In this document: positions 1 through 64,000 of the stretch, one piece after another
Layout of the letters: every line of letters begins with the position of its first letter
Position numbering within the stretch: the stretch's first letter is position 1
Assembly: GCA_038740375.1 (NCBI GenBank)
Contig: JAVYLW010000003.1
Location: forward strand, 4,545 to 68,544
DNA length: 64,000 nt
DNA from: Candidatus Pacearchaeota archaeon
GTDB lineage: Archaea; Nanobdellota; Nanobdellia; Pacearchaeales; GW2011-AR1
Direction of reading: 5' to 3'
Program-made: the position numbers and the translations under genes
The notes under the pieces: generated by a model
Seen by the model: only the letters and a program-made list of their open reading frames with translations
Told to the model about the DNA's origin: nothing
Databases searched by the model: none

Positions 1-1
1 A

Positions 2-166
2 TATAGATTAACTAAAAATTTTTCAGATAATAAAATTGGAGATGGTTTATCTAATGGAGATTCTGTATATTTTAAATTCTTTTTATCAGCACCAGCAGGT
101 CAGCCAGCAGGTTATTATAATAATACAATAATGTTTAAGCTTGTAAGTCATGGAAAAAATCCTTAA
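2..166 (+). CDS. 3' end of a secreted-protein gene (5' part lies outside the window); paralog of the next gene
   Basis: Frame 2 is open from the window edge to TAA at 164-166. The tail ...GDSVYFKFFLSAPAGQPAGYYNNTIMFKLVSHG aligns with the C-terminus of the 371-997 product (...GDNVYFRFWLDIPAATPAGSYNNTIYFKGVQNG). It is absent from the ORF track because there is no start in the window. Confidence 0.6.
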   Translation, partial: YRLTKNFSDNKIGDGLSNGDSVYFKFFLSAPAGQPAGYYNNTIMFKLVSHGKNP

Positions 167-370
167 ATATTAAATTGTTAAAAAATCAGATTTACCTTTG
201 TTTCATTGAAATAATAAGTTTGTGCTTTTTAAAATTAGAGAAAAATTATCTGCCAACAAATTTTTTCAAGTAAAAGTTGTAATAAATTTGTAGAATGAGT
301 CACAGGGTAGAGATTAATATATAATTTTTTGTTGAGAAATGTTTATAAATAGAAATTTCATTTATTTTAA

Positions 371-997
371 ATGAAAAAAGAGCGTTATTTTAAAGAAAAT
401 ATTTTAATAATAGTATTCTCAATATTATTTGGATTTTCATTATTAATGATTTTTATACAAGAGATTTCTCTTCAGGAGACTATAACAGGTCATGCAACAG
501 AAATTTATACTGTTTCAAATGTTTCAATATCGAGTTTTTTGTCTATTGACATGTCTCCTAATTTAACTGCTGGAATATTATTTGGAACTGTTAGTAACTT
601 GCCTGCTACAAATGTTAATGCAACTCATAATTATGATAGCGGTGAAAGTCCTCCAAATCAAAGTTCTATGTTTCTAAATGTTTCGTTAGATTCAAATACT
701 GCTGTTGATTTTTGTATTAAGGCAAATGACGATTTAGTTGACAGTGTTGGAGGCAATAGGATAGGAATAGATAATGAAACTTATTCTAACTCTTCAGTAA
801 ATAATTTAACTTTTCCATCTTTATCTAATGAAAAAAGTATTAATCATTCATATGTTAAATCAGCTATTAATGTTGAGAAAGGAGATAATGTTTATTTTAG
901 GTTTTGGTTAGATATTCCTGCTGCAACTCCTGCAGGAAGTTATAATAATACTATATATTTTAAAGGAGTACAAAATGGAAGTTCGTGTGGAAGCTAA
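371..997 (+). CDS. Secreted or anchored hypothetical protein (208 aa), tandem paralog of the upstream partial gene
   Basis: ATG-led ORF with an N-terminal hydrophobic segment (ILIIVFSILFGFSLLMIF). The C-terminal motif is shared with the 2-166 fragment. No enzyme motif recognised. Confidence 0.7.
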   Translation: MKKERYFKENILIIVFSILFGFSLLMIFIQEISLQETITGHATEIYTVSNVSISSFLSIDMSPNLTAGILFGTVSNLPATNVNATHNYDSGESPPNQSSMFLNVSLDSNTAVDFCIKANDDLVDSVGGNRIGIDNETYSNSSVNNLTFPSLSNEKSINHSYVKSAINVEKGDNVYFRFWLDIPAATPAGSYNNTIYFKGVQNGSSCGS

Positions 998-998
998 A

Positions 999-1679
999 AT
1001 GAAAAATAAATTAATTTTTTATATAATAATTATTGCATTTATTTTTTTAGTAGTTTTACCTAAATTTGTTTTTGCAGGTGTTGGTTTGAAATGGGATCAG
1101 CAATCTGCACTTATTGATGAAGGAAAAAAAACTTGTTTATCATATTCTGTATATAATCCTTGGCCTACAGATACAAATATTAAAGTTGATTTATCTGAAA
1201 ATTTAAAGTCTATTTTGATAATGCAAGAGTCTGAAACAAAATTTGTTCCTGCATATACTTCAAGTAATGAGTCAATACCTATAAAGTTTTGTTTTAAAGC
1301 TCCGAAAGTATATAAAAAAGATTGTTTAATTGGAAATTTATTATGTGAACAAAAATGTAACGAAGAGATGAAAGAGTATAATGGAGAAGTTATTGCAAGT
1401 TCAGTTCCTTTTGCAGCTCCTTCAGGAGGTTCTGGAGGTTCTGCAACAAGAATGGTTGTCGGAGCTCCACTTTCTATTAGAATAAAATGTATACCTAGCT
1501 CAAGAGACTTTACTTTAATCTATATATTAATAGCTGTAATATCTGTTTTAGTTATAGCATTATTACTTTATAAAAAATATAGAAAACCATCATTAGAAAG
1601 AGATAAAGAAAAACTAAAAGCATTAAAAGAAAAAATTAGAAAAGAAATTTTAAAGGACAAATCTAAAAAGAAAAGATAA
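999..1679 (+). CDS. Surface protein with signal peptide and C-terminal TM anchor plus Lys-rich tail
   Basis: The track ORF starts at 975, but the signal peptide MKNKLIFYIIIIAFIFLVVLPKFVFA starts at ATG 999, directly after the upstream stop. The C-terminal TM is LIYILIAVISVLVIALLLY, followed by a KKYRKPS...KSKKKR tail. Confidence 0.7.
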   Translation: MKNKLIFYIIIIAFIFLVVLPKFVFAGVGLKWDQQSALIDEGKKTCLSYSVYNPWPTDTNIKVDLSENLKSILIMQESETKFVPAYTSSNESIPIKFCFKAPKVYKKDCLIGNLLCEQKCNEEMKEYNGEVIASSVPFAAPSGGSGGSATRMVVGAPLSIRIKCIPSSRDFTLIYILIAVISVLVIALLLYKKYRKPSLERDKEKLKALKEKIRKEILKDKSKKKR

Positions 1680-2108
1680 AATTTATTGTATAAAATATAA
1701 AAATTATAATTAATTTTAAATAATAATCTTTTTTAAATATAGATCTTTAAAGGTATTAATTTAATTATTAGAATTTTTTAATTTATGATAATAGATTTAT
1801 GCTGATATGTTTATATGATGAATTACATAATATCTAGTTTTATATTTTTTAAAACTTTTTGTATTTTGATTTCGTTGCGATTGCGCAGGATTTATTATTT
1901 TATCGTCTAATATTTTAATATTTTAGACAAAACAGTAAAAGTTCTTATAATTTTTTTTATCGTCGATAATTCTCTTTCTTATCCTTCATTGATGCAAGAG
2001 AACCTGTATTTTAATAAAATGTTAATAATTTTAAATCTAAATGCTATTGTTATATAATTTAGAACAATTTTTAGAAAGTTATTAATAATCTAAATTTTTA
2101 ATTCTTTT

Positions 2109-3617
2109 ATGAACAGAATAATAAAAAAAGAGTGTGGTGAAATTAACAATTTATGTTTCATATTTTTAATAGTTTTTGCTGGAATTTGTTTTACTTTTTT
2201 TAGCTTGAGACTATCTGGTTTTGCAATAGAACAAGTTTTTTCTACGAATTCTTCAATAATTGTTGATCCTGGAATAAGGGTTATTTATAATACTTTTAGT
2301 GGTTCAACTACTGATTTTTTAAGAATGAGCGATATTCAACTTTCTAATATTTCAAATATGACTTTGGAGAATATTTTTGGAAAAATTGTTTTTAGAGAAA
2401 ATATAAATTTGACAAAAGATTCTGTAAATAATGTAATTAATCTTGATGATAATGTTAAAATATATCATAGAGGAATTACAATAAATACCTTAAGTCTTTC
2501 TAGTATGTTAAAACAATCAAGAATTTATTTTAAAGGAATAAGTTTAAATTCACCTTTTATTTATGTTGATGATGATCCTTGTTATAATTGCAGTATTTTA
2601 AGTTATTCAAATGCTGTTTTAGTAGTAGATGCCCCTGAATTTTCGAAGATAGAAATTTTTGAAACTCCTTTTTGTGGTGATTTTGTTTGTCAAGCTTTTA
2701 GAGGAGAGACTTGTGTTACTTGTCCGCAGGATTGTGGGTATTGTCCACCTCCTTCAGGTCCTCCTTCAGGAGGAGGTGTTGCAGTGCCTGGAGTAGAAGG
2801 TGGAGGTGCTGGAAGTTCTGGAGAAGGTATTTCAGCTGGAGGACAGATATTAGGTGTAACTCAAGAACAAGCAAAAGAAAGTTTTTTTAATATAAATCCT
2901 AATTTTATAAAAATTACTTTAGTTCAAGGTGAAGCTAAAAAAGAAACTTTAAAAATTACAAATACAGGAAAAAATAATATAGATATCATCCTAAATTCAG
3001 AAATTTTCGGAAAATTTGTAAATGTATCTGAAATTTCTTTTAATATAAAAGCTGGAAAAACAAAAGAAATTGAATTGTATTTTTATGCAGAAGAAAATGT
3101 AAAACCTGATATTTATATTGAAAAAATTACTATAGAAAGTGCTGATAAATCTAAGAATTTTGTGGTTATACTTGAAATAAAAGAGAAAAAACCTTTATTT
3201 GATATTAAAGTGTGGTTAAATAAAAAATCAGTATATCCTAAAGAAAAAATAACTGCTACAAACGAGATAAAAAATTTAGGAGAATTAAAAAATATAGATG
3301 TTGAGCTTTATTATGGGATTAAAAATTTTAATAATGATATATTATATTATAGGCAAGAAAGTTTAGCAATTCAAGATAAATTAAATGTTATTAGAGAAAT
3401 TGAAATTCCTGAATACCTAAGACCTGGAAATTATATATTTTATTCAAAAGTTACTTATGGCAAAATTAGTGCTTATGCTTCAGAACAATTAAATATCAAA
3501 GAAATTGAAGAACCTTTAATTAAAATTAATACTTTTACATCTGGAATAATAATATCTATAATTTTAATAATTATTATAATAATCACTCTGGTAAAATTAA
3601 AGAGAAGAAGATTTTAA
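2109..3617 (+). CDS. Anchored surface protein with a Cys-knot module, Pro/Gly linker and beta-sandwich-like repeats
   Basis: 502 aa with an N-terminal TM. Module FCGDFVCQAFRGETCVTCPQDCGYC is followed by PPPSGPPSGGG. Segments like LKITNTGKNNIDIILNS are typical of adhesion-type beta-sandwich domains. C-terminal TM plus KLKRRRF. Confidence 0.75.
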   Translation: MNRIIKKECGEINNLCFIFLIVFAGICFTFFSLRLSGFAIEQVFSTNSSIIVDPGIRVIYNTFSGSTTDFLRMSDIQLSNISNMTLENIFGKIVFRENINLTKDSVNNVINLDDNVKIYHRGITINTLSLSSMLKQSRIYFKGISLNSPFIYVDDDPCYNCSILSYSNAVLVVDAPEFSKIEIFETPFCGDFVCQAFRGETCVTCPQDCGYCPPPSGPPSGGGVAVPGVEGGGAGSSGEGISAGGQILGVTQEQAKESFFNINPNFIKITLVQGEAKKETLKITNTGKNNIDIILNSEIFGKFVNVSEISFNIKAGKTKEIELYFYAEENVKPDIYIEKITIESADKSKNFVVILEIKEKKPLFDIKVWLNKKSVYPKEKITATNEIKNLGELKNIDVELYYGIKNFNNDILYYRQESLAIQDKLNVIREIEIPEYLRPGNYIFYSKVTYGKISAYASEQLNIKEIEEPLIKINTFTSGIIISIILIIIIIITLVKLKRRRF

Positions 3618-3625
3618 TTTTGCAA

Positions 3626-4102
3626 ATGAGAAAGAAAATTTTTTTTATTCTATTAATATTCTTTTTTATTATTTTAATGTTAATTTTTATTTTATGGATA
3701 TTTTATAATCTTTATTTAAATGAAAAAAATAATAAAAATAATTTTTCCAAGGTATGTATTAAAAATAAATGTATAAATGTTGAGATAGCAAATACAACAG
3801 AATCTTTGGAAAGAGGTCTTATGTATAGAGATAGTTTATGTGAAAATTGTGGTATGTTATTTGTTTTTAATAAAGAAGGAATATATTATTTTTGGATGAA
3901 AAATACAAAAATACCTTTAGATATAATTTGGATAAATAATAAAAATAAGATTGTTGAAATAATTACTGCAGAACCTTGTGTTGAAGAAATTTGCAGAACC
4001 TATTTTTCAAATAATTCTGCAATTTATGTTTTGGAAGTAAATTCTGGATTTGCAAAAAGAAACTCTATAAAAATAGGAGATTATGTATATATAAAAATTT
4101 AA
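3626..4102 (+). CDS. DUF192 (COG1430) family protein with N-terminal membrane anchor
   Basis: ERGLMYR...CGMLFVF...FWMKNTKIPLDIIWI matches the DUF192 signature as I recall it. The track start (TTG 3620) is replaced by ATG 3626. Confidence 0.7.
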   Translation: MRKKIFFILLIFFFIILMLIFILWIFYNLYLNEKNNKNNFSKVCIKNKCINVEIANTTESLERGLMYRDSLCENCGMLFVFNKEGIYYFWMKNTKIPLDIIWINNKNKIVEIITAEPCVEEICRTYFSNNSAIYVLEVNSGFAKRNSIKIGDYVYIKI

Positions 4103-4129
4103 TATTATAACATTTTACTATTTTTCAGA

Positions 4130-4586
4130 TTATTTTAACAAATAATCTTTATTTTTCTTTTTTGATAATACTTCTAGATAATTTGTTGATTCAATGTAAT
4201 CTTTAGAAAAAATTATAGGTATATTATCTTTTAATAAAATAGATATTATTTTTCCATATAAAATATTTTTATTAATATTAACTTTGATATCTGAAAATTT
4301 TCCTTCTATTAAGAGTATCTTTTTATCTACTTTTTTTAAATTATTTATTTGATTATCTAGTCTTTTTGATGTGAGTGAATTAACAAAATCATTTATTTCT
4401 TTTCTTTCTATTATAACATTATTTACTATATAGTCTCCTATTTTTAAGTATTTTAAACAAATGTCGATATTTCTTTTTTTTAATTCTGCAGGAATTAAAC
4501 AATTTTTTTCATGAATATCTATAATAATTTTATTTTTTTTTATTTTTTATTCGTTTTTTTGTTTTTTTAAAAATATTATGAAACAT
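4130..4586 (-). pseudogene. ERCC4/XPF-type nuclease domain gene (Hef nuclease half), frame broken at a 9-nt homopolymer; no start codon in the nuclease frame
   Basis: The minus-strand frame is open over 4130-4546 and encodes ...IIIDIHEKN...LKIGDYIVNNVIIERKEINDFVNSLTSKRLDNQ (ERCC4 GDY...ERK...D..S motifs) but contains no Met. ATG at 4586 opens MFHNIFKKTKKRIKNKKK and stops at 4532-4530. Removing one T from the T9 run at 4533-4541 joins the two frames. Confidence 0.7.
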
Positions 4587-4598
4587 TATTAATACTGT

Positions 4599-6239
4599 TT
4601 ATTTTTTAAAAATATCAAATAACTTTTTTTGTTTATTGTTTTTTTCTTTTATTAAATCTTCTTCTTCAATTTTTTTTTCTTCTGAATATTTTTCATAATT
4701 ATTTTCATCTATTTTTATTTTGTTTTCTAATTCTTGTTTTATAGAATGAATTGCGCGATGCATTTTTCTTTCTTTTCCAATTGATGCATAATAATAAGCT
4801 TGGTCTAATGTATCTATTGTCATTAAAATTATGAGTTTTCCTTTCATTAATCTTGCTGTTCTTCCTGCTCTTTGTATTCTTCTTATAGCGCTTGGTATTG
4901 GTTCATAAAATATAACTGAGTTTACTTCTGGAATATCAAGCCCTTCTTCTCCTATACTAGTTGCTACAATAACATTTATTATTCCATTTTTAAAATCTTC
5001 AATTATTTTTTGTTGTTCTTTTTGAGATAGTCCTGTTTTTCTTTTTTTTGATTGTCCTATGAAAATACTTGCCTTTATATTAGGTATCTTTTTTATTTCA
5101 TTTGTTATTTTTAATGCAGTTTCTCTGTATTGTGTAAAAATAATTGATTTATTCTTAGGATTTTCTAATATATCTTTTTCTATTATTTTTATAAGCTCAT
5201 TAATTTTAGGATGTTCTATATTTTTTGAAACAAGCTCATTTAGAATAATATATGCTTTGTTAAATTCTTGATTTTTTGTTAATTGTTTTACTGCTTTTGA
5301 TTTGTTTTTATTTGCTTGTTCATATAAATCTTTTATATAACATAATGAAGAATGAAGGGTTTGGGTTTCTATTAATTCAATAAGATGAGATATTTTTATT
5401 GCTTGAGAACATGCGCTTGCTCCTGATAAAATGTTGAAATGTTTGTTACCTAATGAAGCTTGTTCTATAAGACTTGATTGTAGTTTTAATAAATTTATTT
5501 TTGTTGGAGGTTGAAATAGAAGTTTTCTGTTTTTTAGTTCTTCAATTTTTTTTTCAAAAATTTTTTTTATTATTTCAACAACTTTTTTTATATCTTCAGT
5601 AAGTTCTAACTTAACAACACTAAACTCCAATTCTTGCAAGTATTCTTTTACATCAGGGCTTTCTCTTGTTCTTAATTCTATTGCTTCAATATTTAAACTT
5701 TTAGCAATCTGTTCTATTGTTTTTTTATCTGTTCCAGGGCTTGCAGTCATTCCTATAATTCTTAGATTTTTTGCTTGTTCTTTATATTTTTCAGCTATAT
5801 AAGTATAAGCATAATTTTTTAAACAACGATGACATTCATCTTCAATTAATAAAGATACATCTTCTAAAGTGTATAGATTATTTTTTAGGTCATTTTGAAT
5901 ACATTGAGGAGTGGAAAATATTATGTCTGACTTTTCCCAAAGTTCTTTTCTTTTTTTTGCAATTGTCTTTCCTGTAAACAGAGTCATTTCAGCAAATAGT
6001 TCTGGAAGATGTTTTGTAAAATATTTTAAATGTTGTTCTGCTAAAGGTCTTGTTGGAGCTAAGAATAATACTTTTGTTTTTGGGTACTTTTTTTGTCTTT
6101 GTATAGTGAGCATTAATGCTATTAAAGTTTTACCAATACCTGTAGGCAATATTATTAAACAATTTTTTTCTACGCAAGTATTATATATATCTTCTTGATA
6201 TTTTCGAGGTTTTATTTTTTTGAGAATTTCTTGAAACAT
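4599..6239 (-). CDS. hef: Hef/FANCM-like superfamily 2 helicase (helicase half only)
   Basis: 546 aa. Walker A LPTGIGKT, DEAH-type box IEDECHR, motif VI QRAGRTAR, and an inserted helical domain between the two RecA lobes as in archaeal Hef. Ends in a Lys/Glu-rich linker-like tail. Confidence 0.85.
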   Translation of the reverse strand: MFQEILKKIKPRKYQEDIYNTCVEKNCLIILPTGIGKTLIALMLTIQRQKKYPKTKVLFLAPTRPLAEQHLKYFTKHLPELFAEMTLFTGKTIAKKRKELWEKSDIIFSTPQCIQNDLKNNLYTLEDVSLLIEDECHRCLKNYAYTYIAEKYKEQAKNLRIIGMTASPGTDKKTIEQIAKSLNIEAIELRTRESPDVKEYLQELEFSVVKLELTEDIKKVVEIIKKIFEKKIEELKNRKLLFQPPTKINLLKLQSSLIEQASLGNKHFNILSGASACSQAIKISHLIELIETQTLHSSLCYIKDLYEQANKNKSKAVKQLTKNQEFNKAYIILNELVSKNIEHPKINELIKIIEKDILENPKNKSIIFTQYRETALKITNEIKKIPNIKASIFIGQSKKRKTGLSQKEQQKIIEDFKNGIINVIVATSIGEEGLDIPEVNSVIFYEPIPSAIRRIQRAGRTARLMKGKLIILMTIDTLDQAYYYASIGKERKMHRAIHSIKQELENKIKIDENNYEKYSEEKKIEEEDLIKEKNNKQKKLFDIFKK

Positions 6240-6337
6240 TCTATGATTTTATTTAAAATTTAATAAATATAAAAGATTTTTGTTGTTACTTTGATTTTTA
6301 TCTTTAAACTTTTAGAAATTAATTAATTTAAAAATAA

Positions 6338-7027
6338 TTATAAAAAAACTATAAAAGATATTGCTAAGGTTATTAATGTTATTATTAATAAGAGGATCCA
6401 ATTAATCAGACTTCCAAAAAATATTTTAGTTCCGTCTAATCCTCCGAATGGAATCAAGTTCCACAAAACATAGTATAAAGGAAATCTTGCTAACTCTTTG
6501 AAATTTAATAAAATTCCGATTATTGAAAGCCCTATAAGTGCATATCCTGACCAAGCTATTACAAATGCGGGATCGTATTCATTTATTTCTGATTTTCTTA
6601 TTCTTCCTCTATGTTTTTGAATTCTTCTTTCAGGATAGTTTTTATAATTAAATTGCAAGAATGTTAAAGGTTTAATATAACTGAGAGAAAATAAAGTAAT
6701 AAAAAAAGGAAAAACTATTCCAATTGGAAAAGGTTTTTTAAAATGAGATCTTGAATAATAACTCCATCTATAAATTTTCCAAGTTTCAAATTCTATTCTT
6801 ATATCATAGTAATAAGATGCTATTTTTTTTACAGTTATACTTGTAAAGATGATAAGTATTGGAACTAAAAGAATGAATGGATTTTTTAAATTTATTATTA
6901 ATTTTTCATTTTTGTCAATATCTAATGTAATTATAAATTCAAAAATAATAATCATTAATATTATCCAAACTATCTCTTTATTTGTAAAATATATAAATCT
7001 ATTTGTACCTATTTTTTTTCTATTCAT
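6338..7027 (-). CDS. Polytopic membrane protein, site-2-protease (M50)-like C-terminus but no HExxH
   Basis: 229 aa with several TM segments. NLIPFGGLDGTKIF resembles the M50 NxxPxxxLDG motif. No HExxH is present anywhere in the ORF. Confidence 0.45.
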   Translation of the reverse strand: MNRKKIGTNRFIYFTNKEIVWIILMIIIFEFIITLDIDKNEKLIINLKNPFILLVPILIIFTSITVKKIASYYYDIRIEFETWKIYRWSYYSRSHFKKPFPIGIVFPFFITLFSLSYIKPLTFLQFNYKNYPERRIQKHRGRIRKSEINEYDPAFVIAWSGYALIGLSIIGILLNFKELARFPLYYVLWNLIPFGGLDGTKIFFGSLINWILLLIITLITLAISFIVFL

Positions 7028-7361
7028 GATTTTAATAAAATTCTTATTTATATAAATTTTTTCTAAAAATTATTTATATTTTTTAAATAATATTATACAA
7101 TTTTAATACATATTTTATTAAGGCAGAATTTTCAAGTTTACAAGTTGAAAAATTAAAGTTAGATTATAAAAAATTAGATAAAAAATAAATACTTTTAATT
7201 TATTTTGTTAATTTGTTAATTAATTCTCCTTACTTTTTTAAGATATAAAAAATTAATAGAGTTTGTGAAATTAAAAAAAATAGATTTTGAAGTATATTTT
7301 AAAGATATAGAAAAGTATATAAACTAATTACTTATTTTTTTTATATAAAAATTTTGATAAG

Positions 7362-7667
7362 ATGTTAAAAATTAAAAAAATTACAGACGTTATTGGAAAA
7401 AAAGTTTATACAGACACAGGAGATTATTTTGGAGAAATTGAAGAATCTAATCTTTTAGAGAATAAAGTTGAAAGTTGGAGAATTAAGGTTGCTAGTTCAA
7501 TGTCTAATTTTCTTGGAGGTGCAAGAGGTGTTATAATTCCTCATCAATTTGTAAGAGCTGTTGGAGATATTGTTATTATAAGTAGAGCTAATTTACCTTT
7601 AGATGAAGAATCTGATGTAGAAGATACTGTAGATCTTTCAGCTGAAGAAAAAGAGGCTGATTCTTAA
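7362..7667 (+). CDS. PRC-barrel domain protein with acidic tail
   Basis: 101 aa. The pattern DVIGKKVYTDTGDYFGEIEE...W.I is typical of PRC-barrel proteins. The gene ends 4 nt before the next gene. Confidence 0.65.
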   Translation: MLKIKKITDVIGKKVYTDTGDYFGEIEESNLLENKVESWRIKVASSMSNFLGGARGVIIPHQFVRAVGDIVIISRANLPLDEESDVEDTVDLSAEEKEADS

Positions 7668-7671
7668 AAAG

Positions 7672-8172
7672 ATGGCTGAACAACCTTTTTTGATATCAGG
7701 GTTTTTTTTATATTATGCCTTGCCATTTGCGCTTATTTTTACTTTAATATTTGCTATTTTACAAAAAACAAAACTTTTAGGTGAAGGTAAAAAGCAGATT
7801 GATGCTATTGTTGGACTAATTGTTGGACTTGTTCTTGTATCTACTCCTTTTGCTAGAGATATGGTTTTAAAATTAATGCCATTCTTAGCAGTGTTTGCAG
7901 TGATACTCTTAGTTTTTATGATATTATATGGTTTTATTTCTGGAAAAAAAGATGGAGATATTTTAAGTAAGGGATGGAAATATTTTTTTATTGGAGTATT
8001 AGCTATATCTTTAATCATTGCACTTTTAGTTATATCTAATTATTGGGAACCTCTATATGATCTTCTTGTTAATAGTCCTGGAAGTTCCAGTATATGGTTT
8101 AATGCACTTCTTATTGCAGTAATTATTGGAGCTTTAGTTGCTGTTTTAGTAGGAAAAGATAAAAGTAGTTAG
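7672..8172 (+). CDS. Integral membrane protein, paralog family A (member 1)
   Basis: 166 aa, 4-5 TM. The N-terminal motif LPFALIFTLIFAILQKTKLLGEG is shared with the 9567 and 10073 products. Confidence 0.7.
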   Translation: MAEQPFLISGFFLYYALPFALIFTLIFAILQKTKLLGEGKKQIDAIVGLIVGLVLVSTPFARDMVLKLMPFLAVFAVILLVFMILYGFISGKKDGDILSKGWKYFFIGVLAISLIIALLVISNYWEPLYDLLVNSPGSSSIWFNALLIAVIIGALVAVLVGKDKSS

Positions 8173-8315
8173 AAAGATTATTTATAAGATAATAATTTTT
8201 TAAGAAATTATATACCTTAAAATTAAAAAATGAGGATATTTTAATTTTATATATTATATAATAAATTATCGAATGAAAAAAATTAATTAATTATATTTTA
8301 TTTATTATTTTTATT

Positions 8316-8966
8316 TTAGATTTCTCCTTTAAATCTTTTAAGATAATTATTACAAAAACAATAAACTGCATAGGCAAATAGAATTCCAGATAAAATATCA
8401 ATACTATAATGTCCTCTAGATAAAAAAAGTGCTATAATCATTATTATACTAAAAAATAAAATTGTATATCTAGCAATTCCTTTTGTAAAAAGAAAATATA
8501 ATGTTAAGTTTCCTGTGTGGCCTGAAGGATAAACTCCTAATTCATATTTTGAAAAACCATTAAAAATAGATTCACTTCCGTTAAAATGAGGAGGATTTCC
8601 AATAGGTGTTAGTATTATAAATATTCCTCTAATAAGTTCAAAAATTCCTATTGTTATCATAAAAAAAGGTATTTTTTTGTATTCTTTTTTATTAATTATA
8701 TAAATTAAAAAAATAATAAAAGAAAAAAACGCTATCCAGTCATATAACCAAGAAACGTTATAATAAGGAATATTATCTAAGATAAGATCTGATAATGAAG
8801 GTAATTTTTTACCGTTATCTAAACTTTTATATAAATAGGTCTGAGAAAAAAAATTAGACGATATTCCTATAAAAAGTATAAAAAAAGAAATATAAAAATA
8901 TTTATTTTTGAACAACAAAAAAAGTTCTTTAATTTCATTTTTTTTAATTAAATCGTATATTGACAC
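8316..8966 (-). CDS. PAP2 / sphingomyelin-synthase-like lipid phosphotransferase family membrane protein
   Basis: 216 aa polytopic protein. SGHTGN and SRGHYSIDILSG resemble the C2/C3 motifs of the PAP2 superfamily. Confidence 0.5.
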   Translation of the reverse strand: MSIYDLIKKNEIKELFLLFKNKYFYISFFILFIGISSNFFSQTYLYKSLDNGKKLPSLSDLILDNIPYYNVSWLYDWIAFFSFIIFLIYIINKKEYKKIPFFMITIGIFELIRGIFIILTPIGNPPHFNGSESIFNGFSKYELGVYPSGHTGNLTLYFLFTKGIARYTILFFSIIMIIALFLSRGHYSIDILSGILFAYAVYCFCNNYLKRFKGEI

Positions 8967-9566
8967 TTTTAAAAAATTTTTTTTAATTTATAAATATAGT
9001 GGAACTATTTATTATAATGGAAAATAATATAATCCTAAATCAATAGGTATAATTTATACATATCATAATTTATATACAACTGTAATTTATAAATAATTAT
9101 ATATCTAAGAATAAAAACAAAAAATAAATTACTTACAGATTTATAATTAATGACATCTAAATATAGTTTTATTTTTATTTTTTAAATTCCTATCAAATAT
9201 TTCCAAAATTCTTTCATTATCTTTTTAAGTTTTCGCTTCTAATAATTTTCTACTACTAATTTTGTTAATTAAATATCAACTATTTTTTTAAAAAGTATGT
9301 ATAATTTATATTTTTTGTAAATTACTCACTCTTATATCCTGTCTATTAGTATCAGATTATTTTTTAAATTGTTTTTATAATTATTAATTACAAAAGTTAA
9401 AAAATCTAGTAATTCTAAAATTTAAATATAAAAAACTATTTTAATTATAATATTTTTTCGTTTTATAAATTATAACACGAATAATAAAATAAACTTTTAT
9501 TATTTTCATAATAGAAATATATTTAAAGAAAAAATATTTGATATATCTAATAAAAAAAGGGTTAAT

Positions 9567-10055
9567 ATGGTAACTTTAGTTGAAGTTTTAAGATCATGGG
9601 AAGCTGCAGGTGTATTTGCATATCTGTTACCTTTTTTAATGATATTTGCTGTTGTTTATGGAATACTTAATAAAAGCAATCTTTTGGGACAAAATAGAGG
9701 AGTTCAAGCAACTGTTGCTTTGACAGTAGGTTTGTTATCTTTATTAAATGATTATGTAACTAATTTTTTTTCAAGATTATTTCCTTATGCTGGAATGGGT
9801 ATTGCTGTTCTTTTAATTGCTCTTATTTTAATGGGACTTGCATTTGAAGAGGATTGGTCTGGAAAAATATGGTTTACTATTGGAATTATAAGTTTTGTAG
9901 TTGTTGTTATTTCAGCATTTAGTGATATGCCTTTTGGTATAGGTTTTGCACTTTCAAATTCATGGCCTGCTTTAATTGCTGGAGGAATTTTATTATGGCT
10001 TATGTATCTGATAGTATTTAACCCCCCTGGTTCAAAAAAAGATTCAGGTAAATAA
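9567..10055 (+). CDS. Integral membrane protein, paralog family A (member 2)
   Basis: 162 aa. LLPFLMIFAVVYGILNKSNLLGQN aligns with members 1 and 3. RBS-like GGG lies upstream of the ATG. Confidence 0.7.
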   Translation: MVTLVEVLRSWEAAGVFAYLLPFLMIFAVVYGILNKSNLLGQNRGVQATVALTVGLLSLLNDYVTNFFSRLFPYAGMGIAVLLIALILMGLAFEEDWSGKIWFTIGIISFVVVVISAFSDMPFGIGFALSNSWPALIAGGILLWLMYLIVFNPPGSKKDSGK

Positions 10056-10072
10056 TAAATCATTTTGTTATT

Positions 10073-10603
10073 ATGGAAACAATTAACATTACAGGTCTTT
10101 CATTTTTCATGCCAGTATTTAGTTTTTTATTTGTATTTGTAGTTGTTTATGCTATTTTGTTTAAAACTAAGATTTTAGGAGAAAGTCAATTTGTAAATAT
10201 GTTAATAGGTTTTATAGTAGCTATAATTTTTATTGGATTTTCAACTCCTACATTCTCTACTGAAAAATATATTAGAACTATTATACCATGGTTTGCAGTC
10301 TTGTTTGTTTGTGTATTTTTAGTTTTATTACTTATGGGTTTAGCTACCAAAGATGTTGGGAAAATAATGACTAGTAAGTTTGCTTGGGTATTTGCAATTA
10401 TATTAATAGTTATATTTTTAATAGCTGCTATAAGAGTTTTTTCTCCAGTATTAGATCCTGTTTATGGAATAAGTTCTTCTCCAACAGGGCAACCACAAAT
10501 ATTACTTCAATTAAAAAATATGATTTCAGGACCTGTTGGTGGAGGAATATTACTTATAATAATAGCAATTATAGTTGCTTGGGTTATAACAAGAGCTAAA
10601 TAA
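10073..10603 (+). CDS. Integral membrane protein, paralog family A (member 3)
   Basis: 176 aa. FMPVFSFLFVFVVVYAILFKTKILGES aligns with members 1 and 2. Starts 17 nt after member 2. Confidence 0.7.
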   Translation: METINITGLSFFMPVFSFLFVFVVVYAILFKTKILGESQFVNMLIGFIVAIIFIGFSTPTFSTEKYIRTIIPWFAVLFVCVFLVLLLMGLATKDVGKIMTSKFAWVFAIILIVIFLIAAIRVFSPVLDPVYGISSSPTGQPQILLQLKNMISGPVGGGILLIIIAIIVAWVITRAK

Positions 10604-10893
10604 GTTTTTAATTAAAAATTTTTACAGTTGTTCAATAAAGTTTACTAATGTTTTTTAATATAAGTTTAAAATAAAAAAATTTAATCTATAATTTTAATCT
10701 ATTATTCTTTTTTATACTACTTATAAAATGAATTTTTTGCAAGTTATATAACTAAGAATTAAATTAAAATTTATCTGATCTTTTTATCAAATTAAAAACG
10801 CGAAAGAATTTTTTTGAGAAATTTAATGTGCTAATATTTTTTTAAATTTTTATGAAATTATTTTTATCTTGATATAATATTTTAAAGATTTTT

Positions 10894-13179
10894 TTATATT
10901 TTTTTACCTTTTATAGTATTTTTTAACCATTCTTGCCATAATGGAAAAACACGTTCGCTTATAGGCAATCCTACTTCTTCTTGAATTTCTTTAGAAAATT
11001 GATGAAACATATTATTTGATAAACTATTAAATTTTGCTTCGAGCAGATCTGGAATATTAAATTTTTCTGATACATTTACAATTTCTTGCTTAATTTTACT
11101 TCTTAATAAAATATTGTCATAAATAGCTTCCCAATTTCCAGCCCATCCTTTTATATTAGATGCAATTGTTTTAATTACCTCAGAATTACCGTTTATTAAT
11201 TCTTCAGTAGGTTCGAGTTCATCTTTTTCTACATTATACTTTAATAAATCGACAAATCCTCCTTCTTCTTCAGGATCTTTTATCCAATGTTTTCTTACTT
11301 CTGAAATTTGTAAAACTCTTTTCATACTTTTTAGACCATCAGGAGTTTTTATTGGATTAGATATTATAATTATATCTGTTGCTTTAAAACTTGTTATTGG
11401 AACATCTAAGTCATTTACAACTCTATCAAAAACTGCATAAGGTGAAGAACCGTGAATAGTTCCTGCAACTACATTTGCTAAGGCACCAACTCTCATAGCT
11501 TCATAAAGTGCCTGAGCTTCTAAGGATCTTACTTCACCTACTATTAAACTAGAATCTCCAAGTCTTAAAGAAGTTCTTATTCCTTCATCTGCAGATACCT
11601 CTGTTGATGTTTTTAATAAACTACTTCTCACTTTCATTCTTAAAATATCATAATGAAGTTTTGCTAAAGATTCTACTGGCAGTTCTGCAGTATCTTCAAT
11701 TACTATTATTCTATATTTTGGCATTATTTCGAGCATTAATGAACCTAATAAACTTGTTTTTCCTGAACTTCTTGTTCCAGCAATAAGTAGTGTTCTTGAA
11801 CCATCTATTAAAAAAGAGAGAATACCTGCTGTAAAGCTATTTATCATTCTGTTCTTGATAAATAAAGGTAATGTCCAGGGTTCTTCCCTATGTCTTCTTA
11901 TTGCATATGCTAATCCATCAGGAGATAATGGTTGCTGTATGACAGCAACTCTTGCACGAATGTTACCAAGCCCAATATCACTATCTAAAATAGGATTAGC
12001 TTCATCTAAAGGTCTTCCAGAAATCATTCTTAATTTTGCAGCCCAAGAATCTACGTCTTCTTTACTTGGAATTATATTTGTTATACATTCATCAAATTCT
12101 TGATGCCTTATGAAAACAGGGTTTATAGATATTGGTGCATTTAAAACTATGTCTTGTATATTTTTATCCTGAAGCAATACTTCTATTAATCCAAAACCTA
12201 TGGTATGTCTTACTAAAATGTTTGCTAGTTTATTTAATTCATCATAGTCTAATTTTATTTTTTTGTTATCTGCTAATTCTCTTAATAAATCTCTAGACAC
12301 ATTAAAAAAAACTTGTCGTGTTTTTTCAGGATCAGTGAATTCCTCTGCTTTTGGTTGGTGTTCTATTAAAACATTTCTTGCAAGATTAATAAGTTCTTGT
12401 TTTTTTTCATCTAAAGAATATTCAGGAGGTGATAAGTGATAAATATATTTAGAGTCTTCAATTTTTTTTAGAATGGTAACAACTGATTTATCATATTCTT
12501 TTGAGATTTCGTATTGTTTTATTATATCTGCAGACTCAGGCAAACTTGCAACTAATCTTGTAAATGTGAAATTAGGTATTATATCAGGTCTGAAAAATTT
12601 ATGATAAAGATTTCTTTTTTCTGATATGTAATTCGTTAATTCTTCTTTAACTTCTTTTATTATTCTTAAGTTTTCTAAAAGTCCTAAAAATTTTTCTAGT
12701 AATTTTATATAATTTGATTGATCTAATTTAAGATTTTCTGGAGATTTTTCAAGATTAATTTTCTCTTTTCTTAGGATTCTATTTAATTGAATATAACAAG
12801 ATATAGGATCGCGTTTTAGTAAAGTTAATAAGTTTGCTATATCGTTATATCTCTCTGGTAAATATCTGGAATTACTTATAGATAACTTTGAAGGTGATAA
12901 AATTTTTTCTTGTTTAGTTAAATAAACGTAGAGATTAGCTATTTCCTGTAGTATAAATACTTGAGATGAATCATAGCTATAATTTCTTTGCTGAACAAAA
13001 ACTATTCTTGAGATATTAGGAGCTTCTATTAAAAGATCTATTGTTCTAGCCATAATATCAGGATTATCTGCTATACTTGGAACAGTCAAGGCTCCTAAAT
13101 AGTTAATATACATTGTTTGACTTCCAGCTTCTTTTAAAATTTCATATGCATAAAGCTGAGTTCCTGTTTTAAATATCAT
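10894..13179 (-). CDS. Type II/IV secretion-family ATPase (archaeal FlaI/PilB-like) with long N- and C-terminal extensions
   Basis: 761 aa. Walker A GTRSSGKTS lies at about residues 468-476, Walker B is RIIVIEDTAEL, followed by the GEVRS and GTIHGSS boxes typical of GspE/VirB11-class ATPases. Confidence 0.9.
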   Translation of the reverse strand: MIFKTGTQLYAYEILKEAGSQTMYINYLGALTVPSIADNPDIMARTIDLLIEAPNISRIVFVQQRNYSYDSSQVFILQEIANLYVYLTKQEKILSPSKLSISNSRYLPERYNDIANLLTLLKRDPISCYIQLNRILRKEKINLEKSPENLKLDQSNYIKLLEKFLGLLENLRIIKEVKEELTNYISEKRNLYHKFFRPDIIPNFTFTRLVASLPESADIIKQYEISKEYDKSVVTILKKIEDSKYIYHLSPPEYSLDEKKQELINLARNVLIEHQPKAEEFTDPEKTRQVFFNVSRDLLRELADNKKIKLDYDELNKLANILVRHTIGFGLIEVLLQDKNIQDIVLNAPISINPVFIRHQEFDECITNIIPSKEDVDSWAAKLRMISGRPLDEANPILDSDIGLGNIRARVAVIQQPLSPDGLAYAIRRHREEPWTLPLFIKNRMINSFTAGILSFLIDGSRTLLIAGTRSSGKTSLLGSLMLEIMPKYRIIVIEDTAELPVESLAKLHYDILRMKVRSSLLKTSTEVSADEGIRTSLRLGDSSLIVGEVRSLEAQALYEAMRVGALANVVAGTIHGSSPYAVFDRVVNDLDVPITSFKATDIIIISNPIKTPDGLKSMKRVLQISEVRKHWIKDPEEEGGFVDLLKYNVEKDELEPTEELINGNSEVIKTIASNIKGWAGNWEAIYDNILLRSKIKQEIVNVSEKFNIPDLLEAKFNSLSNNMFHQFSKEIQEEVGLPISERVFPLWQEWLKNTIKGKKI

Positions 13180-13494
13180 CTTTTCACCTTTTTTATAAAA
13201 TTAAGAAGAGATTATTATATTAAAAGTTATGTATAATAAATATGAAATAGATAAAAATGTATTGTTTAGAAAATTATTTTAAAAGAATTTTTTGTTCGTT
13301 TATACTTTTTAGAAAGTCTATTTGCCATATTCTAAAAAAAAGTTAAAATCAAAATAATTTTAAAGTTAGTGTTTTTTAGCTTAAATTTTTTATGTAATTT
13401 ACATCCTTTTTTAGAAATCATATCTATTACCCTTTTTTATTTTTGATACAATAAGTATTTTAAACCTAATATACTTCTTTAATTATATAAAAAA

Positions 13495-13884
13495 ATGGTA
13501 GAACAAAATATAAACGAACAATCTAGCCTAAACAATTTATTGACAGAATTAAGTATAAGGATAAGTGAATTAGAAGAAAGACAAAGATTGTTAAAGGACA
13601 GAATACTTCTTATAGGTAAAAATATAATTACAACAAGGGAAGAATTAGATAAACAAAATTTTGATATAAAAAAGAATATTAAGGATATTGAGTTTGAAAT
13701 AAAAGGAATAAAGCAATTAAATGAGAGAATAATTAGTGAGATTGGAAATTTTGCTAGAAGAAGTGAAATTCAAATATTACAAAGACAATTTGAAATATTT
13801 CAACCTCTAAAATTTGCAAGAATAGAAGATGTTAAAAAAATAGTTAGGGAAGAATTTGAAAATTTAAATAAATCAAATAAATAA
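13495..13884 (+). CDS. Coiled-coil protein (129 aa), divergent from the ATPase gene
   Basis: ATG ORF with heptad-like Leu/Ile/Glu/Lys composition throughout. No TM segment and no known motif. Confidence 0.55.
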   Translation: MVEQNINEQSSLNNLLTELSIRISELEERQRLLKDRILLIGKNIITTREELDKQNFDIKKNIKDIEFEIKGIKQLNERIISEIGNFARRSEIQILQRQFEIFQPLKFARIEDVKKIVREEFENLNKSNK

Positions 13885-13892
13885 TATATAAA

Positions 13893-14711
13893 ATGGCTAT
13901 TTTGGAAAGGGTTATTCAATTAAAAAAAGGAGGAATGTCTGATTCTCAAATAATTGATATTTTACGTCAAGAAGGAGTCTCTCCTAAAGAGATCAATGAT
14001 GCTTTAAATCAATCTAAAATTAAGTCAACTATAACACAAAATTTAGAATCTTCTCAAACTGAATTTTCAAATATGAAACCAAGTATAATGCTTGAGAAAA
14101 GAGAGAAAGTAAATAACGAAGAACCTTCTGAAAATGAAGAGGAATATTTAGAATATCAAGAGCCTGCTTATGAAAATATTCAAAAACAAGAACCTGTTTA
14201 TTATGAGGATCAGAATTATCAAAATTATCCATACTATAATCCAGATTCAACATATGAATATTATCCAGAATATCAGGCTCCAAAAGAACAATTAGCAATT
14301 GATATAGAGACTATTAATGATATTGTAGAGCAAATCATTGAAGAAAAGAATTCTGAATTAAACAAACAGGTTTCTGAACTTAAAAGATTTAAAGATGAAA
14401 CTAAAATTGATTTAGATAGGATAAATGAACGTCTTTTGAAATTAGAAAATACTTTTAATGATTTGCAAATTGCTATATTAAAGAAAATAGGAGAATATGG
14501 AGAAAACATTCAGGAAATTTCTAATGAAATGCGTGCAACTCAAGATTCTTTTTCTAAAATATTAAATCCTCTGACTGATAATATAAGAGAATTACAAAAA
14601 ATAGTAGGGATGCAAAATTCAAAAAAAGAGACAGATGATTCTGAAAAAAAAGAAGAAGATAAAAAAAGAATTGGAAAACAAAAACCGAGTTTTGAAGAAT
14701 ATCTTAGATAA
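13893..14711 (+). CDS. Coiled-coil protein (272 aa) with small N-terminal helical domain and acidic Tyr/Glu/Pro-rich linker
   Basis: ATG ORF 8 nt after the previous gene. The N-terminus is MAILERVIQLKKGGMSDSQIIDILRQEGVSPKEINDAL. The middle is low complexity (YQEPAYENIQKQEPVYYEDQNYQNYPYYNPD) and the C-terminus is coiled coil. Confidence 0.55.
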   Translation: MAILERVIQLKKGGMSDSQIIDILRQEGVSPKEINDALNQSKIKSTITQNLESSQTEFSNMKPSIMLEKREKVNNEEPSENEEEYLEYQEPAYENIQKQEPVYYEDQNYQNYPYYNPDSTYEYYPEYQAPKEQLAIDIETINDIVEQIIEEKNSELNKQVSELKRFKDETKIDLDRINERLLKLENTFNDLQIAILKKIGEYGENIQEISNEMRATQDSFSKILNPLTDNIRELQKIVGMQNSKKETDDSEKKEEDKKRIGKQKPSFEEYLR

Positions 14712-14888
14712 ATTTTTATTTTGATGTGCAATTTTTTTATATTTTCTTCTTCTAAATCTTTTTAAGAGAAAAATTTAAATATTATATAATGATTATTTTT
14801 TTATTAAAATGAAAAAAAAGGTTAAAAACATTTTTTTTTAAAATCGATTCTAATAATTACGTTTTTAATTTCTTTATTAATCTCATTT

Positions 14889-17543
14889 TTGTTTGCTGTT
14901 TTTTTACAAAATTCAAATAAAAATAATTTTTTAAGTAGTAATGAAGAGCTAAATGATGAAGAGATATATTCAGTAAAACCTTTAGGAAGTAATATTTTAA
15001 AAAGGTATATAACATTAAATATTTCTGATCAAACTTATTCTTATTCTACAAATAATGGTGTCATTAGATGTTCTTCTTCAAAAAATGCAAAGATTTTTAA
15101 TTTATCAAACAAATATCCTAATTATCAACAATCCGGAGTTTCTTATTTTAATTTATCTAATATAGTTAGTAATTCTGTAAGTAAAGCAGAGGTTTGTTAT
15201 GCAATATCTTACAGCGATAATATTCCTTATAATATATGGATATTAAATGAAACTTATTTGAAATGTCCTAATATTCCTATTTTTAATTCAAGATTGAAAT
15301 ATGCAATTTCTTATAAAAAAATTGTAAATACATCTAAGAATAACTACAATTGTTTTGATATAACAGATTATGTAAATCTTCAACTTTCCAAAGGAAATAA
15401 AGATATTTATTTTTCCATTATAGGAAATAGTACATTAGAAAATAAAATTATATCTTTTTATGGAAAAAATGATCTTTATCCTGCCTATATCAATATAACT
15501 ATTTTAGAAAATACTAGTATAAGTTCTACAGGATCTAATTGTCAGGACAGCGACGTTAGTTCAGACTATCCAGATGGAAAAAATGTTTATGTAAAAGGAT
15601 TCGTAAAGGAGATGAAAAGTGGTCGTCAAGCACAAGATTATTGTACTGGTTATAAAAATCAATTAATGGAATATTATTGTTTGCCTAATGGTAATTTTAC
15701 TGGTTATCTATATACTTGTCAGTATACTTGTAATGATGGGTATTGTCCAGAATCGTGTAAACCTAAAAATTGTTCAGAGCTTGGAAAAGAATGTGGAAAT
15801 TGGGATAATGGTTGTGGAGTTTTGATATATTGCGGAGGTTGTAAAGATTCACTAGTATGTAATTCAGAAGGAAAATGTTCAGTTTTTATTTCTAATTGTA
15901 CTGATTCTGATGTATTTAGTAAATATCCAGACGGAAATAATCCTTATTTAAAAGGTACTACTAAAGGGAATAATAAAACTTTTGTAGACTATTGTGGTTT
16001 TGACGGGAAACTTTATGAATTTTATTGCGATGTTTCAGGTAATATTAGGAGCGTATCTTATTATTGCCCTAATTTTGTAAATTGTTTAAATGGTAGATGT
16101 ATAAAAGAAAAATGTCAGAAAAATATAGATTGTCTTTATAATTCATATATTAAAAAACCACTTTGTGATATTAATAATGGAAAGTGCGTTGAATGTTTGA
16201 ATGTTAGTGATTGTGATGATGGTAAGTTTTGCATTAATAATTCATGTGAAATTTTTAATGCCGGAGTTTTAGTTTCAACTAAAAAAGATAAATATTTAGT
16301 CAATGAAAAAATTGAGTTAAGTGATATTTATGATTCAAAAAAAATAAGTAACTCTAAACTGTATGAGTATGCATATTTTTCTTCTTTAGATAATGATAAT
16401 GTTGCATGGATAGGAATGTATTTGTTTGGTACTGGAAAGATTCATGTTTATAATTTAAAAAATAATAAAGAAAAAAATGTTAATATTTCTTCTTCACCAA
16501 ATCTTAAGGGTATTGGTATTTCTGGTAATTATCTAGTTTATACTGATTTTAGAAAGGGTAAGAATAGTATTTTTTTATATGATCTTTTAAAGGATAAAGA
16601 AGAGATGATTGCACCAAATGCAGTGATTCCTCGTAATATCGACGAATCCAAAATAGACTTTATTTCTATTGATAAGAATATAGTTATTTGGTTAGACGAG
16701 AGAAATGAAGAAAAAAATAAATTAGTAAATAGATTATCCGATATATACGTTTACAATATAGATAGTAAAAAAGAAAAAAGAATTACTAAAACTTCAAATA
16801 TTATAAATAATCCTTTTATAAGAGATAATAAAATTGTTTGGGAAGATAAGAGAAATGGAAATTTTGATATCTATATGTATGATTTATCTAATAATATAGA
16901 GAAAAGAATAACAAGCAGTTCTGGTTTTAGTACTCCTACTATTTATGGAAATAAAATAGTCTGGAGTAATTATTCTGAAATATTTTTATTCGATTTAACT
17001 AATAACAGCCAAAGAAAAATAGCTGATGGAATACGTCCAATAATTTATAAAGATTACATTGTATATTCAAGGAATGGGCTTATTTATCTATACGATTTAA
17101 CAAAAAATAAAGAGTATCAATTAACAGTTTTTAGTTTGATAAATAATTTACTTACATTAAAATTTTATAATAATTCAATAATATGGTCTGATAATAGAGA
17201 TTCTATATATGATACTTTTAATCAAAATATAATTCTTTATGATATCAATACCAAGATGCTAAGTAAAGAATCAATTAAGTCTGAATTAATAAATATGAAT
17301 AATTTTAATATAAAAGTAAAGTTATTGTTAAAATTAGAAAAAAATATTAATAATCAATGGGTGGATCAAAGAAAAGTTTTTGAAGATACATTATCTTTAA
17401 ATAGAAAAAGTCAATTAGATATATCGAAATATTGGAATTCTCAAAATATAACTGTTTCGTCTTTCGGATTATATAGAGTTAAGGCTGAACTGTATATTGA
17501 TGGAAAAAAACAAAAAGAATACAGTTATACTTTTACTGTTTAA
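14889..17543 (+). CDS. Cys-rich / beta-propeller-repeat surface protein; the real start is probably ATG 14809, separated by a homopolymer frameshift
   Basis: 884 aa from TTG 14889. Two about 70-aa Cys modules (C[QT]DSD..YPDG.N.Y.KG...YC...EYYC...C.NG.C). Repeats of the type KIVWEDKRNGNFDIYMYDLSNN are typical of TolB-like surface beta-propellers. The frame is open from 14826 and encodes a TM-like segment. Confidence 0.8.
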   Translation: MFAVFLQNSNKNNFLSSNEELNDEEIYSVKPLGSNILKRYITLNISDQTYSYSTNNGVIRCSSSKNAKIFNLSNKYPNYQQSGVSYFNLSNIVSNSVSKAEVCYAISYSDNIPYNIWILNETYLKCPNIPIFNSRLKYAISYKKIVNTSKNNYNCFDITDYVNLQLSKGNKDIYFSIIGNSTLENKIISFYGKNDLYPAYINITILENTSISSTGSNCQDSDVSSDYPDGKNVYVKGFVKEMKSGRQAQDYCTGYKNQLMEYYCLPNGNFTGYLYTCQYTCNDGYCPESCKPKNCSELGKECGNWDNGCGVLIYCGGCKDSLVCNSEGKCSVFISNCTDSDVFSKYPDGNNPYLKGTTKGNNKTFVDYCGFDGKLYEFYCDVSGNIRSVSYYCPNFVNCLNGRCIKEKCQKNIDCLYNSYIKKPLCDINNGKCVECLNVSDCDDGKFCINNSCEIFNAGVLVSTKKDKYLVNEKIELSDIYDSKKISNSKLYEYAYFSSLDNDNVAWIGMYLFGTGKIHVYNLKNNKEKNVNISSSPNLKGIGISGNYLVYTDFRKGKNSIFLYDLLKDKEEMIAPNAVIPRNIDESKIDFISIDKNIVIWLDERNEEKNKLVNRLSDIYVYNIDSKKEKRITKTSNIINNPFIRDNKIVWEDKRNGNFDIYMYDLSNNIEKRITSSSGFSTPTIYGNKIVWSNYSEIFLFDLTNNSQRKIADGIRPIIYKDYIVYSRNGLIYLYDLTKNKEYQLTVFSLINNLLTLKFYNNSIIWSDNRDSIYDTFNQNIILYDINTKMLSKESIKSELINMNNFNIKVKLLLKLEKNINNQWVDQRKVFEDTLSLNRKSQLDISKYWNSQNITVSSFGLYRVKAELYIDGKKQKEYSYTFTV

Positions 17544-17801
17544 ATATAAAAATAATTTTTTGTTCTAAAAATTTTTTTAACTTTTAATCTTTTTTATCAA
17601 TTTAATATCAAATAAAAATATTAGATTTCAAGAGTTAATAAGAGCAAAGTTACATTATTAGTCTAAACTCTATTAGTATAATTTTATAATACTCATTAAA
17701 TGTATAGATAATATTCTTATTTGTATAATCTTTTTTAATTTATTTTTTATAAAAAACAAATAATTTATATATCTTAAAATATATATGCATATATAAAAAA
17801 A

Positions 17802-17806
17802 GGTGA
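17802..17806 (+). promoter_or_regulatory. Shine-Dalgarno-like GGTGA, 8 nt upstream of ATG 17815
   Basis: aaaaaGGTGAaacttgaaATG. The same GGTGA core recurs before several genes in the window. Confidence 0.4.
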
Positions 17807-17814
17807 AACTTGAA

Positions 17815-18357
17815 ATGATAAAAAAGAAAAAGAATACTAAGAGCGTTAAGAGAAAAAAAAATATTTCCAATTTATTTGTTAATAAAAATTTAAAAAAAGA
17901 GTCAAGTAAATACTATTTGTTTGGAATAAAAGTCATAACACTTTTAGTTTTATTATTATCTTTATACTGTTTGATTTTATTTAGCTTATACATAATTAGT
18001 TTTTTTGTAAAAGGTTCTTTAAGAGATTATATGCTTACTGGAATTTTTGATAAAGAGTATTTTATTTCAAGGTATGGTATTATAGCTGCTGAAAATTTTA
18101 TTTTATTAATAGGAGCATTTGTTTCATTATTTTCTTTCATTTTTTGTTTTTGGTTTTCTTTGGCATTTTGGAAAAGAAAAAATTGGGCTAGGATAACAAT
18201 TGGGCTAATTAGTTTAATTATATTTGTAATTTCATTAATGGATTTTATATTTGTAAAATTTAGAAGTGTAATGCAAATAATAACAATTCTTATTACAGGA
18301 TTTATTTTTTTATATTTATTTTTTAATAAAAAAGTTGTGGAATATTATACTAAATAA
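17815..18357 (+). CDS. Hypothetical polytopic membrane protein
   Basis: The track ORF starts at GTG 17803, which lies inside the GGTGA site, so ATG 17815 is preferred. Lys-rich N-terminus followed by about 4 TM segments. Confidence 0.5.
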   Translation: MIKKKKNTKSVKRKKNISNLFVNKNLKKESSKYYLFGIKVITLLVLLLSLYCLILFSLYIISFFVKGSLRDYMLTGIFDKEYFISRYGIIAAENFILLIGAFVSLFSFIFCFWFSLAFWKRKNWARITIGLISLIIFVISLMDFIFVKFRSVMQIITILITGFIFLYLFFNKKVVEYYTK

Positions 18358-18693
18358 TTTTTACTTTAATTTAAAATTAATTAATTTATTTTATGAGAAT
18401 AACAGAATTTTCTGTTAAAAATTTATTTTTAAACAAAAATTTTAAGATTAATATTCGTTCTAGTTTTTAGAAAGTATTTTAATTTAAATTATTTATTTGT
18501 ATTAAAAAACATTACTCTCATTTATTATTGATTTTGTAACAAAATTTATTTAATGGAATTTTATTTTTTATTAATTTTTTTAATATTTTCTCTATCCTAA
18601 GATAACAATTAATAAAACATTTATATATTACAAATTGTAATGTTATATATGAATACTTTTTAGTATAATCAAAACATAATTAAATAATTTAAA

Positions 18694-20640
18694 ATGAAAA
18701 AAAAGTTAAAAAGAGGTATTAACAGAATAAGTAAAAAAAATAATATTCTAAAAAGTTTAATTATAACTGTATTTTTAGTAATTATTTTATTTATTATTTT
18801 TGTTTTTTTATTTAATATTTTTTATAAAAAAGAAAAATATCATTTAAAAGAAGAACTTCCAAGCTTAGGAATTTTTGGAGGCGGATCAGGAAGTATTGAA
18901 GATCCTTATATAATATCTAATTGTCAAGAACTTCAAGATATAAATAAAGATCCTTTTTCTAATTACATTTTAGTTAATAATATTGATTGTTCTGATACTA
19001 TTAACTGGAATAATGGTGCTGGATTTCAATCAATTGGAGAGTATTATTGGGATAATGTTGCTAAAAAATATGTGGATAGAAAATTTAATGGAACTCTTGA
19101 TGGCAATGGTTTTAATATAACAAATCTATATGGAGAAGGTATTTTTTCTTATCTAAAAGGTAAAATAAAAAATGTTCATTTAGTAAATATCAATGTTTCT
19201 GGAGGAGGCTCTTTAGTTAATGTAAATGAAGGGGTTATTGAGAATTGTAGCTCTATTGGAAATGTTTCTCAAGGAGGAAATTACGAATTTGGAACTATAT
19301 ATGCAGATTGTTTAGAATTAAATAATCTAATTCGTATTTCTTTTAGAGAAGGTACTGGAGGGCTTGTTGGTTTTAATATAGGAAATATATCTAATTCTTA
19401 TTTTTATGGAGTAGTTAAAGGGTTTATTCAGGTAGGAGGATTAGTAGGAGTTAATAATGGAAATATTATTAATTCTTATTCTAATGTAGATATTTATGGA
19501 GATTATAATGCTGGCGGTTTAGCTGGACTTAGTGTTGCACGTAACAAATGGAAAGATGGAATTTATAATTCTTTTTCAGTTGGAAACATTTATGGAAGTT
19601 TTTCTTCAGGAGGATTAGTAGGAGTTAGTAATTCAATAGTTATTAATAATTCTTTTTTTAGCGGAAATGTTTGGGGAGATTTTAATTCTGGAGGAATAGT
19701 AGGGTATAGAGGAGATAGTTGTTATTCTTTTATTTATAATTCTTTTTATTATAACGAGACAGGAGATGTAAATTGGTGTTGGAGTAATTCAAGTGGAAGT
19801 TTTAATGACGGATGCACAATTGTTAATGATAAAAATTATTTTTATAATTTTGAAAATGAACCTATGATTTATTGGAATTTTGTTGAAGACTGGAGTAAAG
19901 ATAATATTCATGAAGGATATCCTAAATTAAAATGGGAAAATTCTTTTTTAGTTTATTGTGGGGATAATATATGTAATAATATGGAGAATTGTTTAACATG
20001 TTCACAAGATTGCGGTTCTTGTAGAAAAGAGGAGGATAATAAGATAAGTAATGAATTTTCTTCAGTAGGTGATAGTAAAAAAGAATATTGGATTAAATCT
20101 ATTTATATAAATGATAGTCAATTAAAAGAAGGTTTTGAGAATGAATTATTAACAAGACATAGAATTGTTTTTAAAATATCTAACAAAACTTATTTTATAG
20201 GAGTTACAGATATATTCTTTAATTATGCTAAAATAAATCTTTCTTTGAATAGAATGTTGACTTATTATTTTTTTATAGGTGATGATAAAAAATTTGATAT
20301 TGATAATAATCAATTATATGTAAAAATGAATTATTTAGATAAGTCAAAAGTTAAAATTTTTGTTAAATATACTCCTAAATCTAATAATCAAGATTCAGAT
20401 AAAATAAACGAGAGTGAGACAATTAAAAATGAGTCTAAACAACAATCTGTTGAAGTTCCTTATGAATCAGAAGAAGAAACTCCTTGGATTTTATATATTG
20501 CTGTTTTAGTTCTAATAATTCTTGTTATAGGTATAATTTTTGAAGTCTATTTATTTTTAAATGCAAAAAGAAAAATAAAGGAGTTTAGAAAAAGGGCGAT
20601 ATCTATTTATAAATATAAAAATAAGAATAAGAATATATAA
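18694..20640 (+). CDS. GLUG-repeat (beta-helix type) surface protein with Cys-knot module and C-terminal anchor
   Basis: 648 aa with an N-terminal TM. GGGSGSIEDPYIISNCQELQDIN...NIDCSDT..W...GFQSIG is followed by repeated GGLVG.NNG.I.NSY (GLUG) units, then YCGDNICNNMENCLTCSQDCGSC and a C-terminal TM. Paralog of 43177-44871. Confidence 0.8.
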   Translation: MKKKLKRGINRISKKNNILKSLIITVFLVIILFIIFVFLFNIFYKKEKYHLKEELPSLGIFGGGSGSIEDPYIISNCQELQDINKDPFSNYILVNNIDCSDTINWNNGAGFQSIGEYYWDNVAKKYVDRKFNGTLDGNGFNITNLYGEGIFSYLKGKIKNVHLVNINVSGGGSLVNVNEGVIENCSSIGNVSQGGNYEFGTIYADCLELNNLIRISFREGTGGLVGFNIGNISNSYFYGVVKGFIQVGGLVGVNNGNIINSYSNVDIYGDYNAGGLAGLSVARNKWKDGIYNSFSVGNIYGSFSSGGLVGVSNSIVINNSFFSGNVWGDFNSGGIVGYRGDSCYSFIYNSFYYNETGDVNWCWSNSSGSFNDGCTIVNDKNYFYNFENEPMIYWNFVEDWSKDNIHEGYPKLKWENSFLVYCGDNICNNMENCLTCSQDCGSCRKEEDNKISNEFSSVGDSKKEYWIKSIYINDSQLKEGFENELLTRHRIVFKISNKTYFIGVTDIFFNYAKINLSLNRMLTYYFFIGDDKKFDIDNNQLYVKMNYLDKSKVKIFVKYTPKSNNQDSDKINESETIKNESKQQSVEVPYESEEETPWILYIAVLVLIILVIGIIFEVYLFLNAKRKIKEFRKRAISIYKYKNKNKNI

Positions 20641-20853
20641 GACAAAAATAATTTATTTTTTCTATTTTAAAAAAGTAAGATTTATTTTATTACATAATTT
20701 ACTTTTATTAAAATTTTATGTTTAGTTTTATGAATTTATTAGTATTTTTTAGTCAAACTGAATAAGGTTATATTTATAGGGTATATTTATAAATATAAAA
20801 TTATATAAAGAAAGTTTTATTAATTCTTTTTTCTATTTTTGATTATTAAAAAA

Positions 20854-20858
20854 GGTGA
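20854..20858 (+). promoter_or_regulatory. Shine-Dalgarno-like GGTGA upstream of the platform-protein gene
   Basis: aaaGGTGAatgATGgatg. ATG codons at 20859 and 20862; the second has the better spacing. Confidence 0.4.
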
Positions 20859-23039
20859 ATGATGGATGTAGATGAAATTTTGAAAAAATATTCAAAAAAA
20901 ATTGAAAGTCAAATCAATAGAAGTAATTTTAATTTAAACTCTACAGATTCTTCGGATGTTTCTATTTCTAGAGATTATGAGCAATTCAAAAAAGATATGA
21001 TTCCTGCATTGTCTAGGTATGAGAGATTAGCTAGAGGTCTTGGAAGTATAATTAGAATTAAGCCATCTGTGAAAGACGAGGTAAGAATTCAAAAAGAATT
21101 AAATACAGCTCATCTTGATATAACTCCTGGAGAAGTTATTGGACTTGCATTTATGAGTTTTTTTATTTTTTTATTGACAGGATTTTTAATTTCTGTTTCA
21201 ATATGGTTTTTTACTGAACAAATTCCATTTTTATTCTTTTTTTTAATGTTGATAATTTCTTTATTTTTATATTATTATTTTTCTACTATGCCTTCTAGAC
21301 TTGCTATAAAGTGGAAACTAAAGGCTAGCAGCCAAATGGTTCCTGCAATTTTATATACAGTAATTTACATGAAACATACAAGTAATTTAGAAAGAGCTAT
21401 AAACTTTGTAAGCAAACATATTGATCCGCCATTATCACTAGATTTAAAAAAGGTTTTATGGGATGTTGAAACTGGAAAATTTTCTAATGTGAAGGATAGC
21501 TTAGACTCTTATTTAGATTTTTGGAGAGAAACAAATATGGAGTTTGTTGAAAGTTTTCATTTAATTGAATCTAGTTTATATGAACCTAATGAAACAAGAA
21601 GAGTTGAGATATTAGAAAGAGCATTAAGAGTTATTTTAGACGGAGTTTATGAAAAAATGCTTAAATATACTCATACAATAAAATCTCCTCTTACAAATGT
21701 TTATATGCTTGGAATTGTTTTGCCTACACTTGCTCTTGCTTTACTACCTCTTGCTTCAACATTATTACAAGGTATGATACAGGCAGTTCATGTGTTTGTT
21801 TTGTTTAATCTTGTAATACCTTTTTTAGTATTTTATCTTACAACTCAGGTAACTTTAAAAAGACCTGGAGGATATGGAGAAACAAGTTTTTTGGAAAAAA
21901 ATCCTTTATATTATCAATATCAATCCAAAAAACCTTATTATATTGCAGCACTAATATGCATTCCTATGTTTATAATAGGAATTTTGCCTTTGATTTTTGG
22001 TTATACAAATATACCTGAATTTATAGGAATTCCTAGAGATTTTTCTTTAGTAGATATAGGTCTTGGAATTTTAGGAAATGGAAATTTTTTTGGATTTGAA
22101 GAAACCGAGACAGGATATTTTGGACCTTTTGGTTTTGGTTCAATTATTTTATCTTTATTTATTCCTTTTTCAATAGCTATGTTTTTTGCTATTTCCTTTA
22201 ATTTAAGAACAAAAAATTTAATTAAGGAAAGAGATTCTACTAAAGCTTTAGAAGAAGAATTTAATTCTAGTTTATTTACTTTAGGAAATAGAATTGGTGA
22301 TGGAATACCTGCTGAGATTGCTTTTGCAAAAGTTGCCGATTCTGTTAGGGGACAAAAGACTGAAAATTTCTTTAAAATTGTTAATTCTAACATTCAATCA
22401 ATGGGAATGAGTTTGGAAGAAGCTATATTTAATTCAAAAAGAGGAGCTATTATATATTTTCCAAGCAGCCTTATAGCTACAAGTATGAGAATATTAATTG
22501 AAAGTTCTAAAAAAGGATTGCAAGTTGCTGCACAAAGTTTAATGAGTATTTCAGAATATGTTAGAAATATTCATAAAATTAATGATAGATTAAAAGATCT
22601 TTTAGCTGATGTAGTCTCTGATATGAAAAGTAATATGACTTTTTTAGCTCCGCTACTTGCTGGAATAGTAATAGGTCTTGCATCTATGATAACTCTTATA
22701 ATCAGTCAATTAAAAAGTTTTTTAGGCACAGTTATTGATATAGAAAGTAGTGGAATTGGAGCAAATATACTTAATATCATAACTCTTTTTAGATTAGAGT
22801 CTATTATTCCTCCTTATTATTTACAAATTGCTATAGGAATCTACATCATAGAAATAATTTTTATATTAACAATAACTTTAGTTATTATAGATTCTGGAGA
22901 AGATAAACTAAAACAAACTTATGATATATCAAAAAACTTAATTGCAGGTGGTTTTTTATATTTATTTACTTCATTACTTTCAATAATTTTATTGTCAATA
23001 CTTGCAGGAATTGCTCTTGCTGGTATCAGTGCAGGATAG
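20859..23039 (+). CDS. FlaJ/TadC/PilC-like polytopic membrane platform protein (assignment by architecture and context)
   Basis: 726 aa. Soluble helical regions alternate with clusters of TM helices, as in T2SS-F-type platform proteins. The gene lies between the secretion ATPase and the pilin-like gene array. Confidence 0.6.
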   Translation: MMDVDEILKKYSKKIESQINRSNFNLNSTDSSDVSISRDYEQFKKDMIPALSRYERLARGLGSIIRIKPSVKDEVRIQKELNTAHLDITPGEVIGLAFMSFFIFLLTGFLISVSIWFFTEQIPFLFFFLMLIISLFLYYYFSTMPSRLAIKWKLKASSQMVPAILYTVIYMKHTSNLERAINFVSKHIDPPLSLDLKKVLWDVETGKFSNVKDSLDSYLDFWRETNMEFVESFHLIESSLYEPNETRRVEILERALRVILDGVYEKMLKYTHTIKSPLTNVYMLGIVLPTLALALLPLASTLLQGMIQAVHVFVLFNLVIPFLVFYLTTQVTLKRPGGYGETSFLEKNPLYYQYQSKKPYYIAALICIPMFIIGILPLIFGYTNIPEFIGIPRDFSLVDIGLGILGNGNFFGFEETETGYFGPFGFGSIILSLFIPFSIAMFFAISFNLRTKNLIKERDSTKALEEEFNSSLFTLGNRIGDGIPAEIAFAKVADSVRGQKTENFFKIVNSNIQSMGMSLEEAIFNSKRGAIIYFPSSLIATSMRILIESSKKGLQVAAQSLMSISEYVRNIHKINDRLKDLLADVVSDMKSNMTFLAPLLAGIVIGLASMITLIISQLKSFLGTVIDIESSGIGANILNIITLFRLESIIPPYYLQIAIGIYIIEIIFILTITLVIIDSGEDKLKQTYDISKNLIAGGFLYLFTSLLSIILLSILAGIALAGISAG

Positions 23040-23270
23040 ATTTTTAAAGTTATATTTAAAAAATTTATTATTTTTTTTATTTTAATATTTATTTAAAAAA
23101 TTTTTTTAATATAACAAATTAAGAAAATAGAAAGTTTGAAAAATTGCTAATTTATTTTAATGTTTAATTATTAAATTCAGAACGAAATTTGTATAGAAAT
23201 ATAAAATTGAAACTAGTATAATTAAAATATTAAGGATAATATATAAATAATATAGAATAATTAATTAAAT

Positions 23271-23450
23271 ATGCAATTAAGATTATTTAAAAAAAGAAGT
23301 GAGAAAAAAGGAATTGAATTAGATATGCTTGGTTGGTTTATTATAGCACTAATTATTTTAATTATTTTAATTATTTTAATTGCTATATGGAAGGAAAAAA
23401 TGTTTAATGGAATAAAATTTATTATCAATTTATTTAGGTTTAGAAGTTAA
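23271..23450 (+). CDS. Mini pilin-like protein (59 aa) with class III signal peptide; not in the ORF track
   Basis: Encodes MQLRLFKKRSEKKG/IELDMLGWFIIALIILIILIILIAIW... : a basic stretch, Gly, a short polar stretch with Glu, then a hydrophobic helix. The layout is Flp/archaeal-pilin-like. It is 1 aa below the track cutoff. Confidence 0.55.
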   Translation: MQLRLFKKRSEKKGIELDMLGWFIIALIILIILIILIAIWKEKMFNGIKFIINLFRFRS

Positions 23451-23464
23451 ATTTAATATTTAAA

Positions 23465-24841
23465 ATGGATAAAAATAAAAAGAGGATGAAAAAATATGGA
23501 AAAGTTAGTCTTCCTATAAATTATTTAGTATTATTGATAATTCTCGTTATAGTTATATTTTTAGTAGTATTTTTTGTATTTAGATTAGGATGGATTCAAG
23601 AGTGGAAAATATTTTTGCCAGATTGGATTGTTGGTAATCAATCTTATTATGGTGAAAGAGGATGTCCTTCTGGAAGTTTTGAGGTAGCTTATTTAGATTC
23701 AAGAAATTATATTATTTTAAATGGAAGCAGAACAAATATATATATTTTAGGAAACAAGATTTATTTAGATGATGGAAGTTCTTTTAAAAAAGATAATCAA
23801 ATAGGATTTATTCATGGAAAAGAAAAGGGATATTTGATTGTTATAACTCTTGCAGGATTTAATCCTGATGATAGATACTCTTATAATACAAATTCTCTTC
23901 TTCCAAATTCTAAAGATGAGAGAAGATTATTATTTTATAATCCTTTTTTAGAAGGTTCTTCTATTTGTTTAAGTAGTGAAATGATGAATTATATAAACTC
24001 TATTATGAGTTGCAAATTAACTTGCGAACTTGTTGAAGGTGTCTGTAGATCTAATTGTCTTGCTGGAGAGGTTTATAATGGACAAATAGATTGTCCGAAT
24101 GGACAATATTGTTGTGTAAAAGAAACAGCTGAATTTTTATCTTCTGAAAATATAACACTTTTATCAAAGTCTTATTTTGAAAATGTTTTTTTTAGTAAAA
24201 CTCAAGTGCAAAAAGATATATTAAATAATAATATTTTTAAAGGAATTCCTGGAACTAGATATGCTCTTGCAATGTTTGTTAAGAGAAATGTTCCAATATG
24301 TTATAGTTTTGATAGTAATACTAAATATATAGAAAGTGGTTTTAGAAATTCTGATGATAATGAAGAAACTTGTTTTATTGCTCCAAAGCCTTTCACTTAT
24401 TCAAATGAAAAATTTATAGAGTTTGTTGCTTGGAATAAAGATTTAAATCAAAAAGTAATAAAAAGATGGAAATTGATTCCTGTAGATGTAACAGAAATTG
24501 GTTTTGATCCTGGAAAAATAATTATAGATAGTTCTGATTTTCGTGAAAAAATGAAAAATGCAGATGAAGGAGATAGATTTTATGTTTTTTTAGAAGAAAG
24601 AAATGATTGGGAAAAAAGTACTAATTTAGGATTGAGTAGTGAACTCAGATACACATTTGTATATAAAATTGAAAAAAAAGGAGATAGGATATGTATTTAT
24701 GCATGGGATGAAAAAATTGTTGGAGAAAGTTCTGGATGGCATTTATTAGATTGTGCTGGGTTAGGTAGAGATTGTATATTAATATCTGATATTGAAAATA
24801 GTTTTAAGGAAACTTTAGATAATAAATGTTCTTGGAATTAA
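23465..24841 (+). CDS. Pilin-like protein (458 aa) with Cys-rich module
   Basis: N-terminus MKKYG/KVSLPINYLVLLIILVIVIFLVVFFVF. Module CKLTCELVEGVCRSNCLAGEVYNGQIDCPNGQYCCV. Confidence 0.7.
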   Translation: MDKNKKRMKKYGKVSLPINYLVLLIILVIVIFLVVFFVFRLGWIQEWKIFLPDWIVGNQSYYGERGCPSGSFEVAYLDSRNYIILNGSRTNIYILGNKIYLDDGSSFKKDNQIGFIHGKEKGYLIVITLAGFNPDDRYSYNTNSLLPNSKDERRLLFYNPFLEGSSICLSSEMMNYINSIMSCKLTCELVEGVCRSNCLAGEVYNGQIDCPNGQYCCVKETAEFLSSENITLLSKSYFENVFFSKTQVQKDILNNNIFKGIPGTRYALAMFVKRNVPICYSFDSNTKYIESGFRNSDDNEETCFIAPKPFTYSNEKFIEFVAWNKDLNQKVIKRWKLIPVDVTEIGFDPGKIIIDSSDFREKMKNADEGDRFYVFLEERNDWEKSTNLGLSSELRYTFVYKIEKKGDRICIYAWDEKIVGESSGWHLLDCAGLGRDCILISDIENSFKETLDNKCSWN

Positions 24842-24857
24842 TATAAAAATAACAAAA

Positions 24858-25484
24858 ATGAGAAAAAAAATTAAAAAACAAGATTTTACAAAAAGAAATA
24901 AAAAATTTGAAAATAACAAAAGAGCAGAGACTGAGCCATTAGGTTCAAATGTTGTCAACTTTGTAATTGGATTAATTGCATTAATAATTTTAATTGGAGT
25001 AGGTGTTATGGTTTATAAATTAATTTCTGTTAATTCAAGTGATGTTAAGACTGCAGAGGTGGTTGTTGAAAAAATAAGAAATATAATGGAAGAAGCTAAA
25101 AGAAATCCTGGGCAGGATTTTTTTTATGATGTTGAAGGTCCTGGAAATAAATGGTGGTGGATAATTGCTTGGCCTTATCAAAATAGAATAGAAAAACCTA
25201 TTAAATGTAATTTATACAGAAAATCTTGGTGTATATGTATTTGTGAAAGACCTTCTAACTTAAGAGTAGCTTGGAATTTGATTACTAGTAATTTAATGAT
25301 AAGAAGCATAACTACTTCATTACAAAAATGTAATAATAATGGAAGATGTTTAGAAGTAGAAAATCCTGTCAAAACAATTAATCAAGGCTATAATATGCCT
25401 ATTCCAATAGAATCTCCTCCAATTCAAATAAGTATAAAATATATTGATTCAGATAAAGGTTATGAAATAACTTTTGTAAAATAA
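24858..25484 (+). CDS. Pilin-like protein (208 aa)
   Basis: NNKRA/ETEPLGSNVVNFVIGLIALIILIGVGVMVY is class III-like. The globular part is Trp- and Cys-containing. Confidence 0.65.
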   Translation: MRKKIKKQDFTKRNKKFENNKRAETEPLGSNVVNFVIGLIALIILIGVGVMVYKLISVNSSDVKTAEVVVEKIRNIMEEAKRNPGQDFFYDVEGPGNKWWWIIAWPYQNRIEKPIKCNLYRKSWCICICERPSNLRVAWNLITSNLMIRSITTSLQKCNNNGRCLEVENPVKTINQGYNMPIPIESPPIQISIKYIDSDKGYEITFVK

Positions 25485-25511
25485 CTTTGTAAAATTGTTT
25501 ATATAAATAAA

Positions 25512-25631
25512 ATGAATAAAAATAATAAAGCTTTAATTGAAGAATTAGTTAAATATTTAATTTGGATATTTTTAGCTATTATATTAATACTTGCAGTTTA
25601 TTTCATAGGAAAAAATTTAAAATTGTTTTAA
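25512..25631 (+). CDS. Mini pilin-like peptide (39 aa); not in the ORF track
   Basis: Encodes MNKNNKA/LIEELVKYLIWIFLAIILILAVYFIGKNLKLF. It sits between two pilin-like genes with 27-nt and 7-nt gaps. Confidence 0.4.
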   Translation: MNKNNKALIEELVKYLIWIFLAIILILAVYFIGKNLKLF

Positions 25632-25638
25632 TAAAAAA

Positions 25639-26616
25639 ATGAAAAATAAAATAAATAAAAAAAGAGGTTCTATATTGCCAGATACTTCTGTAAAAATAAT
25701 AATTCTTGTAATAAGTTTTGTCATTTTATTATTAGCTATAGGTTATTTTGTTTATACTGATATTATAAAAAATTCAGGCTGTAAGGATTCTATTATTATT
25801 AGAAACAGCATTAATCTTGGTTTTTTGCCTGTAGATAATATTGTTCCTTTGAACTGTGTAACAAATAAAATTTGTTTAACTCAATCTGGAGAAAACTGCA
25901 AAAGATTTGGGAAACCTGATAAGAAACAATCTATTTTTAATAAAAAACTTGATAAAGATCCTGAAAAAGCAAAAAAACAAGTTATCGAAAAAATTGTTGA
26001 AGAAATGTTAACATGCCAAACTTTATTTACTAATGATAAAGGAGAACCCTATTATTTTATGCCTGCAAAGTGGTTTGATTTTAATAATAAATATTGTCTA
26101 ATTTGTTCTAGAATTGTTTTAGATGATGAAGCAAGAAAAAATATTAATGGAATTACTTATGGAGAATTATATCAAAAATTAGCAGAGAAAAAAATTCCTA
26201 ATGGAAGAAGTTATCTTGATTTTTTATATTCTGGATGGCAAGATTGGAGAAGAGCTCAAGACTTATACAGAGTTTTTAAAGATAAATATCCTGATAAAAT
26301 GCCTGATAAATTTGAGGATTGGAAAATTGATCTTTCTAAGGAAGATGGTATTGTGATTGTTGTTCAAATGACAACAAAAGGTTATTTAAACCAAATTTTA
26401 GCAAGTGGAGCTGTTTTACTTGGTAGTGCTTTGGTTTTGACATATATTGGAGCTCCAGTAGGTATAGCTTTAATAGGAGTAGGTACTAGCGCAGGAGTTA
26501 CTTTTTGGTATACTGCTCCTGATGAAAGATATCTATATTCACCTCCTGCAATATATGGAGGGGATATAGATACACTAAAAAGTTTAGAGTGCGATTCTTT
26601 TGAATTTTCTCCTTAA
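25639..26616 (+). CDS. Pilin-like protein (325 aa) with an additional C-terminal hydrophobic hairpin
   Basis: NKKRG/SILPDTSVKIIILVISFVILLLAIGYF at the N-terminus. ILASGAVLLGSALVLTYIGAPVGIALIGVGTSAGVTFWY near the C-terminus. Confidence 0.7.
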   Translation: MKNKINKKRGSILPDTSVKIIILVISFVILLLAIGYFVYTDIIKNSGCKDSIIIRNSINLGFLPVDNIVPLNCVTNKICLTQSGENCKRFGKPDKKQSIFNKKLDKDPEKAKKQVIEKIVEEMLTCQTLFTNDKGEPYYFMPAKWFDFNNKYCLICSRIVLDDEARKNINGITYGELYQKLAEKKIPNGRSYLDFLYSGWQDWRRAQDLYRVFKDKYPDKMPDKFEDWKIDLSKEDGIVIVVQMTTKGYLNQILASGAVLLGSALVLTYIGAPVGIALIGVGTSAGVTFWYTAPDERYLYSPPAIYGGDIDTLKSLECDSFEFSP

Positions 26617-26828
26617 TTATTTTTCATTATAATTTTTTAATTTTTATAATAAAAAATGTATTCATTTTTAATATTATTTTGTTAATTTCATTTGTATTAT
26701 TTAAACTTAAAATAAAATAGATTTTTTTTTAAATTGTTTAACAATTTTCGATTTTAAAAATTTTAAATTTTTTTCTAAATTAAATTTTAGAGAGATAAAT
26801 TTTTAATGTTAAATAACTTTGTCTATTA

Positions 26829-27293
26829 ATGAAAATAGAAAAGAGAAAAATGAATAAAATTGCTAGCGAAGTTTTATTGGGAGCGATCATCTTTTTGGTC
26901 GTTATTATTTTATTTGGTTCAATCTTAATTCTTTTTATATACAGGTTTGGTAAAACAGCTTCTATGTTTGAACAACTTTATTCAAAACAAATTGCTTTAA
27001 TGATAGACTATTCATTAACAGGCACTAATTTTAGTTTAGATATTTCAAAATTATATGAAGTTGCAAGAGAGAATAATTATAATGGTGAGTTAATTAAAAT
27101 AGATAATAATAACCATAATGTTTTTGTTAAATTAACTTCTGGAAAAGGTTATAGATATAAATATTTTAGCGATGCTGATGTTTTATGGAATATTAAACCT
27201 GAAGAAAAGAGATTGTATGTTACTATTTTGTCTAAAAATAAAGAAAATGTTATAAGAAATATTGAGCTATCTCAATATTTTGATGATATATGA
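26829..27293 (+). CDS. Pilin-like protein (154 aa)
   Basis: MNKIA/SEVLLGAIIFLVVIILFGSILILFIY. Confidence 0.65.
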   Translation: MKIEKRKMNKIASEVLLGAIIFLVVIILFGSILILFIYRFGKTASMFEQLYSKQIALMIDYSLTGTNFSLDISKLYEVARENNYNGELIKIDNNNHNVFVKLTSGKGYRYKYFSDADVLWNIKPEEKRLYVTILSKNKENVIRNIELSQYFDDI

Positions 27294-27327
27294 AAAAAAT
27301 TTTAGTTAATGATTAAGATTTTGGTTT

Positions 27328-27843
27328 ATGATAAAGATAATAAAAATTAATAAAATGAAGGCTAAAAAAATTTATAAGAATGCAAGTAGCAAAATACTTT
27401 CGTTTTGGTTAATCATCATTTTGTTTTTAATAGCTTTTGTTATTTCTATAGGAGTATTAGCTTTTTATTCTTCTGATATAGATGTTAGACAATTAGAGGC
27501 TAATTCAATGAATGATAAAATTATAATGTCTCTTTCTACAGGAGGTTATATAAATAATGAAGTTTTTAATAAAGACTCTAAAATTACTCAAATTGTTGAA
27601 ATATCTGATTTTGTCATAAGGGACAGCAAAGATTTTTATTTTAATGTTACAATATATAATTCTAATTATAGAGAATTAAGAAGTTTTGTTCTTGGAAATC
27701 CTGATTTTGAATTTCAGTGCAGGTTAAAAGGAAAGAAATATGCAAAATGTAGGGATAGTGAATTTATTTTGTTAAATAGAACAAATCCAGAAGAAAAATT
27801 CATAATTAAAGTTCTTACAGGATCAAATCAAAAAGGAGTTTAA
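27328..27843 (+). CDS. Pilin-like protein (171 aa)
   Basis: KIYKNA/SSKILSFWLIIILFLIAFVISIGVLAF. Confidence 0.65.
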   Translation: MIKIIKINKMKAKKIYKNASSKILSFWLIIILFLIAFVISIGVLAFYSSDIDVRQLEANSMNDKIIMSLSTGGYINNEVFNKDSKITQIVEISDFVIRDSKDFYFNVTIYNSNYRELRSFVLGNPDFEFQCRLKGKKYAKCRDSEFILLNRTNPEEKFIIKVLTGSNQKGV

Positions 27844-27848
27844 TAATT

Positions 27849-28415
27849 ATGAAAATTAAGAAAATCAAATTTAAAAAAGCAGTCATAGGAGATACTGTAA
27901 CATGGGTTGCAGCAATTATAATAATTGCAATCTTACTTTTTATTTATTTGTTAATAACTTTTTTTATGAGTGAGAAAAAATTTATTTTAAATAATTTTGA
28001 CATTAATTTAAAAGGAGAATATTATGGAGATGACTTTGCATTACTTGAAAGTATGTATTCTTTTTTAAATACACCTGTGGTATATGAAAATAAAAAGATG
28101 AGAATTCTTGATGCTTTGTTAAGTAAGAAAATTTCTGTCGATGATTACGAACTTTATAAAATAGTTAATGATACTATGAGTTTTTATTGTTCAGATTATT
28201 TTATATGGGTTCCTGATGTTCAATTTTTGCCGAAAGGTTTAGAGCCAAATTATTATGAAAAAGGAAGAATTTATTTTTTTAGAAGTAAAGATATTAATGA
28301 AAAAAATCCCTGGAATTATGGAGTTAATTATAGGCCTAATGAAGATGTTGAAGAAGTTTTTATAAGATACTCTACATTAAAAAGTTGCGTAGGTAGTAAA
28401 GATTTAACAAAATGA
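27849..28415 (+). CDS. Pilin-like protein (188 aa)
   Basis: KFKKA/VIGDTVTWVAAIIIIAILLFIYLLITFF. Starts 5 nt after the previous gene. Confidence 0.65.
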   Translation: MKIKKIKFKKAVIGDTVTWVAAIIIIAILLFIYLLITFFMSEKKFILNNFDINLKGEYYGDDFALLESMYSFLNTPVVYENKKMRILDALLSKKISVDDYELYKIVNDTMSFYCSDYFIWVPDVQFLPKGLEPNYYEKGRIYFFRSKDINEKNPWNYGVNYRPNEDVEEVFIRYSTLKSCVGSKDLTK

Positions 28416-28897
28416 TATTATTTAAAAAATATAATTATATCTGTAATAAAAAAGGTTTAATGTCAATTGCTACAGTATTATTAGTCTTATTAACTTTAGT
28501 TTTAATTGGAGTTGCTTTAGGAAATTTTGTTCTAAATGAAAGAAAACAAGCTTATTATTTTGAACTTCCTGTTCAAATTTATTATATGAATAATGAAGTT
28601 TTACGTTTAGATTTTTATTTGCAAGAACTTTTTGATAAGGCGCTAAAAGAAATGAAGCCTGACTTTAGTCCTCAGGATTTTATTAATAAATATATTGAAA
28701 ATATGGAAAACTATAAACCTCGTGAGATTAATATTTATAAAAGTCAAATATTAAGAGAACTAAACTTTGATAATATTTTTGTTGATAATGATAAAATAAC
28801 ATTTAAAATTAATATTTTGATTTCTAAAGAAAGCGAAGATAAAAATTTTAAAGTAAGTTACATTTATAGGAGGGAATTTGTAAAGAAACTTTCATAA
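28412..28897 (+). CDS. Pilin-like protein (161 aa)
   Basis: CNKKG/LMSIATVLLVLLTLVLIGVALGNF. ATGA start/stop overlap with the upstream gene. Confidence 0.65.
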   Translation: MILFKKYNYICNKKGLMSIATVLLVLLTLVLIGVALGNFVLNERKQAYYFELPVQIYYMNNEVLRLDFYLQELFDKALKEMKPDFSPQDFINKYIENMENYKPREINIYKSQILRELNFDNIFVDNDKITFKINILISKESEDKNFKVSYIYRREFVKKLS

Positions 28898-28936
28898 AAA
28901 GATTTTTAAATACTAAAGTTAATATTATTTTATTAA

Positions 28937-28943
28937 AAGAGGT
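28937..28943 (+). promoter_or_regulatory. Shine-Dalgarno-like AAGAGGT, 5 nt upstream of ATG 28949
   Basis: ttaaAAGAGGTaaaaaATG. Confidence 0.4.
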
Positions 28944-28948
28944 AAAAA

Positions 28949-29557
28949 ATGAATAAGCGCGGTGCTGAAATGACTATTGGAACGATTATTGTTATTATAC
29001 TAGCTTTAGTTGTTCTTGTTGTTATTATCTATGGATTTACAGTTGGTTGGAGTAATTTATGGCAGAAGATAACAGGATTTTCACCAAAATCAAATGTTCA
29101 TACTCATGTTCAAGCATGTCAAATTGCATGCACTTCTGAATCTAAATATGATTATTGCAAACCAAGACAAGTAATTTTTGAAGATAAAGGAAAACCTGTT
29201 CAATTTAGATCTTGCGAGGATTTGCAAATTCAGAGAGGATCTTCTATAGGTCTTGAGCCTTGTTTATCTATATCTTGTGCTGGAACTGAAGAAGCTGGTA
29301 GTTGTGAAAATATTGGTGGAAAATGGCAATTAGATCCTTGTTTAACTTCGTATCAATTAGATATAACTTCTAGAGTTACAAATAATTTTAATAAAGGTAA
29401 TAATAAGTTCTGTTGTCAAACTACATGCGCTCTTCTTAATGGAATATGGAGAGCTAGTCCTTGTGATGGAAGAACTGAAAATGATAGAACTGACGATATT
29501 ACTGATAAAGTGAGTGATAATCCTAATAACTATAGATTTTGCTGTGTTGCAAAATAA
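28949..29557 (+). CDS. Pilin-like protein (202 aa) with textbook class III signal peptide and Cys-rich head
   Basis: MNKRG/AEMTIGTIIVIILALVVLVVIIYGF. The remainder carries many Cys, including two aromatic-Cys-Cys motifs (KFCCQTTC, RFCCVAK). Confidence 0.8.
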   Translation: MNKRGAEMTIGTIIVIILALVVLVVIIYGFTVGWSNLWQKITGFSPKSNVHTHVQACQIACTSESKYDYCKPRQVIFEDKGKPVQFRSCEDLQIQRGSSIGLEPCLSISCAGTEEAGSCENIGGKWQLDPCLTSYQLDITSRVTNNFNKGNNKFCCQTTCALLNGIWRASPCDGRTENDRTDDITDKVSDNPNNYRFCCVAK

Positions 29558-29767
29558 TTTATTATTTAAATCATAGTAGTTAAATTGTTAATAAAATTTT
29601 TTGAAATAAATATGATTTTTTTAAAGATGTTATTAAATAATTTTTTAATAAGTTGATAACAATTTATATAAAAAAGTATTTTTATTCTATTAATATAAGT
29701 AAAATCAAAAAATTTTATAAATCAATCTTAACTTAATTTATAAATAAAATATTTAAATATTCGTTAT

Positions 29768-29887
29768 ATGGATTACGGATTTCCTGAAAAGCGGAAAAAT
29801 AAGAATGATAAAAGAGCAAAAAATCGCTATAATAGATATAAGCGTGGTGGACACTCTAGAATTAAGAAAATGAATAAAATCTGTTAG
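29768..29887 (+). CDS. Candidate small, very basic protein (39 aa); not in the ORF track
   Basis: Encodes MDYGFPEKRKNKNDKRAKNRYNRYKRGGHSRIKKMNKIC. G+C is locally higher than in the flanking intergenic DNA. No family recognised. Confidence 0.3.
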   Translation: MDYGFPEKRKNKNDKRAKNRYNRYKRGGHSRIKKMNKIC

Positions 29888-29994
29888 ATTTGTATATTTT
29901 TGATTATTTTTTCTTAAAATATTTTTTTAACTAAATTAGCTAAAATTATTAGTTAGATTAATAAATGATTATTTCTTATTTTTTTTGTTAAAAA

Positions 29995-29999
29995 GGTGA
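29995..29999 (+). promoter_or_regulatory. Shine-Dalgarno-like GGTGA upstream of the prepilin peptidase gene
   Basis: aaaaGGTGAttaatagcgtATG (10-nt spacer). Confidence 0.35.
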
Positions 30000-30009
30000 T
30001 TAATAGCGT

Positions 30010-30858
30010 ATGTTATTAAATTATGAAAATCTTTTTTTGATTATACTTGCTATTGTTTGGTTAGTTGGCGCTGTATTACAAGATTTAAAAAGACGTGAGG
30101 TAGATAATTTATGGAATTTTTCTTTAGTTATTTTTGCATTAGGATATAGATTCATTGTAATGTCTTATTCTGGAAATTACTGGTTTTTTATTAATGGAAT
30201 AATTGGAGTTGTAGTATTTTTTGTGTTAGGTAATTTATTTTATTATTCTAGGCTATTTGCCGGAGGAGATGCTAAACTTTTAATAGCATTAGGAGGAATA
30301 CTTCCTCTTAGTTATGATTGGATAATTAATGTTAAAATTTTTGGAATATATATATTATCTTTTTTATTTTTAGGTTCTTTATATGTATTAATCTGGGCTA
30401 TTTTTTTGATGTTTATTAATTGGAAAAAATTTAAAAAAGAATTTTTGAAGCAATGGAGAATTTATCATAATTATTTTTTTGTATTTTTTGTCATAATTCT
30501 TCTCTTTATATTAATTGTTTTATTGCTAGGTAAAAATATATTTGTTATTTTGGGAATAATTTTATCTTTATTTCCAGTTTTGTTTATATTTGCTAAATCT
30601 ATCGAAGAATCTTGCATGATAAAAGCATTAGATCCAAAAAAAATAACAGAAGGAGAATGGCTTTATAAAAATTTAAAAGTAGGTAAAAAGAAAATAATAG
30701 CAAATTGGGAGGGTATTTCTGAAGATGAATTAAGATTAATTAGAAATAAATATAAAAAGAAAGTATTAATTAAACAAGGAATTCCCTTTACTCCTAGTTT
30801 TTTGATAGGATTTTTGATTTTGTTATTTATTTTATGGAAATATAAACTTTTGTTTTAA
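30010..30858 (+). CDS. Prepilin/preflagellin peptidase (A24 family, PibD/FlaK/EppA-like)
   Basis: 282 aa polytopic protein. An Asp-containing first loop (VLQDLKRREVDN) and FAGGDAKLLIALGG give the two aspartyl motifs of A24 peptidases. The gene is adjacent to the pilin-like array. Confidence 0.8.
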   Translation: MLLNYENLFLIILAIVWLVGAVLQDLKRREVDNLWNFSLVIFALGYRFIVMSYSGNYWFFINGIIGVVVFFVLGNLFYYSRLFAGGDAKLLIALGGILPLSYDWIINVKIFGIYILSFLFLGSLYVLIWAIFLMFINWKKFKKEFLKQWRIYHNYFFVFFVIILLFILIVLLLGKNIFVILGIILSLFPVLFIFAKSIEESCMIKALDPKKITEGEWLYKNLKVGKKKIIANWEGISEDELRLIRNKYKKKVLIKQGIPFTPSFLIGFLILLFILWKYKLLF

Positions 30859-30939
30859 TTTTTAAAATTTAAATTGCTGATTAATTTTTATTGAAAATAT
30901 ATAACAAAGTTTAAATATTAAAAAATATTTAATTATTAT

Positions 30940-31233
30940 ATGAAAAAAAGAGAAAAATTAAGAGAAAATAAAAAAAAATTTTGGGACGATATTGATTCTA
31001 AACTTAAATGGGGATTTAAAGGTTTACAATTTTCTTTCGTTTTATTATTAATTATAATTTTTATTTTACTTGCAGTTGTTCTTGTTTCAAGCAAAGATAT
31101 AGCAGAAGTTAATAAGCTTATATTAAAATTACCTGAAGGTTATGATTATCTTGGAATATTAGCAGAAATAATTTTATTTATAGCTATTCCTTTTTTAATT
31201 GGAATCAAAATAGGAAGTAAGATTAAAAAATAA
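30940..31233 (+). CDS. Small membrane protein (97 aa)
   Basis: ATG ORF with two hydrophobic segments after a Lys-rich N-terminus. Confidence 0.45.
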   Translation: MKKREKLRENKKKFWDDIDSKLKWGFKGLQFSFVLLLIIIFILLAVVLVSSKDIAEVNKLILKLPEGYDYLGILAEIILFIAIPFLIGIKIGSKIKK

Positions 31234-31531
31234 TTATAAAAACTTTATTAATTAAATTTAATTATTTATGATATATTATTAATTTTTAATTTTTGTTATG
31301 TTATATGATCTAATTTGTAAGTATAAGAAATGAGATATATTATTAATTAAATCTTTAGCAAGAAATTCGAACATTTTTAAAGGGAAGATGAATTGCATTA
31401 TGATTAAAGAGCAATGAAATATATAGAGAATCAAGAGATGCATCATAATCCCCGGCTAAATCAATAAGGACATCTGTCCATTTTAGTGGATGGAGGATAT
31501 CAAGTCTAATATTTTCTAATGAATTATTAAA

Positions 31532-32179
31532 TTAAGGTATTCTAAAACTTATTTTTGGTAATCTATCATCGTTTTCACTTTTGTCTTTTATTTTTTTTGA
31601 TATTCGATGTTTTTGCTCTAATTTATTTTTAAGGAATTTTAAATCTTTTTCTTCTGCTTTTTGTTTTTTTAAAGGAATATCTCTATATAAAGGAATTACA
31701 TTTATAAAACAATGACCTTGAAAGCTAGAAGTTTCTATTTTTATATCATCAGGTTTTAGTTTCTTTTTTATTTTGTTTGCTATTTTTTGAGCTAAACTCA
31801 TAGCTGTTTTTGGTATTTTTTCAGTTGGAAGATGCTCTTTTGGAAGAATTATAGAATGACCTTTTGATAAAGGATTTATTTCCAAAACTGCTATTGATTT
31901 ATTATTCTCATTTAATTTATATGATGGAATAATTCCTTTTATTATTGAACAAAATATGCATTCTTTTTCATTTTCGTTTTGTTTTTCTTGTTCTAATAAT
32001 CCATCTTTTTCAGAAACACTAATATTATTTTTTTTTAAGAATTCTTCTAATTCTTGTTCGTTTAGATTTTCTATGTATTTTTTTATTTGTTCTTTATTTG
32101 GATTATCTAATTTATCAACATATGAGATTAATTGTTGTTTTATATCATCAATTTGTTCTTTTGTAAATGACATACACAA
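31532..32179 (-). CDS. HIT-fold protein with degenerate histidine triad and N-terminal acidic/coiled extension
   Basis: CIFCSIIKGIIPSYKL...AVLEINPLSKGHSIILPKEH is the typical HIT N-terminal half. The expected HxHxHxx is QGHCFINVIP, with only one His. Confidence 0.6.
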   Translation of the reverse strand: MCMSFTKEQIDDIKQQLISYVDKLDNPNKEQIKKYIENLNEQELEEFLKKNNISVSEKDGLLEQEKQNENEKECIFCSIIKGIIPSYKLNENNKSIAVLEINPLSKGHSIILPKEHLPTEKIPKTAMSLAQKIANKIKKKLKPDDIKIETSSFQGHCFINVIPLYRDIPLKKQKAEEKDLKFLKNKLEQKHRISKKIKDKSENDDRLPKISFRIP

Positions 32180-32278
32180 ATTAAAATATTTTTAAAGTTA
32201 TAAACTTATTGGAAACTTGATTTTTTTATTATGTTGTTAATATTATTTTAAACAAATCATTAATAAAATTTTTTATTT

Positions 32279-32551
32279 TTATCCTACAGCTCTTCTAAAG
32301 TCTATTATTTCTGCAGAATTTACCTCTTTTATTTTTCTTAATTTTTCTAATAATTCATCTGAATCTAAAGTTTCTTCTCGAGTGAATAATATATTTAAAG
32401 CTGTTAATCCAAAAGCAATAGGTTCTTTTTCTGCTCTAAAACTATTACAATTTTCTTTTTCTGTAATTTCTTTTGCTTTTTTTTCTATTTTTTCTAAATC
32501 TGAATTTGGAGATTTAGGCATTATTTTAATTTTAAAGATTGCAAGCCCCAT
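32279..32551 (-). CDS. ef1b: Translation elongation factor aEF-1 beta
   Basis: 90 aa. The pattern KIKIMPKSPNSDLEKI...EKEPIAFGLTALNILF...AEIIDFRR is characteristic of archaeal EF-1beta. Confidence 0.8.
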   Translation of the reverse strand: MGLAIFKIKIMPKSPNSDLEKIEKKAKEITEKENCNSFRAEKEPIAFGLTALNILFTREETLDSDELLEKLRKIKEVNSAEIIDFRRAVG

Positions 32552-32678
32552 ATTTTTTTTTGTTTAATCTTATTTATAAAATTTTCTAAAACTAATTTTA
32601 TATTTTTAAATCTTTATTTGGATACTACCGCAATACTTATAAAGAGGAAAATTTGTTTATTCAGTAATATGTAAAAAA

Positions 32679-32683
32679 GGTGA
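32679..32683 (+). promoter_or_regulatory. Shine-Dalgarno-like GGTGA, 5 nt upstream of ATG 32689
   Basis: aaaaaaGGTGAtaataATG. The track start, GTG 32680, lies inside this motif. Confidence 0.45.
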
Positions 32684-32688
32684 TAATA

Positions 32689-33624
32689 ATGGATAATTAT
32701 AAACAACTTTTAGATTTTATTTCTCAAAACTCAAAGATTTCTGTTGAAGAAATAGAAAGAAGAATAGAAGCTAAAAGAGCAAAACTTGCGGGTTTAATTA
32801 GTAAAGAAGGTGCTGCACAAATAATTGCTGCTGAACTTAATATTAGTTTTGATAAACAAGTTATAAAGATATCTCAAATAGTTTCTGGCATGAGAAAAGT
32901 AAACCTCGTAGGTAAAATTATTAATATTTTCCCTATAAAAGAATATAATAAGAATGGCAGAAGTGGAAGGATTGGTAGTTTTATTTTAGCAGACGAGACT
33001 AGTAATATTAGAGTAGTTCTTTGGGATGAAAATCATATTGAACTTATTTCTCAAGGAAAAATTTTGGAAAATTCTGTTGTTGAAATTTATAATGCTACAA
33101 TTAGAAATGGAGAAATTCATTTGACAAGTTTTTCTGAAATAAAACTTACAGATAAGGTTATAGATAATATAGTTCTTGAAAAACCTAGTGTGAAAAAGAA
33201 TATAATTGATTTTAATCCTAATGATAATATTTCTACTAGAGCTTTTATTGTTCAAATATTTGAACCAAAATTTTTTAATGTTTGTTCTTCTTGTAAAAAA
33301 AAAGTAAATGAGTTATTTGAATGTCAAGTTCATGGTAAAATAATACCTGAAAAAAGATCTGTTCTTAATATGGTTATTGATGATGGAAGCGATTCTATTA
33401 GGGCTGTAATGTTTGCAGAACAAGCAGAAAAATTTTTTGGAAGTTTGCAAATACTTGAGGATAGTGAACTATTTTCTGTTAAAAAAGAAGAATTATTAGG
33501 AAAAGAAGTAATTATCACAGGACAAGTTAGAAAAAATTCTTTATATAATGAAAACGAGCTTATTGTTAACTCGATTGAGGAAATAGATTTAGATGAAATT
33601 ATAAATGAGCTTGAATCAAATTAA
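32689..33624 (+). CDS. Replication protein A-like ssDNA-binding protein (OB folds plus zinc ribbon)
   Basis: N-terminal helical domain, then OB-fold segments (VNLVGKIINIFPIKEY...ILADETSNIRVVLWDE). Zinc-ribbon motif CSSCKKKV...CQVHG is embedded in the second OB fold, as in archaeal RPA/RFA. Confidence 0.75.
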   Translation: MDNYKQLLDFISQNSKISVEEIERRIEAKRAKLAGLISKEGAAQIIAAELNISFDKQVIKISQIVSGMRKVNLVGKIINIFPIKEYNKNGRSGRIGSFILADETSNIRVVLWDENHIELISQGKILENSVVEIYNATIRNGEIHLTSFSEIKLTDKVIDNIVLEKPSVKKNIIDFNPNDNISTRAFIVQIFEPKFFNVCSSCKKKVNELFECQVHGKIIPEKRSVLNMVIDDGSDSIRAVMFAEQAEKFFGSLQILEDSELFSVKKEELLGKEVIITGQVRKNSLYNENELIVNSIEEIDLDEIINELESN

Positions 33625-33802
33625 TTAAAATTATAAAAATATTTCGATATTCTATATTTTTCTAAAATATTTTAAAAATCGTTAAATTAAAAATCTGTTA
33701 TTTTATTATTCTCTAAATTTAGTTTTTGAGAAATAAAAAATTATGTAAGAATTTCTATTATGTTTGTGATTATTCTATTATATATAACAGAGGTTAGATA
33801 AT

Positions 33803-33814
33803 TTTTATAAATAA
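33803..33814 (+). promoter_or_regulatory. Candidate TATA box (TTTTTATAAATA) about 25 nt upstream of the radA ATG (possible leaderless mRNA)
   Basis: The position fits an archaeal -26 TATA if transcription starts at or near the ATG. Specificity is weak in DNA this AT-rich. Confidence 0.25.
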
Positions 33815-33832
33815 AGAGAAACTTAAATTGAA

Positions 33833-34858
33833 ATGGTTGAAAAAGATAAAAGTGGTGATAATGGAGAGGTATCTAAAAAAAGAAAGAAAAAAGAAGAAAC
33901 TAAAGGAGAGGAGCTTAGTCTTTCTGATCTTCCTGGAATAGGGCCTGCAGCCTTAGAAAAACTTGAAGCTGCTGGAATTTATGATTTAATGGGAATTGCT
34001 GTAATGGGTCCAAAAGAGTTGTCTGAAACTGCAGGTTTAGGAGAAGCAGTTGCTCGTAAAGCTATACAAGCAGCTCGTAAGATGTTAGATCTTGGTTTTC
34101 AAGATGGACTTGAGTTTGCTCAAAAAAGAAAAGAGATTTTTTATATAACAACAGGTTCAAAAGAATTAGATAAACTTTTGGGAGGCAAAGGAATAGAGAC
34201 TAAAGCAATTACAGAAGCTTATGGAGCATTTGGAAGTGGAAAAAGTCAGCTTGGTTTTAGCTTAGCTATAAACGTTCAATTACCTGTTGAAAGAGGAGGT
34301 GCAGAGGGAAAAGCATTAATTATTGATACAGAAGGAACATTTAGACCTGAAAGAATAAGACAAATTTCAGAGAACAAGGGTTTAAATCCAGATAATGTTT
34401 TAAAAAATATTTTGGTTGCAAGAGCTTTTAATTCAGATCATCAAATATTGCTTATTGATAAGGTAGGTGAATTAATAAAAAATGGAGAACCTATAAGGCT
34501 TGTAATAGTAGATTCTCTTACAGCTCATTTTCGAGCTGAATTTTCAGGAAGAGGTCAACTTGCTGATAGGCAGCAGAAACTTAACAGATATTTACATAAT
34601 CTTATGAAAATGGCTGAACAATATAATTTAGCAGTTTATGTTACAAATCAGGTAATGGCTAATCCTGCAATGATGTTTGGAGATCCTACGACTGCTGTTG
34701 GAGGTAATATTGTTGCTCATAGTTCTACCTATAGAATTTATTTAAGAAAAGGAAAAAAAGGTAGTCGTGTTGCAAAAATGATAGATTCACCTAATCTTCC
34801 TGATAACGAGTGTATATTTTTTGTTGGAGATAACGGAGTTAGTGACGAAGAGCAATAA
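33833..34858 (+). CDS. radA: DNA repair and recombination protein RadA
   Basis: 341 aa. N-terminal HhH ([20 protein letters not shown]), Walker [10 protein letters not shown], Walker B LVIVDSL, and the conserved VTNQV...[18 protein letters not shown]. Confidence 0.95.
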
Positions 34859-35026
34859 AACAATAAATAAATTTTTATTATGTTTATTAGATGCTCTTAT
34901 TTCTGGTAATATTTTTATAAAATATTTTTAATTTATATAATAATTATTATTTATAATCAAATTTTAAAATTTTATTTTTTTTGAGTTATATTTATAAACA
35001 TATTCTTATTTTTTTTAATATTTAAT

Positions 35027-35554
35027 ATGAACAATGAATTAAAAAAAGAGATTTGGAAAGTTTTTAGTGTAGGAAGCTTTTTGTTTATAACTATATTCTT
35101 TGTACTTCCTTATTTAATTCAAATCTCAACTTTTTTTCATGAAAAAGCGCATCAAAAAGCCTTAAAAAAATATGGTGTTGATAGTTATTATTCAGTTAAT
35201 TTACTTGAAACAATCCCTAATTTTTTTAATCCTCAAGTTACAAAACTCGGAGTTACAAAATTTAATATGAATGAGTATAAGAAGCTTGATAAATATCAGA
35301 GAGCAGAGGTTAACATTGCAGGCATTGTTTCTGATCTTAGATTTTTATTTTTAATTGGAGTTTATCTTGCTTTAACAAATGTTTATACTTATTATAAAAT
35401 AAAGTTTAAACAAGATTATGATTTAACTTGGCAAATTGCGATAAACTGGATATTATTCATGTGGCTTTTAGCTCTTGTTCAAATTACTGTTTCTAACATC
35501 ACTTATAGAGTTGGAGACATTTATAGTTTAATAAATCATATGGTCGCAATATAA
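35027..35554 (+). CDS. Membrane protein with HExxH motif (putative zinc metallopeptidase)
   Basis: 175 aa. FFHEKAHQ comes directly after the first TM, and further TM segments follow. The architecture resembles small membrane zincins (DUF3267-like). Confidence 0.45.
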   Translation: MNNELKKEIWKVFSVGSFLFITIFFVLPYLIQISTFFHEKAHQKALKKYGVDSYYSVNLLETIPNFFNPQVTKLGVTKFNMNEYKKLDKYQRAEVNIAGIVSDLRFLFLIGVYLALTNVYTYYKIKFKQDYDLTWQIAINWILFMWLLALVQITVSNITYRVGDIYSLINHMVAI

Positions 35555-35844
35555 TCTATTAATTTATATATTTAAATTTATAAAAATAATTTAAATTTAT
35601 TTAACGAATTTATTAAAATTTTTATAATGAGATATATTTATAATTTTTTATGACAATACTACTAATATTTTTTCTTTTCTGTTATAATAAAATATTTTAA
35701 AATTTTTCTTATTGCTATAGTAAAGTATAAAAAGTTTTTTGCAAGAGATTATACAATGATTATGCAGTTTTATTATAAAAATTATTTTAATTTTATAAGA
35801 TAATTTTTTAATAATTTTTTTATATAGGATATTAAAAAATTAAA

Positions 35845-37215
35845 ATGAAAGAAGAAAAAGTAGAGAATATAAAAGAAGAATCTATAGAGCTAAATAAATT
35901 TATTTTTGCTGATTTACATTTGCATTCAAAGTATTCTCGTGCTTGTTCAAAAGAACTTAATTTTGAAAATTTGGTTAAATGGGCTAGAATTAAAGGCTTG
36001 TCTTTACTTGGAACTGGAGATTTTACACATCCTTTATGGTTTAATGAAATTAAAACAAAACTTAAAGAAAAGGATGGAATTTATTATTATAAGGATTCTA
36101 ATGGAGAATTTCCTTTTATATTAAGCTCTGAAATTTCTTTAGTTTATACTTCTAATTTCAAGTTAAGGAAAATTCATTTGGTTTATCTTTCACCAAATTT
36201 AGAAACTGTAGAAAAAATAAATATGTGGCTTGATACTATTGGACGTAGGGATTATGATGGAAGACCAATTTTTGGGATTTCTTGTAGAGATTTTGTTGCT
36301 AAAATGGAAGAGATTGATTCTAAGATAGAAGTTATACCTGCACATGCTTGGACTCCTTGGTTTGGAATTTTTGGAAGTCTAGGAGGATTTGATAAACTTT
36401 CAGAGGCTTTTTTAGATAAGACTTACCTAATACATGCAATAGAAACAGGAATATCTTCAGATCCTGAGATGAATTGGAAAATAAAAGATTTAGATAACAT
36501 ATCTATAGTTAGTTTTTCTGATGCTCATTCTTTTTGGCCTCATAGGATTGGTAGAGAAGCTACTATGTTCAATATACCTATATCTGGAAAGCTATCTTAT
36601 AATGAAATAATAAGACAAATTCGTGAAAAAGATTTTTTTGGAACCATTGAAACAGATCCTGCTTATGGAAAATATCATTTTGACGGTCATAGAAATTGTA
36701 ATTTTTCTTGTTCTCCTGAAGAAACTTTAAGACTTAATGGTATATGCCCTATTTGTGGAAAAAAACTTTTAGTAGGAGTTGAATATAGGGTTAAGGAATT
36801 ATCAAAAATAGCTCCTGCAAATCACCAGAAAAAAAAATTTTATTATAAATTAATGCCCTTACATGAAATAATTTCTATATCTTTAAATGCAGGAATTAAT
36901 AGCAAAGCTGTTTGGAAAGTTTATTATAACTTAATTGAAAAATTTGGAAATGAATTTAATGTGTTAATTAAAGTTTCAAAAGATGAAATATTTAAAGTTA
37001 CTAATAATAAAATTTTGACTGATTTGATAATAGACAATAGAGAAGGGAAAATACAAGTAAAACCTGGTTATGATGGAGTTTATGGAAAAGTTTTAATTAG
37101 AGGAAGTGAAGTTTCTATTCAAAGTAATGAAAAAAACTTCTATGAAAAAACAAATAATTCTAATAATAACTATAAAATTTTAAGAAAAACTGAAAAACAA
37201 AAGACTTTATTTTAG
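35845..37215 (+). CDS. PHP-domain nuclease, Endonuclease Q-like
   Basis: 456 aa. FADLHLHSKYSRACS is the PHP metal motif at the N-terminus. Further His/Asp motifs follow (IPAHAWTPWFG, SFSDAHS), and the zinc-finger motif CPICGKKL is present, as in archaeal EndoQ. Confidence 0.6.
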   Translation: MKEEKVENIKEESIELNKFIFADLHLHSKYSRACSKELNFENLVKWARIKGLSLLGTGDFTHPLWFNEIKTKLKEKDGIYYYKDSNGEFPFILSSEISLVYTSNFKLRKIHLVYLSPNLETVEKINMWLDTIGRRDYDGRPIFGISCRDFVAKMEEIDSKIEVIPAHAWTPWFGIFGSLGGFDKLSEAFLDKTYLIHAIETGISSDPEMNWKIKDLDNISIVSFSDAHSFWPHRIGREATMFNIPISGKLSYNEIIRQIREKDFFGTIETDPAYGKYHFDGHRNCNFSCSPEETLRLNGICPICGKKLLVGVEYRVKELSKIAPANHQKKKFYYKLMPLHEIISISLNAGINSKAVWKVYYNLIEKFGNEFNVLIKVSKDEIFKVTNNKILTDLIIDNREGKIQVKPGYDGVYGKVLIRGSEVSIQSNEKNFYEKTNNSNNNYKILRKTEKQKTLF

Positions 37216-37222
37216 AACTTTT

Positions 37223-37948
37223 TTAAGTTTTTTCAAAAGAAAATTCACACTTGTTTTTTTTTGCTAATTTTTCTATTTCTTCTAATATATCTTTGATTTC
37301 ATTTCTTATTTTTTTTAAGTTTTCACCTGAAATTTCAATACTGTATTTTCCTGCTGCTATATAACTTATGGAACATTTATGGTTTTTGCAAGAAGATTGT
37401 ATTATTTCTTTTATTTTTTTTATACCATCTGAATCTTTGCTTGAAAGTTTAAATATTTGTTTTATTTTTTTAGGTTTTTCTTTTTTAAGTTCTATAATTT
37501 TTAAAATTTTTTCAGACTTTTCTTTTTCAATATATTCATTTAATAGAGGAGGATTATTCTTTATTTTTTCAAAAAATTCTAATATAGAGTATTTTTCCAA
37601 AATTTTTTTAATAGTTTTTTCTGTTTCTTCTTCTCCTAATATTGTTTTTAATATTGCTATATAAGATTTTTCTCTTTCTACTTTTTGTAAAAAATCCTTT
37701 TTTTCATTTAAACCAACTCTTCTTAATGAAAGATGAATTCTTTCACCTTTTATGCTCAATATTAAGCAAACAATCTTTTTTCCAGGAACTACATAATCTC
37801 TAAGATTTCTTATTCTTCCAGGAGCAATTTCAGAGGTTGTTATTGTGCCTTCTCCATTTCCATCAATTTTAACAAATACAGTTGTTCCTACAATTTTTTC
37901 AACAGTGCATAATACTAATTCACCTTCATTTAAATTTTCATTTACCAT
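37223..37948 (-). CDS. eif2a: Translation initiation factor aIF-2 alpha subunit
   Basis: 241 aa. N-terminal S1/OB domain (GELVLCTVEKIVGTTVFVKID...IHLSLRRV) followed by helical and alpha-beta domains. The gene is immediately downstream of S27e, the conserved archaeal arrangement. Confidence 0.8.
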   Translation of the reverse strand: MVNENLNEGELVLCTVEKIVGTTVFVKIDGNGEGTITTSEIAPGRIRNLRDYVVPGKKIVCLILSIKGERIHLSLRRVGLNEKKDFLQKVEREKSYIAILKTILGEEETEKTIKKILEKYSILEFFEKIKNNPPLLNEYIEKEKSEKILKIIELKKEKPKKIKQIFKLSSKDSDGIKKIKEIIQSSCKNHKCSISYIAAGKYSIEISGENLKKIRNEIKDILEEIEKLAKKNKCEFSFEKT

Positions 37949-38015
37949 AATAAATAATGACTATAATAGGAGATTATAAAGATTTGCTTTTTTATTTTTT
38001 TTATTATACATAATT

Positions 38016-38186
38016 TTAATTTAGAACTTCTATAACCCTTGCCAATATTTCGGCTTTACCACCTTTTGGTTCTGCTAGAACAGATTCGCAAATTAAACAT
38101 TTTACTCTTGTTGTTGCACCCTCAAATATTATTTGTTCATTTTTGCATGATTGACATCTTACTTTTATGAATCTATACTTTCCCAT
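38016..38186 (-). CDS. rps27e: Ribosomal protein S27e (56 aa); not in the ORF track
   Basis: The reverse-strand ORF encodes MGKYRFIKVRCQSCKNEQIIFEGATTRVKCLICESVLAEPKGGKAEILARVIEVLN. The CxxC...CxxC zinc ribbon and the NEQI.F...GGK motifs match archaeal S27e. Confidence 0.85.
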   Translation of the reverse strand: MGKYRFIKVRCQSCKNEQIIFEGATTRVKCLICESVLAEPKGGKAEILARVIEVLN

Positions 38187-38446
38187 TAAATTATTATTAG
38201 CTAAGGGTTTTTAAAGATGTTGGTTATAGATTTTTCTAAATCGATATTTAATACTAAATTTTATTATCTGTTATTATTATGTGACTTTCGTTTAATTGTA
38301 TATATAATATTTCTATTTTTATTATGTCTAATTAAGTAATTAAAAGAATAAATAGTAATTTATTGAGCTAAGAAATATCTTTTAGATTGTAAATTTTTTA
38401 TAATCTTTTAAATAATATTTTTTTTTATATTGTTGATTTTTAAAAT

Positions 38447-39781
38447 TTAAACTTTTATTATTTCTATTTCTAATTGTTTTTTTATAAGTTCAATAAATCT
38501 TTCTTCATCTTTTTTATTTATTATGCAACCTGCTGCTTCTTTGTGACCTCCAGATTCTCCTCCTATTATAGAAGTTATGGAATCCATTAGTTCTCTTAAA
38601 TTTCTTGAATCTTTTGAATATTTTCCACATAATCTTGCTGAAACTTTTATTTTTTCGTTGTGATAAGCCATTGCTATTATAATAGTTCCTTCTTGATATA
38701 TTGAAGAAAAAGAAAGAATTGATGCTAAAGTTCCAATTATAGTATCTTTTATTTTGTCTTTTGCATTTATTATAACGTATTTTTTACCAGTTATATTGTT
38801 ATTTTTTTCTATATATCTTAAACCTGATATAATGTGTTGTCTGTATTTAATATATAATCTTTCTGCTTTTTTTCTTGCTTCAGTATTACCTAAACATAAC
38901 ATTAAAGCAATTTCAGGTTTATCCATTCTAGAACATGCGTTTATTATAGCAGAAAGTTCTCTTGCATCTTCTATTTTGTTAAAAAATTTTATAAGATATA
39001 AATTGCCTAAGTATTCAGAACCTTCGCTTGCAGGCAATCTTAGTAAAATTGCCGTGGTTAATCTTTTCATTTCTTCTTCATCTAATTCAATTAATGATTT
39101 AAAACTCTTATTTGTTTTTTCAATTCCAGCTTCTTTTAGAAGCTCATATGTTCCTTTTGAATCTCCTGTAACTCCTGGAATAAACGGTTTTGATGAAAAT
39201 TCTAATGCTTTATCAATTGGTCTTGTAGAAGGATATATCAAAAGTCCTTTTTTAATCTTTATATTAGCTTCATTAATTATGGTATTTCTAATTTTTGATA
39301 TATTTTTTTCTAAAGTGTCTCCGATAATTCCCAAAATAGCAAGATATGCTAAATTTTTATTTTCTTGAGAAATTGATTTAGCTACTAAATAGCAAAGTTC
39401 AGCAGTGCATAATTCTTCATAGTTCTCTTTTAGAAAGTGAGGATTTAATATTAGTATATTTTCAGGAATGTTGTTTGTTGAATACTCGTGATGATCTATT
39501 ATTAATATTTCTCTATCTAAGTTTTTTAATTCATTTAAACTTCCAGAACCTAAATCAAGAAGTATTATTATTCTTTCTTTTGGAAAGTTGTTTATTTCTT
39601 CTTTTGTTAGTTGTTTTACTATTTTTATTAAAAACTGTTTGTTTAGTTTTTCTAAAGTTTTAGATAATATAGCTGCTGAAGATATTCCGTCAGTATCAAA
39701 ATGTGCTATTATTTGTATTTTTTTGTTTTCTATTTTTTTTAAGAATAATTTAGAAAATCTCTCAATATGTTCTTGTAACAT
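38447..39781 (-). CDS. DHH/DHHA1 phosphoesterase, archaeal RecJ/Cdc45 (GAN)-like
   Basis: 444 aa. Motif I HFDTDGISS, DHH motif LIIDHHE, and DHHA1 motif GGHKEAAG. Confidence 0.75.
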   Translation of the reverse strand: MLQEHIERFSKLFLKKIENKKIQIIAHFDTDGISSAAILSKTLEKLNKQFLIKIVKQLTKEEINNFPKERIIILLDLGSGSLNELKNLDREILIIDHHEYSTNNIPENILILNPHFLKENYEELCTAELCYLVAKSISQENKNLAYLAILGIIGDTLEKNISKIRNTIINEANIKIKKGLLIYPSTRPIDKALEFSSKPFIPGVTGDSKGTYELLKEAGIEKTNKSFKSLIELDEEEMKRLTTAILLRLPASEGSEYLGNLYLIKFFNKIEDARELSAIINACSRMDKPEIALMLCLGNTEARKKAERLYIKYRQHIISGLRYIEKNNNITGKKYVIINAKDKIKDTIIGTLASILSFSSIYQEGTIIIAMAYHNEKIKVSARLCGKYSKDSRNLRELMDSITSIIGGESGGHKEAAGCIINKKDEERFIELIKKQLEIEIIKV

Positions 39782-40165
39782 TTTCCTCTTTTTTGCCTTT
39801 TTAATTTTAAATTATATTATTTTATTTATAAATATTTGTTTATAAATTTTTTTTTGAAATTATTTTTTTAATATTTTTGTGATTTTTTTCCATATTTTTA
39901 AAATTTTATAATAATTAATTTATTTTTTAATAAGTATAAATATTTTTATCGGTCTTGCTTAATATAATTTGAAAATTTAATTTAATCTTAAAATAATTTT
40001 TGTATTGTTTTTTAATAAAGTTATACAAAAAATATCTATGTTTTATTTTTTAAATTAGGAGATATTTTTAACAAAGTTATAAAAGATAAAGTTCTTTTCT
40101 TTTATAGGATAAAAAATAATAAGAAATGATAAGGAATGTATCTCTATTATCTTAATTTAGTTTTT

Positions 40166-40507
40166 TTATTTATTTAAATATTCTTCTCTTTTTTTTAATT
40201 TTGCTTTTGAGATAATATAAGCTCGTTCTGCTTTTTTGTCTTTTTTGTGTTTTTTGTTATGAGATTCAATTGCTAAGACTTTTTTCTTTAAGTTGATTAT
40301 ATTTGGATCTTGATATTTATCTCCTAAAACTTCTTTTATTCTAAATCCATATAATTTAACATTAGGTATGCCATATTGATCTCTTAAAGTCAGACCTATT
40401 TTTTCAGCAGTCATTCCTTTATTTGCTAATTTTAGAATAATAGCTCTTACTTCATCTGAAGTATACTTTAACCATATAGGTTTTTCTATTTTTTTAGTTT
40501 TTACCAT
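40166..40507 (-). CDS. rps15: Ribosomal protein S15 (S13e family)
   Basis: 113 aa. PIWLKYTSDEVRAIILKLANKGMTAEKIGLTLRDQYGIP...L.IESHNKKHKKDK matches archaeal S15P. Confidence 0.85.
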   Translation of the reverse strand: MVKTKKIEKPIWLKYTSDEVRAIILKLANKGMTAEKIGLTLRDQYGIPNVKLYGFRIKEVLGDKYQDPNIINLKKKVLAIESHNKKHKKDKKAERAYIISKAKLKKREEYLNK

Positions 40508-40570
40508 GTTTATTTTATAAAAGTTAGGTTTTTAAAGGTTATTATAATTTTATTTTTATAAAAGTCTTAA

Positions 40571-40643
40571 AGCCCCGTAGGACAGTGGTCAAGTCTACGA
40601 GCCTTTGGAGCTTGTGACCCAGGTTCGAATCCTGGCGGGGCTA
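40571..40643 (+). tRNA. tRNA-Gln (anticodon UUG)
   Basis: Folded by hand. Acceptor AGCCCCG/CGGGGCT (A1-U72, as is usual for archaeal tRNA-Gln), D arm GGAC/GTCT, anticodon arm CGAGC-CTTTGGA-GCTTG, T arm CCAGG-TTCGAAT-CCTGG, discriminator A. No encoded CCA. It is a G+C island in AT-rich DNA. Confidence 0.85.
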
Positions 40644-40906
40644 TTATATAGTTGATAGAAAATTGCAATATCTAAATTAAGGTAATTTGCATAATTAACG
40701 ATATTATAGGATATATCTATATCTAAAATTGAAAAAATGATTTAATTAAACTACTCTATAACATATATATTTTATTTCTACATTCTAATAAAATCTTTTT
40801 GATTTAAATTAGTAGAATTTTTACCTATCAAGAATGCTCGAACAATTTAACATTTATCATCGGTCATTTTAATAATCTATTAGATAATATTATTTAAACT
40901 CTATTT

Positions 40907-41512
40907 TTAATATCTTTCTTTATATCTTCCTCTAGATTCTATAATTTTAATTCTTCTTTTTATTTCTTCTGCATTTTTTGCATTATAATGTTTGAGAATA
41001 GATGTCCAACAATCTTTCCAGATTTTAAAGTGTTTTGCTTCTAAAGCTTTTTGAAGCAAATGAAGATCAACTGCTTTATCTTCAATTTTATTTGAATGAA
41101 ATGAAAGACCAAAATCTATGAAATAGACTTTATTTTCTTTTTCAACATAAATCATATTGCTAGTTGTTAAGTCACCGTGTATTATTCCTTGATTATGAAT
41201 TTTTGAAATGTTTGACGCGATTAATTTACATATTTTTTTGAAATTTAATTCTTCTAAATTTTCTGAAAGTTTTTTTCCATAAATAAATTCCATTGTAATC
41301 TCTTGTTCATAATCTGATTTTATTATTTTTGGAACTGGAATTATATTTTCAAGTTTTTTAATAATTTTAGTTTCTGATTTTGTTCTTGATTTTCGAAGTT
41401 TTTTATCTAGAATATCTATTCTGTAATTTTTTTTAATTCTTTTTTTAATTACTCTATTTTTATCTTTATAGATTATGGCTTCTGCTCCTTGTTGGATTAT
41501 TTGATATTCCAT
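40907..41512 (-). CDS. bud32: Bud32/PRPK-type small kinase (KEOPS subunit)
   Basis: 201 aa. GAEAIIYK, catalytic loop IIHGDLTTSNMIY, and DFGLS. The size and motifs are typical of archaeal Bud32. Confidence 0.8.
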   Translation of the reverse strand: MEYQIIQQGAEAIIYKDKNRVIKKRIKKNYRIDILDKKLRKSRTKSETKIIKKLENIIPVPKIIKSDYEQEITMEFIYGKKLSENLEELNFKKICKLIASNISKIHNQGIIHGDLTTSNMIYVEKENKVYFIDFGLSFHSNKIEDKAVDLHLLQKALEAKHFKIWKDCWTSILKHYNAKNAEEIKRRIKIIESRGRYKERY

Positions 41513-41591
41513 TATTTATTGATAAATAATTTTTTATATAAAAGGTATTTTTAGTTAAATTAATTTTTGAATGATTTATGTTTTAATTTTT

Positions 41592-42968
41592 TTAAAATCT
41601 TATTTTTTTTCCAAATTTTTTAGCAATTTTCATCATTTGTTTTTGGGAAAGTCCTTGACTTGGATCAAAATTTTCTAAATTTCCACTTCCTTTTACTAAC
41701 TCTTTTAAGAGCTTATATTGTTTTATTAATTGGCGTATATCAGCTGTTGTAGTGCCGCTTCCTTTTGCTATTCTTCCTAACCTCGATGTTTGTTTTTCTA
41801 ATATTTCAGGATTTTCAATTTCTTCTTTTGTCATAGAATCTATTGCATATTGCCATTTTTTCAATTTTTCTTCGCTTGCTCCCAACATTTCTTCAGAAAT
41901 TTTTGTTTTTGAAAATCCTGGAATCATTTCAATTATTTTTGAAAAACTTCCTACATTTCCCATATTTTTTAGCTGTTCTTGAAAATCTCTTAAATCAAAA
42001 TCTCCTTCTTTTAATTTATTTTTCAATTTTTTTTGAGAACTTTTGTCTATTGCTGATTCAACTTTTTCTAATAAACCTTCTAAATCTCCTAATCCTAATA
42101 GTCTACTAATAAATGATTTAGGGTTAAAAGTTTCAATGTCTCCAGGTTTTTCGCCTGTTCCTATGAAAAATACAGGTGCGTTTGTTTCATTACAAGCAGT
42201 TAAAGCGCCACCACCTTTTGCAGTAGAATCCATTCTTGTAATAATTACTCCATTGATATTACATGCTTTTTTAAATTCTGATGCTTGTTTTTTAGCAGCT
42301 TGACCAATATCAGCTTGAATTACTAAAATTATATAATCAGGATTTATTTCTTTATTTAATTCTGTTATCTCTTTAATTAATTCTTGATCAAGACTATGTC
42401 TTCCAGCAGTATCTATTATAACAAGATCAAAATTATCTAATTTTTCTTTAAACTTTTTGTAAGTTTTTATTGCATTTTTTTCTTCTTTATCAACAAAAAC
42501 TGGTATTTTTGTTTTTTCTCCTAATTGTAACAACTGATCTTTTGCTGCAGGTCTATGAACATCAAGCCCAAGCATTGCAACTTTAAAACCTCTTTTTGAA
42601 TAATAAGTAGCAAGTTTTGATGCAGTTGTCGTTTTTCCTGAGCCGTATAAACCTAATAATAATATTTTTGTTTTCTTACCTTTTTCTATTTTAAGTTCAT
42701 GTTTTTCTTTTCCTAATAAATTCAGTATTTCATCATGTAAAATTTTTGTTAAATGTTCTTTTCTTTCTATTCCTTTTATTTTTTCATTTTCTGCTTCTTT
42801 TCTTATTTTGTCTCCTAGTTCTTTTACAAGATATATATTTACATCTGCTTGAATTAGGGCTTTTTGTAAATCTTTAATTACAGATTCTATTGTTTTTTTA
42901 TCTAAGAACATAGCTCCAGCTATTTTATTAAATCCTTTTTTTAAAGCCGAGCTTAGGTTCTCTAACAT
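41592..42968 (-). CDS. srp54: Signal recognition particle protein SRP54
   Basis: N domain, G domain (GLYGSGKTTT, DTAGR, TRMDSTAKGG) and Met-rich M domain. The track start is TTG 43037; ATG 42968 (MLENLSSALKK...) matches the usual N-terminus. Confidence 0.9.
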   Translation of the reverse strand: MLENLSSALKKGFNKIAGAMFLDKKTIESVIKDLQKALIQADVNIYLVKELGDKIRKEAENEKIKGIERKEHLTKILHDEILNLLGKEKHELKIEKGKKTKILLLGLYGSGKTTTASKLATYYSKRGFKVAMLGLDVHRPAAKDQLLQLGEKTKIPVFVDKEEKNAIKTYKKFKEKLDNFDLVIIDTAGRHSLDQELIKEITELNKEINPDYIILVIQADIGQAAKKQASEFKKACNINGVIITRMDSTAKGGGALTACNETNAPVFFIGTGEKPGDIETFNPKSFISRLLGLGDLEGLLEKVESAIDKSSQKKLKNKLKEGDFDLRDFQEQLKNMGNVGSFSKIIEMIPGFSKTKISEEMLGASEEKLKKWQYAIDSMTKEEIENPEILEKQTSRLGRIAKGSGTTTADIRQLIKQYKLLKELVKGSGNLENFDPSQGLSQKQMMKIAKKFGKKIRF

Positions 42969-43176
42969 GTTTTTATATAGAAAATCATAGTTTATAGAGT
43001 TTTGTAATTTATTTTTTATAAGTTTAATATACTTCAAATATACTGTTATATAAATTTATTTTTTAAAAATAAACTATTGAAAATTTATTAAAAGTTAAAA
43101 AGTTATTTTGAATAATTTATTTTTTGATAATCTTTATAAATTATTAAATATTAATATTTTTAAAAGAATCTTTGTT

Positions 43177-44871
43177 ATGAATTTGAACTCCTATAAAAAA
43201 AGAATAAGAATATTTTGTTTTATCTTTATTTTTTTATTATTAATTATAAATATTTTTATATATTTTTTTTATTTGAAATATTTTTTATCTAAGATTAATT
43301 TTGAAAAGGAATTAAAAATAAAAGGAAGTGAACTTGCTAGTTTAAACTCTATTAATAAAAAAGATAATAAAGATAATATACTTTTTTCAGGTGGGAGCGG
43401 AACAATTGAAGATCCTTATAAAATATCTAATTGTTTGGAATTACAGAATATTAATTATAATTTAGATGCTAATTATGTTTTAATTCAAGATATAGATTGT
43501 TCTGAAACAAAAAATTGGAATAATGGAAAAGGATTTGAGCCTATAGGATCTTATAATAATTCTTTTAAAGGAAATTTTTATGGAAGAAACTATAAAATTA
43601 TCGGATTATTTGTAAATAAATCAAGCTTTTATTCAGGATTGTTTGGTTATATTAATAATAGTGTTATAACAGATGTTATTTTAGTTAACCCTGAAATAAT
43701 AGAAAATTGGTATGCTGGAAGTTTAGTTGGATATAGTTATAAAGGAATTATAATAAATTCTCATGTAAGAGGAGGTAATGTAATAGCTGTTAGGGCATTA
43801 GGGGGTTTAGTTGGTGCAAATTCAGGAAGTATAATAAATTCATCTGTAGAGAATGTTAATGTTTTTAGTTATGTGTTATATGTAGGAGGATATGTATGTA
43901 GTACTGCCGGAGGTTTAGCTGGTTCAAGTTCAGGAGAAATAATCAGTTCTTATTCGATTTCAAATGTAAGTTGCGGAGGTTCGAATTCTTTTAGTATAGG
44001 AGGATTAGTTGGGAGTGCTAGCGGTAGTATTATAAATTCTTATTCAAAAGGAGATGTTAGAGGTTATTATCAAGTTGGAGGATTAGTAGGCAGTAGTGGC
44101 AATCTTAGAATTATAAATTCGTATTCTTCTGGAAATATATACAATTTTATACAATCAGAGTCAGGAGGATTAGTTGGTTTTGTTGATGGAAATATAACTA
44201 TAATAAATTCTTTTTCAACAGCATCTTTAAATAGTAATAAAGCTAGAGGGCTTGTTGGCTGGATAATGGCTCTTAAAAAAATTGAAATTATAAATTCTTA
44301 TTGGAATAATCACTCGAATTCTTTAGCTTATTATTGTTGGTCCAATCAAACAAATAACTATAATGATGGTTGTGTTGCAATTCAAAATAACGAGCAATAT
44401 TTTTATTATATTAATAATCCTCCATTAGAATCATGGAATTTTAATTCTATTTGGGATGATAAAAATGATAAAGAAAATTTTCCTGTTTTAAAATGGCAAG
44501 AAAATTTTGTTGATTTTTGTAATAAAAATGGATTTTGTGATAATGGTGAAAGTTGTTCACTTTGTCCTTCTGAATGTGTATGCTCTTTAAACAGTCCTGA
44601 TTGTGTTCCTACTCATATAAGAGCAGATATTAAAGGATGTACTTGTATTCCAAAATGGGTTTGCACTAACTGGAGCGAGTGTATTAACTCAAAAAAAGAA
44701 AGAATATGTAAGGATATAAAAAACTGTGGTATAAACGATGGAAAACCTGCTGAAAATATTTCTTGTGGATGCGAAAATATAGGAATTTGCATAGATACAA
44801 ATTATAATAATAATGTTGAGGATGAAGAGATCTTATGTGCAATAAATAAATGGATAAATAGTAACAAATAA
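43177..44871 (+). CDS. GLUG-repeat surface protein with Cys-rich C-terminal modules; paralog of 18694-20640
   Basis: The track start is TTG 43108; ATG 43177 gives MNLNSYKKRIRIFCFIFIFLLL (signal anchor). SGGSGTIEDPYKISNCLELQNIN...DIDCSETKNW, repeated GGLVG...I.NSY units, then FCNKNGFCDNGESCSLCPSEC and CIPKWVCTNWSECIN modules. Confidence 0.8.
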   Translation: MNLNSYKKRIRIFCFIFIFLLLIINIFIYFFYLKYFLSKINFEKELKIKGSELASLNSINKKDNKDNILFSGGSGTIEDPYKISNCLELQNINYNLDANYVLIQDIDCSETKNWNNGKGFEPIGSYNNSFKGNFYGRNYKIIGLFVNKSSFYSGLFGYINNSVITDVILVNPEIIENWYAGSLVGYSYKGIIINSHVRGGNVIAVRALGGLVGANSGSIINSSVENVNVFSYVLYVGGYVCSTAGGLAGSSSGEIISSYSISNVSCGGSNSFSIGGLVGSASGSIINSYSKGDVRGYYQVGGLVGSSGNLRIINSYSSGNIYNFIQSESGGLVGFVDGNITIINSFSTASLNSNKARGLVGWIMALKKIEIINSYWNNHSNSLAYYCWSNQTNNYNDGCVAIQNNEQYFYYINNPPLESWNFNSIWDDKNDKENFPVLKWQENFVDFCNKNGFCDNGESCSLCPSECVCSLNSPDCVPTHIRADIKGCTCIPKWVCTNWSECINSKKERICKDIKNCGINDGKPAENISCGCENIGICIDTNYNNNVEDEEILCAINKWINSNK

Positions 44872-44895
44872 TAAAAAAATTTACATAATCTTTAA

Positions 44896-45651
44896 ATGAA
44901 TAACTATAAAAAATATGAGAAAAGAAAAAATATTATAGAAACTAATAAAAAATTAATTTTGATTATTTTAATATCTTTAATTATTCTAATATTATTAATT
45001 AATTTTTGTTATTCTTCAAATTTGAGGCAAGTTGTTCCTTTGTTTGTAAGGTCAAATTCAAACTTCGATATAACTTATATTGCTTCTGATGTTCCTGAAA
45101 AATGGGGAGCTATAATTGTTCAAAATTTTTCAGGAGAATGTTTTATTGATGGAAAAAAAATATATAAAGGAGTAATGCTTTCAACAGAAGGATTAGTTAA
45201 AAAAATAACCGTTTCAACATTAGGTGAAGGTTCATGTATTCTATCAGGTTATTATCAATTTTCAGAAGATATAAATCCAACCAATTTTCAGGAATTATTT
45301 ATTTTAATAAAAAATGACTGTGGTTCAGAATGTTCTTTAGATTCTATAAATCAGAATTCTGGAGTTTCTGGAGGAATTGGTGGAGTAGGAATTTCTTCTG
45401 TTATTTCTGAGAATAATCAAACTAAAAATAAAAATTTTAGTAATAATATTAATTTTATAGAAAGCCAAAAAATAAAAAACGAAACTTCTGAAAATGAATT
45501 TCCTAAAATAGAATCCAAAAAAAATAATAAAAATTTCGTTAAATATTCTCTTTTGTCTTTTTTAATAATAGGAATTGTCTTTATTATCTTTTTTTATTTT
45601 TTTAGAAAAATTTTCTTTATAAAAAATAAATTTCATTTAAAAATTTATTAA
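44896..45651 (+). CDS. Hypothetical anchored surface protein (251 aa)
   Basis: N-terminal TM (LILIILISLIILILLINF), a globular middle region, a Gly/Ser linker, and a C-terminal TM (LLSFLIIGIVFIIFFYFF). Confidence 0.55.
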   Translation: MNNYKKYEKRKNIIETNKKLILIILISLIILILLINFCYSSNLRQVVPLFVRSNSNFDITYIASDVPEKWGAIIVQNFSGECFIDGKKIYKGVMLSTEGLVKKITVSTLGEGSCILSGYYQFSEDINPTNFQELFILIKNDCGSECSLDSINQNSGVSGGIGGVGISSVISENNQTKNKNFSNNINFIESQKIKNETSENEFPKIESKKNNKNFVKYSLLSFLIIGIVFIIFFYFFRKIFFIKNKFHLKIY

Positions 45652-45949
45652 ATAAAAGTATTAAAATGATTTATTTGTTAAAATATTCTATAAATTATAT
45701 ACGAATTTTAATATAACAAACCTCATTTTATTACAAAATTTTTGATTATTTTATGCTATCTATACCAAGGGGATAATTCTAGTTATTAGTAGTTATTTAT
45801 AAAATTAATATTGTTTTGTTATTTTCTATTTTTCATTAGCAAATATTTTAATGAATATTTTAGGTTTAAATTTAGAAGCAGAGAGACCAAACATTTATAA
45901 AATATAATATTTTATAAATTAATATTGAAGATTATATAAAGCAAAAAAG

Positions 45950-47677
45950 ATGGAAAAAAGAAATTTAGGTCTTATTAGATTTATAGCATTTATATTTTTT
46001 TTATTAATTACAATTCAAGGTATTTTTGCAGTTACTAATAAACCAAAAGTAGCTTATATTTATAGATCTCAGGGATATATTGATGAAAATGTTGTTGATG
46101 TTTTTAATGAAGCTGGTTTAGAAACAGTGTTTATTTCAGAAAAGAAAATACCTAATGATTTATCAGAATACAGATTTATTTTTGTTGGAGATGAGTTTTT
46201 TAATGGAAATATACCTGTAAATAAATATCAGACAATTTTATTTAACTTTAATCAAGTAGAAAGAGCAGGTCTTGTTCCTTTAGGAGGTATTGGAAAACTT
46301 GCTTCAAAAGAACCTTTATCTGTTAGTATCAATGGGACTTTTGTTCCTGTTTATACAATTGCTAAAGATAATAACGGAGTTTCTATATCTTATTATTATT
46401 TAAATAACTTTAATAAAGCAAAATCTGTAAAGAGTGTGGCTAGTACTTATACTACAAGTTCTGGCCCTGATTTTGGTAATGTTATTGCTTTTGTTTCAAA
46501 AGGTGAAAAATTATTAAATAGTAAAAGTGCTGGAGGAGATATATGCTTTTTTGGAATAACTAAATCAAAATATTGGACAGATGAAGCAAGAAATTTGTTT
46601 AAAAGTTGTGTTGAATTTGTAAATAAACCATTATCTTCTGAGATTACTTGTCAAAAAGATTCAGATTGTGGAATTTCAGGTTTTATAGATGAACCTGTTT
46701 GTTCTGGAAATGATTTAGTTCAAAAATACGTTACTTATAAATGTAATAAACCTGGAACTTTTGAAAGTAGTTGTTCTAATAAAACTACTATGAAAATTGT
46801 TGAAAATTGTTTAATTTGTTCTAATAATACTTGTCAAAATGTGAAATGTTTTAAGAATAAAGATTGTGATGATAAAAATTCTTCAACTGAAGATATTTGT
46901 CATAAAGCAGGTAGCCTTGATGCTTATTGTATACATACTGTTAAAAAAGAAAAAATAGTCATTGTTTCATTTATAGCAACTCCTAGTGAAACAAGTGTAA
47001 AATTAGATTTTTCTACTAATATAAATAATTCTGTTGTGAAAAATTATAAATTAAAAAATGGTGGTAATGATTGGATTAATGTTGATAATAATAGTTATAT
47101 TTTTACAGGTTTAAATCCTGATACAGAATATACTTTTTATGTTCAGGCAATAGATTATTTAAATGATAGTTCTGATATAGTTAATATTACTGTTAGGACA
47201 TTATCTCTTCCAGAGCCTCCTCCACAACAACCATTACCTTCTTCTGGCGGTGGTGGAAGTTCAGGGCCTATTCAAGGACAATTTAGTTGGTGCAGTAATA
47301 ATTGGACATGTACACAATGGTCTGAATGTATTAATGGTTTTCAGACTAGAAGTTGCGGAGTGCCTCCTGGAAAATGTATTCCTGAAAGAGAAAAACCTGC
47401 TGAGAAAAGAGAATGTGTTCCTTCTTTAAATCAATCAATTTCTACTTCTTTGAGTGAAACAGAAGATGCTAATTCGAGAAAAGAGTTTAATGAAAAAATT
47501 CCTGAAAACTTACCTTTTACTGATACAAGTAATTTAGTTAATAATCCTATAACTGGTGCTGCAATTGCTGCAAATATAGGTAAATATTCTTGGATATGGA
47601 TTCCTGTTTTAATTGCAGGAATAGTTCTTGCATATTATTTTTTAGCTGGTGGAAGATTTAAGAAACAAAGAATATAA
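45950..47677 (+). CDS. Surface protein with Cys-rich region, FN3-like domain, Pro/Gly linker, WxCTxWSEC module and C-terminal anchor
   Basis: 575 aa. Signal peptide (IRFIAFIFFLLITIQGIFA). FN3-like TGLNPDTEYTFYVQAID. PPQQPLPSSGGGGSSGP linker. WCSNNWTCTQWSECINGFQTRSC. C-terminal TM plus RFKKQRI. Confidence 0.7.
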   Translation: MEKRNLGLIRFIAFIFFLLITIQGIFAVTNKPKVAYIYRSQGYIDENVVDVFNEAGLETVFISEKKIPNDLSEYRFIFVGDEFFNGNIPVNKYQTILFNFNQVERAGLVPLGGIGKLASKEPLSVSINGTFVPVYTIAKDNNGVSISYYYLNNFNKAKSVKSVASTYTTSSGPDFGNVIAFVSKGEKLLNSKSAGGDICFFGITKSKYWTDEARNLFKSCVEFVNKPLSSEITCQKDSDCGISGFIDEPVCSGNDLVQKYVTYKCNKPGTFESSCSNKTTMKIVENCLICSNNTCQNVKCFKNKDCDDKNSSTEDICHKAGSLDAYCIHTVKKEKIVIVSFIATPSETSVKLDFSTNINNSVVKNYKLKNGGNDWINVDNNSYIFTGLNPDTEYTFYVQAIDYLNDSSDIVNITVRTLSLPEPPPQQPLPSSGGGGSSGPIQGQFSWCSNNWTCTQWSECINGFQTRSCGVPPGKCIPEREKPAEKRECVPSLNQSISTSLSETEDANSRKEFNEKIPENLPFTDTSNLVNNPITGAAIAANIGKYSWIWIPVLIAGIVLAYYFLAGGRFKKQRI

Positions 47678-47955
47678 ATTAAAAAATAAATTTTTTTAAA
47701 GATTATCTTTTTTAATAATATTCTTATTTTAAGATATTAATCTATATGTAAAAAGAAGACTTTTATTGTTTGTAAAATATCTTTAAATTTTCTTGATTTT
47801 AATAATTAATATATAAATTATATTAATTTTTGTATTGTATTAAATAAATATTTGAAATAGTAATTCAAATATTAGTGACGATTATTCATAATATTTTTAT
47901 TAATATATATAAAATGTTTAGTTAGCTCTCAGTTTTTATTAAATTATAATTTTTT

Positions 47956-49329
47956 TTATAATCCTAAGCTTTCTATAAATTCTTGTTTGTTGAATAATTT
48001 TAAATCTTCGTATGATTGTCCTGTTCCTAAATAAAAAATAGGTTTTTTTGTTACATAAGAAATAGATATTATCGTTCCTCCTTTTTCATCAATATCAGCT
48101 TTGCTTAAAATTGAACCATCAATTCCTATAGCTTCATTAAATTTTTTTGATTGTTCTATTGCATCATTTCCAGCTATTGATTCTGCAACAAATATCTTTA
48201 AATTAGGTTTTGTTACTCTGCAAATTTTTTCCATTTCAGCTATTAAATTATTTTTAGTGTGCATTCTTCCTGCGGTATCTATTAAAACAACATCAATGTT
48301 GTGATTTTTTGCGTATTTTATTGCATCAAAACCTACTGCTGCAGGGTCTGCTTGATAATTATGCTTTATTAAAGGTATGTTTAATTTATTTGCATGTTCT
48401 TGTAATTGTTCGATTGAAGCTGCTCTAAATGTATCTGCTGCTGCTAATACCACTGAAAGATTGTTATTTTTTAACAAATATGCAATTTTTGCTATTGTTG
48501 TTGTTTTACCAGTTCCGTTAATTCCAAAAAATAAGATTACATAAGGATCTTTTTCTTTTTTATTTTTAATTTCTATTAGAAGATCAAAAGGTTCTATTAT
48601 CAATTCTTTTAATGCTTCTTTTAATTCATTAAAAATTGTTTTTTCAAGATTTTCCTTTTTAATTTCTTTGTTTATAAGTTTTTTTGATAGTATATTTTTT
48701 ATTTCTTCAACAACTTCTAATGCAGTATTATTTTCAAGTAAAAGCATTTCTAAATCATTAAAAATTTCATTAAAATCCTTATCAGTTATTTTATATGTAA
48801 AAGTGGACTTTAATTTTTCAAAAAAAGATTTTTTTTCTTCTTTTTCTTTTTCTAGTTTTTTAATCTCTTTTTCTTCTTCTTTTATTTCAGGTTCTTCAAT
48901 TGGCTTTATTTCAGGCTCAATTTTTAAAAGATCGGTTTCTTTAGCAAATCTTTCTTTTTCTTTTTCTAGTTTTTTAATCTCTTTTTCTTCTTCTTTTAGT
49001 TCTTTTTTTACTTTTTCTTTTAGTTCTTTAATTTCTTTAATTTTTTCTTCTTCCTTTTTTTCCTCTTTATTTTTTCCAAAAATTTTTTCAAAAAAAGATT
49101 TTTTTTCTTCAATCTTTTCTTCTTTCTTCGTTTCTTTTTCTTTTTTCTTTTTTCCTTTCTTTTTTTCAGGTTTTTCTTTAATCTCTTTTTCTTTTTTAGT
49201 ATCTTTGACAGGTTCTTCAATTTTTTCTTTTTTTTCTTCGATGATTCCATCTATTTTTTCTTCTGGTTTTAATTTATCTTTGACATTTTTTGCCCATTCT
49301 TTTAGTTTGTTCTTTAACAACCCAAACAT
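47956..49329 (-). CDS. ftsY: Signal recognition particle receptor FtsY with long Lys/Glu-rich N-terminal domain
   Basis: 457 aa. The C-terminal NG domain has GINGTGKTTT, DTAGR and SKADIDEKGG. The first about 170 aa are KE-rich low complexity. Confidence 0.9.
   Translation of the reverse strand: MFGLLKNKLKEWAKNVKDKLKPEEKIDGIIEEKKEKIEEPVKDTKKEKEIKEKPEKKKGKKKKEKETKKEEKIEEKKSFFEKIFGKNKEEKKEEEKIKEIKELKEKVKKELKEEEKEIKKLEKEKERFAKETDLLKIEPEIKPIEEPEIKEEEKEIKKLEKEKEEKKSFFEKLKSTFTYKITDKDFNEIFNDLEMLLLENNTALEVVEEIKNILSKKLINKEIKKENLEKTIFNELKEALKELIIEPFDLLIEIKNKKEKDPYVILFFGINGTGKTTTIAKIAYLLKNNNLSVVLAAADTFRAASIEQLQEHANKLNIPLIKHNYQADPAAVGFDAIKYAKNHNIDVVLIDTAGRMHTKNNLIAEMEKICRVTKPNLKIFVAESIAGNDAIEQSKKFNEAIGIDGSILSKADIDEKGGTIISISYVTKKPIFYLGTGQSYEDLKLFNKQEFIESLGL
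48838..48998. repeat. Perfect 47-nt direct repeat (48838-48884 and 48952-48998) inside the ftsY KE-rich region
   Basis: TTCTTTTTCTTTTTCTAGTTTTTTAATCTCTTTTTCTTCTTCTTTTA occurs twice, 114 nt apart (in frame). It encodes the duplicated peptide EEEKEIKKLEKEKE. Confidence 0.8.
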
Positions 49330-49380
49330 GTTTTTTATAAGATTGTAAGGTTTATAAGTAATACTCTTATATAAAAAATA

Positions 49381-49417
49381 ATTTTATTTATAATTTTATT
49401 TATAATTTTTATTTATA
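49381..49417. repeat. Three tandem copies of ATTTTATTTATA (third copy has one extra T) in the ftsY/apgM divergent intergenic region
   Basis: Read directly: attttatttata attttatttata atttttatttata. Confidence 0.6.
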
Positions 49418-49475
49418 ATAACATATCTTTTTATACTTTGTTAAATTATTGATTATGTATCAAAGATGGTGAAAA

Positions 49476-50729
49476 ATGAATAAAATATTAGTTATATTAG
49501 ATGGTGCAGCTGATTTACCTCATCCTTTTTTAAATGGAAAAACTCCTCTTGAGGCAGCAGAAATGCCTAATTTAGATTTTTTTTCTGAGTATTCTTGTAT
49601 GGGTTATATGTATCCAATATCAGAAAATGTTGCTCCAGGATCTGATAATTCTTTGCTTAGTATTTTTGGAAATAATCCTGAAATTTGTAAGAGAGGAGTA
49701 TTAGAAGCTGTAGGTATAGGTCTTAATATAAAAAAAGGAGATATAGTTTTTAGAACGAATTTTGGTACTATTGAAAATCTGAAAACTAGAAAGGTTATCG
49801 ACAGAAGAGTTGGAAGAACTTTATCTAGTAATGAAGCTAAAATATTAGCAAAGGATATAAACGATAAAATTAAGCTTCCATGTAAATTTTTATTTGTTCC
49901 AACAATTCAGCATAGAGGTGTTTTATTATTTTCCGGAGGAAATTTTTCAGAGAACATAACAAGCATTGATCCTGAATGGAATGGAGATAATCTCGATAAA
50001 AGTCAAGAAAACTATTTTAATTTTTGTTCTTCATTAGATAATAGTTTGTCATCTAATTATACTAGTTTTTTAGTTAACGAGTTTATATCGCAGGTATTTG
50101 ACATATTAAATAATCATCCTTTAAATTTTGAGAGAATAAGAAAAGGTCTTTTACCTGCTAACATGCTTTTTATAAGAGGAGGAGGTACTAAAGTACCAAA
50201 ATTGAAACAATATAGGAACTGGATGTCAATTAATTCTATGCCTCTTGAAATAGGAATCTCTAAACTTTCGGGAATGAAAGTTTTTAGTTTTGATTATCCA
50301 AAACAAAAAAGCATGGATTCTTATAAAAATTTATATGAGGGACTTTATAAAAATATAAAATTTTTTATTAAAGTGATAAAAAAGAATCATAATATTTTTA
50401 GAGGATGTTATATCCATTTTAAAGAACCTGATATTCCTGGGCATGATAATAAACCTAATGAAAAAAGGAAAATTCTTGAGTTTATTGATAATAATTTTTT
50501 TTCTTTTTTGAAAAAATTTTCATTAAAGCATAAATTTAATCTTGTTGTTACATGCGATCATGCAACACCTTGTAAATTGAAGTCTCATAGCAGTGATTTT
50601 GTTCCTGTGATGGTTTATGACGGAAAAAATACAGATGGTACTTTTCATTTTTGTGAGACGATAGCTAAAGAAGGGATATTAGGAAAGTTTTATGGGAAAG
50701 ATTTTATAAAAAAAACAGGTTTAATTTAG
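49476..50729 (+). CDS. apgM: Cofactor-independent phosphoglycerate mutase, archaeal type (ApgM)
   Basis: 417 aa. ILVILDGAADLP...GKTPLEAAEMPNLD at the N-terminus. HFKEPDIPGHD and TCDHATPC are metal-binding motifs of the alkaline-phosphatase-superfamily ApgM group. Confidence 0.8.
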   Translation: MNKILVILDGAADLPHPFLNGKTPLEAAEMPNLDFFSEYSCMGYMYPISENVAPGSDNSLLSIFGNNPEICKRGVLEAVGIGLNIKKGDIVFRTNFGTIENLKTRKVIDRRVGRTLSSNEAKILAKDINDKIKLPCKFLFVPTIQHRGVLLFSGGNFSENITSIDPEWNGDNLDKSQENYFNFCSSLDNSLSSNYTSFLVNEFISQVFDILNNHPLNFERIRKGLLPANMLFIRGGGTKVPKLKQYRNWMSINSMPLEIGISKLSGMKVFSFDYPKQKSMDSYKNLYEGLYKNIKFFIKVIKKNHNIFRGCYIHFKEPDIPGHDNKPNEKRKILEFIDNNFFSFLKKFSLKHKFNLVVTCDHATPCKLKSHSSDFVPVMVYDGKNTDGTFHFCETIAKEGILGKFYGKDFIKKTGLI

Positions 50730-50929
50730 TTTTTATATATTATTTTATTTCTTTAATTTTTAAATTTTTTGTGAGAATATTTCTTATTTTAAGTAGGACT
50801 TTTTTATAAATAGTAAAAAAATATCAATAGATATTTTGTTTTAATAAAATATATTTTTTACTTTAATTACTTTAAAGGAATTCTAAAATTTCAAAAAAGT
50901 TATAAAGTGTTTATTTTTTTGTAATTATA

Positions 50930-51496
50930 ATGATAACATATAATGACTTATATGATACTTTAAGAAAAGAAAGGTACAGTGAGCAACTTCAAAGTATTCC
51001 AAAAAATTTTATTAAAGAAGTTGCACTTTATTTAAAAGATAAAAAAGAAATCGCAAATAGAAAAACAGACGATTTTTCTGATACTGCATTAAAGACAAAA
51101 AAGCAGTTTGAAAACTCTCTTGCTATATTTAAAGAGTTAATGCTTAGAAGAAAGAAAAAAATTTTAGAACTTGCATTTGTTGCAACTGAAACAGGTATAT
51201 CAAAAAGAGATTTTGAAAACATGCTTCAGATTGAAAGAGATATGTTTGATTCTATAATTAAGACAATTGAAAAAACTGATAAAAAGGTTTCAGAAATGCT
51301 TAAAGGTATGGATGAAGAAGAGTCTAATAAGCTTAATAACAAAATGATTGTTTTTGTTGAAGATGTTGAAGAATTCTTAGATATAGATGGAAATAAATTA
51401 GGTCCTTTTAAAAAAGGCGATGTTGCAAATATTCCTGAAGAAATAGCAAATATATTGATAATCGATAGAAAAGCAGAAGCTATTTCTGAAGACTAA
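50930..51496 (+). CDS. GINS subunit-like protein (Gins51/Gins15-type), tentative
   Basis: 188 aa. The N-terminus ITYNDLYDTLRKERYSEQLQSIPKNFIKEVALYLKD resembles the archaeal GINS A-domain opening. The C-terminal small domain is VEEFLDIDGNKLGPFKKGDVANIPEEIANILI. Confidence 0.45.
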   Translation: MITYNDLYDTLRKERYSEQLQSIPKNFIKEVALYLKDKKEIANRKTDDFSDTALKTKKQFENSLAIFKELMLRRKKKILELAFVATETGISKRDFENMLQIERDMFDSIIKTIEKTDKKVSEMLKGMDEEESNKLNNKMIVFVEDVEEFLDIDGNKLGPFKKGDVANIPEEIANILIIDRKAEAISED

Positions 51497-51722
51497 ATTA
51501 TTTAATCTTGATAAATTACGATTTATTATAAATTTACATTTATTTTTGTGTAAAGTATATTTGTATTGTAATGCAGTTTTAATTAAGATATTCAAGATTT
51601 GATAAAAATTTTTGAATTTAATAAATTTTACACTCTTTAATTAAACATAAAATGAGGAATGATTTTGATAAATAGTTTATTTCATATATATTTCTTTTTT
51701 AAATATTTTAAGAAATTAATAA

Positions 51723-51974
51723 CTATTGTTTATCAAAAATAGACTCATGAAATTTTTTATAACGCCACATCCATAAACCAACACCTATTATTAGTAAACC
51801 CCAAAGAGCTATAAAAATATCAAGAATCGTAATCTTGCTAGTTCCTCCAATTACTCTTCCTGTGATTGTGTTTGTAGTTGATAAAAAAACTATTAAACCA
51901 ACTATGATTACAAATGAAGCTGCTAATTTTTGAAATGCTATTTTTGTAGGATCGTAATTATTTTTATTTTTCAT
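51723..51974 (-). CDS. Small membrane protein (83 aa)
   Basis: ATG ORF with two clear TM segments. Confidence 0.45.
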   Translation of the reverse strand: MKNKNNYDPTKIAFQKLAASFVIIVGLIVFLSTTNTITGRVIGGTSKITILDIFIALWGLLIIGVGLWMWRYKKFHESIFDKQ

Positions 51975-52238
51975 TTTATGAATATTGATATTTTAGTATA
52001 TAAATTTTTTTAATTTTTTATATTTTTCCAAGATTATAATTAATTTTTTCAATATCTTAAATTAATACTAATAAAACTAATCATTAAATCAATTTTTCAA
52101 AATTAAGCAAGACATTCTTTTAAATTTTAAATTATTTTTATAAATATTAAAAATTTATTTTTTAAACAATTTTTTTATCTATCCATTTATCTATCTAAAA
52201 TACATTAATCTTTTAAAGTAATTTCTTTTTTTGTAAAC

Positions 52239-53270
52239 ATGGATGTTAGTGATAATGCAAATAATTATGAAAGATTAGAGTCTCCTAGATATTTTAAGGA
52301 TAAATATCCCATAAGTTTTGAAGCTAGAGAAAACGTTAACACCAATCGTGAATATATAAAAAATATTCTTGATTTAAAAGATAAAAGAAGATTATTTATT
52401 GTTGGTCCATGTTCTATTCATAATTTTGATGAAGCAATAGAATACGCAAAGAAATTAAAGAAGATTTCAGATTATGTTAAATCTAAAATCTTAATATTAA
52501 TGAGAGTTTATTTAGAAAAACCTAGAACAATAATTGGTTGGAAGGGTTTTATTAACGATCCTGATTTGAATTCCAGTTTTAATATTAAAAAAGGAATAAG
52601 TCTTTCTAGAGAACTTCTAATTAAAATAAATGAGTTTGGTATTCCTACTGCAACTGAATTTTTAGATGTTTTAGTTTATCCTTATATTTATGATTTAATA
52701 TCTTGGGGGGCTATTGGAGCTAGAACTTCTGAATCACAAATTCATAGACAAATGGTTTCAGGATTTTCAATTCCTATAGGATTTAAAAATTCAACTTCTG
52801 GAAATATCGATATAGCAATAAATGCAATAAAATCTGCAAGATATCCTCATAGTTTTATAGGTATTTCAGAGGAAGGATTTGTTTCAACAATATCAACAAA
52901 AGGAAATTCTTATTGTCATTTAATTTTAAGAGGCAGTGATAATGGGCCTAATTATGAATCTGAATTTGTGTCAGAGGTGTTGGATAGATTATCTGAAGAA
53001 TCTTTGAAGGATATAGTTATGATTGATTGTAGTCATGGAAATTCTTTTAAGAATTATAAACTTCAAGTCGAAGTTTTTAGAGATGTTATTAATCAAATGA
53101 AAACTAACCAAAAAATAATAGGACTTATGCTTGAATCAAATCTTCTTGAAGGAAATCAGGTCATTCCTAATGATTTATCAAAATTAAAAAAAGGTGTATC
53201 TGTAACAGACGGTTGTATATCTATTGAAACAACAGAAAGAATAATCAAAGAAGCTTATGATATTTTATAA
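52239..53270 (+). CDS. 3-deoxy-7-phosphoheptulonate (DAHP) synthase, class I AroG/AroF/AroH-like
   Basis: 343 aa, collinear with E. coli AroG as I recall it: IVGPCSIH, MRVYLEKPRTIIGWKGFINDP, WGAIGARTSESQIHRQ, IGFKNSTSG, HLILRG, IDCSHGNS, ESNLLEGNQ. Confidence 0.9.
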   Translation: MDVSDNANNYERLESPRYFKDKYPISFEARENVNTNREYIKNILDLKDKRRLFIVGPCSIHNFDEAIEYAKKLKKISDYVKSKILILMRVYLEKPRTIIGWKGFINDPDLNSSFNIKKGISLSRELLIKINEFGIPTATEFLDVLVYPYIYDLISWGAIGARTSESQIHRQMVSGFSIPIGFKNSTSGNIDIAINAIKSARYPHSFIGISEEGFVSTISTKGNSYCHLILRGSDNGPNYESEFVSEVLDRLSEESLKDIVMIDCSHGNSFKNYKLQVEVFRDVINQMKTNQKIIGLMLESNLLEGNQVIPNDLSKLKKGVSVTDGCISIETTERIIKEAYDIL

Positions 53271-53476
53271 AAAGTTATTTTTTATAATAGTATCTTTTTT
53301 GATTCTAATTTTTAAATAAATTATTTTTTCTTCTTTTATTGTTTCTTATCTATTCTAAGAAGAGAGGAAAAATGAATAATTTTTTAAGCTTATTAATGAA
53401 TAAGAAGTATCAATTTTTTATAGTAATTTTTTATTTAAATCGAACAGATTTTCGTTTAAATTATTTTATTTATGTA

Positions 53477-53797
53477 TTAATTCATTATTTTATTTAGTTT
53501 ATGATAAAATTTAATTTTTTTATTTTTTGATTTCCCTCCTTTAATCTGTCCCCAGTTGTTTGAAACATATTCAAATTTTAAGTTTCTTTTTTTTATATTC
53601 GCTATGTGACATAAATCAAGAAAAAAGGATTTTGGAATTAATCTTCTTTCACTATAATAATTCTTTAATGTAGAATATTTAATGTTAAATCCGAATTGCA
53701 ATATTTGTTTTAGTGACTTTATGTTGAGATTTTTCATTGCTAATTTTAAGAAAATTCTTTGTTTTCCTTTTTTAAATTTTATTCTTTGTTCTTTCAT
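53477..53797 (-). CDS. Hypothetical small basic protein (106 aa), possibly HTH-containing
   Basis: ATG ORF. The segment YSTLKNYYSERRLIPKSFFLDLCHIA looks helix-turn-helix-like. No family recognised. Confidence 0.4.
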   Translation of the reverse strand: MKEQRIKFKKGKQRIFLKLAMKNLNIKSLKQILQFGFNIKYSTLKNYYSERRLIPKSFFLDLCHIANIKKRNLKFEYVSNNWGQIKGGKSKNKKIKFYHKLNKIMN

Positions 53798-53847
53798 GTG
53801 TTCATAACTTTTATTCTTTGTGCTGCGACACCTAAATGTAAGAAAAG

Positions 53848-53855
53848 TTTAAATA
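53848..53855 (+). promoter_or_regulatory. Candidate TATA box (TTTAAATA) about 25 nt upstream of the L44e ATG
   Basis: The spacing suits a leaderless or short-leader transcript of the L44e-S3Ae-ndk operon. Low specificity in AT-rich DNA. Confidence 0.25.
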
Positions 53856-53876
53856 CCTTTGTATCAAACTCATTTT

Positions 53877-54194
53877 ATGAAACTTCCAAAGAAAACTAAT
53901 AGATATTGTCCTTTTTGTAAAAAAAGGACAGAACAAAAAATTGAATTAGTGTCAACTGGACATAAAAGAGGTGCTTTAAAATGGGGTTCTATAAATAGAG
54001 CGAAATTAAGAGGAGCTTTTCCTGGAAAAGGTAATAAACCAAAAGGAGGAAGCAAACCTGCTATTAAATCTTGGAAAAGGAAAACAAAAACAACTACGAG
54101 AAAAGTTTTAATTTATACTTGTCAATTATGTAAAAAATCAAAACATTCTAATAGATCTAGGAGGGTATCAAAGATAATTATCGGAGAAAAATAA
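53877..54194 (+). CDS. rpl44e: Ribosomal protein L44e
   Basis: MKLPKKTNRYCPFCKKRTEQK...YTCQLCKKSKH gives the two CxxC pairs and basic composition of L44e. The track start (TTG 53859) is replaced by ATG 53877. Confidence 0.8.
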   Translation: MKLPKKTNRYCPFCKKRTEQKIELVSTGHKRGALKWGSINRAKLRGAFPGKGNKPKGGSKPAIKSWKRKTKTTTRKVLIYTCQLCKKSKHSNRSRRVSKIIIGEK

Positions 54195-54986
54195 ATGGCA
54201 ACTAAAACTGATAAACAGATAATAAGAAGAAAAAAGTTCATTACAGTTGAATTACCTATAATAAATTTTAAAGTAGAATTAATTGGAAATTCAACTAAAG
54301 ATATTATTGGAAGGACAATAAAATTAGATTTAACTAGACAATTAAAGGGAAAAAGTGTTGAAATGACTTTTAAAACAAAATTGGAAAATGATAAAGTTAT
54401 AGGAGTTCCTTTTAAAATAAAACTTCTTTCATATTTTATTAGAAGAATGATTAGGAGAAGAATAAGTTATGTAGAAGATTCTTTTAATGTTCAATCAAGA
54501 GAAAGTCTATTAAAGATAAAACCTTTTTTAATAACTAAAAGAAAAGTTTCAAGAAGAATAAGAAAAACTTTAAGAAATAGAGCTAAAAACTGGATTATAG
54601 ATTATATTTCTGAAAGGAGCGATTATGAAATCTTTAATGATATTATTTCAAATAAAGTTCAAAAGATGTTATCATTATATTTAAAAAAGACATATCCTCT
54701 TTCATTATGTGAGATAAGAATTTTAGAGATTGTAAGATCTTTAAGTCCTGAAGAAATTTCTAAAATAGAAGTGAGTAAAAAAATTGATAAAAAAATAAAA
54801 GATCAAGATGCGGAATATGAAATTGATAATAAAGGATTTGATAAAGAAGAAATTGAAAATAAGGAAATAAAGGAAGCTCAGAGTGTAATATCTGAAACCC
54901 AGAAAAAAGCAATTGAAATACAGGAAAATAATCATGATAAAAAGATTAAAAAAACTACTAAAAAATTAAAAAAAAGAGAAAGTTGA
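54195..54986 (+). CDS. rps3ae: Ribosomal protein S3Ae (S1e) with Lys/Glu-rich C-terminal extension
   Basis: The ATG abuts the L44e stop. IGRTIKLDLT..., FIRRMIRRRISYVEDSF and KKTYPLSLCEIRILEIV match conserved S3Ae blocks. Confidence 0.8.
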   Translation: MATKTDKQIIRRKKFITVELPIINFKVELIGNSTKDIIGRTIKLDLTRQLKGKSVEMTFKTKLENDKVIGVPFKIKLLSYFIRRMIRRRISYVEDSFNVQSRESLLKIKPFLITKRKVSRRIRKTLRNRAKNWIIDYISERSDYEIFNDIISNKVQKMLSLYLKKTYPLSLCEIRILEIVRSLSPEEISKIEVSKKIDKKIKDQDAEYEIDNKGFDKEEIENKEIKEAQSVISETQKKAIEIQENNHDKKIKKTTKKLKKRES

Positions 54987-54989
54987 GGA
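54985..54989 (+). promoter_or_regulatory. Shine-Dalgarno-like GAGGA, 8 nt upstream of the ndk ATG 54998
   Basis: agttGAGGAaacagaaaATG, located within the end of the S3Ae gene. Confidence 0.45.
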
Positions 54990-54997
54990 AACAGAAA

Positions 54998-55492
54998 ATG
55001 GTAATTGAACAAACTCTTGTTTTAATAAAACCTGATGGAGTTGAGAGAGGTCTTGTTGGTGAAATTATTAAAAGATTTGAACAGAGAGGTTTAAAATTAG
55101 TTGCATTAAAACTTGTTAAAATAGGAAAAGATCATGCTTTAAAGCATTATACAGATGATTTAGCAAAGAGGAGAGGTGAGGCTGTTAGAGAAAAAATGGT
55201 TGATTTTATTACTTCAGGTCCTGTTGTTGCTATGATAATCGAGGGTGTTGATGCAGTTGAAAATGTAAGAAAAATAGTTGGTTCAACAGAATCAAAAGAA
55301 GCTTTGCCTGGTACAATTAGAGGAGATTTTTCTCATGTAAGTTTTTCTCATGCAGATGAGAATGAAACTATTGTAAAGAATATAATACATGCTTCGTCTA
55401 GTAAACAAGATGCTGAATATGAAACTAAACTTTGGTTTTCTTTAGAAGAAATACATTCTTATAAAAGAGTAGATGAGCATCATGTATTTTAA
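54998..55492 (+). CDS. ndk: Nucleoside diphosphate kinase
   Basis: EQTLVLIKPDGVERGLVGEII.RFE.RGLK, GPVVAMIIEG, TIRGDF and NIIHAS (active-site His). ATG 54998 is preferred to the track TTG 54983. Confidence 0.9.
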   Translation: MVIEQTLVLIKPDGVERGLVGEIIKRFEQRGLKLVALKLVKIGKDHALKHYTDDLAKRRGEAVREKMVDFITSGPVVAMIIEGVDAVENVRKIVGSTESKEALPGTIRGDFSHVSFSHADENETIVKNIIHASSSKQDAEYETKLWFSLEEIHSYKRVDEHHVF

Positions 55493-55602
55493 AATTTAAT
55501 AATCTTTAGATGTTCTATTTTTTTTGAAAGTTTATTTTTAAAATTAAATTATGTTTTAGTTTATAGAATATTTTTTAAACTCTTTTATTTATAATTTATT
55601 AT

Positions 55603-55675
55603 GCCTGCATAGCTCAGTTGGTAGAGCACCTGCCTTGTAAGCAGGGGGTCGTCGGTTCGATCCCGGCTGCAGGCT
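55603..55675 (+). tRNA. tRNA-Thr (anticodon UGU)
   Basis: Hand fold: acceptor GCCTGCA/TGCAGGC, D arm GCTC-AGTTGGTA-GAGC, anticodon arm CCTGC-CTTGTAA-GCAGG, variable GGGTC, T arm GTCGG-TTCGATC-CCGGC. Confidence 0.9.
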
Positions 55676-55806
55676 TTTTAGTATGAAATTTTTTACAATA
55701 GGTGTTAATAACTAGGAAAATTTATTTTTTATCATTATATATTTTAATTTAATCATTATTTTTTAGTTTAGATAAATTTAAATTTAGAATATTTTGCAGT
55801 AATATT

Positions 55807-56124
55807 ATGGTAGAATCATTTGATTTTAATTATGTATTTGATAATTTTAATAAATTTGATAAAGAAATTAGAAAAACTATAAAAAGACATTTTTTAACTT
55901 TAGGTAAAGAGAGTTTTTTATTAGGGCTTATATTAATATCTACCATATTATATTTTACTTTTATATTTAAAATTATTCCAATTTGGGTGGTTCCTTTTTT
56001 TGCTACATTTGGTTTAATTCTTTCTATAATGCAGATATTGAGACAAACACATGCTTTGGCTATCGCAGGTTTTATTTTGAATTTATTTGCTCTACTTATT
56101 TCTATGTTTTATTTAATCATTTAG
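55807..56124 (+). CDS. Small membrane protein (105 aa)
   Basis: ATG ORF with three hydrophobic segments in the C-terminal two thirds. Confidence 0.45.
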   Translation: MVESFDFNYVFDNFNKFDKEIRKTIKRHFLTLGKESFLLGLILISTILYFTFIFKIIPIWVVPFFATFGLILSIMQILRQTHALAIAGFILNLFALLISMFYLII

Positions 56125-56290
56125 TTCTTTATATTTTATATTTGTGATTATTTTTTTACAAATTTATATAATTGATAAGATTCTGATAAAGATATCAGTT
56201 TCTATAAATATTTACTAATATAGGATAGGTATTTCTTTGAATCTTTTATTACAATAAAATTAAAAAATAACTTTTTCTTATTAATTTTAA

Positions 56291-56361
56291 GGCCTCATAG
56301 TTCAGTGGTAAAACACCTCTTTGACGTGGAGGAGTCCCAAGTTCAATTCTTGGTGGGGCCA
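56291..56361 (+). tRNA. tRNA-Val (anticodon GAC)
   Basis: Hand fold: acceptor GGCCTCA/TGGGGCC (one G-U), short D stem GTT/AAC, anticodon arm CCTCT-TTGACGT-GGAGG, T arm CCAAG-TTCAATT-CTTGG, discriminator A. Confidence 0.8.
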
Positions 56362-56611
56362 TATTTAATAAAAATTATTTGAAATAATTAAAAACTTTTT
56401 TAGTATTTTTTATATTTAAAGATAAATTTCATCAATAATTAATTTCTTTAGAAATCTTTGTTTTTAAAAATAGTTAAGATAATCTTAATTTTACTTACTA
56501 ACTTACTTACTAATTAATTTAATAAATAAGAAAAATTTATATATTATCTATTATATCACTTTATATATATGTTATAATTTTATTACAATATATATAATCA
56601 AAAGAGGGGTT

Positions 56612-56758
56612 ATGAAAAAATATCTGTTATTAATAGAGGATGAAGAATTATGGCAAAAATTTAAGGATTCTATTGAAAAAGATATTAACAGTGAGATTAT
56701 TGAAATGATTAGGAAAAAAGTAAAAGATAAAAAAGAGGTAAAAGATGTTAAGAAATAA
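56612..56758 (+). CDS. Small ribbon-helix-helix-like protein (48 aa); not in the ORF track
   Basis: Encodes MKKYLLLIEDEELWQKFKDSIEKDINSEIIEMIRKKVKDKKEVKDVKK: a beta-strand-like start followed by two helices, an Arc/CopG-like layout. A purine-rich AGAGGGG lies 4 nt upstream. It overlaps the next gene by 14 nt. Confidence 0.4.
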   Translation: MKKYLLLIEDEELWQKFKDSIEKDINSEIIEMIRKKVKDKKEVKDVKK

Positions 56759-58640
56759 TTCTTTTATAAATAAGAAGTCGCAAATTACTTTATTTATCAT
56801 TTTTGTAATAGTTATTGTTGCACTTATTTTTTTATTTTTTATATTTAAGGGTAAAATTATTAGTTCTAATATTCCTAAGAATTTTGAACCTGTTTATACT
56901 CATTATCTCTCTTGTATTGATTATGAAGCTAAGAATGGGGCTTTGATTCTTGGAGAGACAGGAGGACATATTAAGGAAACTTCTTTTTCTCCTGGAAGTA
57001 TTTATATGCCTTTTTCATCTCATCTCGGATTTTTAGGAAATGCAATTCCTTATTGGTATTATGTTTCAGGAAACGGTCTTGTTTATGAGAAAATTCCAAG
57101 TATTAATGATATGCAAGATGAAATTTCAGAATATATAGAACAAAATATTTTAAGAAATTGTGATTTTTCATATTTTGAAAAACAAGGATATGAGATTAAT
57201 TTAAGTGAAGCTATTGTAACAAGTGAGATTAAAGAAAATGTTATAATTAGTAAGGTAAAACAAAATATTGAAATTAAATACGATAAAAAAAGTTGGACTG
57301 GTAAGAATCATATTGTAGAGACAAAATCTAATTTAGGAAAATTTTATAATTTGGCTATAAAAATTTATAATCATAATAAGAAAAATATGTTTTTGGAGAA
57401 ATACGGTGTTGATATTTTAAGATTATATGCTCCTGTTGACGGGGTTGAAATTTCCTGTTCTCCAAAAATATGGTTTTTAACTCAAGTAAGAGAAAATTTA
57501 ATTCAGGCATTAGAGGCAAATATTCCTAAAATAAAAATTGATGGAGATTATTATAGACTTGAAAATAAAGATAATAAATATTATGTTCAAAATATTGGAG
57601 AAAAAACTCCTTTTAATGTTAATTTTATGTATTCTAGATATTGGCCTATGAAAATTGAAGTATGGCCTAGTGAAGATAATGTTCTAAGAGCTGATCCTGT
57701 AGGAATTCAAGAAGGTTTAGGAATACTTGGATTTTGTTATGTCCCTTATCATTTTGTATATGATTTTCATTTTCCTGTTTTGATACAAATATATTCTCAA
57801 GGAGAAATTTTTCAGTTTCCTGTTGTGGTAATAATAGATAAGAATCAGCCTAGAAAAGCACTTGATGGAAGTAGTGGTCCTAATATTGTTCCTGACTTGT
57901 GTTTGCGTAAAAATACAAAAATTACAATCTATACTTATAATAATAGTTTAAGTCCTATTCCAGCAAGAATAAAATTCAAATGTTTTGATAATACTTGCTA
58001 TATTGGAGAGGTAAGTGGAAACGGAGCTCCTTTAATTTCTGAATTTCCGCAATGTGGAAATGGATATATTATTGCTTCAAGTGATGGATATGAAACAAGA
58101 AAAGAGTTAATTTCAACTATAAATGAGGGAAGTTATAATATCTTTTTAGATAAAAAGTATAAGTTGAGTGTCGAAGTTAGGAATAAAGGAAACAAACTTG
58201 ATAAAAAAGCAATTATTACTTTTTCAAAAGAAAATGGTACTTCAACGACTGTTTCTTATCCAGATGTTAAGGAGATAGAATTAACAGAGGGTGAATATAA
58301 AGTTGTTGCTTATATTTATACAAATACAAGTTTATATTTGAAAGGTGGAAGCATGCGAAAATGTGTTGATGTTCCTAAAAGTAATATCTTCGGTTTTTTT
58401 GGAATTACAGAGGAGAAATGTTTTGATATGCAAATACCCGGTCAGACTATTGATATGGCAATTGCAGGCGGAGGTACTCAAAAAACTTATTTTCCTGAAT
58501 CAAGATTGTCAAGTTCGAAAAAGTTGATTATAGAACCTGAATTTTTTAATAATCCTAAAAAAATTGAAGATTTGCAAACAAACTTTAATTTGGTTGACAT
58601 TTCACATTTAAATTTTTATTTTGAAGAAAATGAAAATTAA
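56745..58640 (+). CDS. Large exported protein (631 aa) with prepilin-like N-terminus
   Basis: MLRNNSFINKKS/QITLFIIFVIVIVALIFLFFIF resembles the class III signal peptides of the 23271-29557 array. No known domain is recognised in the remainder. Confidence 0.75.
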   Translation: MLRNNSFINKKSQITLFIIFVIVIVALIFLFFIFKGKIISSNIPKNFEPVYTHYLSCIDYEAKNGALILGETGGHIKETSFSPGSIYMPFSSHLGFLGNAIPYWYYVSGNGLVYEKIPSINDMQDEISEYIEQNILRNCDFSYFEKQGYEINLSEAIVTSEIKENVIISKVKQNIEIKYDKKSWTGKNHIVETKSNLGKFYNLAIKIYNHNKKNMFLEKYGVDILRLYAPVDGVEISCSPKIWFLTQVRENLIQALEANIPKIKIDGDYYRLENKDNKYYVQNIGEKTPFNVNFMYSRYWPMKIEVWPSEDNVLRADPVGIQEGLGILGFCYVPYHFVYDFHFPVLIQIYSQGEIFQFPVVVIIDKNQPRKALDGSSGPNIVPDLCLRKNTKITIYTYNNSLSPIPARIKFKCFDNTCYIGEVSGNGAPLISEFPQCGNGYIIASSDGYETRKELISTINEGSYNIFLDKKYKLSVEVRNKGNKLDKKAIITFSKENGTSTTVSYPDVKEIELTEGEYKVVAYIYTNTSLYLKGGSMRKCVDVPKSNIFGFFGITEEKCFDMQIPGQTIDMAIAGGGTQKTYFPESRLSSSKKLIIEPEFFNNPKKIEDLQTNFNLVDISHLNFYFEENEN

Positions 58641-61600
58641 TGAAAAATATAAGTGTGTATTTAAATTGGATAATAAAAAAATTAGGCAGATTTTTTATTT
58701 TGTAATATTTTTAATTTTGATTCATATTCCTTTGATTAATTCTCAATCAATGTATTCTTCTAGTTTTAATGATGTTTCTTCATCAAGCTCATCTTTTAAT
58801 GTTCAACCAGGTTCTTCTAGTTTTTCTGGAAAAACTTACGGAGGTAGTAGTTTTAGCGGTGGAGTATATGGAGCTTCGATAGGTCCTCAATTTAATAATC
58901 CTGGATTTTATATTGGACCTGGATTTGTTTCTCCTGAAGTATATTGGCCTAAATTTAATAAAGAAGATTGTTTTGAAAGAGCAGATTTTATAATGCAGAT
59001 TGCTCCAGGAGGATGCACTCCTGCTGTTGTTAGATCTGATTTATTAGAAGAGCAAGATGTTCCTGTTTTTTGTAAAGTAATGTCAGTAACAGTTAATCCA
59101 CTGATTGATGTTTCTAGAATTAGAAGTATATATTTTAGAGGTAATAATCCTGCAGGAGTTTCTGGAATATCTTATTTTCCTGCACGAGCTGCTTTGAATA
59201 GTCAACAGACATTAATTAGTTCTCCAATTAATGATAATTTAGGTTATGTTGTTATAGTTTTGTCAAGAAAACAATCTGAAAAAGATATGCCTGATTTTAT
59301 TGAAGGAAACATAACTGCTGTAGTTGATTATGATGTTCAAGGAGCTTTTGGTATAGGAAATACGAATTTTTATATTAATGAGATGAGTGATGAAGAATGG
59401 TATAGAAATTATAAACAATATGGCTTTTGGAACGGTAAGGGTTATATTAGAGCTGATTCAATAGAGCCTGACAAAGCAACAATATCTATTTATAGAGATT
59501 CTGAACAAAGAATTTATTCGATTACACTTAAGAAAGGAGAAACATCAGGAGATATTTATTTAAATGGTTTTTATTGTGCTGCTGGATTGAATTTAAGACT
59601 TGAAAATATAGGAGCTCCTGTTGATTCAGCCTTATTGCAGATTAATGATCAACAAATTTGGGTTTCTAGAGGAGATAGGTTGATGAATAATAGATGTACT
59701 GTCACTAATTTAGAGGCTTATAATAATGGAGGAAAGATAAGTATTAGCTGTCCTGTTAGAAATGGAAGAATTGATCTTTCTTTAAATTCTGGAAGAGCTA
59801 ACTTAAGTGTTAATGGTTTAGACTATAAGTTATATTCAATTGGAGATGTTGTAAAATTAGGAAATGAAAATGAAGGAAACTGGTATTTAGGATATGTTGG
59901 TCAAGATTATAAGGGAAATGATTTTGTTGTTATTGTTCAAGATGAATATTCTGATACATATTATGAATTTAGCGATAAAGACGTTTTTAATACTGTTCAA
60001 GGAGTTTTATCAAAATCTACTATCTTAATAAGCGAAGAGCAGCTTCAAAAACAGATTAAAGAAGCAATTATAAAACAGTATACTATTAAATTAAGAGGTA
60101 TTTCTTCTGTAAGAGGAATTGAAGATAAATTAAAAGTATGCATAACAACTAAAGAAAGCTCTGATTGTGGAATAAGTATTGCAGATATATTAACTGCAAA
60201 AGATAGAGTTTGGGATTTAACAAAAGAAGATGAGAAAATAACAAAAGAATATTATGATTGGGCTATAAAATATTACGAGGATTTAATTTCTCTATATCCT
60301 GGAGAAAAAAGAGTTCAAGGTTCAAGCGAAGATAGTTATTCTGCTATGGCTCTATATGAAGCAGCTATAATGTCAAGAAGATTTGGAATGAATGAAAAAT
60401 CTCAAGAGTATTTAAATAAACTTTTAAGAGATTATCCTAATACTTTTTTAGCTAATAAAGTAGCAAGAGATGTTGAATTGTTGAATAAATATGGTTCTTC
60501 TAACTCAAGAGCTACTGTGCAAATTGGGACTGATAATTATTTTGTTGAATTATTAGACTTTAAAAAACCAACTAGATTTGATGCAAGTGCAACTTTGTTG
60601 ATAAACGGGAAAGAAACTGAAATAGGATTAAATGAGATTATTAATATAGGAATATCTAATGGAAGCTCTAGAAATATACAATTATCTGAGATTAACACAG
60701 ATTATGTAGTTTTGAAATATTCTAAAACTGCTTTAGAGAGATTTTATACTAGTTCAGATTATAAAACAGAAAGGCTAAATCTTCATGCGCAAACAGATGT
60801 TGATGGAGTTAGAGTTAAGCTAGTTAATATAAACCTTAAGGAACAAGCTAAAATATCTATAATTCCAAAAATGTTTGGACCAAGATCAGAGGCTAATTTT
60901 ACATTTAGAATCGGAATTGAAAAAAGGGCAATAAAATTATCTACTCAGCAGACAAAAGATTTGATAGAAAATCTTAAAAAAAATATAAAAGAATGGGAAA
61001 ATATTAATAATAAATTGGGAAAAATTGTAAGTTCAATGAAGGGTGCTTGTTTTGCTACTTCTGCTATGTTAACTGTTAAAAATCTAGTAAATGGCTGGAG
61101 TGGAGAATCTATGGCTAGAAAAGAAGTTATGACTAAATCAGGAGGTTGGAATGAGTTTTGCGAAAAGTTAGTTAGTGATAAAACTAGTTCTCCTTTAAAT
61201 GGAAAATCTTATACAGATTCAACAGTGCAAAAATGTCTTTTAGATCATGACTCTTATATTTCTAAAGATGTAGAGATATATAAGAATCAAATAGAAAAAA
61301 CTAATGATTTGATAAAACAAATACAAAAACAAGTAGGAATTCAGAAAACTGATATTTTAGATATGACAGGGCAAGTAGATTCTAGAAAAGTTGAAGATGA
61401 ATTTGCAAAAAAATTCAAGGAATTTTGCTTAAATTCTAAGGGAAGTATTACTCTTCCAGATGCATTTAATACCACAATTAATTTAGGAAAAGAAGGAGGT
61501 ATGTGTGATTGGGATACTCTTACTCAAGAACAAAGAAGGCAGATAATGACCTTAGTTAATACAAGGGACAGTATTTCAAGCCTAGGTGGAAGTTCTATTC

Positions 61601-64000
61601 TTCAGAATATGATTGATAAAGATCTTGGAAGGGTAGTTTTAGATTCAAAAAATTTTTGGGAAAATGAGGGTGCAAGAAGAAGAAATGAAGAAGAAAGAAA
61701 AAAGAATAATATGGGTATAAGAGCAATTGTTCCTGGCGGAGACAGAATTACCTACGGAGACATTAAAATAGTTACTAAAGGTGATTCTAATCATAATATT
61801 TATAAAAATTATAATGTAGGACAAGCTGTAATTTTAATTAATGTTCCTTTTAGGGAGAGTTATGCAGGACATGCTTTTGAAGCAGATTCTGAAGTTGCTG
61901 GAAAACAAGTTACTGTTCCTTTAATAAGACAGCCTGGAGGAGATTATACTGTAGATCCTAAAGGTGAAATATATTTAGTAGAAAGTGGTAAATTAGTTTC
62001 TGATAATGGTGCAAGGTCTGTTAGAGATTATATGAGTTTAAAAGGTATTATTAGATTTAGAGAGTCTAACGCGAAAGTCTATCAGAATAAGATTTTAAAT
62101 CCAGAGGATATGAGAGTTAAATATTTTGAAAGAGCACCTTATAAAGGTCTTCCTGCAGAAGTTCCTTTTGATGTTGAAAACGGATGGTATGTTGAATTAA
62201 CATACGAGCTATCAGGATTTGGAAGACCTTATGATGAGTCTGGAAGAGTTGTTAATTTTTGGATATGTAATGTTGGACCTAATGGAGCGATTGATTTTCA
62301 GAAAAGTTTAGATGACATTTGTAGATATTATAATGGACAAGCAACAGGAGAATTAGGTTTTGGAATTGATCCTTCTGAAGAAAGAAATCTTATAATGAGA
62401 GCTCAACAGGCAATATACGATGCTGCTAAACAATATGGTAAAGATAGAGTTATTATTAATGGTTATAGTTTTAAATCAGGAACTGCATTTGGAGGAGAAC
62501 AAGGAAGATGCAGTGATTTTATGAGTCCTTCTGATTGCAATATTTTGTTTAATGTTTGTGATCCTGTGATGTGTCCTTCTTCAAGATGTGATTTAGGAGG
62601 TGAATTTAGAGTTGATAATGTTGTTCAAACCGGAATAATAGGTAGTTTATTATTATGTTTACCAAATTATAAAGAAGGAATAGTTGTTCCAATATGTTTA
62701 TCTGGAGTTCATGCTGGAATTGAGGGTTATATTAGTATTATGAACTCTACAGTTGCTTGTTTAAATGAAAGTTTAACAACAGGAAGAAATATTGGAATCT
62801 GTGATGAAATTAAAAGTATATACTTATGCGAATTTTTCTGGAAGCAAGCTACACCTTTAATGAATATTCTGATTCCTAGAATGGTTGAATCTTTTTATGG
62901 TCAGGGAGTTAGAGGAGGAGGAGAATATTCAACTGTTCAAGAAGCTTGGAATAATATGCAGTCAAGTATAAAATATTTTACAAACGAATATGCTGTAAAT
63001 TCAATGACAGCATTTCAGGCAAGATCTATAGATAGTGTTGGAAGTGAAATATGTAAATCATTTAATTCAGTAACATATCCTAGTTCAAAAGATTTTTTTG
63101 ATAGATTAATAGAGCCAGATAGTCCTGTTCAATTTACTGGATGGTTTTCAGAAGATCAATATACTACAGCAACTATTCCTGCAACTTCTCATTATAAAGT
63201 TTATTTTCACATTTATGCAGGAAAAGATCAAGGTGCTTATTATACTGTTTATTTGAAAGATGTTCCTCCTATTAACAATATTTTTTTAAATCAAATTTAT
63301 GTTGTTGATAGAGGCTATGTTTCTCGAGGAAGTCAGGTTGATAGAGCAATAGACTTTACAGGAGTTTCTGGTTACAAACAAATGTGTATAAATATAAATG
63401 GAAAAGATGAATGCGGTTTTGGAAAAGTTTCAACCTCTTTTTTAATAAATAGCATTTCTGATGCATATGCAGAAGAACAAGCAAATACTTTAAATATTAA
63501 AACTTCAAAAGAATGTGTTGCTGGAACTCCATCATTAATATCTGCTATAAATCCAAGTTTACAACAAGGTGCTCAAGATATCATTGATCCTCAAATGTAT
63601 AACTATGGAATAATTAGAGTATGTTCTACTGAAAATCCTGGTAAAAGAGTGCTTCCTAGTGGAGAGTTTGATACTACAAACTCTACTTTTGATAGATGGA
63701 AAGAAGTAGGATATTGTGATGATCCTACAATAAAATGTTGGCTCGATACGAGTTCTGTTAAAAATGTTATTAAGAATAAAGGAATATTGAATAAAACTTT
63801 ACAAAACATAGATTTAAATGTTTTAGGAGAAATTGATTTTTGGACTCCTGAACAGAGTACTAGTGTTGCAGCAGAATCGCAAAAAGAAATTGAATCTTTA
63901 ATTATAAATCCTGGAGAAAATAAACTTTCTATTGAAAATAAGATATCTCCAATAGTTAAAAAATTAAGAGATCTTTCTAATTTAGGCCCTTCCAATAAAT
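58630..64000 (+). CDS. Giant secreted Cys-rich protein, 3'-truncated by the window edge (at least 1790 codons); not in the ORF track
   Basis: ATG 58630 overlaps the upstream gene by 11 nt, and the frame stays open to position 64000 (checked codon by codon). Sec-type signal (IFYFVIFLILIHIPLINSQS), Ser/Gly-rich segment, a TPR-like stretch (YYDWAIKYYEDLISLYPG...ALYEAAIMSRRFG...YLNKLLRDYPN), and many Cys clusters (e.g. CSDFMSPSDCNILFNVCDPVMCPSSRCD). Confidence 0.85.
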   Translation, partial: MKINEKYKCVFKLDNKKIRQIFYFVIFLILIHIPLINSQSMYSSSFNDVSSSSSSFNVQPGSSSFSGKTYGGSSFSGGVYGASIGPQFNNPGFYIGPGFVSPEVYWPKFNKEDCFERADFIMQIAPGGCTPAVVRSDLLEEQDVPVFCKVMSVTVNPLIDVSRIRSIYFRGNNPAGVSGISYFPARAALNSQQTLISSPINDNLGYVVIVLSRKQSEKDMPDFIEGNITAVVDYDVQGAFGIGNTNFYINEMSDEEWYRNYKQYGFWNGKGYIRADSIEPDKATISIYRDSEQRIYSITLKKGETSGDIYLNGFYCAAGLNLRLENIGAPVDSALLQINDQQIWVSRGDRLMNNRCTVTNLEAYNNGGKISISCPVRNGRIDLSLNSGRANLSVNGLDYKLYSIGDVVKLGNENEGNWYLGYVGQDYKGNDFVVIVQDEYSDTYYEFSDKDVFNTVQGVLSKSTILISEEQLQKQIKEAIIKQYTIKLRGISSVRGIEDKLKVCITTKESSDCGISIADILTAKDRVWDLTKEDEKITKEYYDWAIKYYEDLISLYPGEKRVQGSSEDSYSAMALYEAAIMSRRFGMNEKSQEYLNKLLRDYPNTFLANKVARDVELLNKYGSSNSRATVQIGTDNYFVELLDFKKPTRFDASATLLINGKETEIGLNEIINIGISNGSSRNIQLSEINTDYVVLKYSKTALERFYTSSDYKTERLNLHAQTDVDGVRVKLVNINLKEQAKISIIPKMFGPRSEANFTFRIGIEKRAIKLSTQQTKDLIENLKKNIKEWENINNKLGKIVSSMKGACFATSAMLTVKNLVNGWSGESMARKEVMTKSGGWNEFCEKLVSDKTSSPLNGKSYTDSTVQKCLLDHDSYISKDVEIYKNQIEKTNDLIKQIQKQVGIQKTDILDMTGQVDSRKVEDEFAKKFKEFCLNSKGSITLPDAFNTTINLGKEGGMCDWDTLTQEQRRQIMTLVNTRDSISSLGGSSILQNMIDKDLGRVVLDSKNFWENEGARRRNEEERKKNNMGIRAIVPGGDRITYGDIKIVTKGDSNHNIYKNYNVGQAVILINVPFRESYAGHAFEADSEVAGKQVTVPLIRQPGGDYTVDPKGEIYLVESGKLVSDNGARSVRDYMSLKGIIRFRESNAKVYQNKILNPEDMRVKYFERAPYKGLPAEVPFDVENGWYVELTYELSGFGRPYDESGRVVNFWICNVGPNGAIDFQKSLDDICRYYNGQATGELGFGIDPSEERNLIMRAQQAIYDAAKQYGKDRVIINGYSFKSGTAFGGEQGRCSDFMSPSDCNILFNVCDPVMCPSSRCDLGGEFRVDNVVQTGIIGSLLLCLPNYKEGIVVPICLSGVHAGIEGYISIMNSTVACLNESLTTGRNIGICDEIKSIYLCEFFWKQATPLMNILIPRMVESFYGQGVRGGGEYSTVQEAWNNMQSSIKYFTNEYAVNSMTAFQARSIDSVGSEICKSFNSVTYPSSKDFFDRLIEPDSPVQFTGWFSEDQYTTATIPATSHYKVYFHIYAGKDQGAYYTVYLKDVPPINNIFLNQIYVVDRGYVSRGSQVDRAIDFTGVSGYKQMCININGKDECGFGKVSTSFLINSISDAYAEEQANTLNIKTSKECVAGTPSLISAINPSLQQGAQDIIDPQMYNYGIIRVCSTENPGKRVLPSGEFDTTNSTFDRWKEVGYCDDPTIKCWLDTSSVKNVIKNKGILNKTLQNIDLNVLGEIDFWTPEQSTSVAAESQKEIESLIINPGENKLSIENKISPIVKKLRDLSNLGPSNK

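What the first reader, a model, noticed from the sequence alone, without database searches (positions are those of the whole stretch)
58630..64000. Giant open-ended exoprotein gene that the ORF track misses
Reading frame 1 from ATG 58630 contains no stop up to the last base of the window (1790 complete codons). This makes it by far the largest gene here, and it is incomplete. It is absent from the supplied track only because it lacks a stop. The only ORF the track shows inside it (63603-63995, minus strand) is an antisense shadow. The product has a cleavable-looking Sec signal, a Ser/Gly-rich spacer, a TPR-like segment and many Cys clusters, which points to an extracellular disulfide-bonded protein. 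I recognise no catalytic or known adhesin domain. In a reduced, probably host-dependent archaeon, such a protein is a prime candidate for host-cell contact.
Basis: seen in the sequence. Interest (0 to 1): 0.85.

Follow-up and report, generated by a model that had tools for sequence, protein, structure and literature searches.

The report
Giant surface protein of Pacearchaeota
The open frame is a real gene for a roughly 1,900-residue, cysteine-rich exported protein found only in two groups of tiny symbiotic archaea; it sits in a conserved three-gene unit with a pilin-like membrane partner and its own control element, and some relatives carry bacterial-cell-wall-cutting enzymes at their tip, so it is a good lead to how these cells engage hosts.

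Summary
Observation confirmed. Frame 1 from ATG 58630 is open for all 1790 codons (chance about 1e-75). An identical NCBI protein (Ca. Pacearchaeota, "hypothetical") is 1937 aa, so only 147 residues are missing.

The gene belongs to a large family (more than 600 protein clusters, 232 species genomes) limited to Pacearchaeota/Woesearchaeota. It has native codon GC, usually lies near the ribosomal protein S3Ae gene, and is absent from viral contigs.

Anatomy: a Sec-type signal, a Gly/Ser/Tyr/Asn-rich spacer, then a roughly 1,750-aa trunk of constant domain lengths with 28 invariant Cys. Only a TPR stretch resembles any known fold. The C-terminal tail is hypervariable. In a sister clade it carries murein hydrolases (SLT, Amidase_3); here it carries one 87-aa family-specific module.

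New context:
- A 631-aa partner with a pilin-like processing motif lies directly upstream in 69 of 72 loci.
- A 48-aa micro-ORF precedes the partner.
- A unique (A-S-T-W)n tract abuts the TATA box, and it is present exactly when the micro-ORF is present (44/44 vs 0/25).

Best reading (about 0.5): a regulated surface complex that presents a swappable distal module to a host envelope. The function is inferred, not shown. The literature has already flagged the murein-hydrolase members.

The parts
56493..56525 (.). Tetranucleotide-periodic tract (A-S-T-W)n. The exact run ACTTACTAACTTACTTACTA is at 56493-56512 and continues in degenerate form to about 56525. It is a putative operator abutting the promoter.
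   Evidence: It is the only such site in the window. In 1.05 Mb of window plus 83 loci, exact runs of 5 or more units occur at 31 sites, all 150-265 nt upstream of the partner gene, versus 0 in 20 shuffles. It is present in 44/44 loci that have the micro-ORF and in 0/25 that lack it.
56527..56543 (+). BRE/TATA-like promoter element TAAGAAAAATTTATATA.
   Evidence: The motif TAAGAAA(G/C)ATTTATATA directly follows the tract in nearly all aligned upstream regions. Promoter function is inferred from the archaeal BRE/TATA consensus (own knowledge).
56600..56609 (+). Shine-Dalgarno-like AAAAGAGGGG in front of the micro-ORF.
   Evidence: Apart from the ATG itself, this is the only positionally conserved signal upstream of the micro-ORF start: information peaks at -9/-8, and AAAGAGG recurs across loci.
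56612..56758 (+). 48-aa micro-ORF MKKYLLLIEDEELWQKFKDSIEKDINSEIIEMIRKKVK..., a putative small DNA-binding regulator. It overlaps the partner's start by 14 nt.
   Evidence: The same ORF is found in 44 loci, with 62% mean column identity and 13 invariant residues, although the giant protein is only 33-57% identical across those loci. It has no significant Pfam, PDB, PHROGs or PADLOC hit. It co-occurs perfectly with the tract.
56745..58640 (+). 631-aa partner protein with a pilin-like (class III-type) N-terminus KK-S|QITLFIIFVIVIVALIF and a large extracellular domain with 10 Cys.
   Evidence: A homologue lies directly upstream of the giant gene in 69/72 loci, mostly with a 4-nt overlap. The family has more than 2,400 homologues, all unannotated. 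Across 119 homologues, position -1 is always A/G/S, -2 is K/R in 97, +1 is always Q, and about 22 hydrophobic residues follow, then R/K. No Pfam family is detected.
58630..58743 (+). Giant protein aa 1-38: Sec-type signal peptide (basic n-region, hydrophobic core aa 20-36, ...LINS|QS).
   Evidence: This is the only strongly hydrophobic segment of the protein. Homologues show the same n-h-c layout, ending in motifs such as ISA|AE, VLA|AD or VYA|Q. No dedicated signal-peptide predictor was available.
58744..58884 (+). aa 39-85: Ser/Gly-rich low-complexity spacer.
   Evidence: The region is 10-127 aa long and Gly/Ser/Tyr/Asn-rich in homologues. AlphaFold pLDDT is about 40.
58885..59949 (+). aa 86-440: conserved N-terminal beta-rich domains with 6 invariant Cys.
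   Evidence: Median identity to homologues is 46%. AlphaFold pLDDT is mostly 75-90 and the region is all-beta. There is no Foldseek match at E < 0.01.
59950..60924 (+). aa 441-765: variable helical linker, TPR-like repeats (aa 533-620) and a beta-sandwich (aa 626-765).
   Evidence: Pfam TPR_6 scores 19.3 bits against a cut-off of 26.3, at aa 574-605. Foldseek probability is 0.96-1.0 to TPR structures (1na3, 2xev) over about 85 residues.
60925..61719 (+). aa 766-1030: bundle of long helices with 3 invariant Cys.
   Evidence: AlphaFold predicts helices of 29-53 residues with pLDDT about 70-88. The length is constant (227-273 aa) across the family.
61720..62505 (+). aa 1031-1292: variable segment plus a conserved beta domain (aa 1151-1292).
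   Evidence: The beta domain is 134-155 aa in all homologues and has 52% median identity. pLDDT is 70-87.
62506..63204 (+). aa 1293-1525: the most conserved part. It is a Cys-rich, partly hydrophobic helical core with 11 invariant Cys and invariant motifs such as CDPVxCPxSRCDLGG and RGGGEY.
   Evidence: Median identity is 65% (minimum 50%), and every Cys is present in 81-82 of 81-82 homologues. AlphaFold fails here, with pLDDT about 25-40. The only internal hydropathy peak is at about aa 1350. No domain or structure hit was found.
63205..63999 (+). aa 1526-1790: conserved beta/Cys-rich region (6 invariant Cys) and the start of a three-helix segment. The window ends here. The missing aa 1791-1937 hold the end of the helices, a Ser-rich linker and one 87-aa C-terminal module.
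   Evidence: The 87-aa module recurs in 1-3 tandem copies in about a quarter of the sampled family members. It has only 24 representative hits in 1.84 billion proteins, mostly giants or fragments.

Best explanation
The ORF is the first 92% of a genuine, vertically inherited gene. It encodes a Sec-exported, disulfide-rich, multi-domain surface protein of a family restricted to Pacearchaeota/Woesearchaeota.

It is the last gene of a three-gene unit:
- a 48-aa micro-protein, a putative autoregulator that acts on a unique (ASTW)n tract next to the TATA box;
- a 631-aa protein whose N-terminus looks like a type IV pilin-like processing and anchor segment;
- the giant protein.

Proposed mechanism:
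1. The partner is cleaved by the prepilin peptidase encoded in the same window.
2. Its hydrophobic helix holds it in the membrane or at the end of a pilus-like fibre.
3. The co-translated giant protein docks on the partner.
4. The conserved ~1,750-aa trunk projects a swappable C-terminal module towards another cell's envelope.
5. In a sister clade that module is a murein hydrolase (SLT and/or Amidase_3) that would cut bacterial peptidoglycan. In this genome it is a small family-specific module, presumably a binding module.

Shown: the gene is real; the family and its distribution; export signals at the motif level; invariant cysteines; the operon architecture and its conservation; the co-occurrence of tract and micro-ORF; the variable tail and its hydrolase domains in relatives.

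Inferred: disulfide bonding; cleavage of the partner; physical association of partner and giant protein; regulation by the micro-protein; any role in host contact.
For: Real gene.

Family and taxonomy: 603 and 622 hits in two searches; 232 matching stretches in species-representative genomes, and the 80 loci kept carry Pace-/Woese-/Nanoarchaeota, plain 'archaeon' or (one case) 'bacterium' labels.

Native and vertical:
- GC3 is 0.13, like the neighbouring genes.
- S3Ae, NDK, Gins51 and phosphoglycerate mutase are neighbours in long loci.
- S3Ae is within reach upstream in 25/48 loci.
- There are no relatives in viral contigs and no paralogous domains elsewhere in the window or loci.

Export and extracellular location:
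- Signal-like N-termini are seen across the family.
- Hydrophobicity is found only at the N-terminus.
- 28 Cys are invariant.
- Exported proteins of this window have 2-7% Cys against 0-1.4% for cytoplasmic ones.

Operon:
- The partner is directly upstream in 69/72 loci, usually with a 4-nt overlap.
- The micro-ORF is conserved.
- The tract is cassette-specific (31/31 exact sites).
- The tract is tied to the micro-ORF: 44/44 against 0/25.

Pilin-like partner:
- The motif [KR][AGS]|Q[VI]T[IV]FII.A is invariant.
- The window has a Peptidase_A24 gene at 30010-30858, scoring 32.7 bits against a 26.5 cut-off.
- It has a T2SSE ATPase at 10894-13179 and other pilin-like ORFs.

Modular tail:
- Trunk domain lengths are constant, while the tail ranges from under 100 to about 1,250 aa.
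- SLT is found in 6 of 40 tails, and Amidase_3 in one of them at E = 5.7e-56.
- 16 of 120 hits carry PF01520 or PF01464, and sources name some of them amidase or SLT proteins.

Literature: large extracellular murein-lytic proteins of Pace-/Woesearchaeota have been proposed to attach to bacterial hosts (PMC8204110; PMC10936187).
Against: - No experiment bears on the function.
- The window's clade (core identity 53-81% to this protein) has no hydrolase tail among the sampled members. The hydrolases sit only in the other major clade, so the host-wall argument transfers only by homology of the trunk.
- The trunk is far more conserved than adhesins usually are. That suits an enzyme or an envelope machine as well as a contact device.
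- The class III signal call rests on a motif. Pfam Class_IIIsignal scores only E = 0.24-4 and no pilin model matches. An uncleaved signal anchor is possible.
- The cassette is about 26 kb from the pilus-type genes in the window and is not next to such genes in L001-L003.
- The ribbon-helix-helix idea for the micro-protein found no support.
- AlphaFold fails on the most conserved core, and Foldseek finds nothing but TPR, so the mechanism of the trunk is unknown.
Confidence: 0.5

Rival explanations
1. Two-component S-layer or cell-wall scaffold. The giant protein would be the outer canopy and the 631-aa protein its membrane stalk, as in SlaA/SlaB of Sulfolobales. It would have no specific role in host contact.
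For: - A large exported protein is paired and translationally coupled with a membrane-anchored partner.
- It appears single-copy, is vertically inherited and is widespread across the lineage.
- No other S-layer candidate was identified in the window.
- DPANN S-layer proteins are unrecognisable by sequence (bioRxiv 10.1101/2023.10.27.564410).
Against: - It has 28 invariant Cys and long helical bundles, rather than arrays of Ig-like domains.
- N-glycosylation sequons are depleted: 9 observed against about 18 expected. Proposed DPANN S-layer proteins are sequon-rich and Ig-rich.
- It shows 50-78% identity in its core across deep lineages, whereas archaeal S-layer proteins diverge quickly.
- Foldseek against the PDB library gave no match at E <= 0.001, and no S-layer protein appears among the 50 matches listed for either model.
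- A dedicated operator and regulator, and enzyme-bearing swappable tails, are unexpected for a lattice protein.
Confidence: 0.17
2. An extracellular enzyme whose active site lies in the ultra-conserved Cys-rich core (aa 1293-1735), for example a new hydrolase or cross-linking enzyme. It would act on the archaeon's own envelope or on scavenged polymers. The partner would serve as a membrane tether and the tail as a substrate-binding or accessory module.
For: - The core has many invariant polar residues (D, E, H, R, Y, Q) beside the cysteines, and its conservation (65% median identity) is unusual for a scaffold.
- Accessory hydrolase or binding modules on a conserved catalytic body are common in carbohydrate-active enzymes (own knowledge).
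- The metabolically poorest Pacearchaeota are thought to depend on scavenged nucleotides (PMC8204110).
Against: - No profile, sequence or fold match to any enzyme family was found.
- About 1,200 further conserved residues of non-catalytic-looking domains, and the pilin-like partner, are not explained.
- The idea cannot be tested with the tools at hand, because the core could not be modelled.
Confidence: 0.15
3. A polymorphic-toxin-like, contact-dependent competition protein (CdiA/Rhs-like logic): a conserved delivery trunk with exchangeable C-terminal toxins aimed at competitors rather than hosts.
For: A constant trunk carries a hypervariable tail after a fixed boundary and a Ser-rich linker. 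Tail modules are exchanged between neighbouring subclades.
Against: - No conserved small 'immunity' gene follows the giant gene. Downstream are TruB or TFIIB on the opposite strand in L001 and L002, and only an unrelated 106-aa ORF in L003.
- No TPS, LXG, PAAR, Rhs or other toxin-delivery domain was found.
- The identified tail domains are wall hydrolases and a small repeat module, not nucleases or pore formers.
- It appears single-copy with no orphan tail cassettes in the loci.
Confidence: 0.08

Closest known systems
Large extracellular murein-lytic-transglycosylase proteins of Pacearchaeota/Woesearchaeota ('fam00969', up to 3,000 aa; Castelle et al. 2021, PMC8204110; also noted in PMC10936187)
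   Same: Same lineages, same size class and same predicted extracellular location. Trunk-wide homology links P0001 to giants that carry SLT and/or Amidase_3 and that sources name amidase or SLT proteins (E = 7e-294, 35% identity over 68% of the query). One relative is 3,016 aa.
   Different: The window's protein and its whole clade lack the lytic domain that defined the published family. I could not check directly that fam00969 is this family, because the identifier was not found in the two supplementary files held as text. The trunk anatomy, the pilin-like partner, the micro-ORF and the operator tract are not mentioned in the passages of the papers that I read.
Bacterial type IV pilus tip complexes: minor pilins plus the large Sec-exported non-pilin adhesin PilY1/PilC (own knowledge)
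   Same: A pilin-type protein and a large Sec-exported non-pilin protein are encoded side by side. The large protein would be presented by the pilin-like one. A prepilin peptidase and a secretion ATPase are encoded in the genome.
   Different: There is no sequence or fold similarity to PilY1. The partner is a single 630-aa protein rather than a set of small minor pilins. The cassette is not inside a pilus operon. The organism is an archaeon. Association with a fibre is untested.
SlaA/SlaB two-component S-layer of Sulfolobales (PMC11329633; bioRxiv 10.1101/2023.10.27.564410)
   Same: A large exported protein is encoded next to a membrane-anchored partner.
   Different: According to those papers, SlaA and SlaB are built of many Ig-like folds with many glycosylation sites. 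This protein is Cys-rich, helix-rich and sequon-poor, and it carries variable enzyme tails. Its partner's hydrophobic segment is N-terminal and pilin-like. No S-layer protein appears in the Foldseek lists.
Polymorphic toxin / contact-dependent inhibition proteins (CdiA, Rhs; own knowledge)
   Same: A very long conserved trunk carries an exchangeable C-terminal module.
   Different: There is no immunity gene, no two-partner-secretion or other delivery domain, and no toxin fold. The tails hold wall hydrolases or a small repeat module.
SPEARE giant surface proteins of Nanohaloarchaeota (own knowledge; not examined here)
   Same: They are giant exported proteins of DPANN archaea proposed to mediate host attachment.
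   Different: No homology was detected in any search. The hits returned by the protein searches that carry a taxon name are Pace-/Woese-/Nanoarchaeota or unclassified archaea. The domain content differs, as recalled from memory.

Membership tests
Pace-/Woesearchaeota giant 'trunk' protein family (unnamed; members annotated as hypothetical, TPR-repeat, amidase or SLT-domain proteins) | Homology along the whole ~1,750-aa trunk, with constant domain lengths | tested here: met
   The best 120 homologues cover mostly 89-100% of the query at 41-72% identity, with some at lower coverage. The reciprocal hit from an amidase/SLT member has E = 7e-294. Domain lengths are constant.
Pace-/Woesearchaeota giant 'trunk' protein family (unnamed; members annotated as hypothetical, TPR-repeat, amidase or SLT-domain proteins) | The set of 28 invariant cysteines | tested here: met
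   All 28 positions are Cys in the window protein and in at least 97% of 72-83 homologues.
Pace-/Woesearchaeota giant 'trunk' protein family (unnamed; members annotated as hypothetical, TPR-repeat, amidase or SLT-domain proteins) | The ~630-aa partner gene lies immediately upstream | tested here: met
   In the window the partner is at 56745-58640 and overlaps the giant gene's start by 11 nt. The same arrangement holds in 69/72 loci.
Murein-lytic large extracellular proteins (SLT PF01464 / Amidase_3 PF01520), as described in PMC8204110 | Presence of a lytic transglycosylase or muramoyl-alanine amidase domain | tested here: not met
   Full-length P0001 has no NCBIfam hit, no precomputed Pfam domain is listed for it, and the window part has no Pfam hit of this kind at E <= 0.1. 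Its tail is 127 aa and holds only the 87-aa module. The domains occur only in the other major clade.
Tetratricopeptide repeat (TPR) proteins | A match to a TPR profile above the curated threshold | tested here: not met
   TPR_6 scores 19.3 bits against a cut-off of 26.3, at aa 574-605.
Tetratricopeptide repeat (TPR) proteins | Helix-turn-helix repeat fold superposable on solved TPR domains | tested here: met
   The AlphaFold model (helices at aa 533-620, pLDDT about 75-90) matches 1na3, 2xev and other TPR structures with Foldseek probability 0.96-1.0 and target TM-score 0.4-0.6 over about 85 residues. The E-values are only 0.1-0.5.
Archaeal S-layer proteins (SlaA-like or Ig-array type) | An architecture dominated by Ig-like beta-sandwiches, many N-glycosylation sequons, and structural similarity to solved S-layer proteins | tested here: not met
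   The architecture mixes long helical bundles with a Cys-rich core. There are 33 Cys. Sequons number 9 against about 18 expected. No S-layer chain appears in the Foldseek lists.
Archaeal S-layer proteins (SlaA-like or Ig-array type) | Very high expression and lattice formation on the cell surface | not testable with these tools
   No transcriptome, proteome or imaging data are available for this organism.
Type IV pilin-like proteins with a class III signal peptide (applies to the partner, 56745-58640) | Basic n-region, [KR]-[GAS] cleavage motif, then about 20 hydrophobic residues | tested here: met
   In 119 homologues, -1 is A/G/S in all 119, -2 is K/R in 97 and +1 is Q in all 119. FII.AI.IV follows, then R/K at +23.
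Type IV pilin-like proteins with a class III signal peptide (applies to the partner, 56745-58640) | A match to the curated models (Pfam Class_IIIsignal PF04021, archaeal pilin N-terminal models) | tested here: not met
   PF04021 appears only at E = 0.24 and 4 in 2 of 10 N-termini, and there is no pilin model hit. The window's other pilin-like ORFs also match no Pfam model, so the models seem insensitive in this lineage.
Type IV pilin-like proteins with a class III signal peptide (applies to the partner, 56745-58640) | A prepilin peptidase and an assembly ATPase encoded in the genome | tested here: met
   Peptidase_A24 is at 30010-30858, with 32.7 bits against a 26.5 cut-off. A T2SSE ATPase is at 10894-13179.
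Type IV pilin-like proteins with a class III signal peptide (applies to the partner, 56745-58640) | Cleavage by the peptidase and incorporation into a fibre | not testable with these tools
   This needs biochemistry or imaging.
Ribbon-helix-helix DNA-binding proteins (applies to the micro-ORF, 56612-56758) | A profile or structure match to RHH families | tested here: not met
   No RHH family appears in Pfam even at E <= 1 for 24 members. The profile search of PDB sequences gives only a designed protein at E = 0.012. The beta-alpha-alpha pattern is my visual impression only.
Polymorphic toxin systems | A conserved trunk with a variable C-terminal module | tested here: met
   
Polymorphic toxin systems | A cognate immunity gene directly downstream, and a recognised delivery or toxin domain | tested here: not met
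   Downstream genes differ and are housekeeping genes in L001-L003. No such domains were detected. The downstream region of the window's own gene is outside the window.

The most novel reading that the evidence does not exclude
The three-gene unit encodes a so far undescribed, lineage-wide machine of Pace-/Woesearchaeota. A pilin-anchored giant protein of new fold would have a disulfide-locked, partly hydrophobic conserved core that performs the conserved step of engaging or breaching another cell's envelope. Exchangeable distal modules (murein hydrolases, repeat modules, unknown domains) would adapt it to the host type. Expression would be switched by a 45-aa micro-regulator that binds a tetranucleotide-periodic (ASTW)n operator of a kind not described before. 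If so, the tail module could be read as a predictor of host type (bacterial versus other) for thousands of uncultured DPANN genomes.
Probability: 0.3. Interest if true: 0.8.

Novelty: new variant of a known kind. Interest (0 to 1): 0.6.

Why it matters
Pacearchaeota and Woesearchaeota are among the most abundant uncultured archaea, yet their hosts and the way they attach are unknown. This gene family is one of the few large, lineage-specific, exported proteins they share.

The analysis turns a bare "hypothetical protein" into a defined system with testable parts:
- a regulated operon with a unique operator;
- a pilin-like partner, matched by a prepilin peptidase in the same genome;
- a trunk with 28 invariant cysteines and no known fold;
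- a swappable tip that, in a sister clade, is a bacterial-wall hydrolase.

This offers handles for metatranscriptomics, heterologous expression, structure determination and host prediction. It also warns that annotating some members as "N-acetylmuramoyl-L-alanine amidase" describes less than 10% of the protein.

Tried and rejected
1. Sequence-profile annotation of the giant protein, the partner and the micro-ORF against Pfam, NCBIfam, PHROGs, PADLOC and PDB sequences found nothing above threshold.

2. AlphaFold on two tiles (aa 80-760, pLDDT 77; aa 740-1937, pLDDT 61), followed by Foldseek against PDB and BFVD, recognised only the TPR stretch. The most conserved core was not modelled.

3. Looking up the source contig of P0001 to recover the 3' flank failed; it is not on record.

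4. Viral or mobile origin was rejected. There are no relatives in IMG/VR, GC3 is native, and the housekeeping neighbours are conserved.

5. A defence system was rejected: no PADLOC hit, and the gene is a core-genome gene.

6. A ribbon-helix-helix fold for the micro-ORF was not supported.

7. Searching for the 87-aa C-terminal module in other protein contexts, to get a functional hint, showed that it is essentially confined to this family.

8. Paralogous trunk domains elsewhere in the window or loci: none.

9. Looking for 'fam00969' in the supplements of PMC8204110 found no occurrence in the two files held as text. One literature search was wasted on loose terms, and the metaproteome paper PMC11537232 gave nothing specific.

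10. Haem or metal-cluster motifs were considered and dropped. By eye I saw no CxxCH motif in the printed sequence, the protein has only 8 His, and the Cys count is even. No dedicated motif search was run.


Full report
**Observation**

Translation of window 58630-63999 in frame 1 gives 1790 codons with no stop. The local composition is 37% A and 33% T, so a stop is expected about every 11 codons. An open run of this length has a chance probability near 1e-75, and the other five frames of the stretch contain 89-266 stops. The preceding in-frame stop ends at 58611, and 58630 is the first ATG. It overlaps the stop codon of the upstream ORF 56745-58640 by 11 nt. The gene is the largest in the window. 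A database protein identical over all 1790 residues (P0001, NCBI [quoted passage not shown], from a 137-kb contig) is 1937 aa long, so only 147 residues lie beyond the window.

**Family and origin**

The protein has 603 relatives at E <= 1e-3 in the clustered protein collection. The best 120 are 1,665-2,410 aa long, mostly cover 89-100% of the query at 41-72% identity, and carry at most the names "hypothetical" or "TPR repeat protein". A scan of one genome per GTDB species found 232 matching stretches. The 80 loci kept carry Pacearchaeota, Woesearchaeota, Nanoarchaeota/Nanoarchaeia or plain "archaeon" labels, apart from one MAG labelled "bacterium".

Third-position GC of the gene (0.13) equals that of the neighbouring housekeeping genes. 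Its higher overall GC comes from codon positions 1 and 2, that is, from amino-acid composition. In three long loci from other genomes the gene sits, as here, near the genes for NDK, ribosomal protein S3Ae, phosphoglycerate mutase and FtsY/SRP54, and in two of the three near Gins51. S3Ae is within the short upstream flank in 25 of 48 further loci. No relative occurs in IMG/VR viral contigs, there is no hit to defence-system models, and no trunk domain has a paralogue elsewhere in the window or the loci. This is a native, vertically inherited, apparently single-copy gene.

**Anatomy**

The only strongly hydrophobic segment is N-terminal (aa 17-37). Across the family the N-termini show a basic n-region, a 15-20-residue hydrophobic core and small residues before the mature end (…ISA|AE, …VLA|AD, …VYA|Q; here …LINS|QS). 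This is the layout of Sec/signal-peptidase-I signals; no dedicated predictor was available.

A low-complexity Gly/Ser/Tyr/Asn-rich spacer of 10-127 aa follows (aa 39-85 here). Then comes a trunk whose domains keep nearly constant lengths in all relatives:
- beta-rich N-terminal domains (aa 86-440);
- a variable helical linker;
- a TPR-like stretch (aa 533-620);
- a beta-sandwich (aa 626-765);
- a bundle of long helices (aa 766-1030);
- a variable segment followed by a beta domain (aa 1151-1292);
- a Cys-rich, partly hydrophobic helical core (aa 1293-1525);
- a further beta/Cys-rich region (aa 1526-1735);
- a three-helix segment (aa 1736-1810).

Of the 33 cysteines, 28 are invariant in 72-83 homologues. 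The Cys-rich core is the best-conserved part, with 65% median and 50% minimum identity.

AlphaFold models built on 24-26 sequences are good for aa 80-760 (pLDDT 77, pTM 0.63). For aa 740-1937 they are mediocre (pLDDT 61), and the conserved core sits at pLDDT 25-40. Foldseek against the PDB and BFVD recognises only the TPR stretch (probability up to 1.0 to 1na3 and 2xev). All other matches are generic and weak: E is 0.02 or worse, except one full-length BFVD alignment at E = 1e-4 with TM-score 0.07, and TM-scores overall are about 0.05. Pfam gives only a sub-threshold TPR_6 hit. NCBIfam, PHROGs and PDB sequence or profile searches give nothing.

In this window, proteins with N-terminal hydrophobic segments have 2-7% Cys, whereas cytoplasmic housekeeping proteins have 0-1.4%. 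A Cys-rich exoproteome therefore seems to be a trait of the organism, which supports an extracellular disulfide-bonded state by inference. N-glycosylation sequons are half as frequent as composition predicts (9 against 18).

**The gene is part of a conserved three-gene unit**

A homologue of the upstream 631-aa protein lies directly in front of the giant gene in 69 of 72 loci that have enough flank, mostly with a 4-nt overlap. That family has more than 2,400 members and no annotation.

Its N-terminus carries a strikingly invariant motif. In 119 homologues the residue before an invariant Gln is always Ala, Gly or Ser, and the one before that is Lys or Arg in 97. The Gln is followed by [VI]-T-[IV]-F-I-I-x-A-I and about 22 hydrophobic residues in all, ending in Arg/Lys. 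From my own knowledge, this is the pattern of archaeal class III (type IV pilin-like) signal peptides; Gln at +1 is typical of one group of archaeal pilins. The curated Pfam models do not detect it. They also miss the other pilin-like small ORFs of this window. The window does encode a type IV prepilin peptidase (30010-30858, Peptidase_A24, 32.7 bits against a 26.5 cut-off) and a secretion/pilus ATPase (10894-13179, T2SSE).

In front of the partner, overlapping its start, lies a 48-aa ORF (56612-56758), MKKYLLLIEDEELWQKFKDSIEKDINSEIIEMIRKKVK…. The same ORF, with 13 invariant residues, is present in 44 loci. In four loci a 62-74-aa ORF with a helix-turn-helix-like sequence takes its place. My first guess of a ribbon-helix-helix fold found no support in Pfam or PDB profile searches.

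**A cassette-specific DNA element**

About 90-120 nt upstream of the micro-ORF start, nearly all such loci carry a tract of 5-8 tetranucleotide units A-[C/G]-T-[A/T]. In the window this is ACTTACTAACTTACTTACTA at 56493-56512, fading out by about 56525. A BRE/TATA-like TAAGAAA(G/C)ATTTATATA follows immediately (56527-56543 here), and an AAAGAGG ribosome-binding motif precedes the ATG.

In 1.05 Mb of sequence (window plus 83 loci), exact runs of at least five units occur at 31 places. All lie 150-265 nt upstream of the partner gene, none lie elsewhere, and none appear in 20 shuffles. With a relaxed score, 44 of 44 loci with the micro-ORF have the tract (at least 21 of 24 positions), and 0 of 25 loci without it do (14-18 of 24; background elsewhere in each locus is at most 20). 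This perfect co-occurrence, and the position abutting the promoter, make a regulator-operator pair the most economical reading. Binding is not shown.

**The variable tail and the link to the literature**

After about aa 1810 the family diverges completely, with tails from under 100 to about 1,250 aa.
- Pfam finds an SLT lytic-transglycosylase domain in 6 of 40 tails (best E = 4.8e-16) and an Amidase_3 domain in one of them (E = 5.7e-56).
- A search seeded with that protein (from locus L083) returns 16 of 120 relatives with PF01520 and/or PF01464. Sources name some of them "N-acetylmuramoyl-L-alanine amidase" or "transglycosylase SLT domain-containing protein". The same search returns P0001 itself at E = 7e-294.
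- A neighbour-joining tree of the conserved core splits the family into two major groups. The hydrolase tails occur in several subclades of one group. The window's group (core identity 53-81% to P0001) has none; one member has a Peptidase_M10 hit.
- The window protein's tail is a Ser-rich linker plus one 87-aa module (aa 1851-1937). About a quarter of the sampled family sequences have this module, in one to three tandem copies. It has only 24 representative hits among 1.84 billion proteins, mostly giants or fragments.

Castelle et al. [quoted passage not shown] They proposed that these are extracellular enzymes that attach to bacterial cell walls, possibly those of hosts (PMC8204110). A later survey repeats this (PMC10936187). 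The present family very probably is that family or contains it; one relative here is 3,016 aa. I could not verify the identifier.

**Mechanism**

What is shown:
- a regulated-looking operon;
- motif-level export signals on both large proteins;
- translational coupling of the partner and giant genes;
- a rigidly conserved trunk and a swappable distal tail that is sometimes a bacterial-wall hydrolase.

What I infer:
- The partner is processed by the A24 peptidase. It stays as a membrane or fibre anchor through its hydrophobic helix.
- The giant protein docks on the partner.
- The trunk projects the C-terminal module towards a neighbouring cell's envelope.
- The invariant core performs a common step that is still unknown (binding, insertion or catalysis).

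I give this reading about 0.5.

The main rivals are these:
- A two-component S-layer (0.17). It is disfavoured by the cysteines, the helical bundles, the sequon depletion, the high conservation, the dedicated control element and the enzyme tails. Candidate DPANN S-layer proteins are Ig-rich, sequon-rich and fast-evolving.
- A new extracellular enzyme with its active site in the conserved core (0.15). This is untestable here because the core could not be modelled.
- A polymorphic-toxin-like competition protein (0.08). No immunity gene and no toxin or delivery domains were found.

**Comparison and novelty**

In working logic the closest analogue is a pilus-tip complex of pilin-like proteins plus a large Sec-exported non-pilin protein (PilY1-type; own knowledge). 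There is no homology to it, and fibre association is untested.

In membership terms the protein belongs to the unnamed Pace-/Woesearchaeota giant-trunk family. It fails the defining feature of the published "murein-lytic" description, because it has no SLT or amidase domain. I therefore rate it a new variant of a known kind: same trunk, non-lytic tail. The passages I read do not mention the pilin-like partner, the micro-ORF with its (ASTW)n tract, or the trunk-plus-swappable-tail architecture.

The interest is moderate to high for DPANN biology. The system is ubiquitous in two very abundant uncultured lineages, has no known fold outside the TPR stretch, and offers concrete experiments. All functional statements remain inference.

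**Limits**

- No signal-peptide or transmembrane predictor was available.
- The structure models rest on shallow alignments because the tool restricts the input sequences.
- The 3' flank of this particular gene could not be retrieved.
- The taxonomic labels are those of the depositors.

Noticed in passing
window 56493-56543 (and upstream of the cassette in 44 loci): A tetranucleotide-periodic (A-S-T-W)n tract abuts a BRE/TATA-like element. It is found only in front of this cassette and only where the 45-48-aa micro-ORF is present (44/44 against 0/25). It looks like a new operator-regulator pair.
   Followed up: yes
L016:1708-1932, L017:1481-1672, L020:1329-1550, L034:1632-1820: In four loci the micro-ORF position is taken by a 62-74-aa ORF with a helix-turn-helix-like sequence (...GYTISELSKKLNLSRQTIANCFAFLEGAQKV...), and the (ASTW)n tract is absent. 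This suggests a regulator swap at the same promoter.
   Followed up: partly
window 10894-13179 (-), 23271-23450, 27849-29557, 30010-30858, 30940-31233 (+): A type IV pilus-like gene set is present: a T2SSE-family ATPase, a Peptidase_A24 prepilin peptidase and several small ORFs with KKG/KRG|hydrophobic N-termini. One of them (28949-29557) has 14 Cys in 202 aa. None of the small ORFs matches a Pfam model.
   Followed up: partly
window, all ORFs of 120 aa or more: ORFs with an N-terminal hydrophobic segment are markedly Cys-rich (2-7%; for example 43108-44871 with 24 Cys and 45950-47677 with 20 Cys). Also Cys-rich is 14889-17543 (32 Cys), whose called start lacks such a segment. Cytoplasmic housekeeping proteins have 0-1.4% Cys. 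This suggests wide use of extracellular disulfides in this presumably anaerobic DPANN archaeon.
   Followed up: partly
window 43108-44871 (+), 18694-20640 (+), 45950-47677 (+): Other probable surface proteins: a GLUG-motif protein (E = 7e-19), a second protein with a weak GLUG hit and an N-terminal hydrophobic segment, and a 575-aa protein with a fibronectin type III domain.
   Followed up: no
window 23465-24841 (+): A 458-aa exported, Cys-rich protein scores just above the Pfam threshold for Defensin_beta_2 (23.4 against 22.2 bits, aa 186-217). This is probably a chance match of Cys spacing.
   Followed up: no
window 54195-55492 versus L001-L003: The S3Ae-NDK gene pair next to the cassette is on the same strand as the cassette in the window but on the opposite strand in the other genomes examined (25/25 S3Ae hits are on the minus strand). 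This points to a local inversion in this lineage. tRNA-Thr (55603-55675) and tRNA-Val (56291-56361) lie between them and the cassette, and several other loci also show a tRNA-like 3' end just upstream of the tract.
   Followed up: partly
L062 (JAUUWR010000007.1): A MAG labelled 'bacterium' carries a typical member of this archaeal family, with three tandem copies of the 87-aa C-terminal module. It is probably a mislabelled or contaminated bin.
   Followed up: no
L021:3797-5287 plus 5251-9777; L031:3803-4993 plus 4827-8771: In two genomes the giant gene is split into two ORFs, by a frameshift, a pseudogene or an assembly error.
   Followed up: no
P0097 and P0332 (relatives): Other tail contents occur in single relatives: a Peptidase_M10 (matrixin) hit and a PF04536 hit. 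Most long tails (up to about 1,250 aa, for example in L059 and L071) have little or no recognisable domain content.
   Followed up: no
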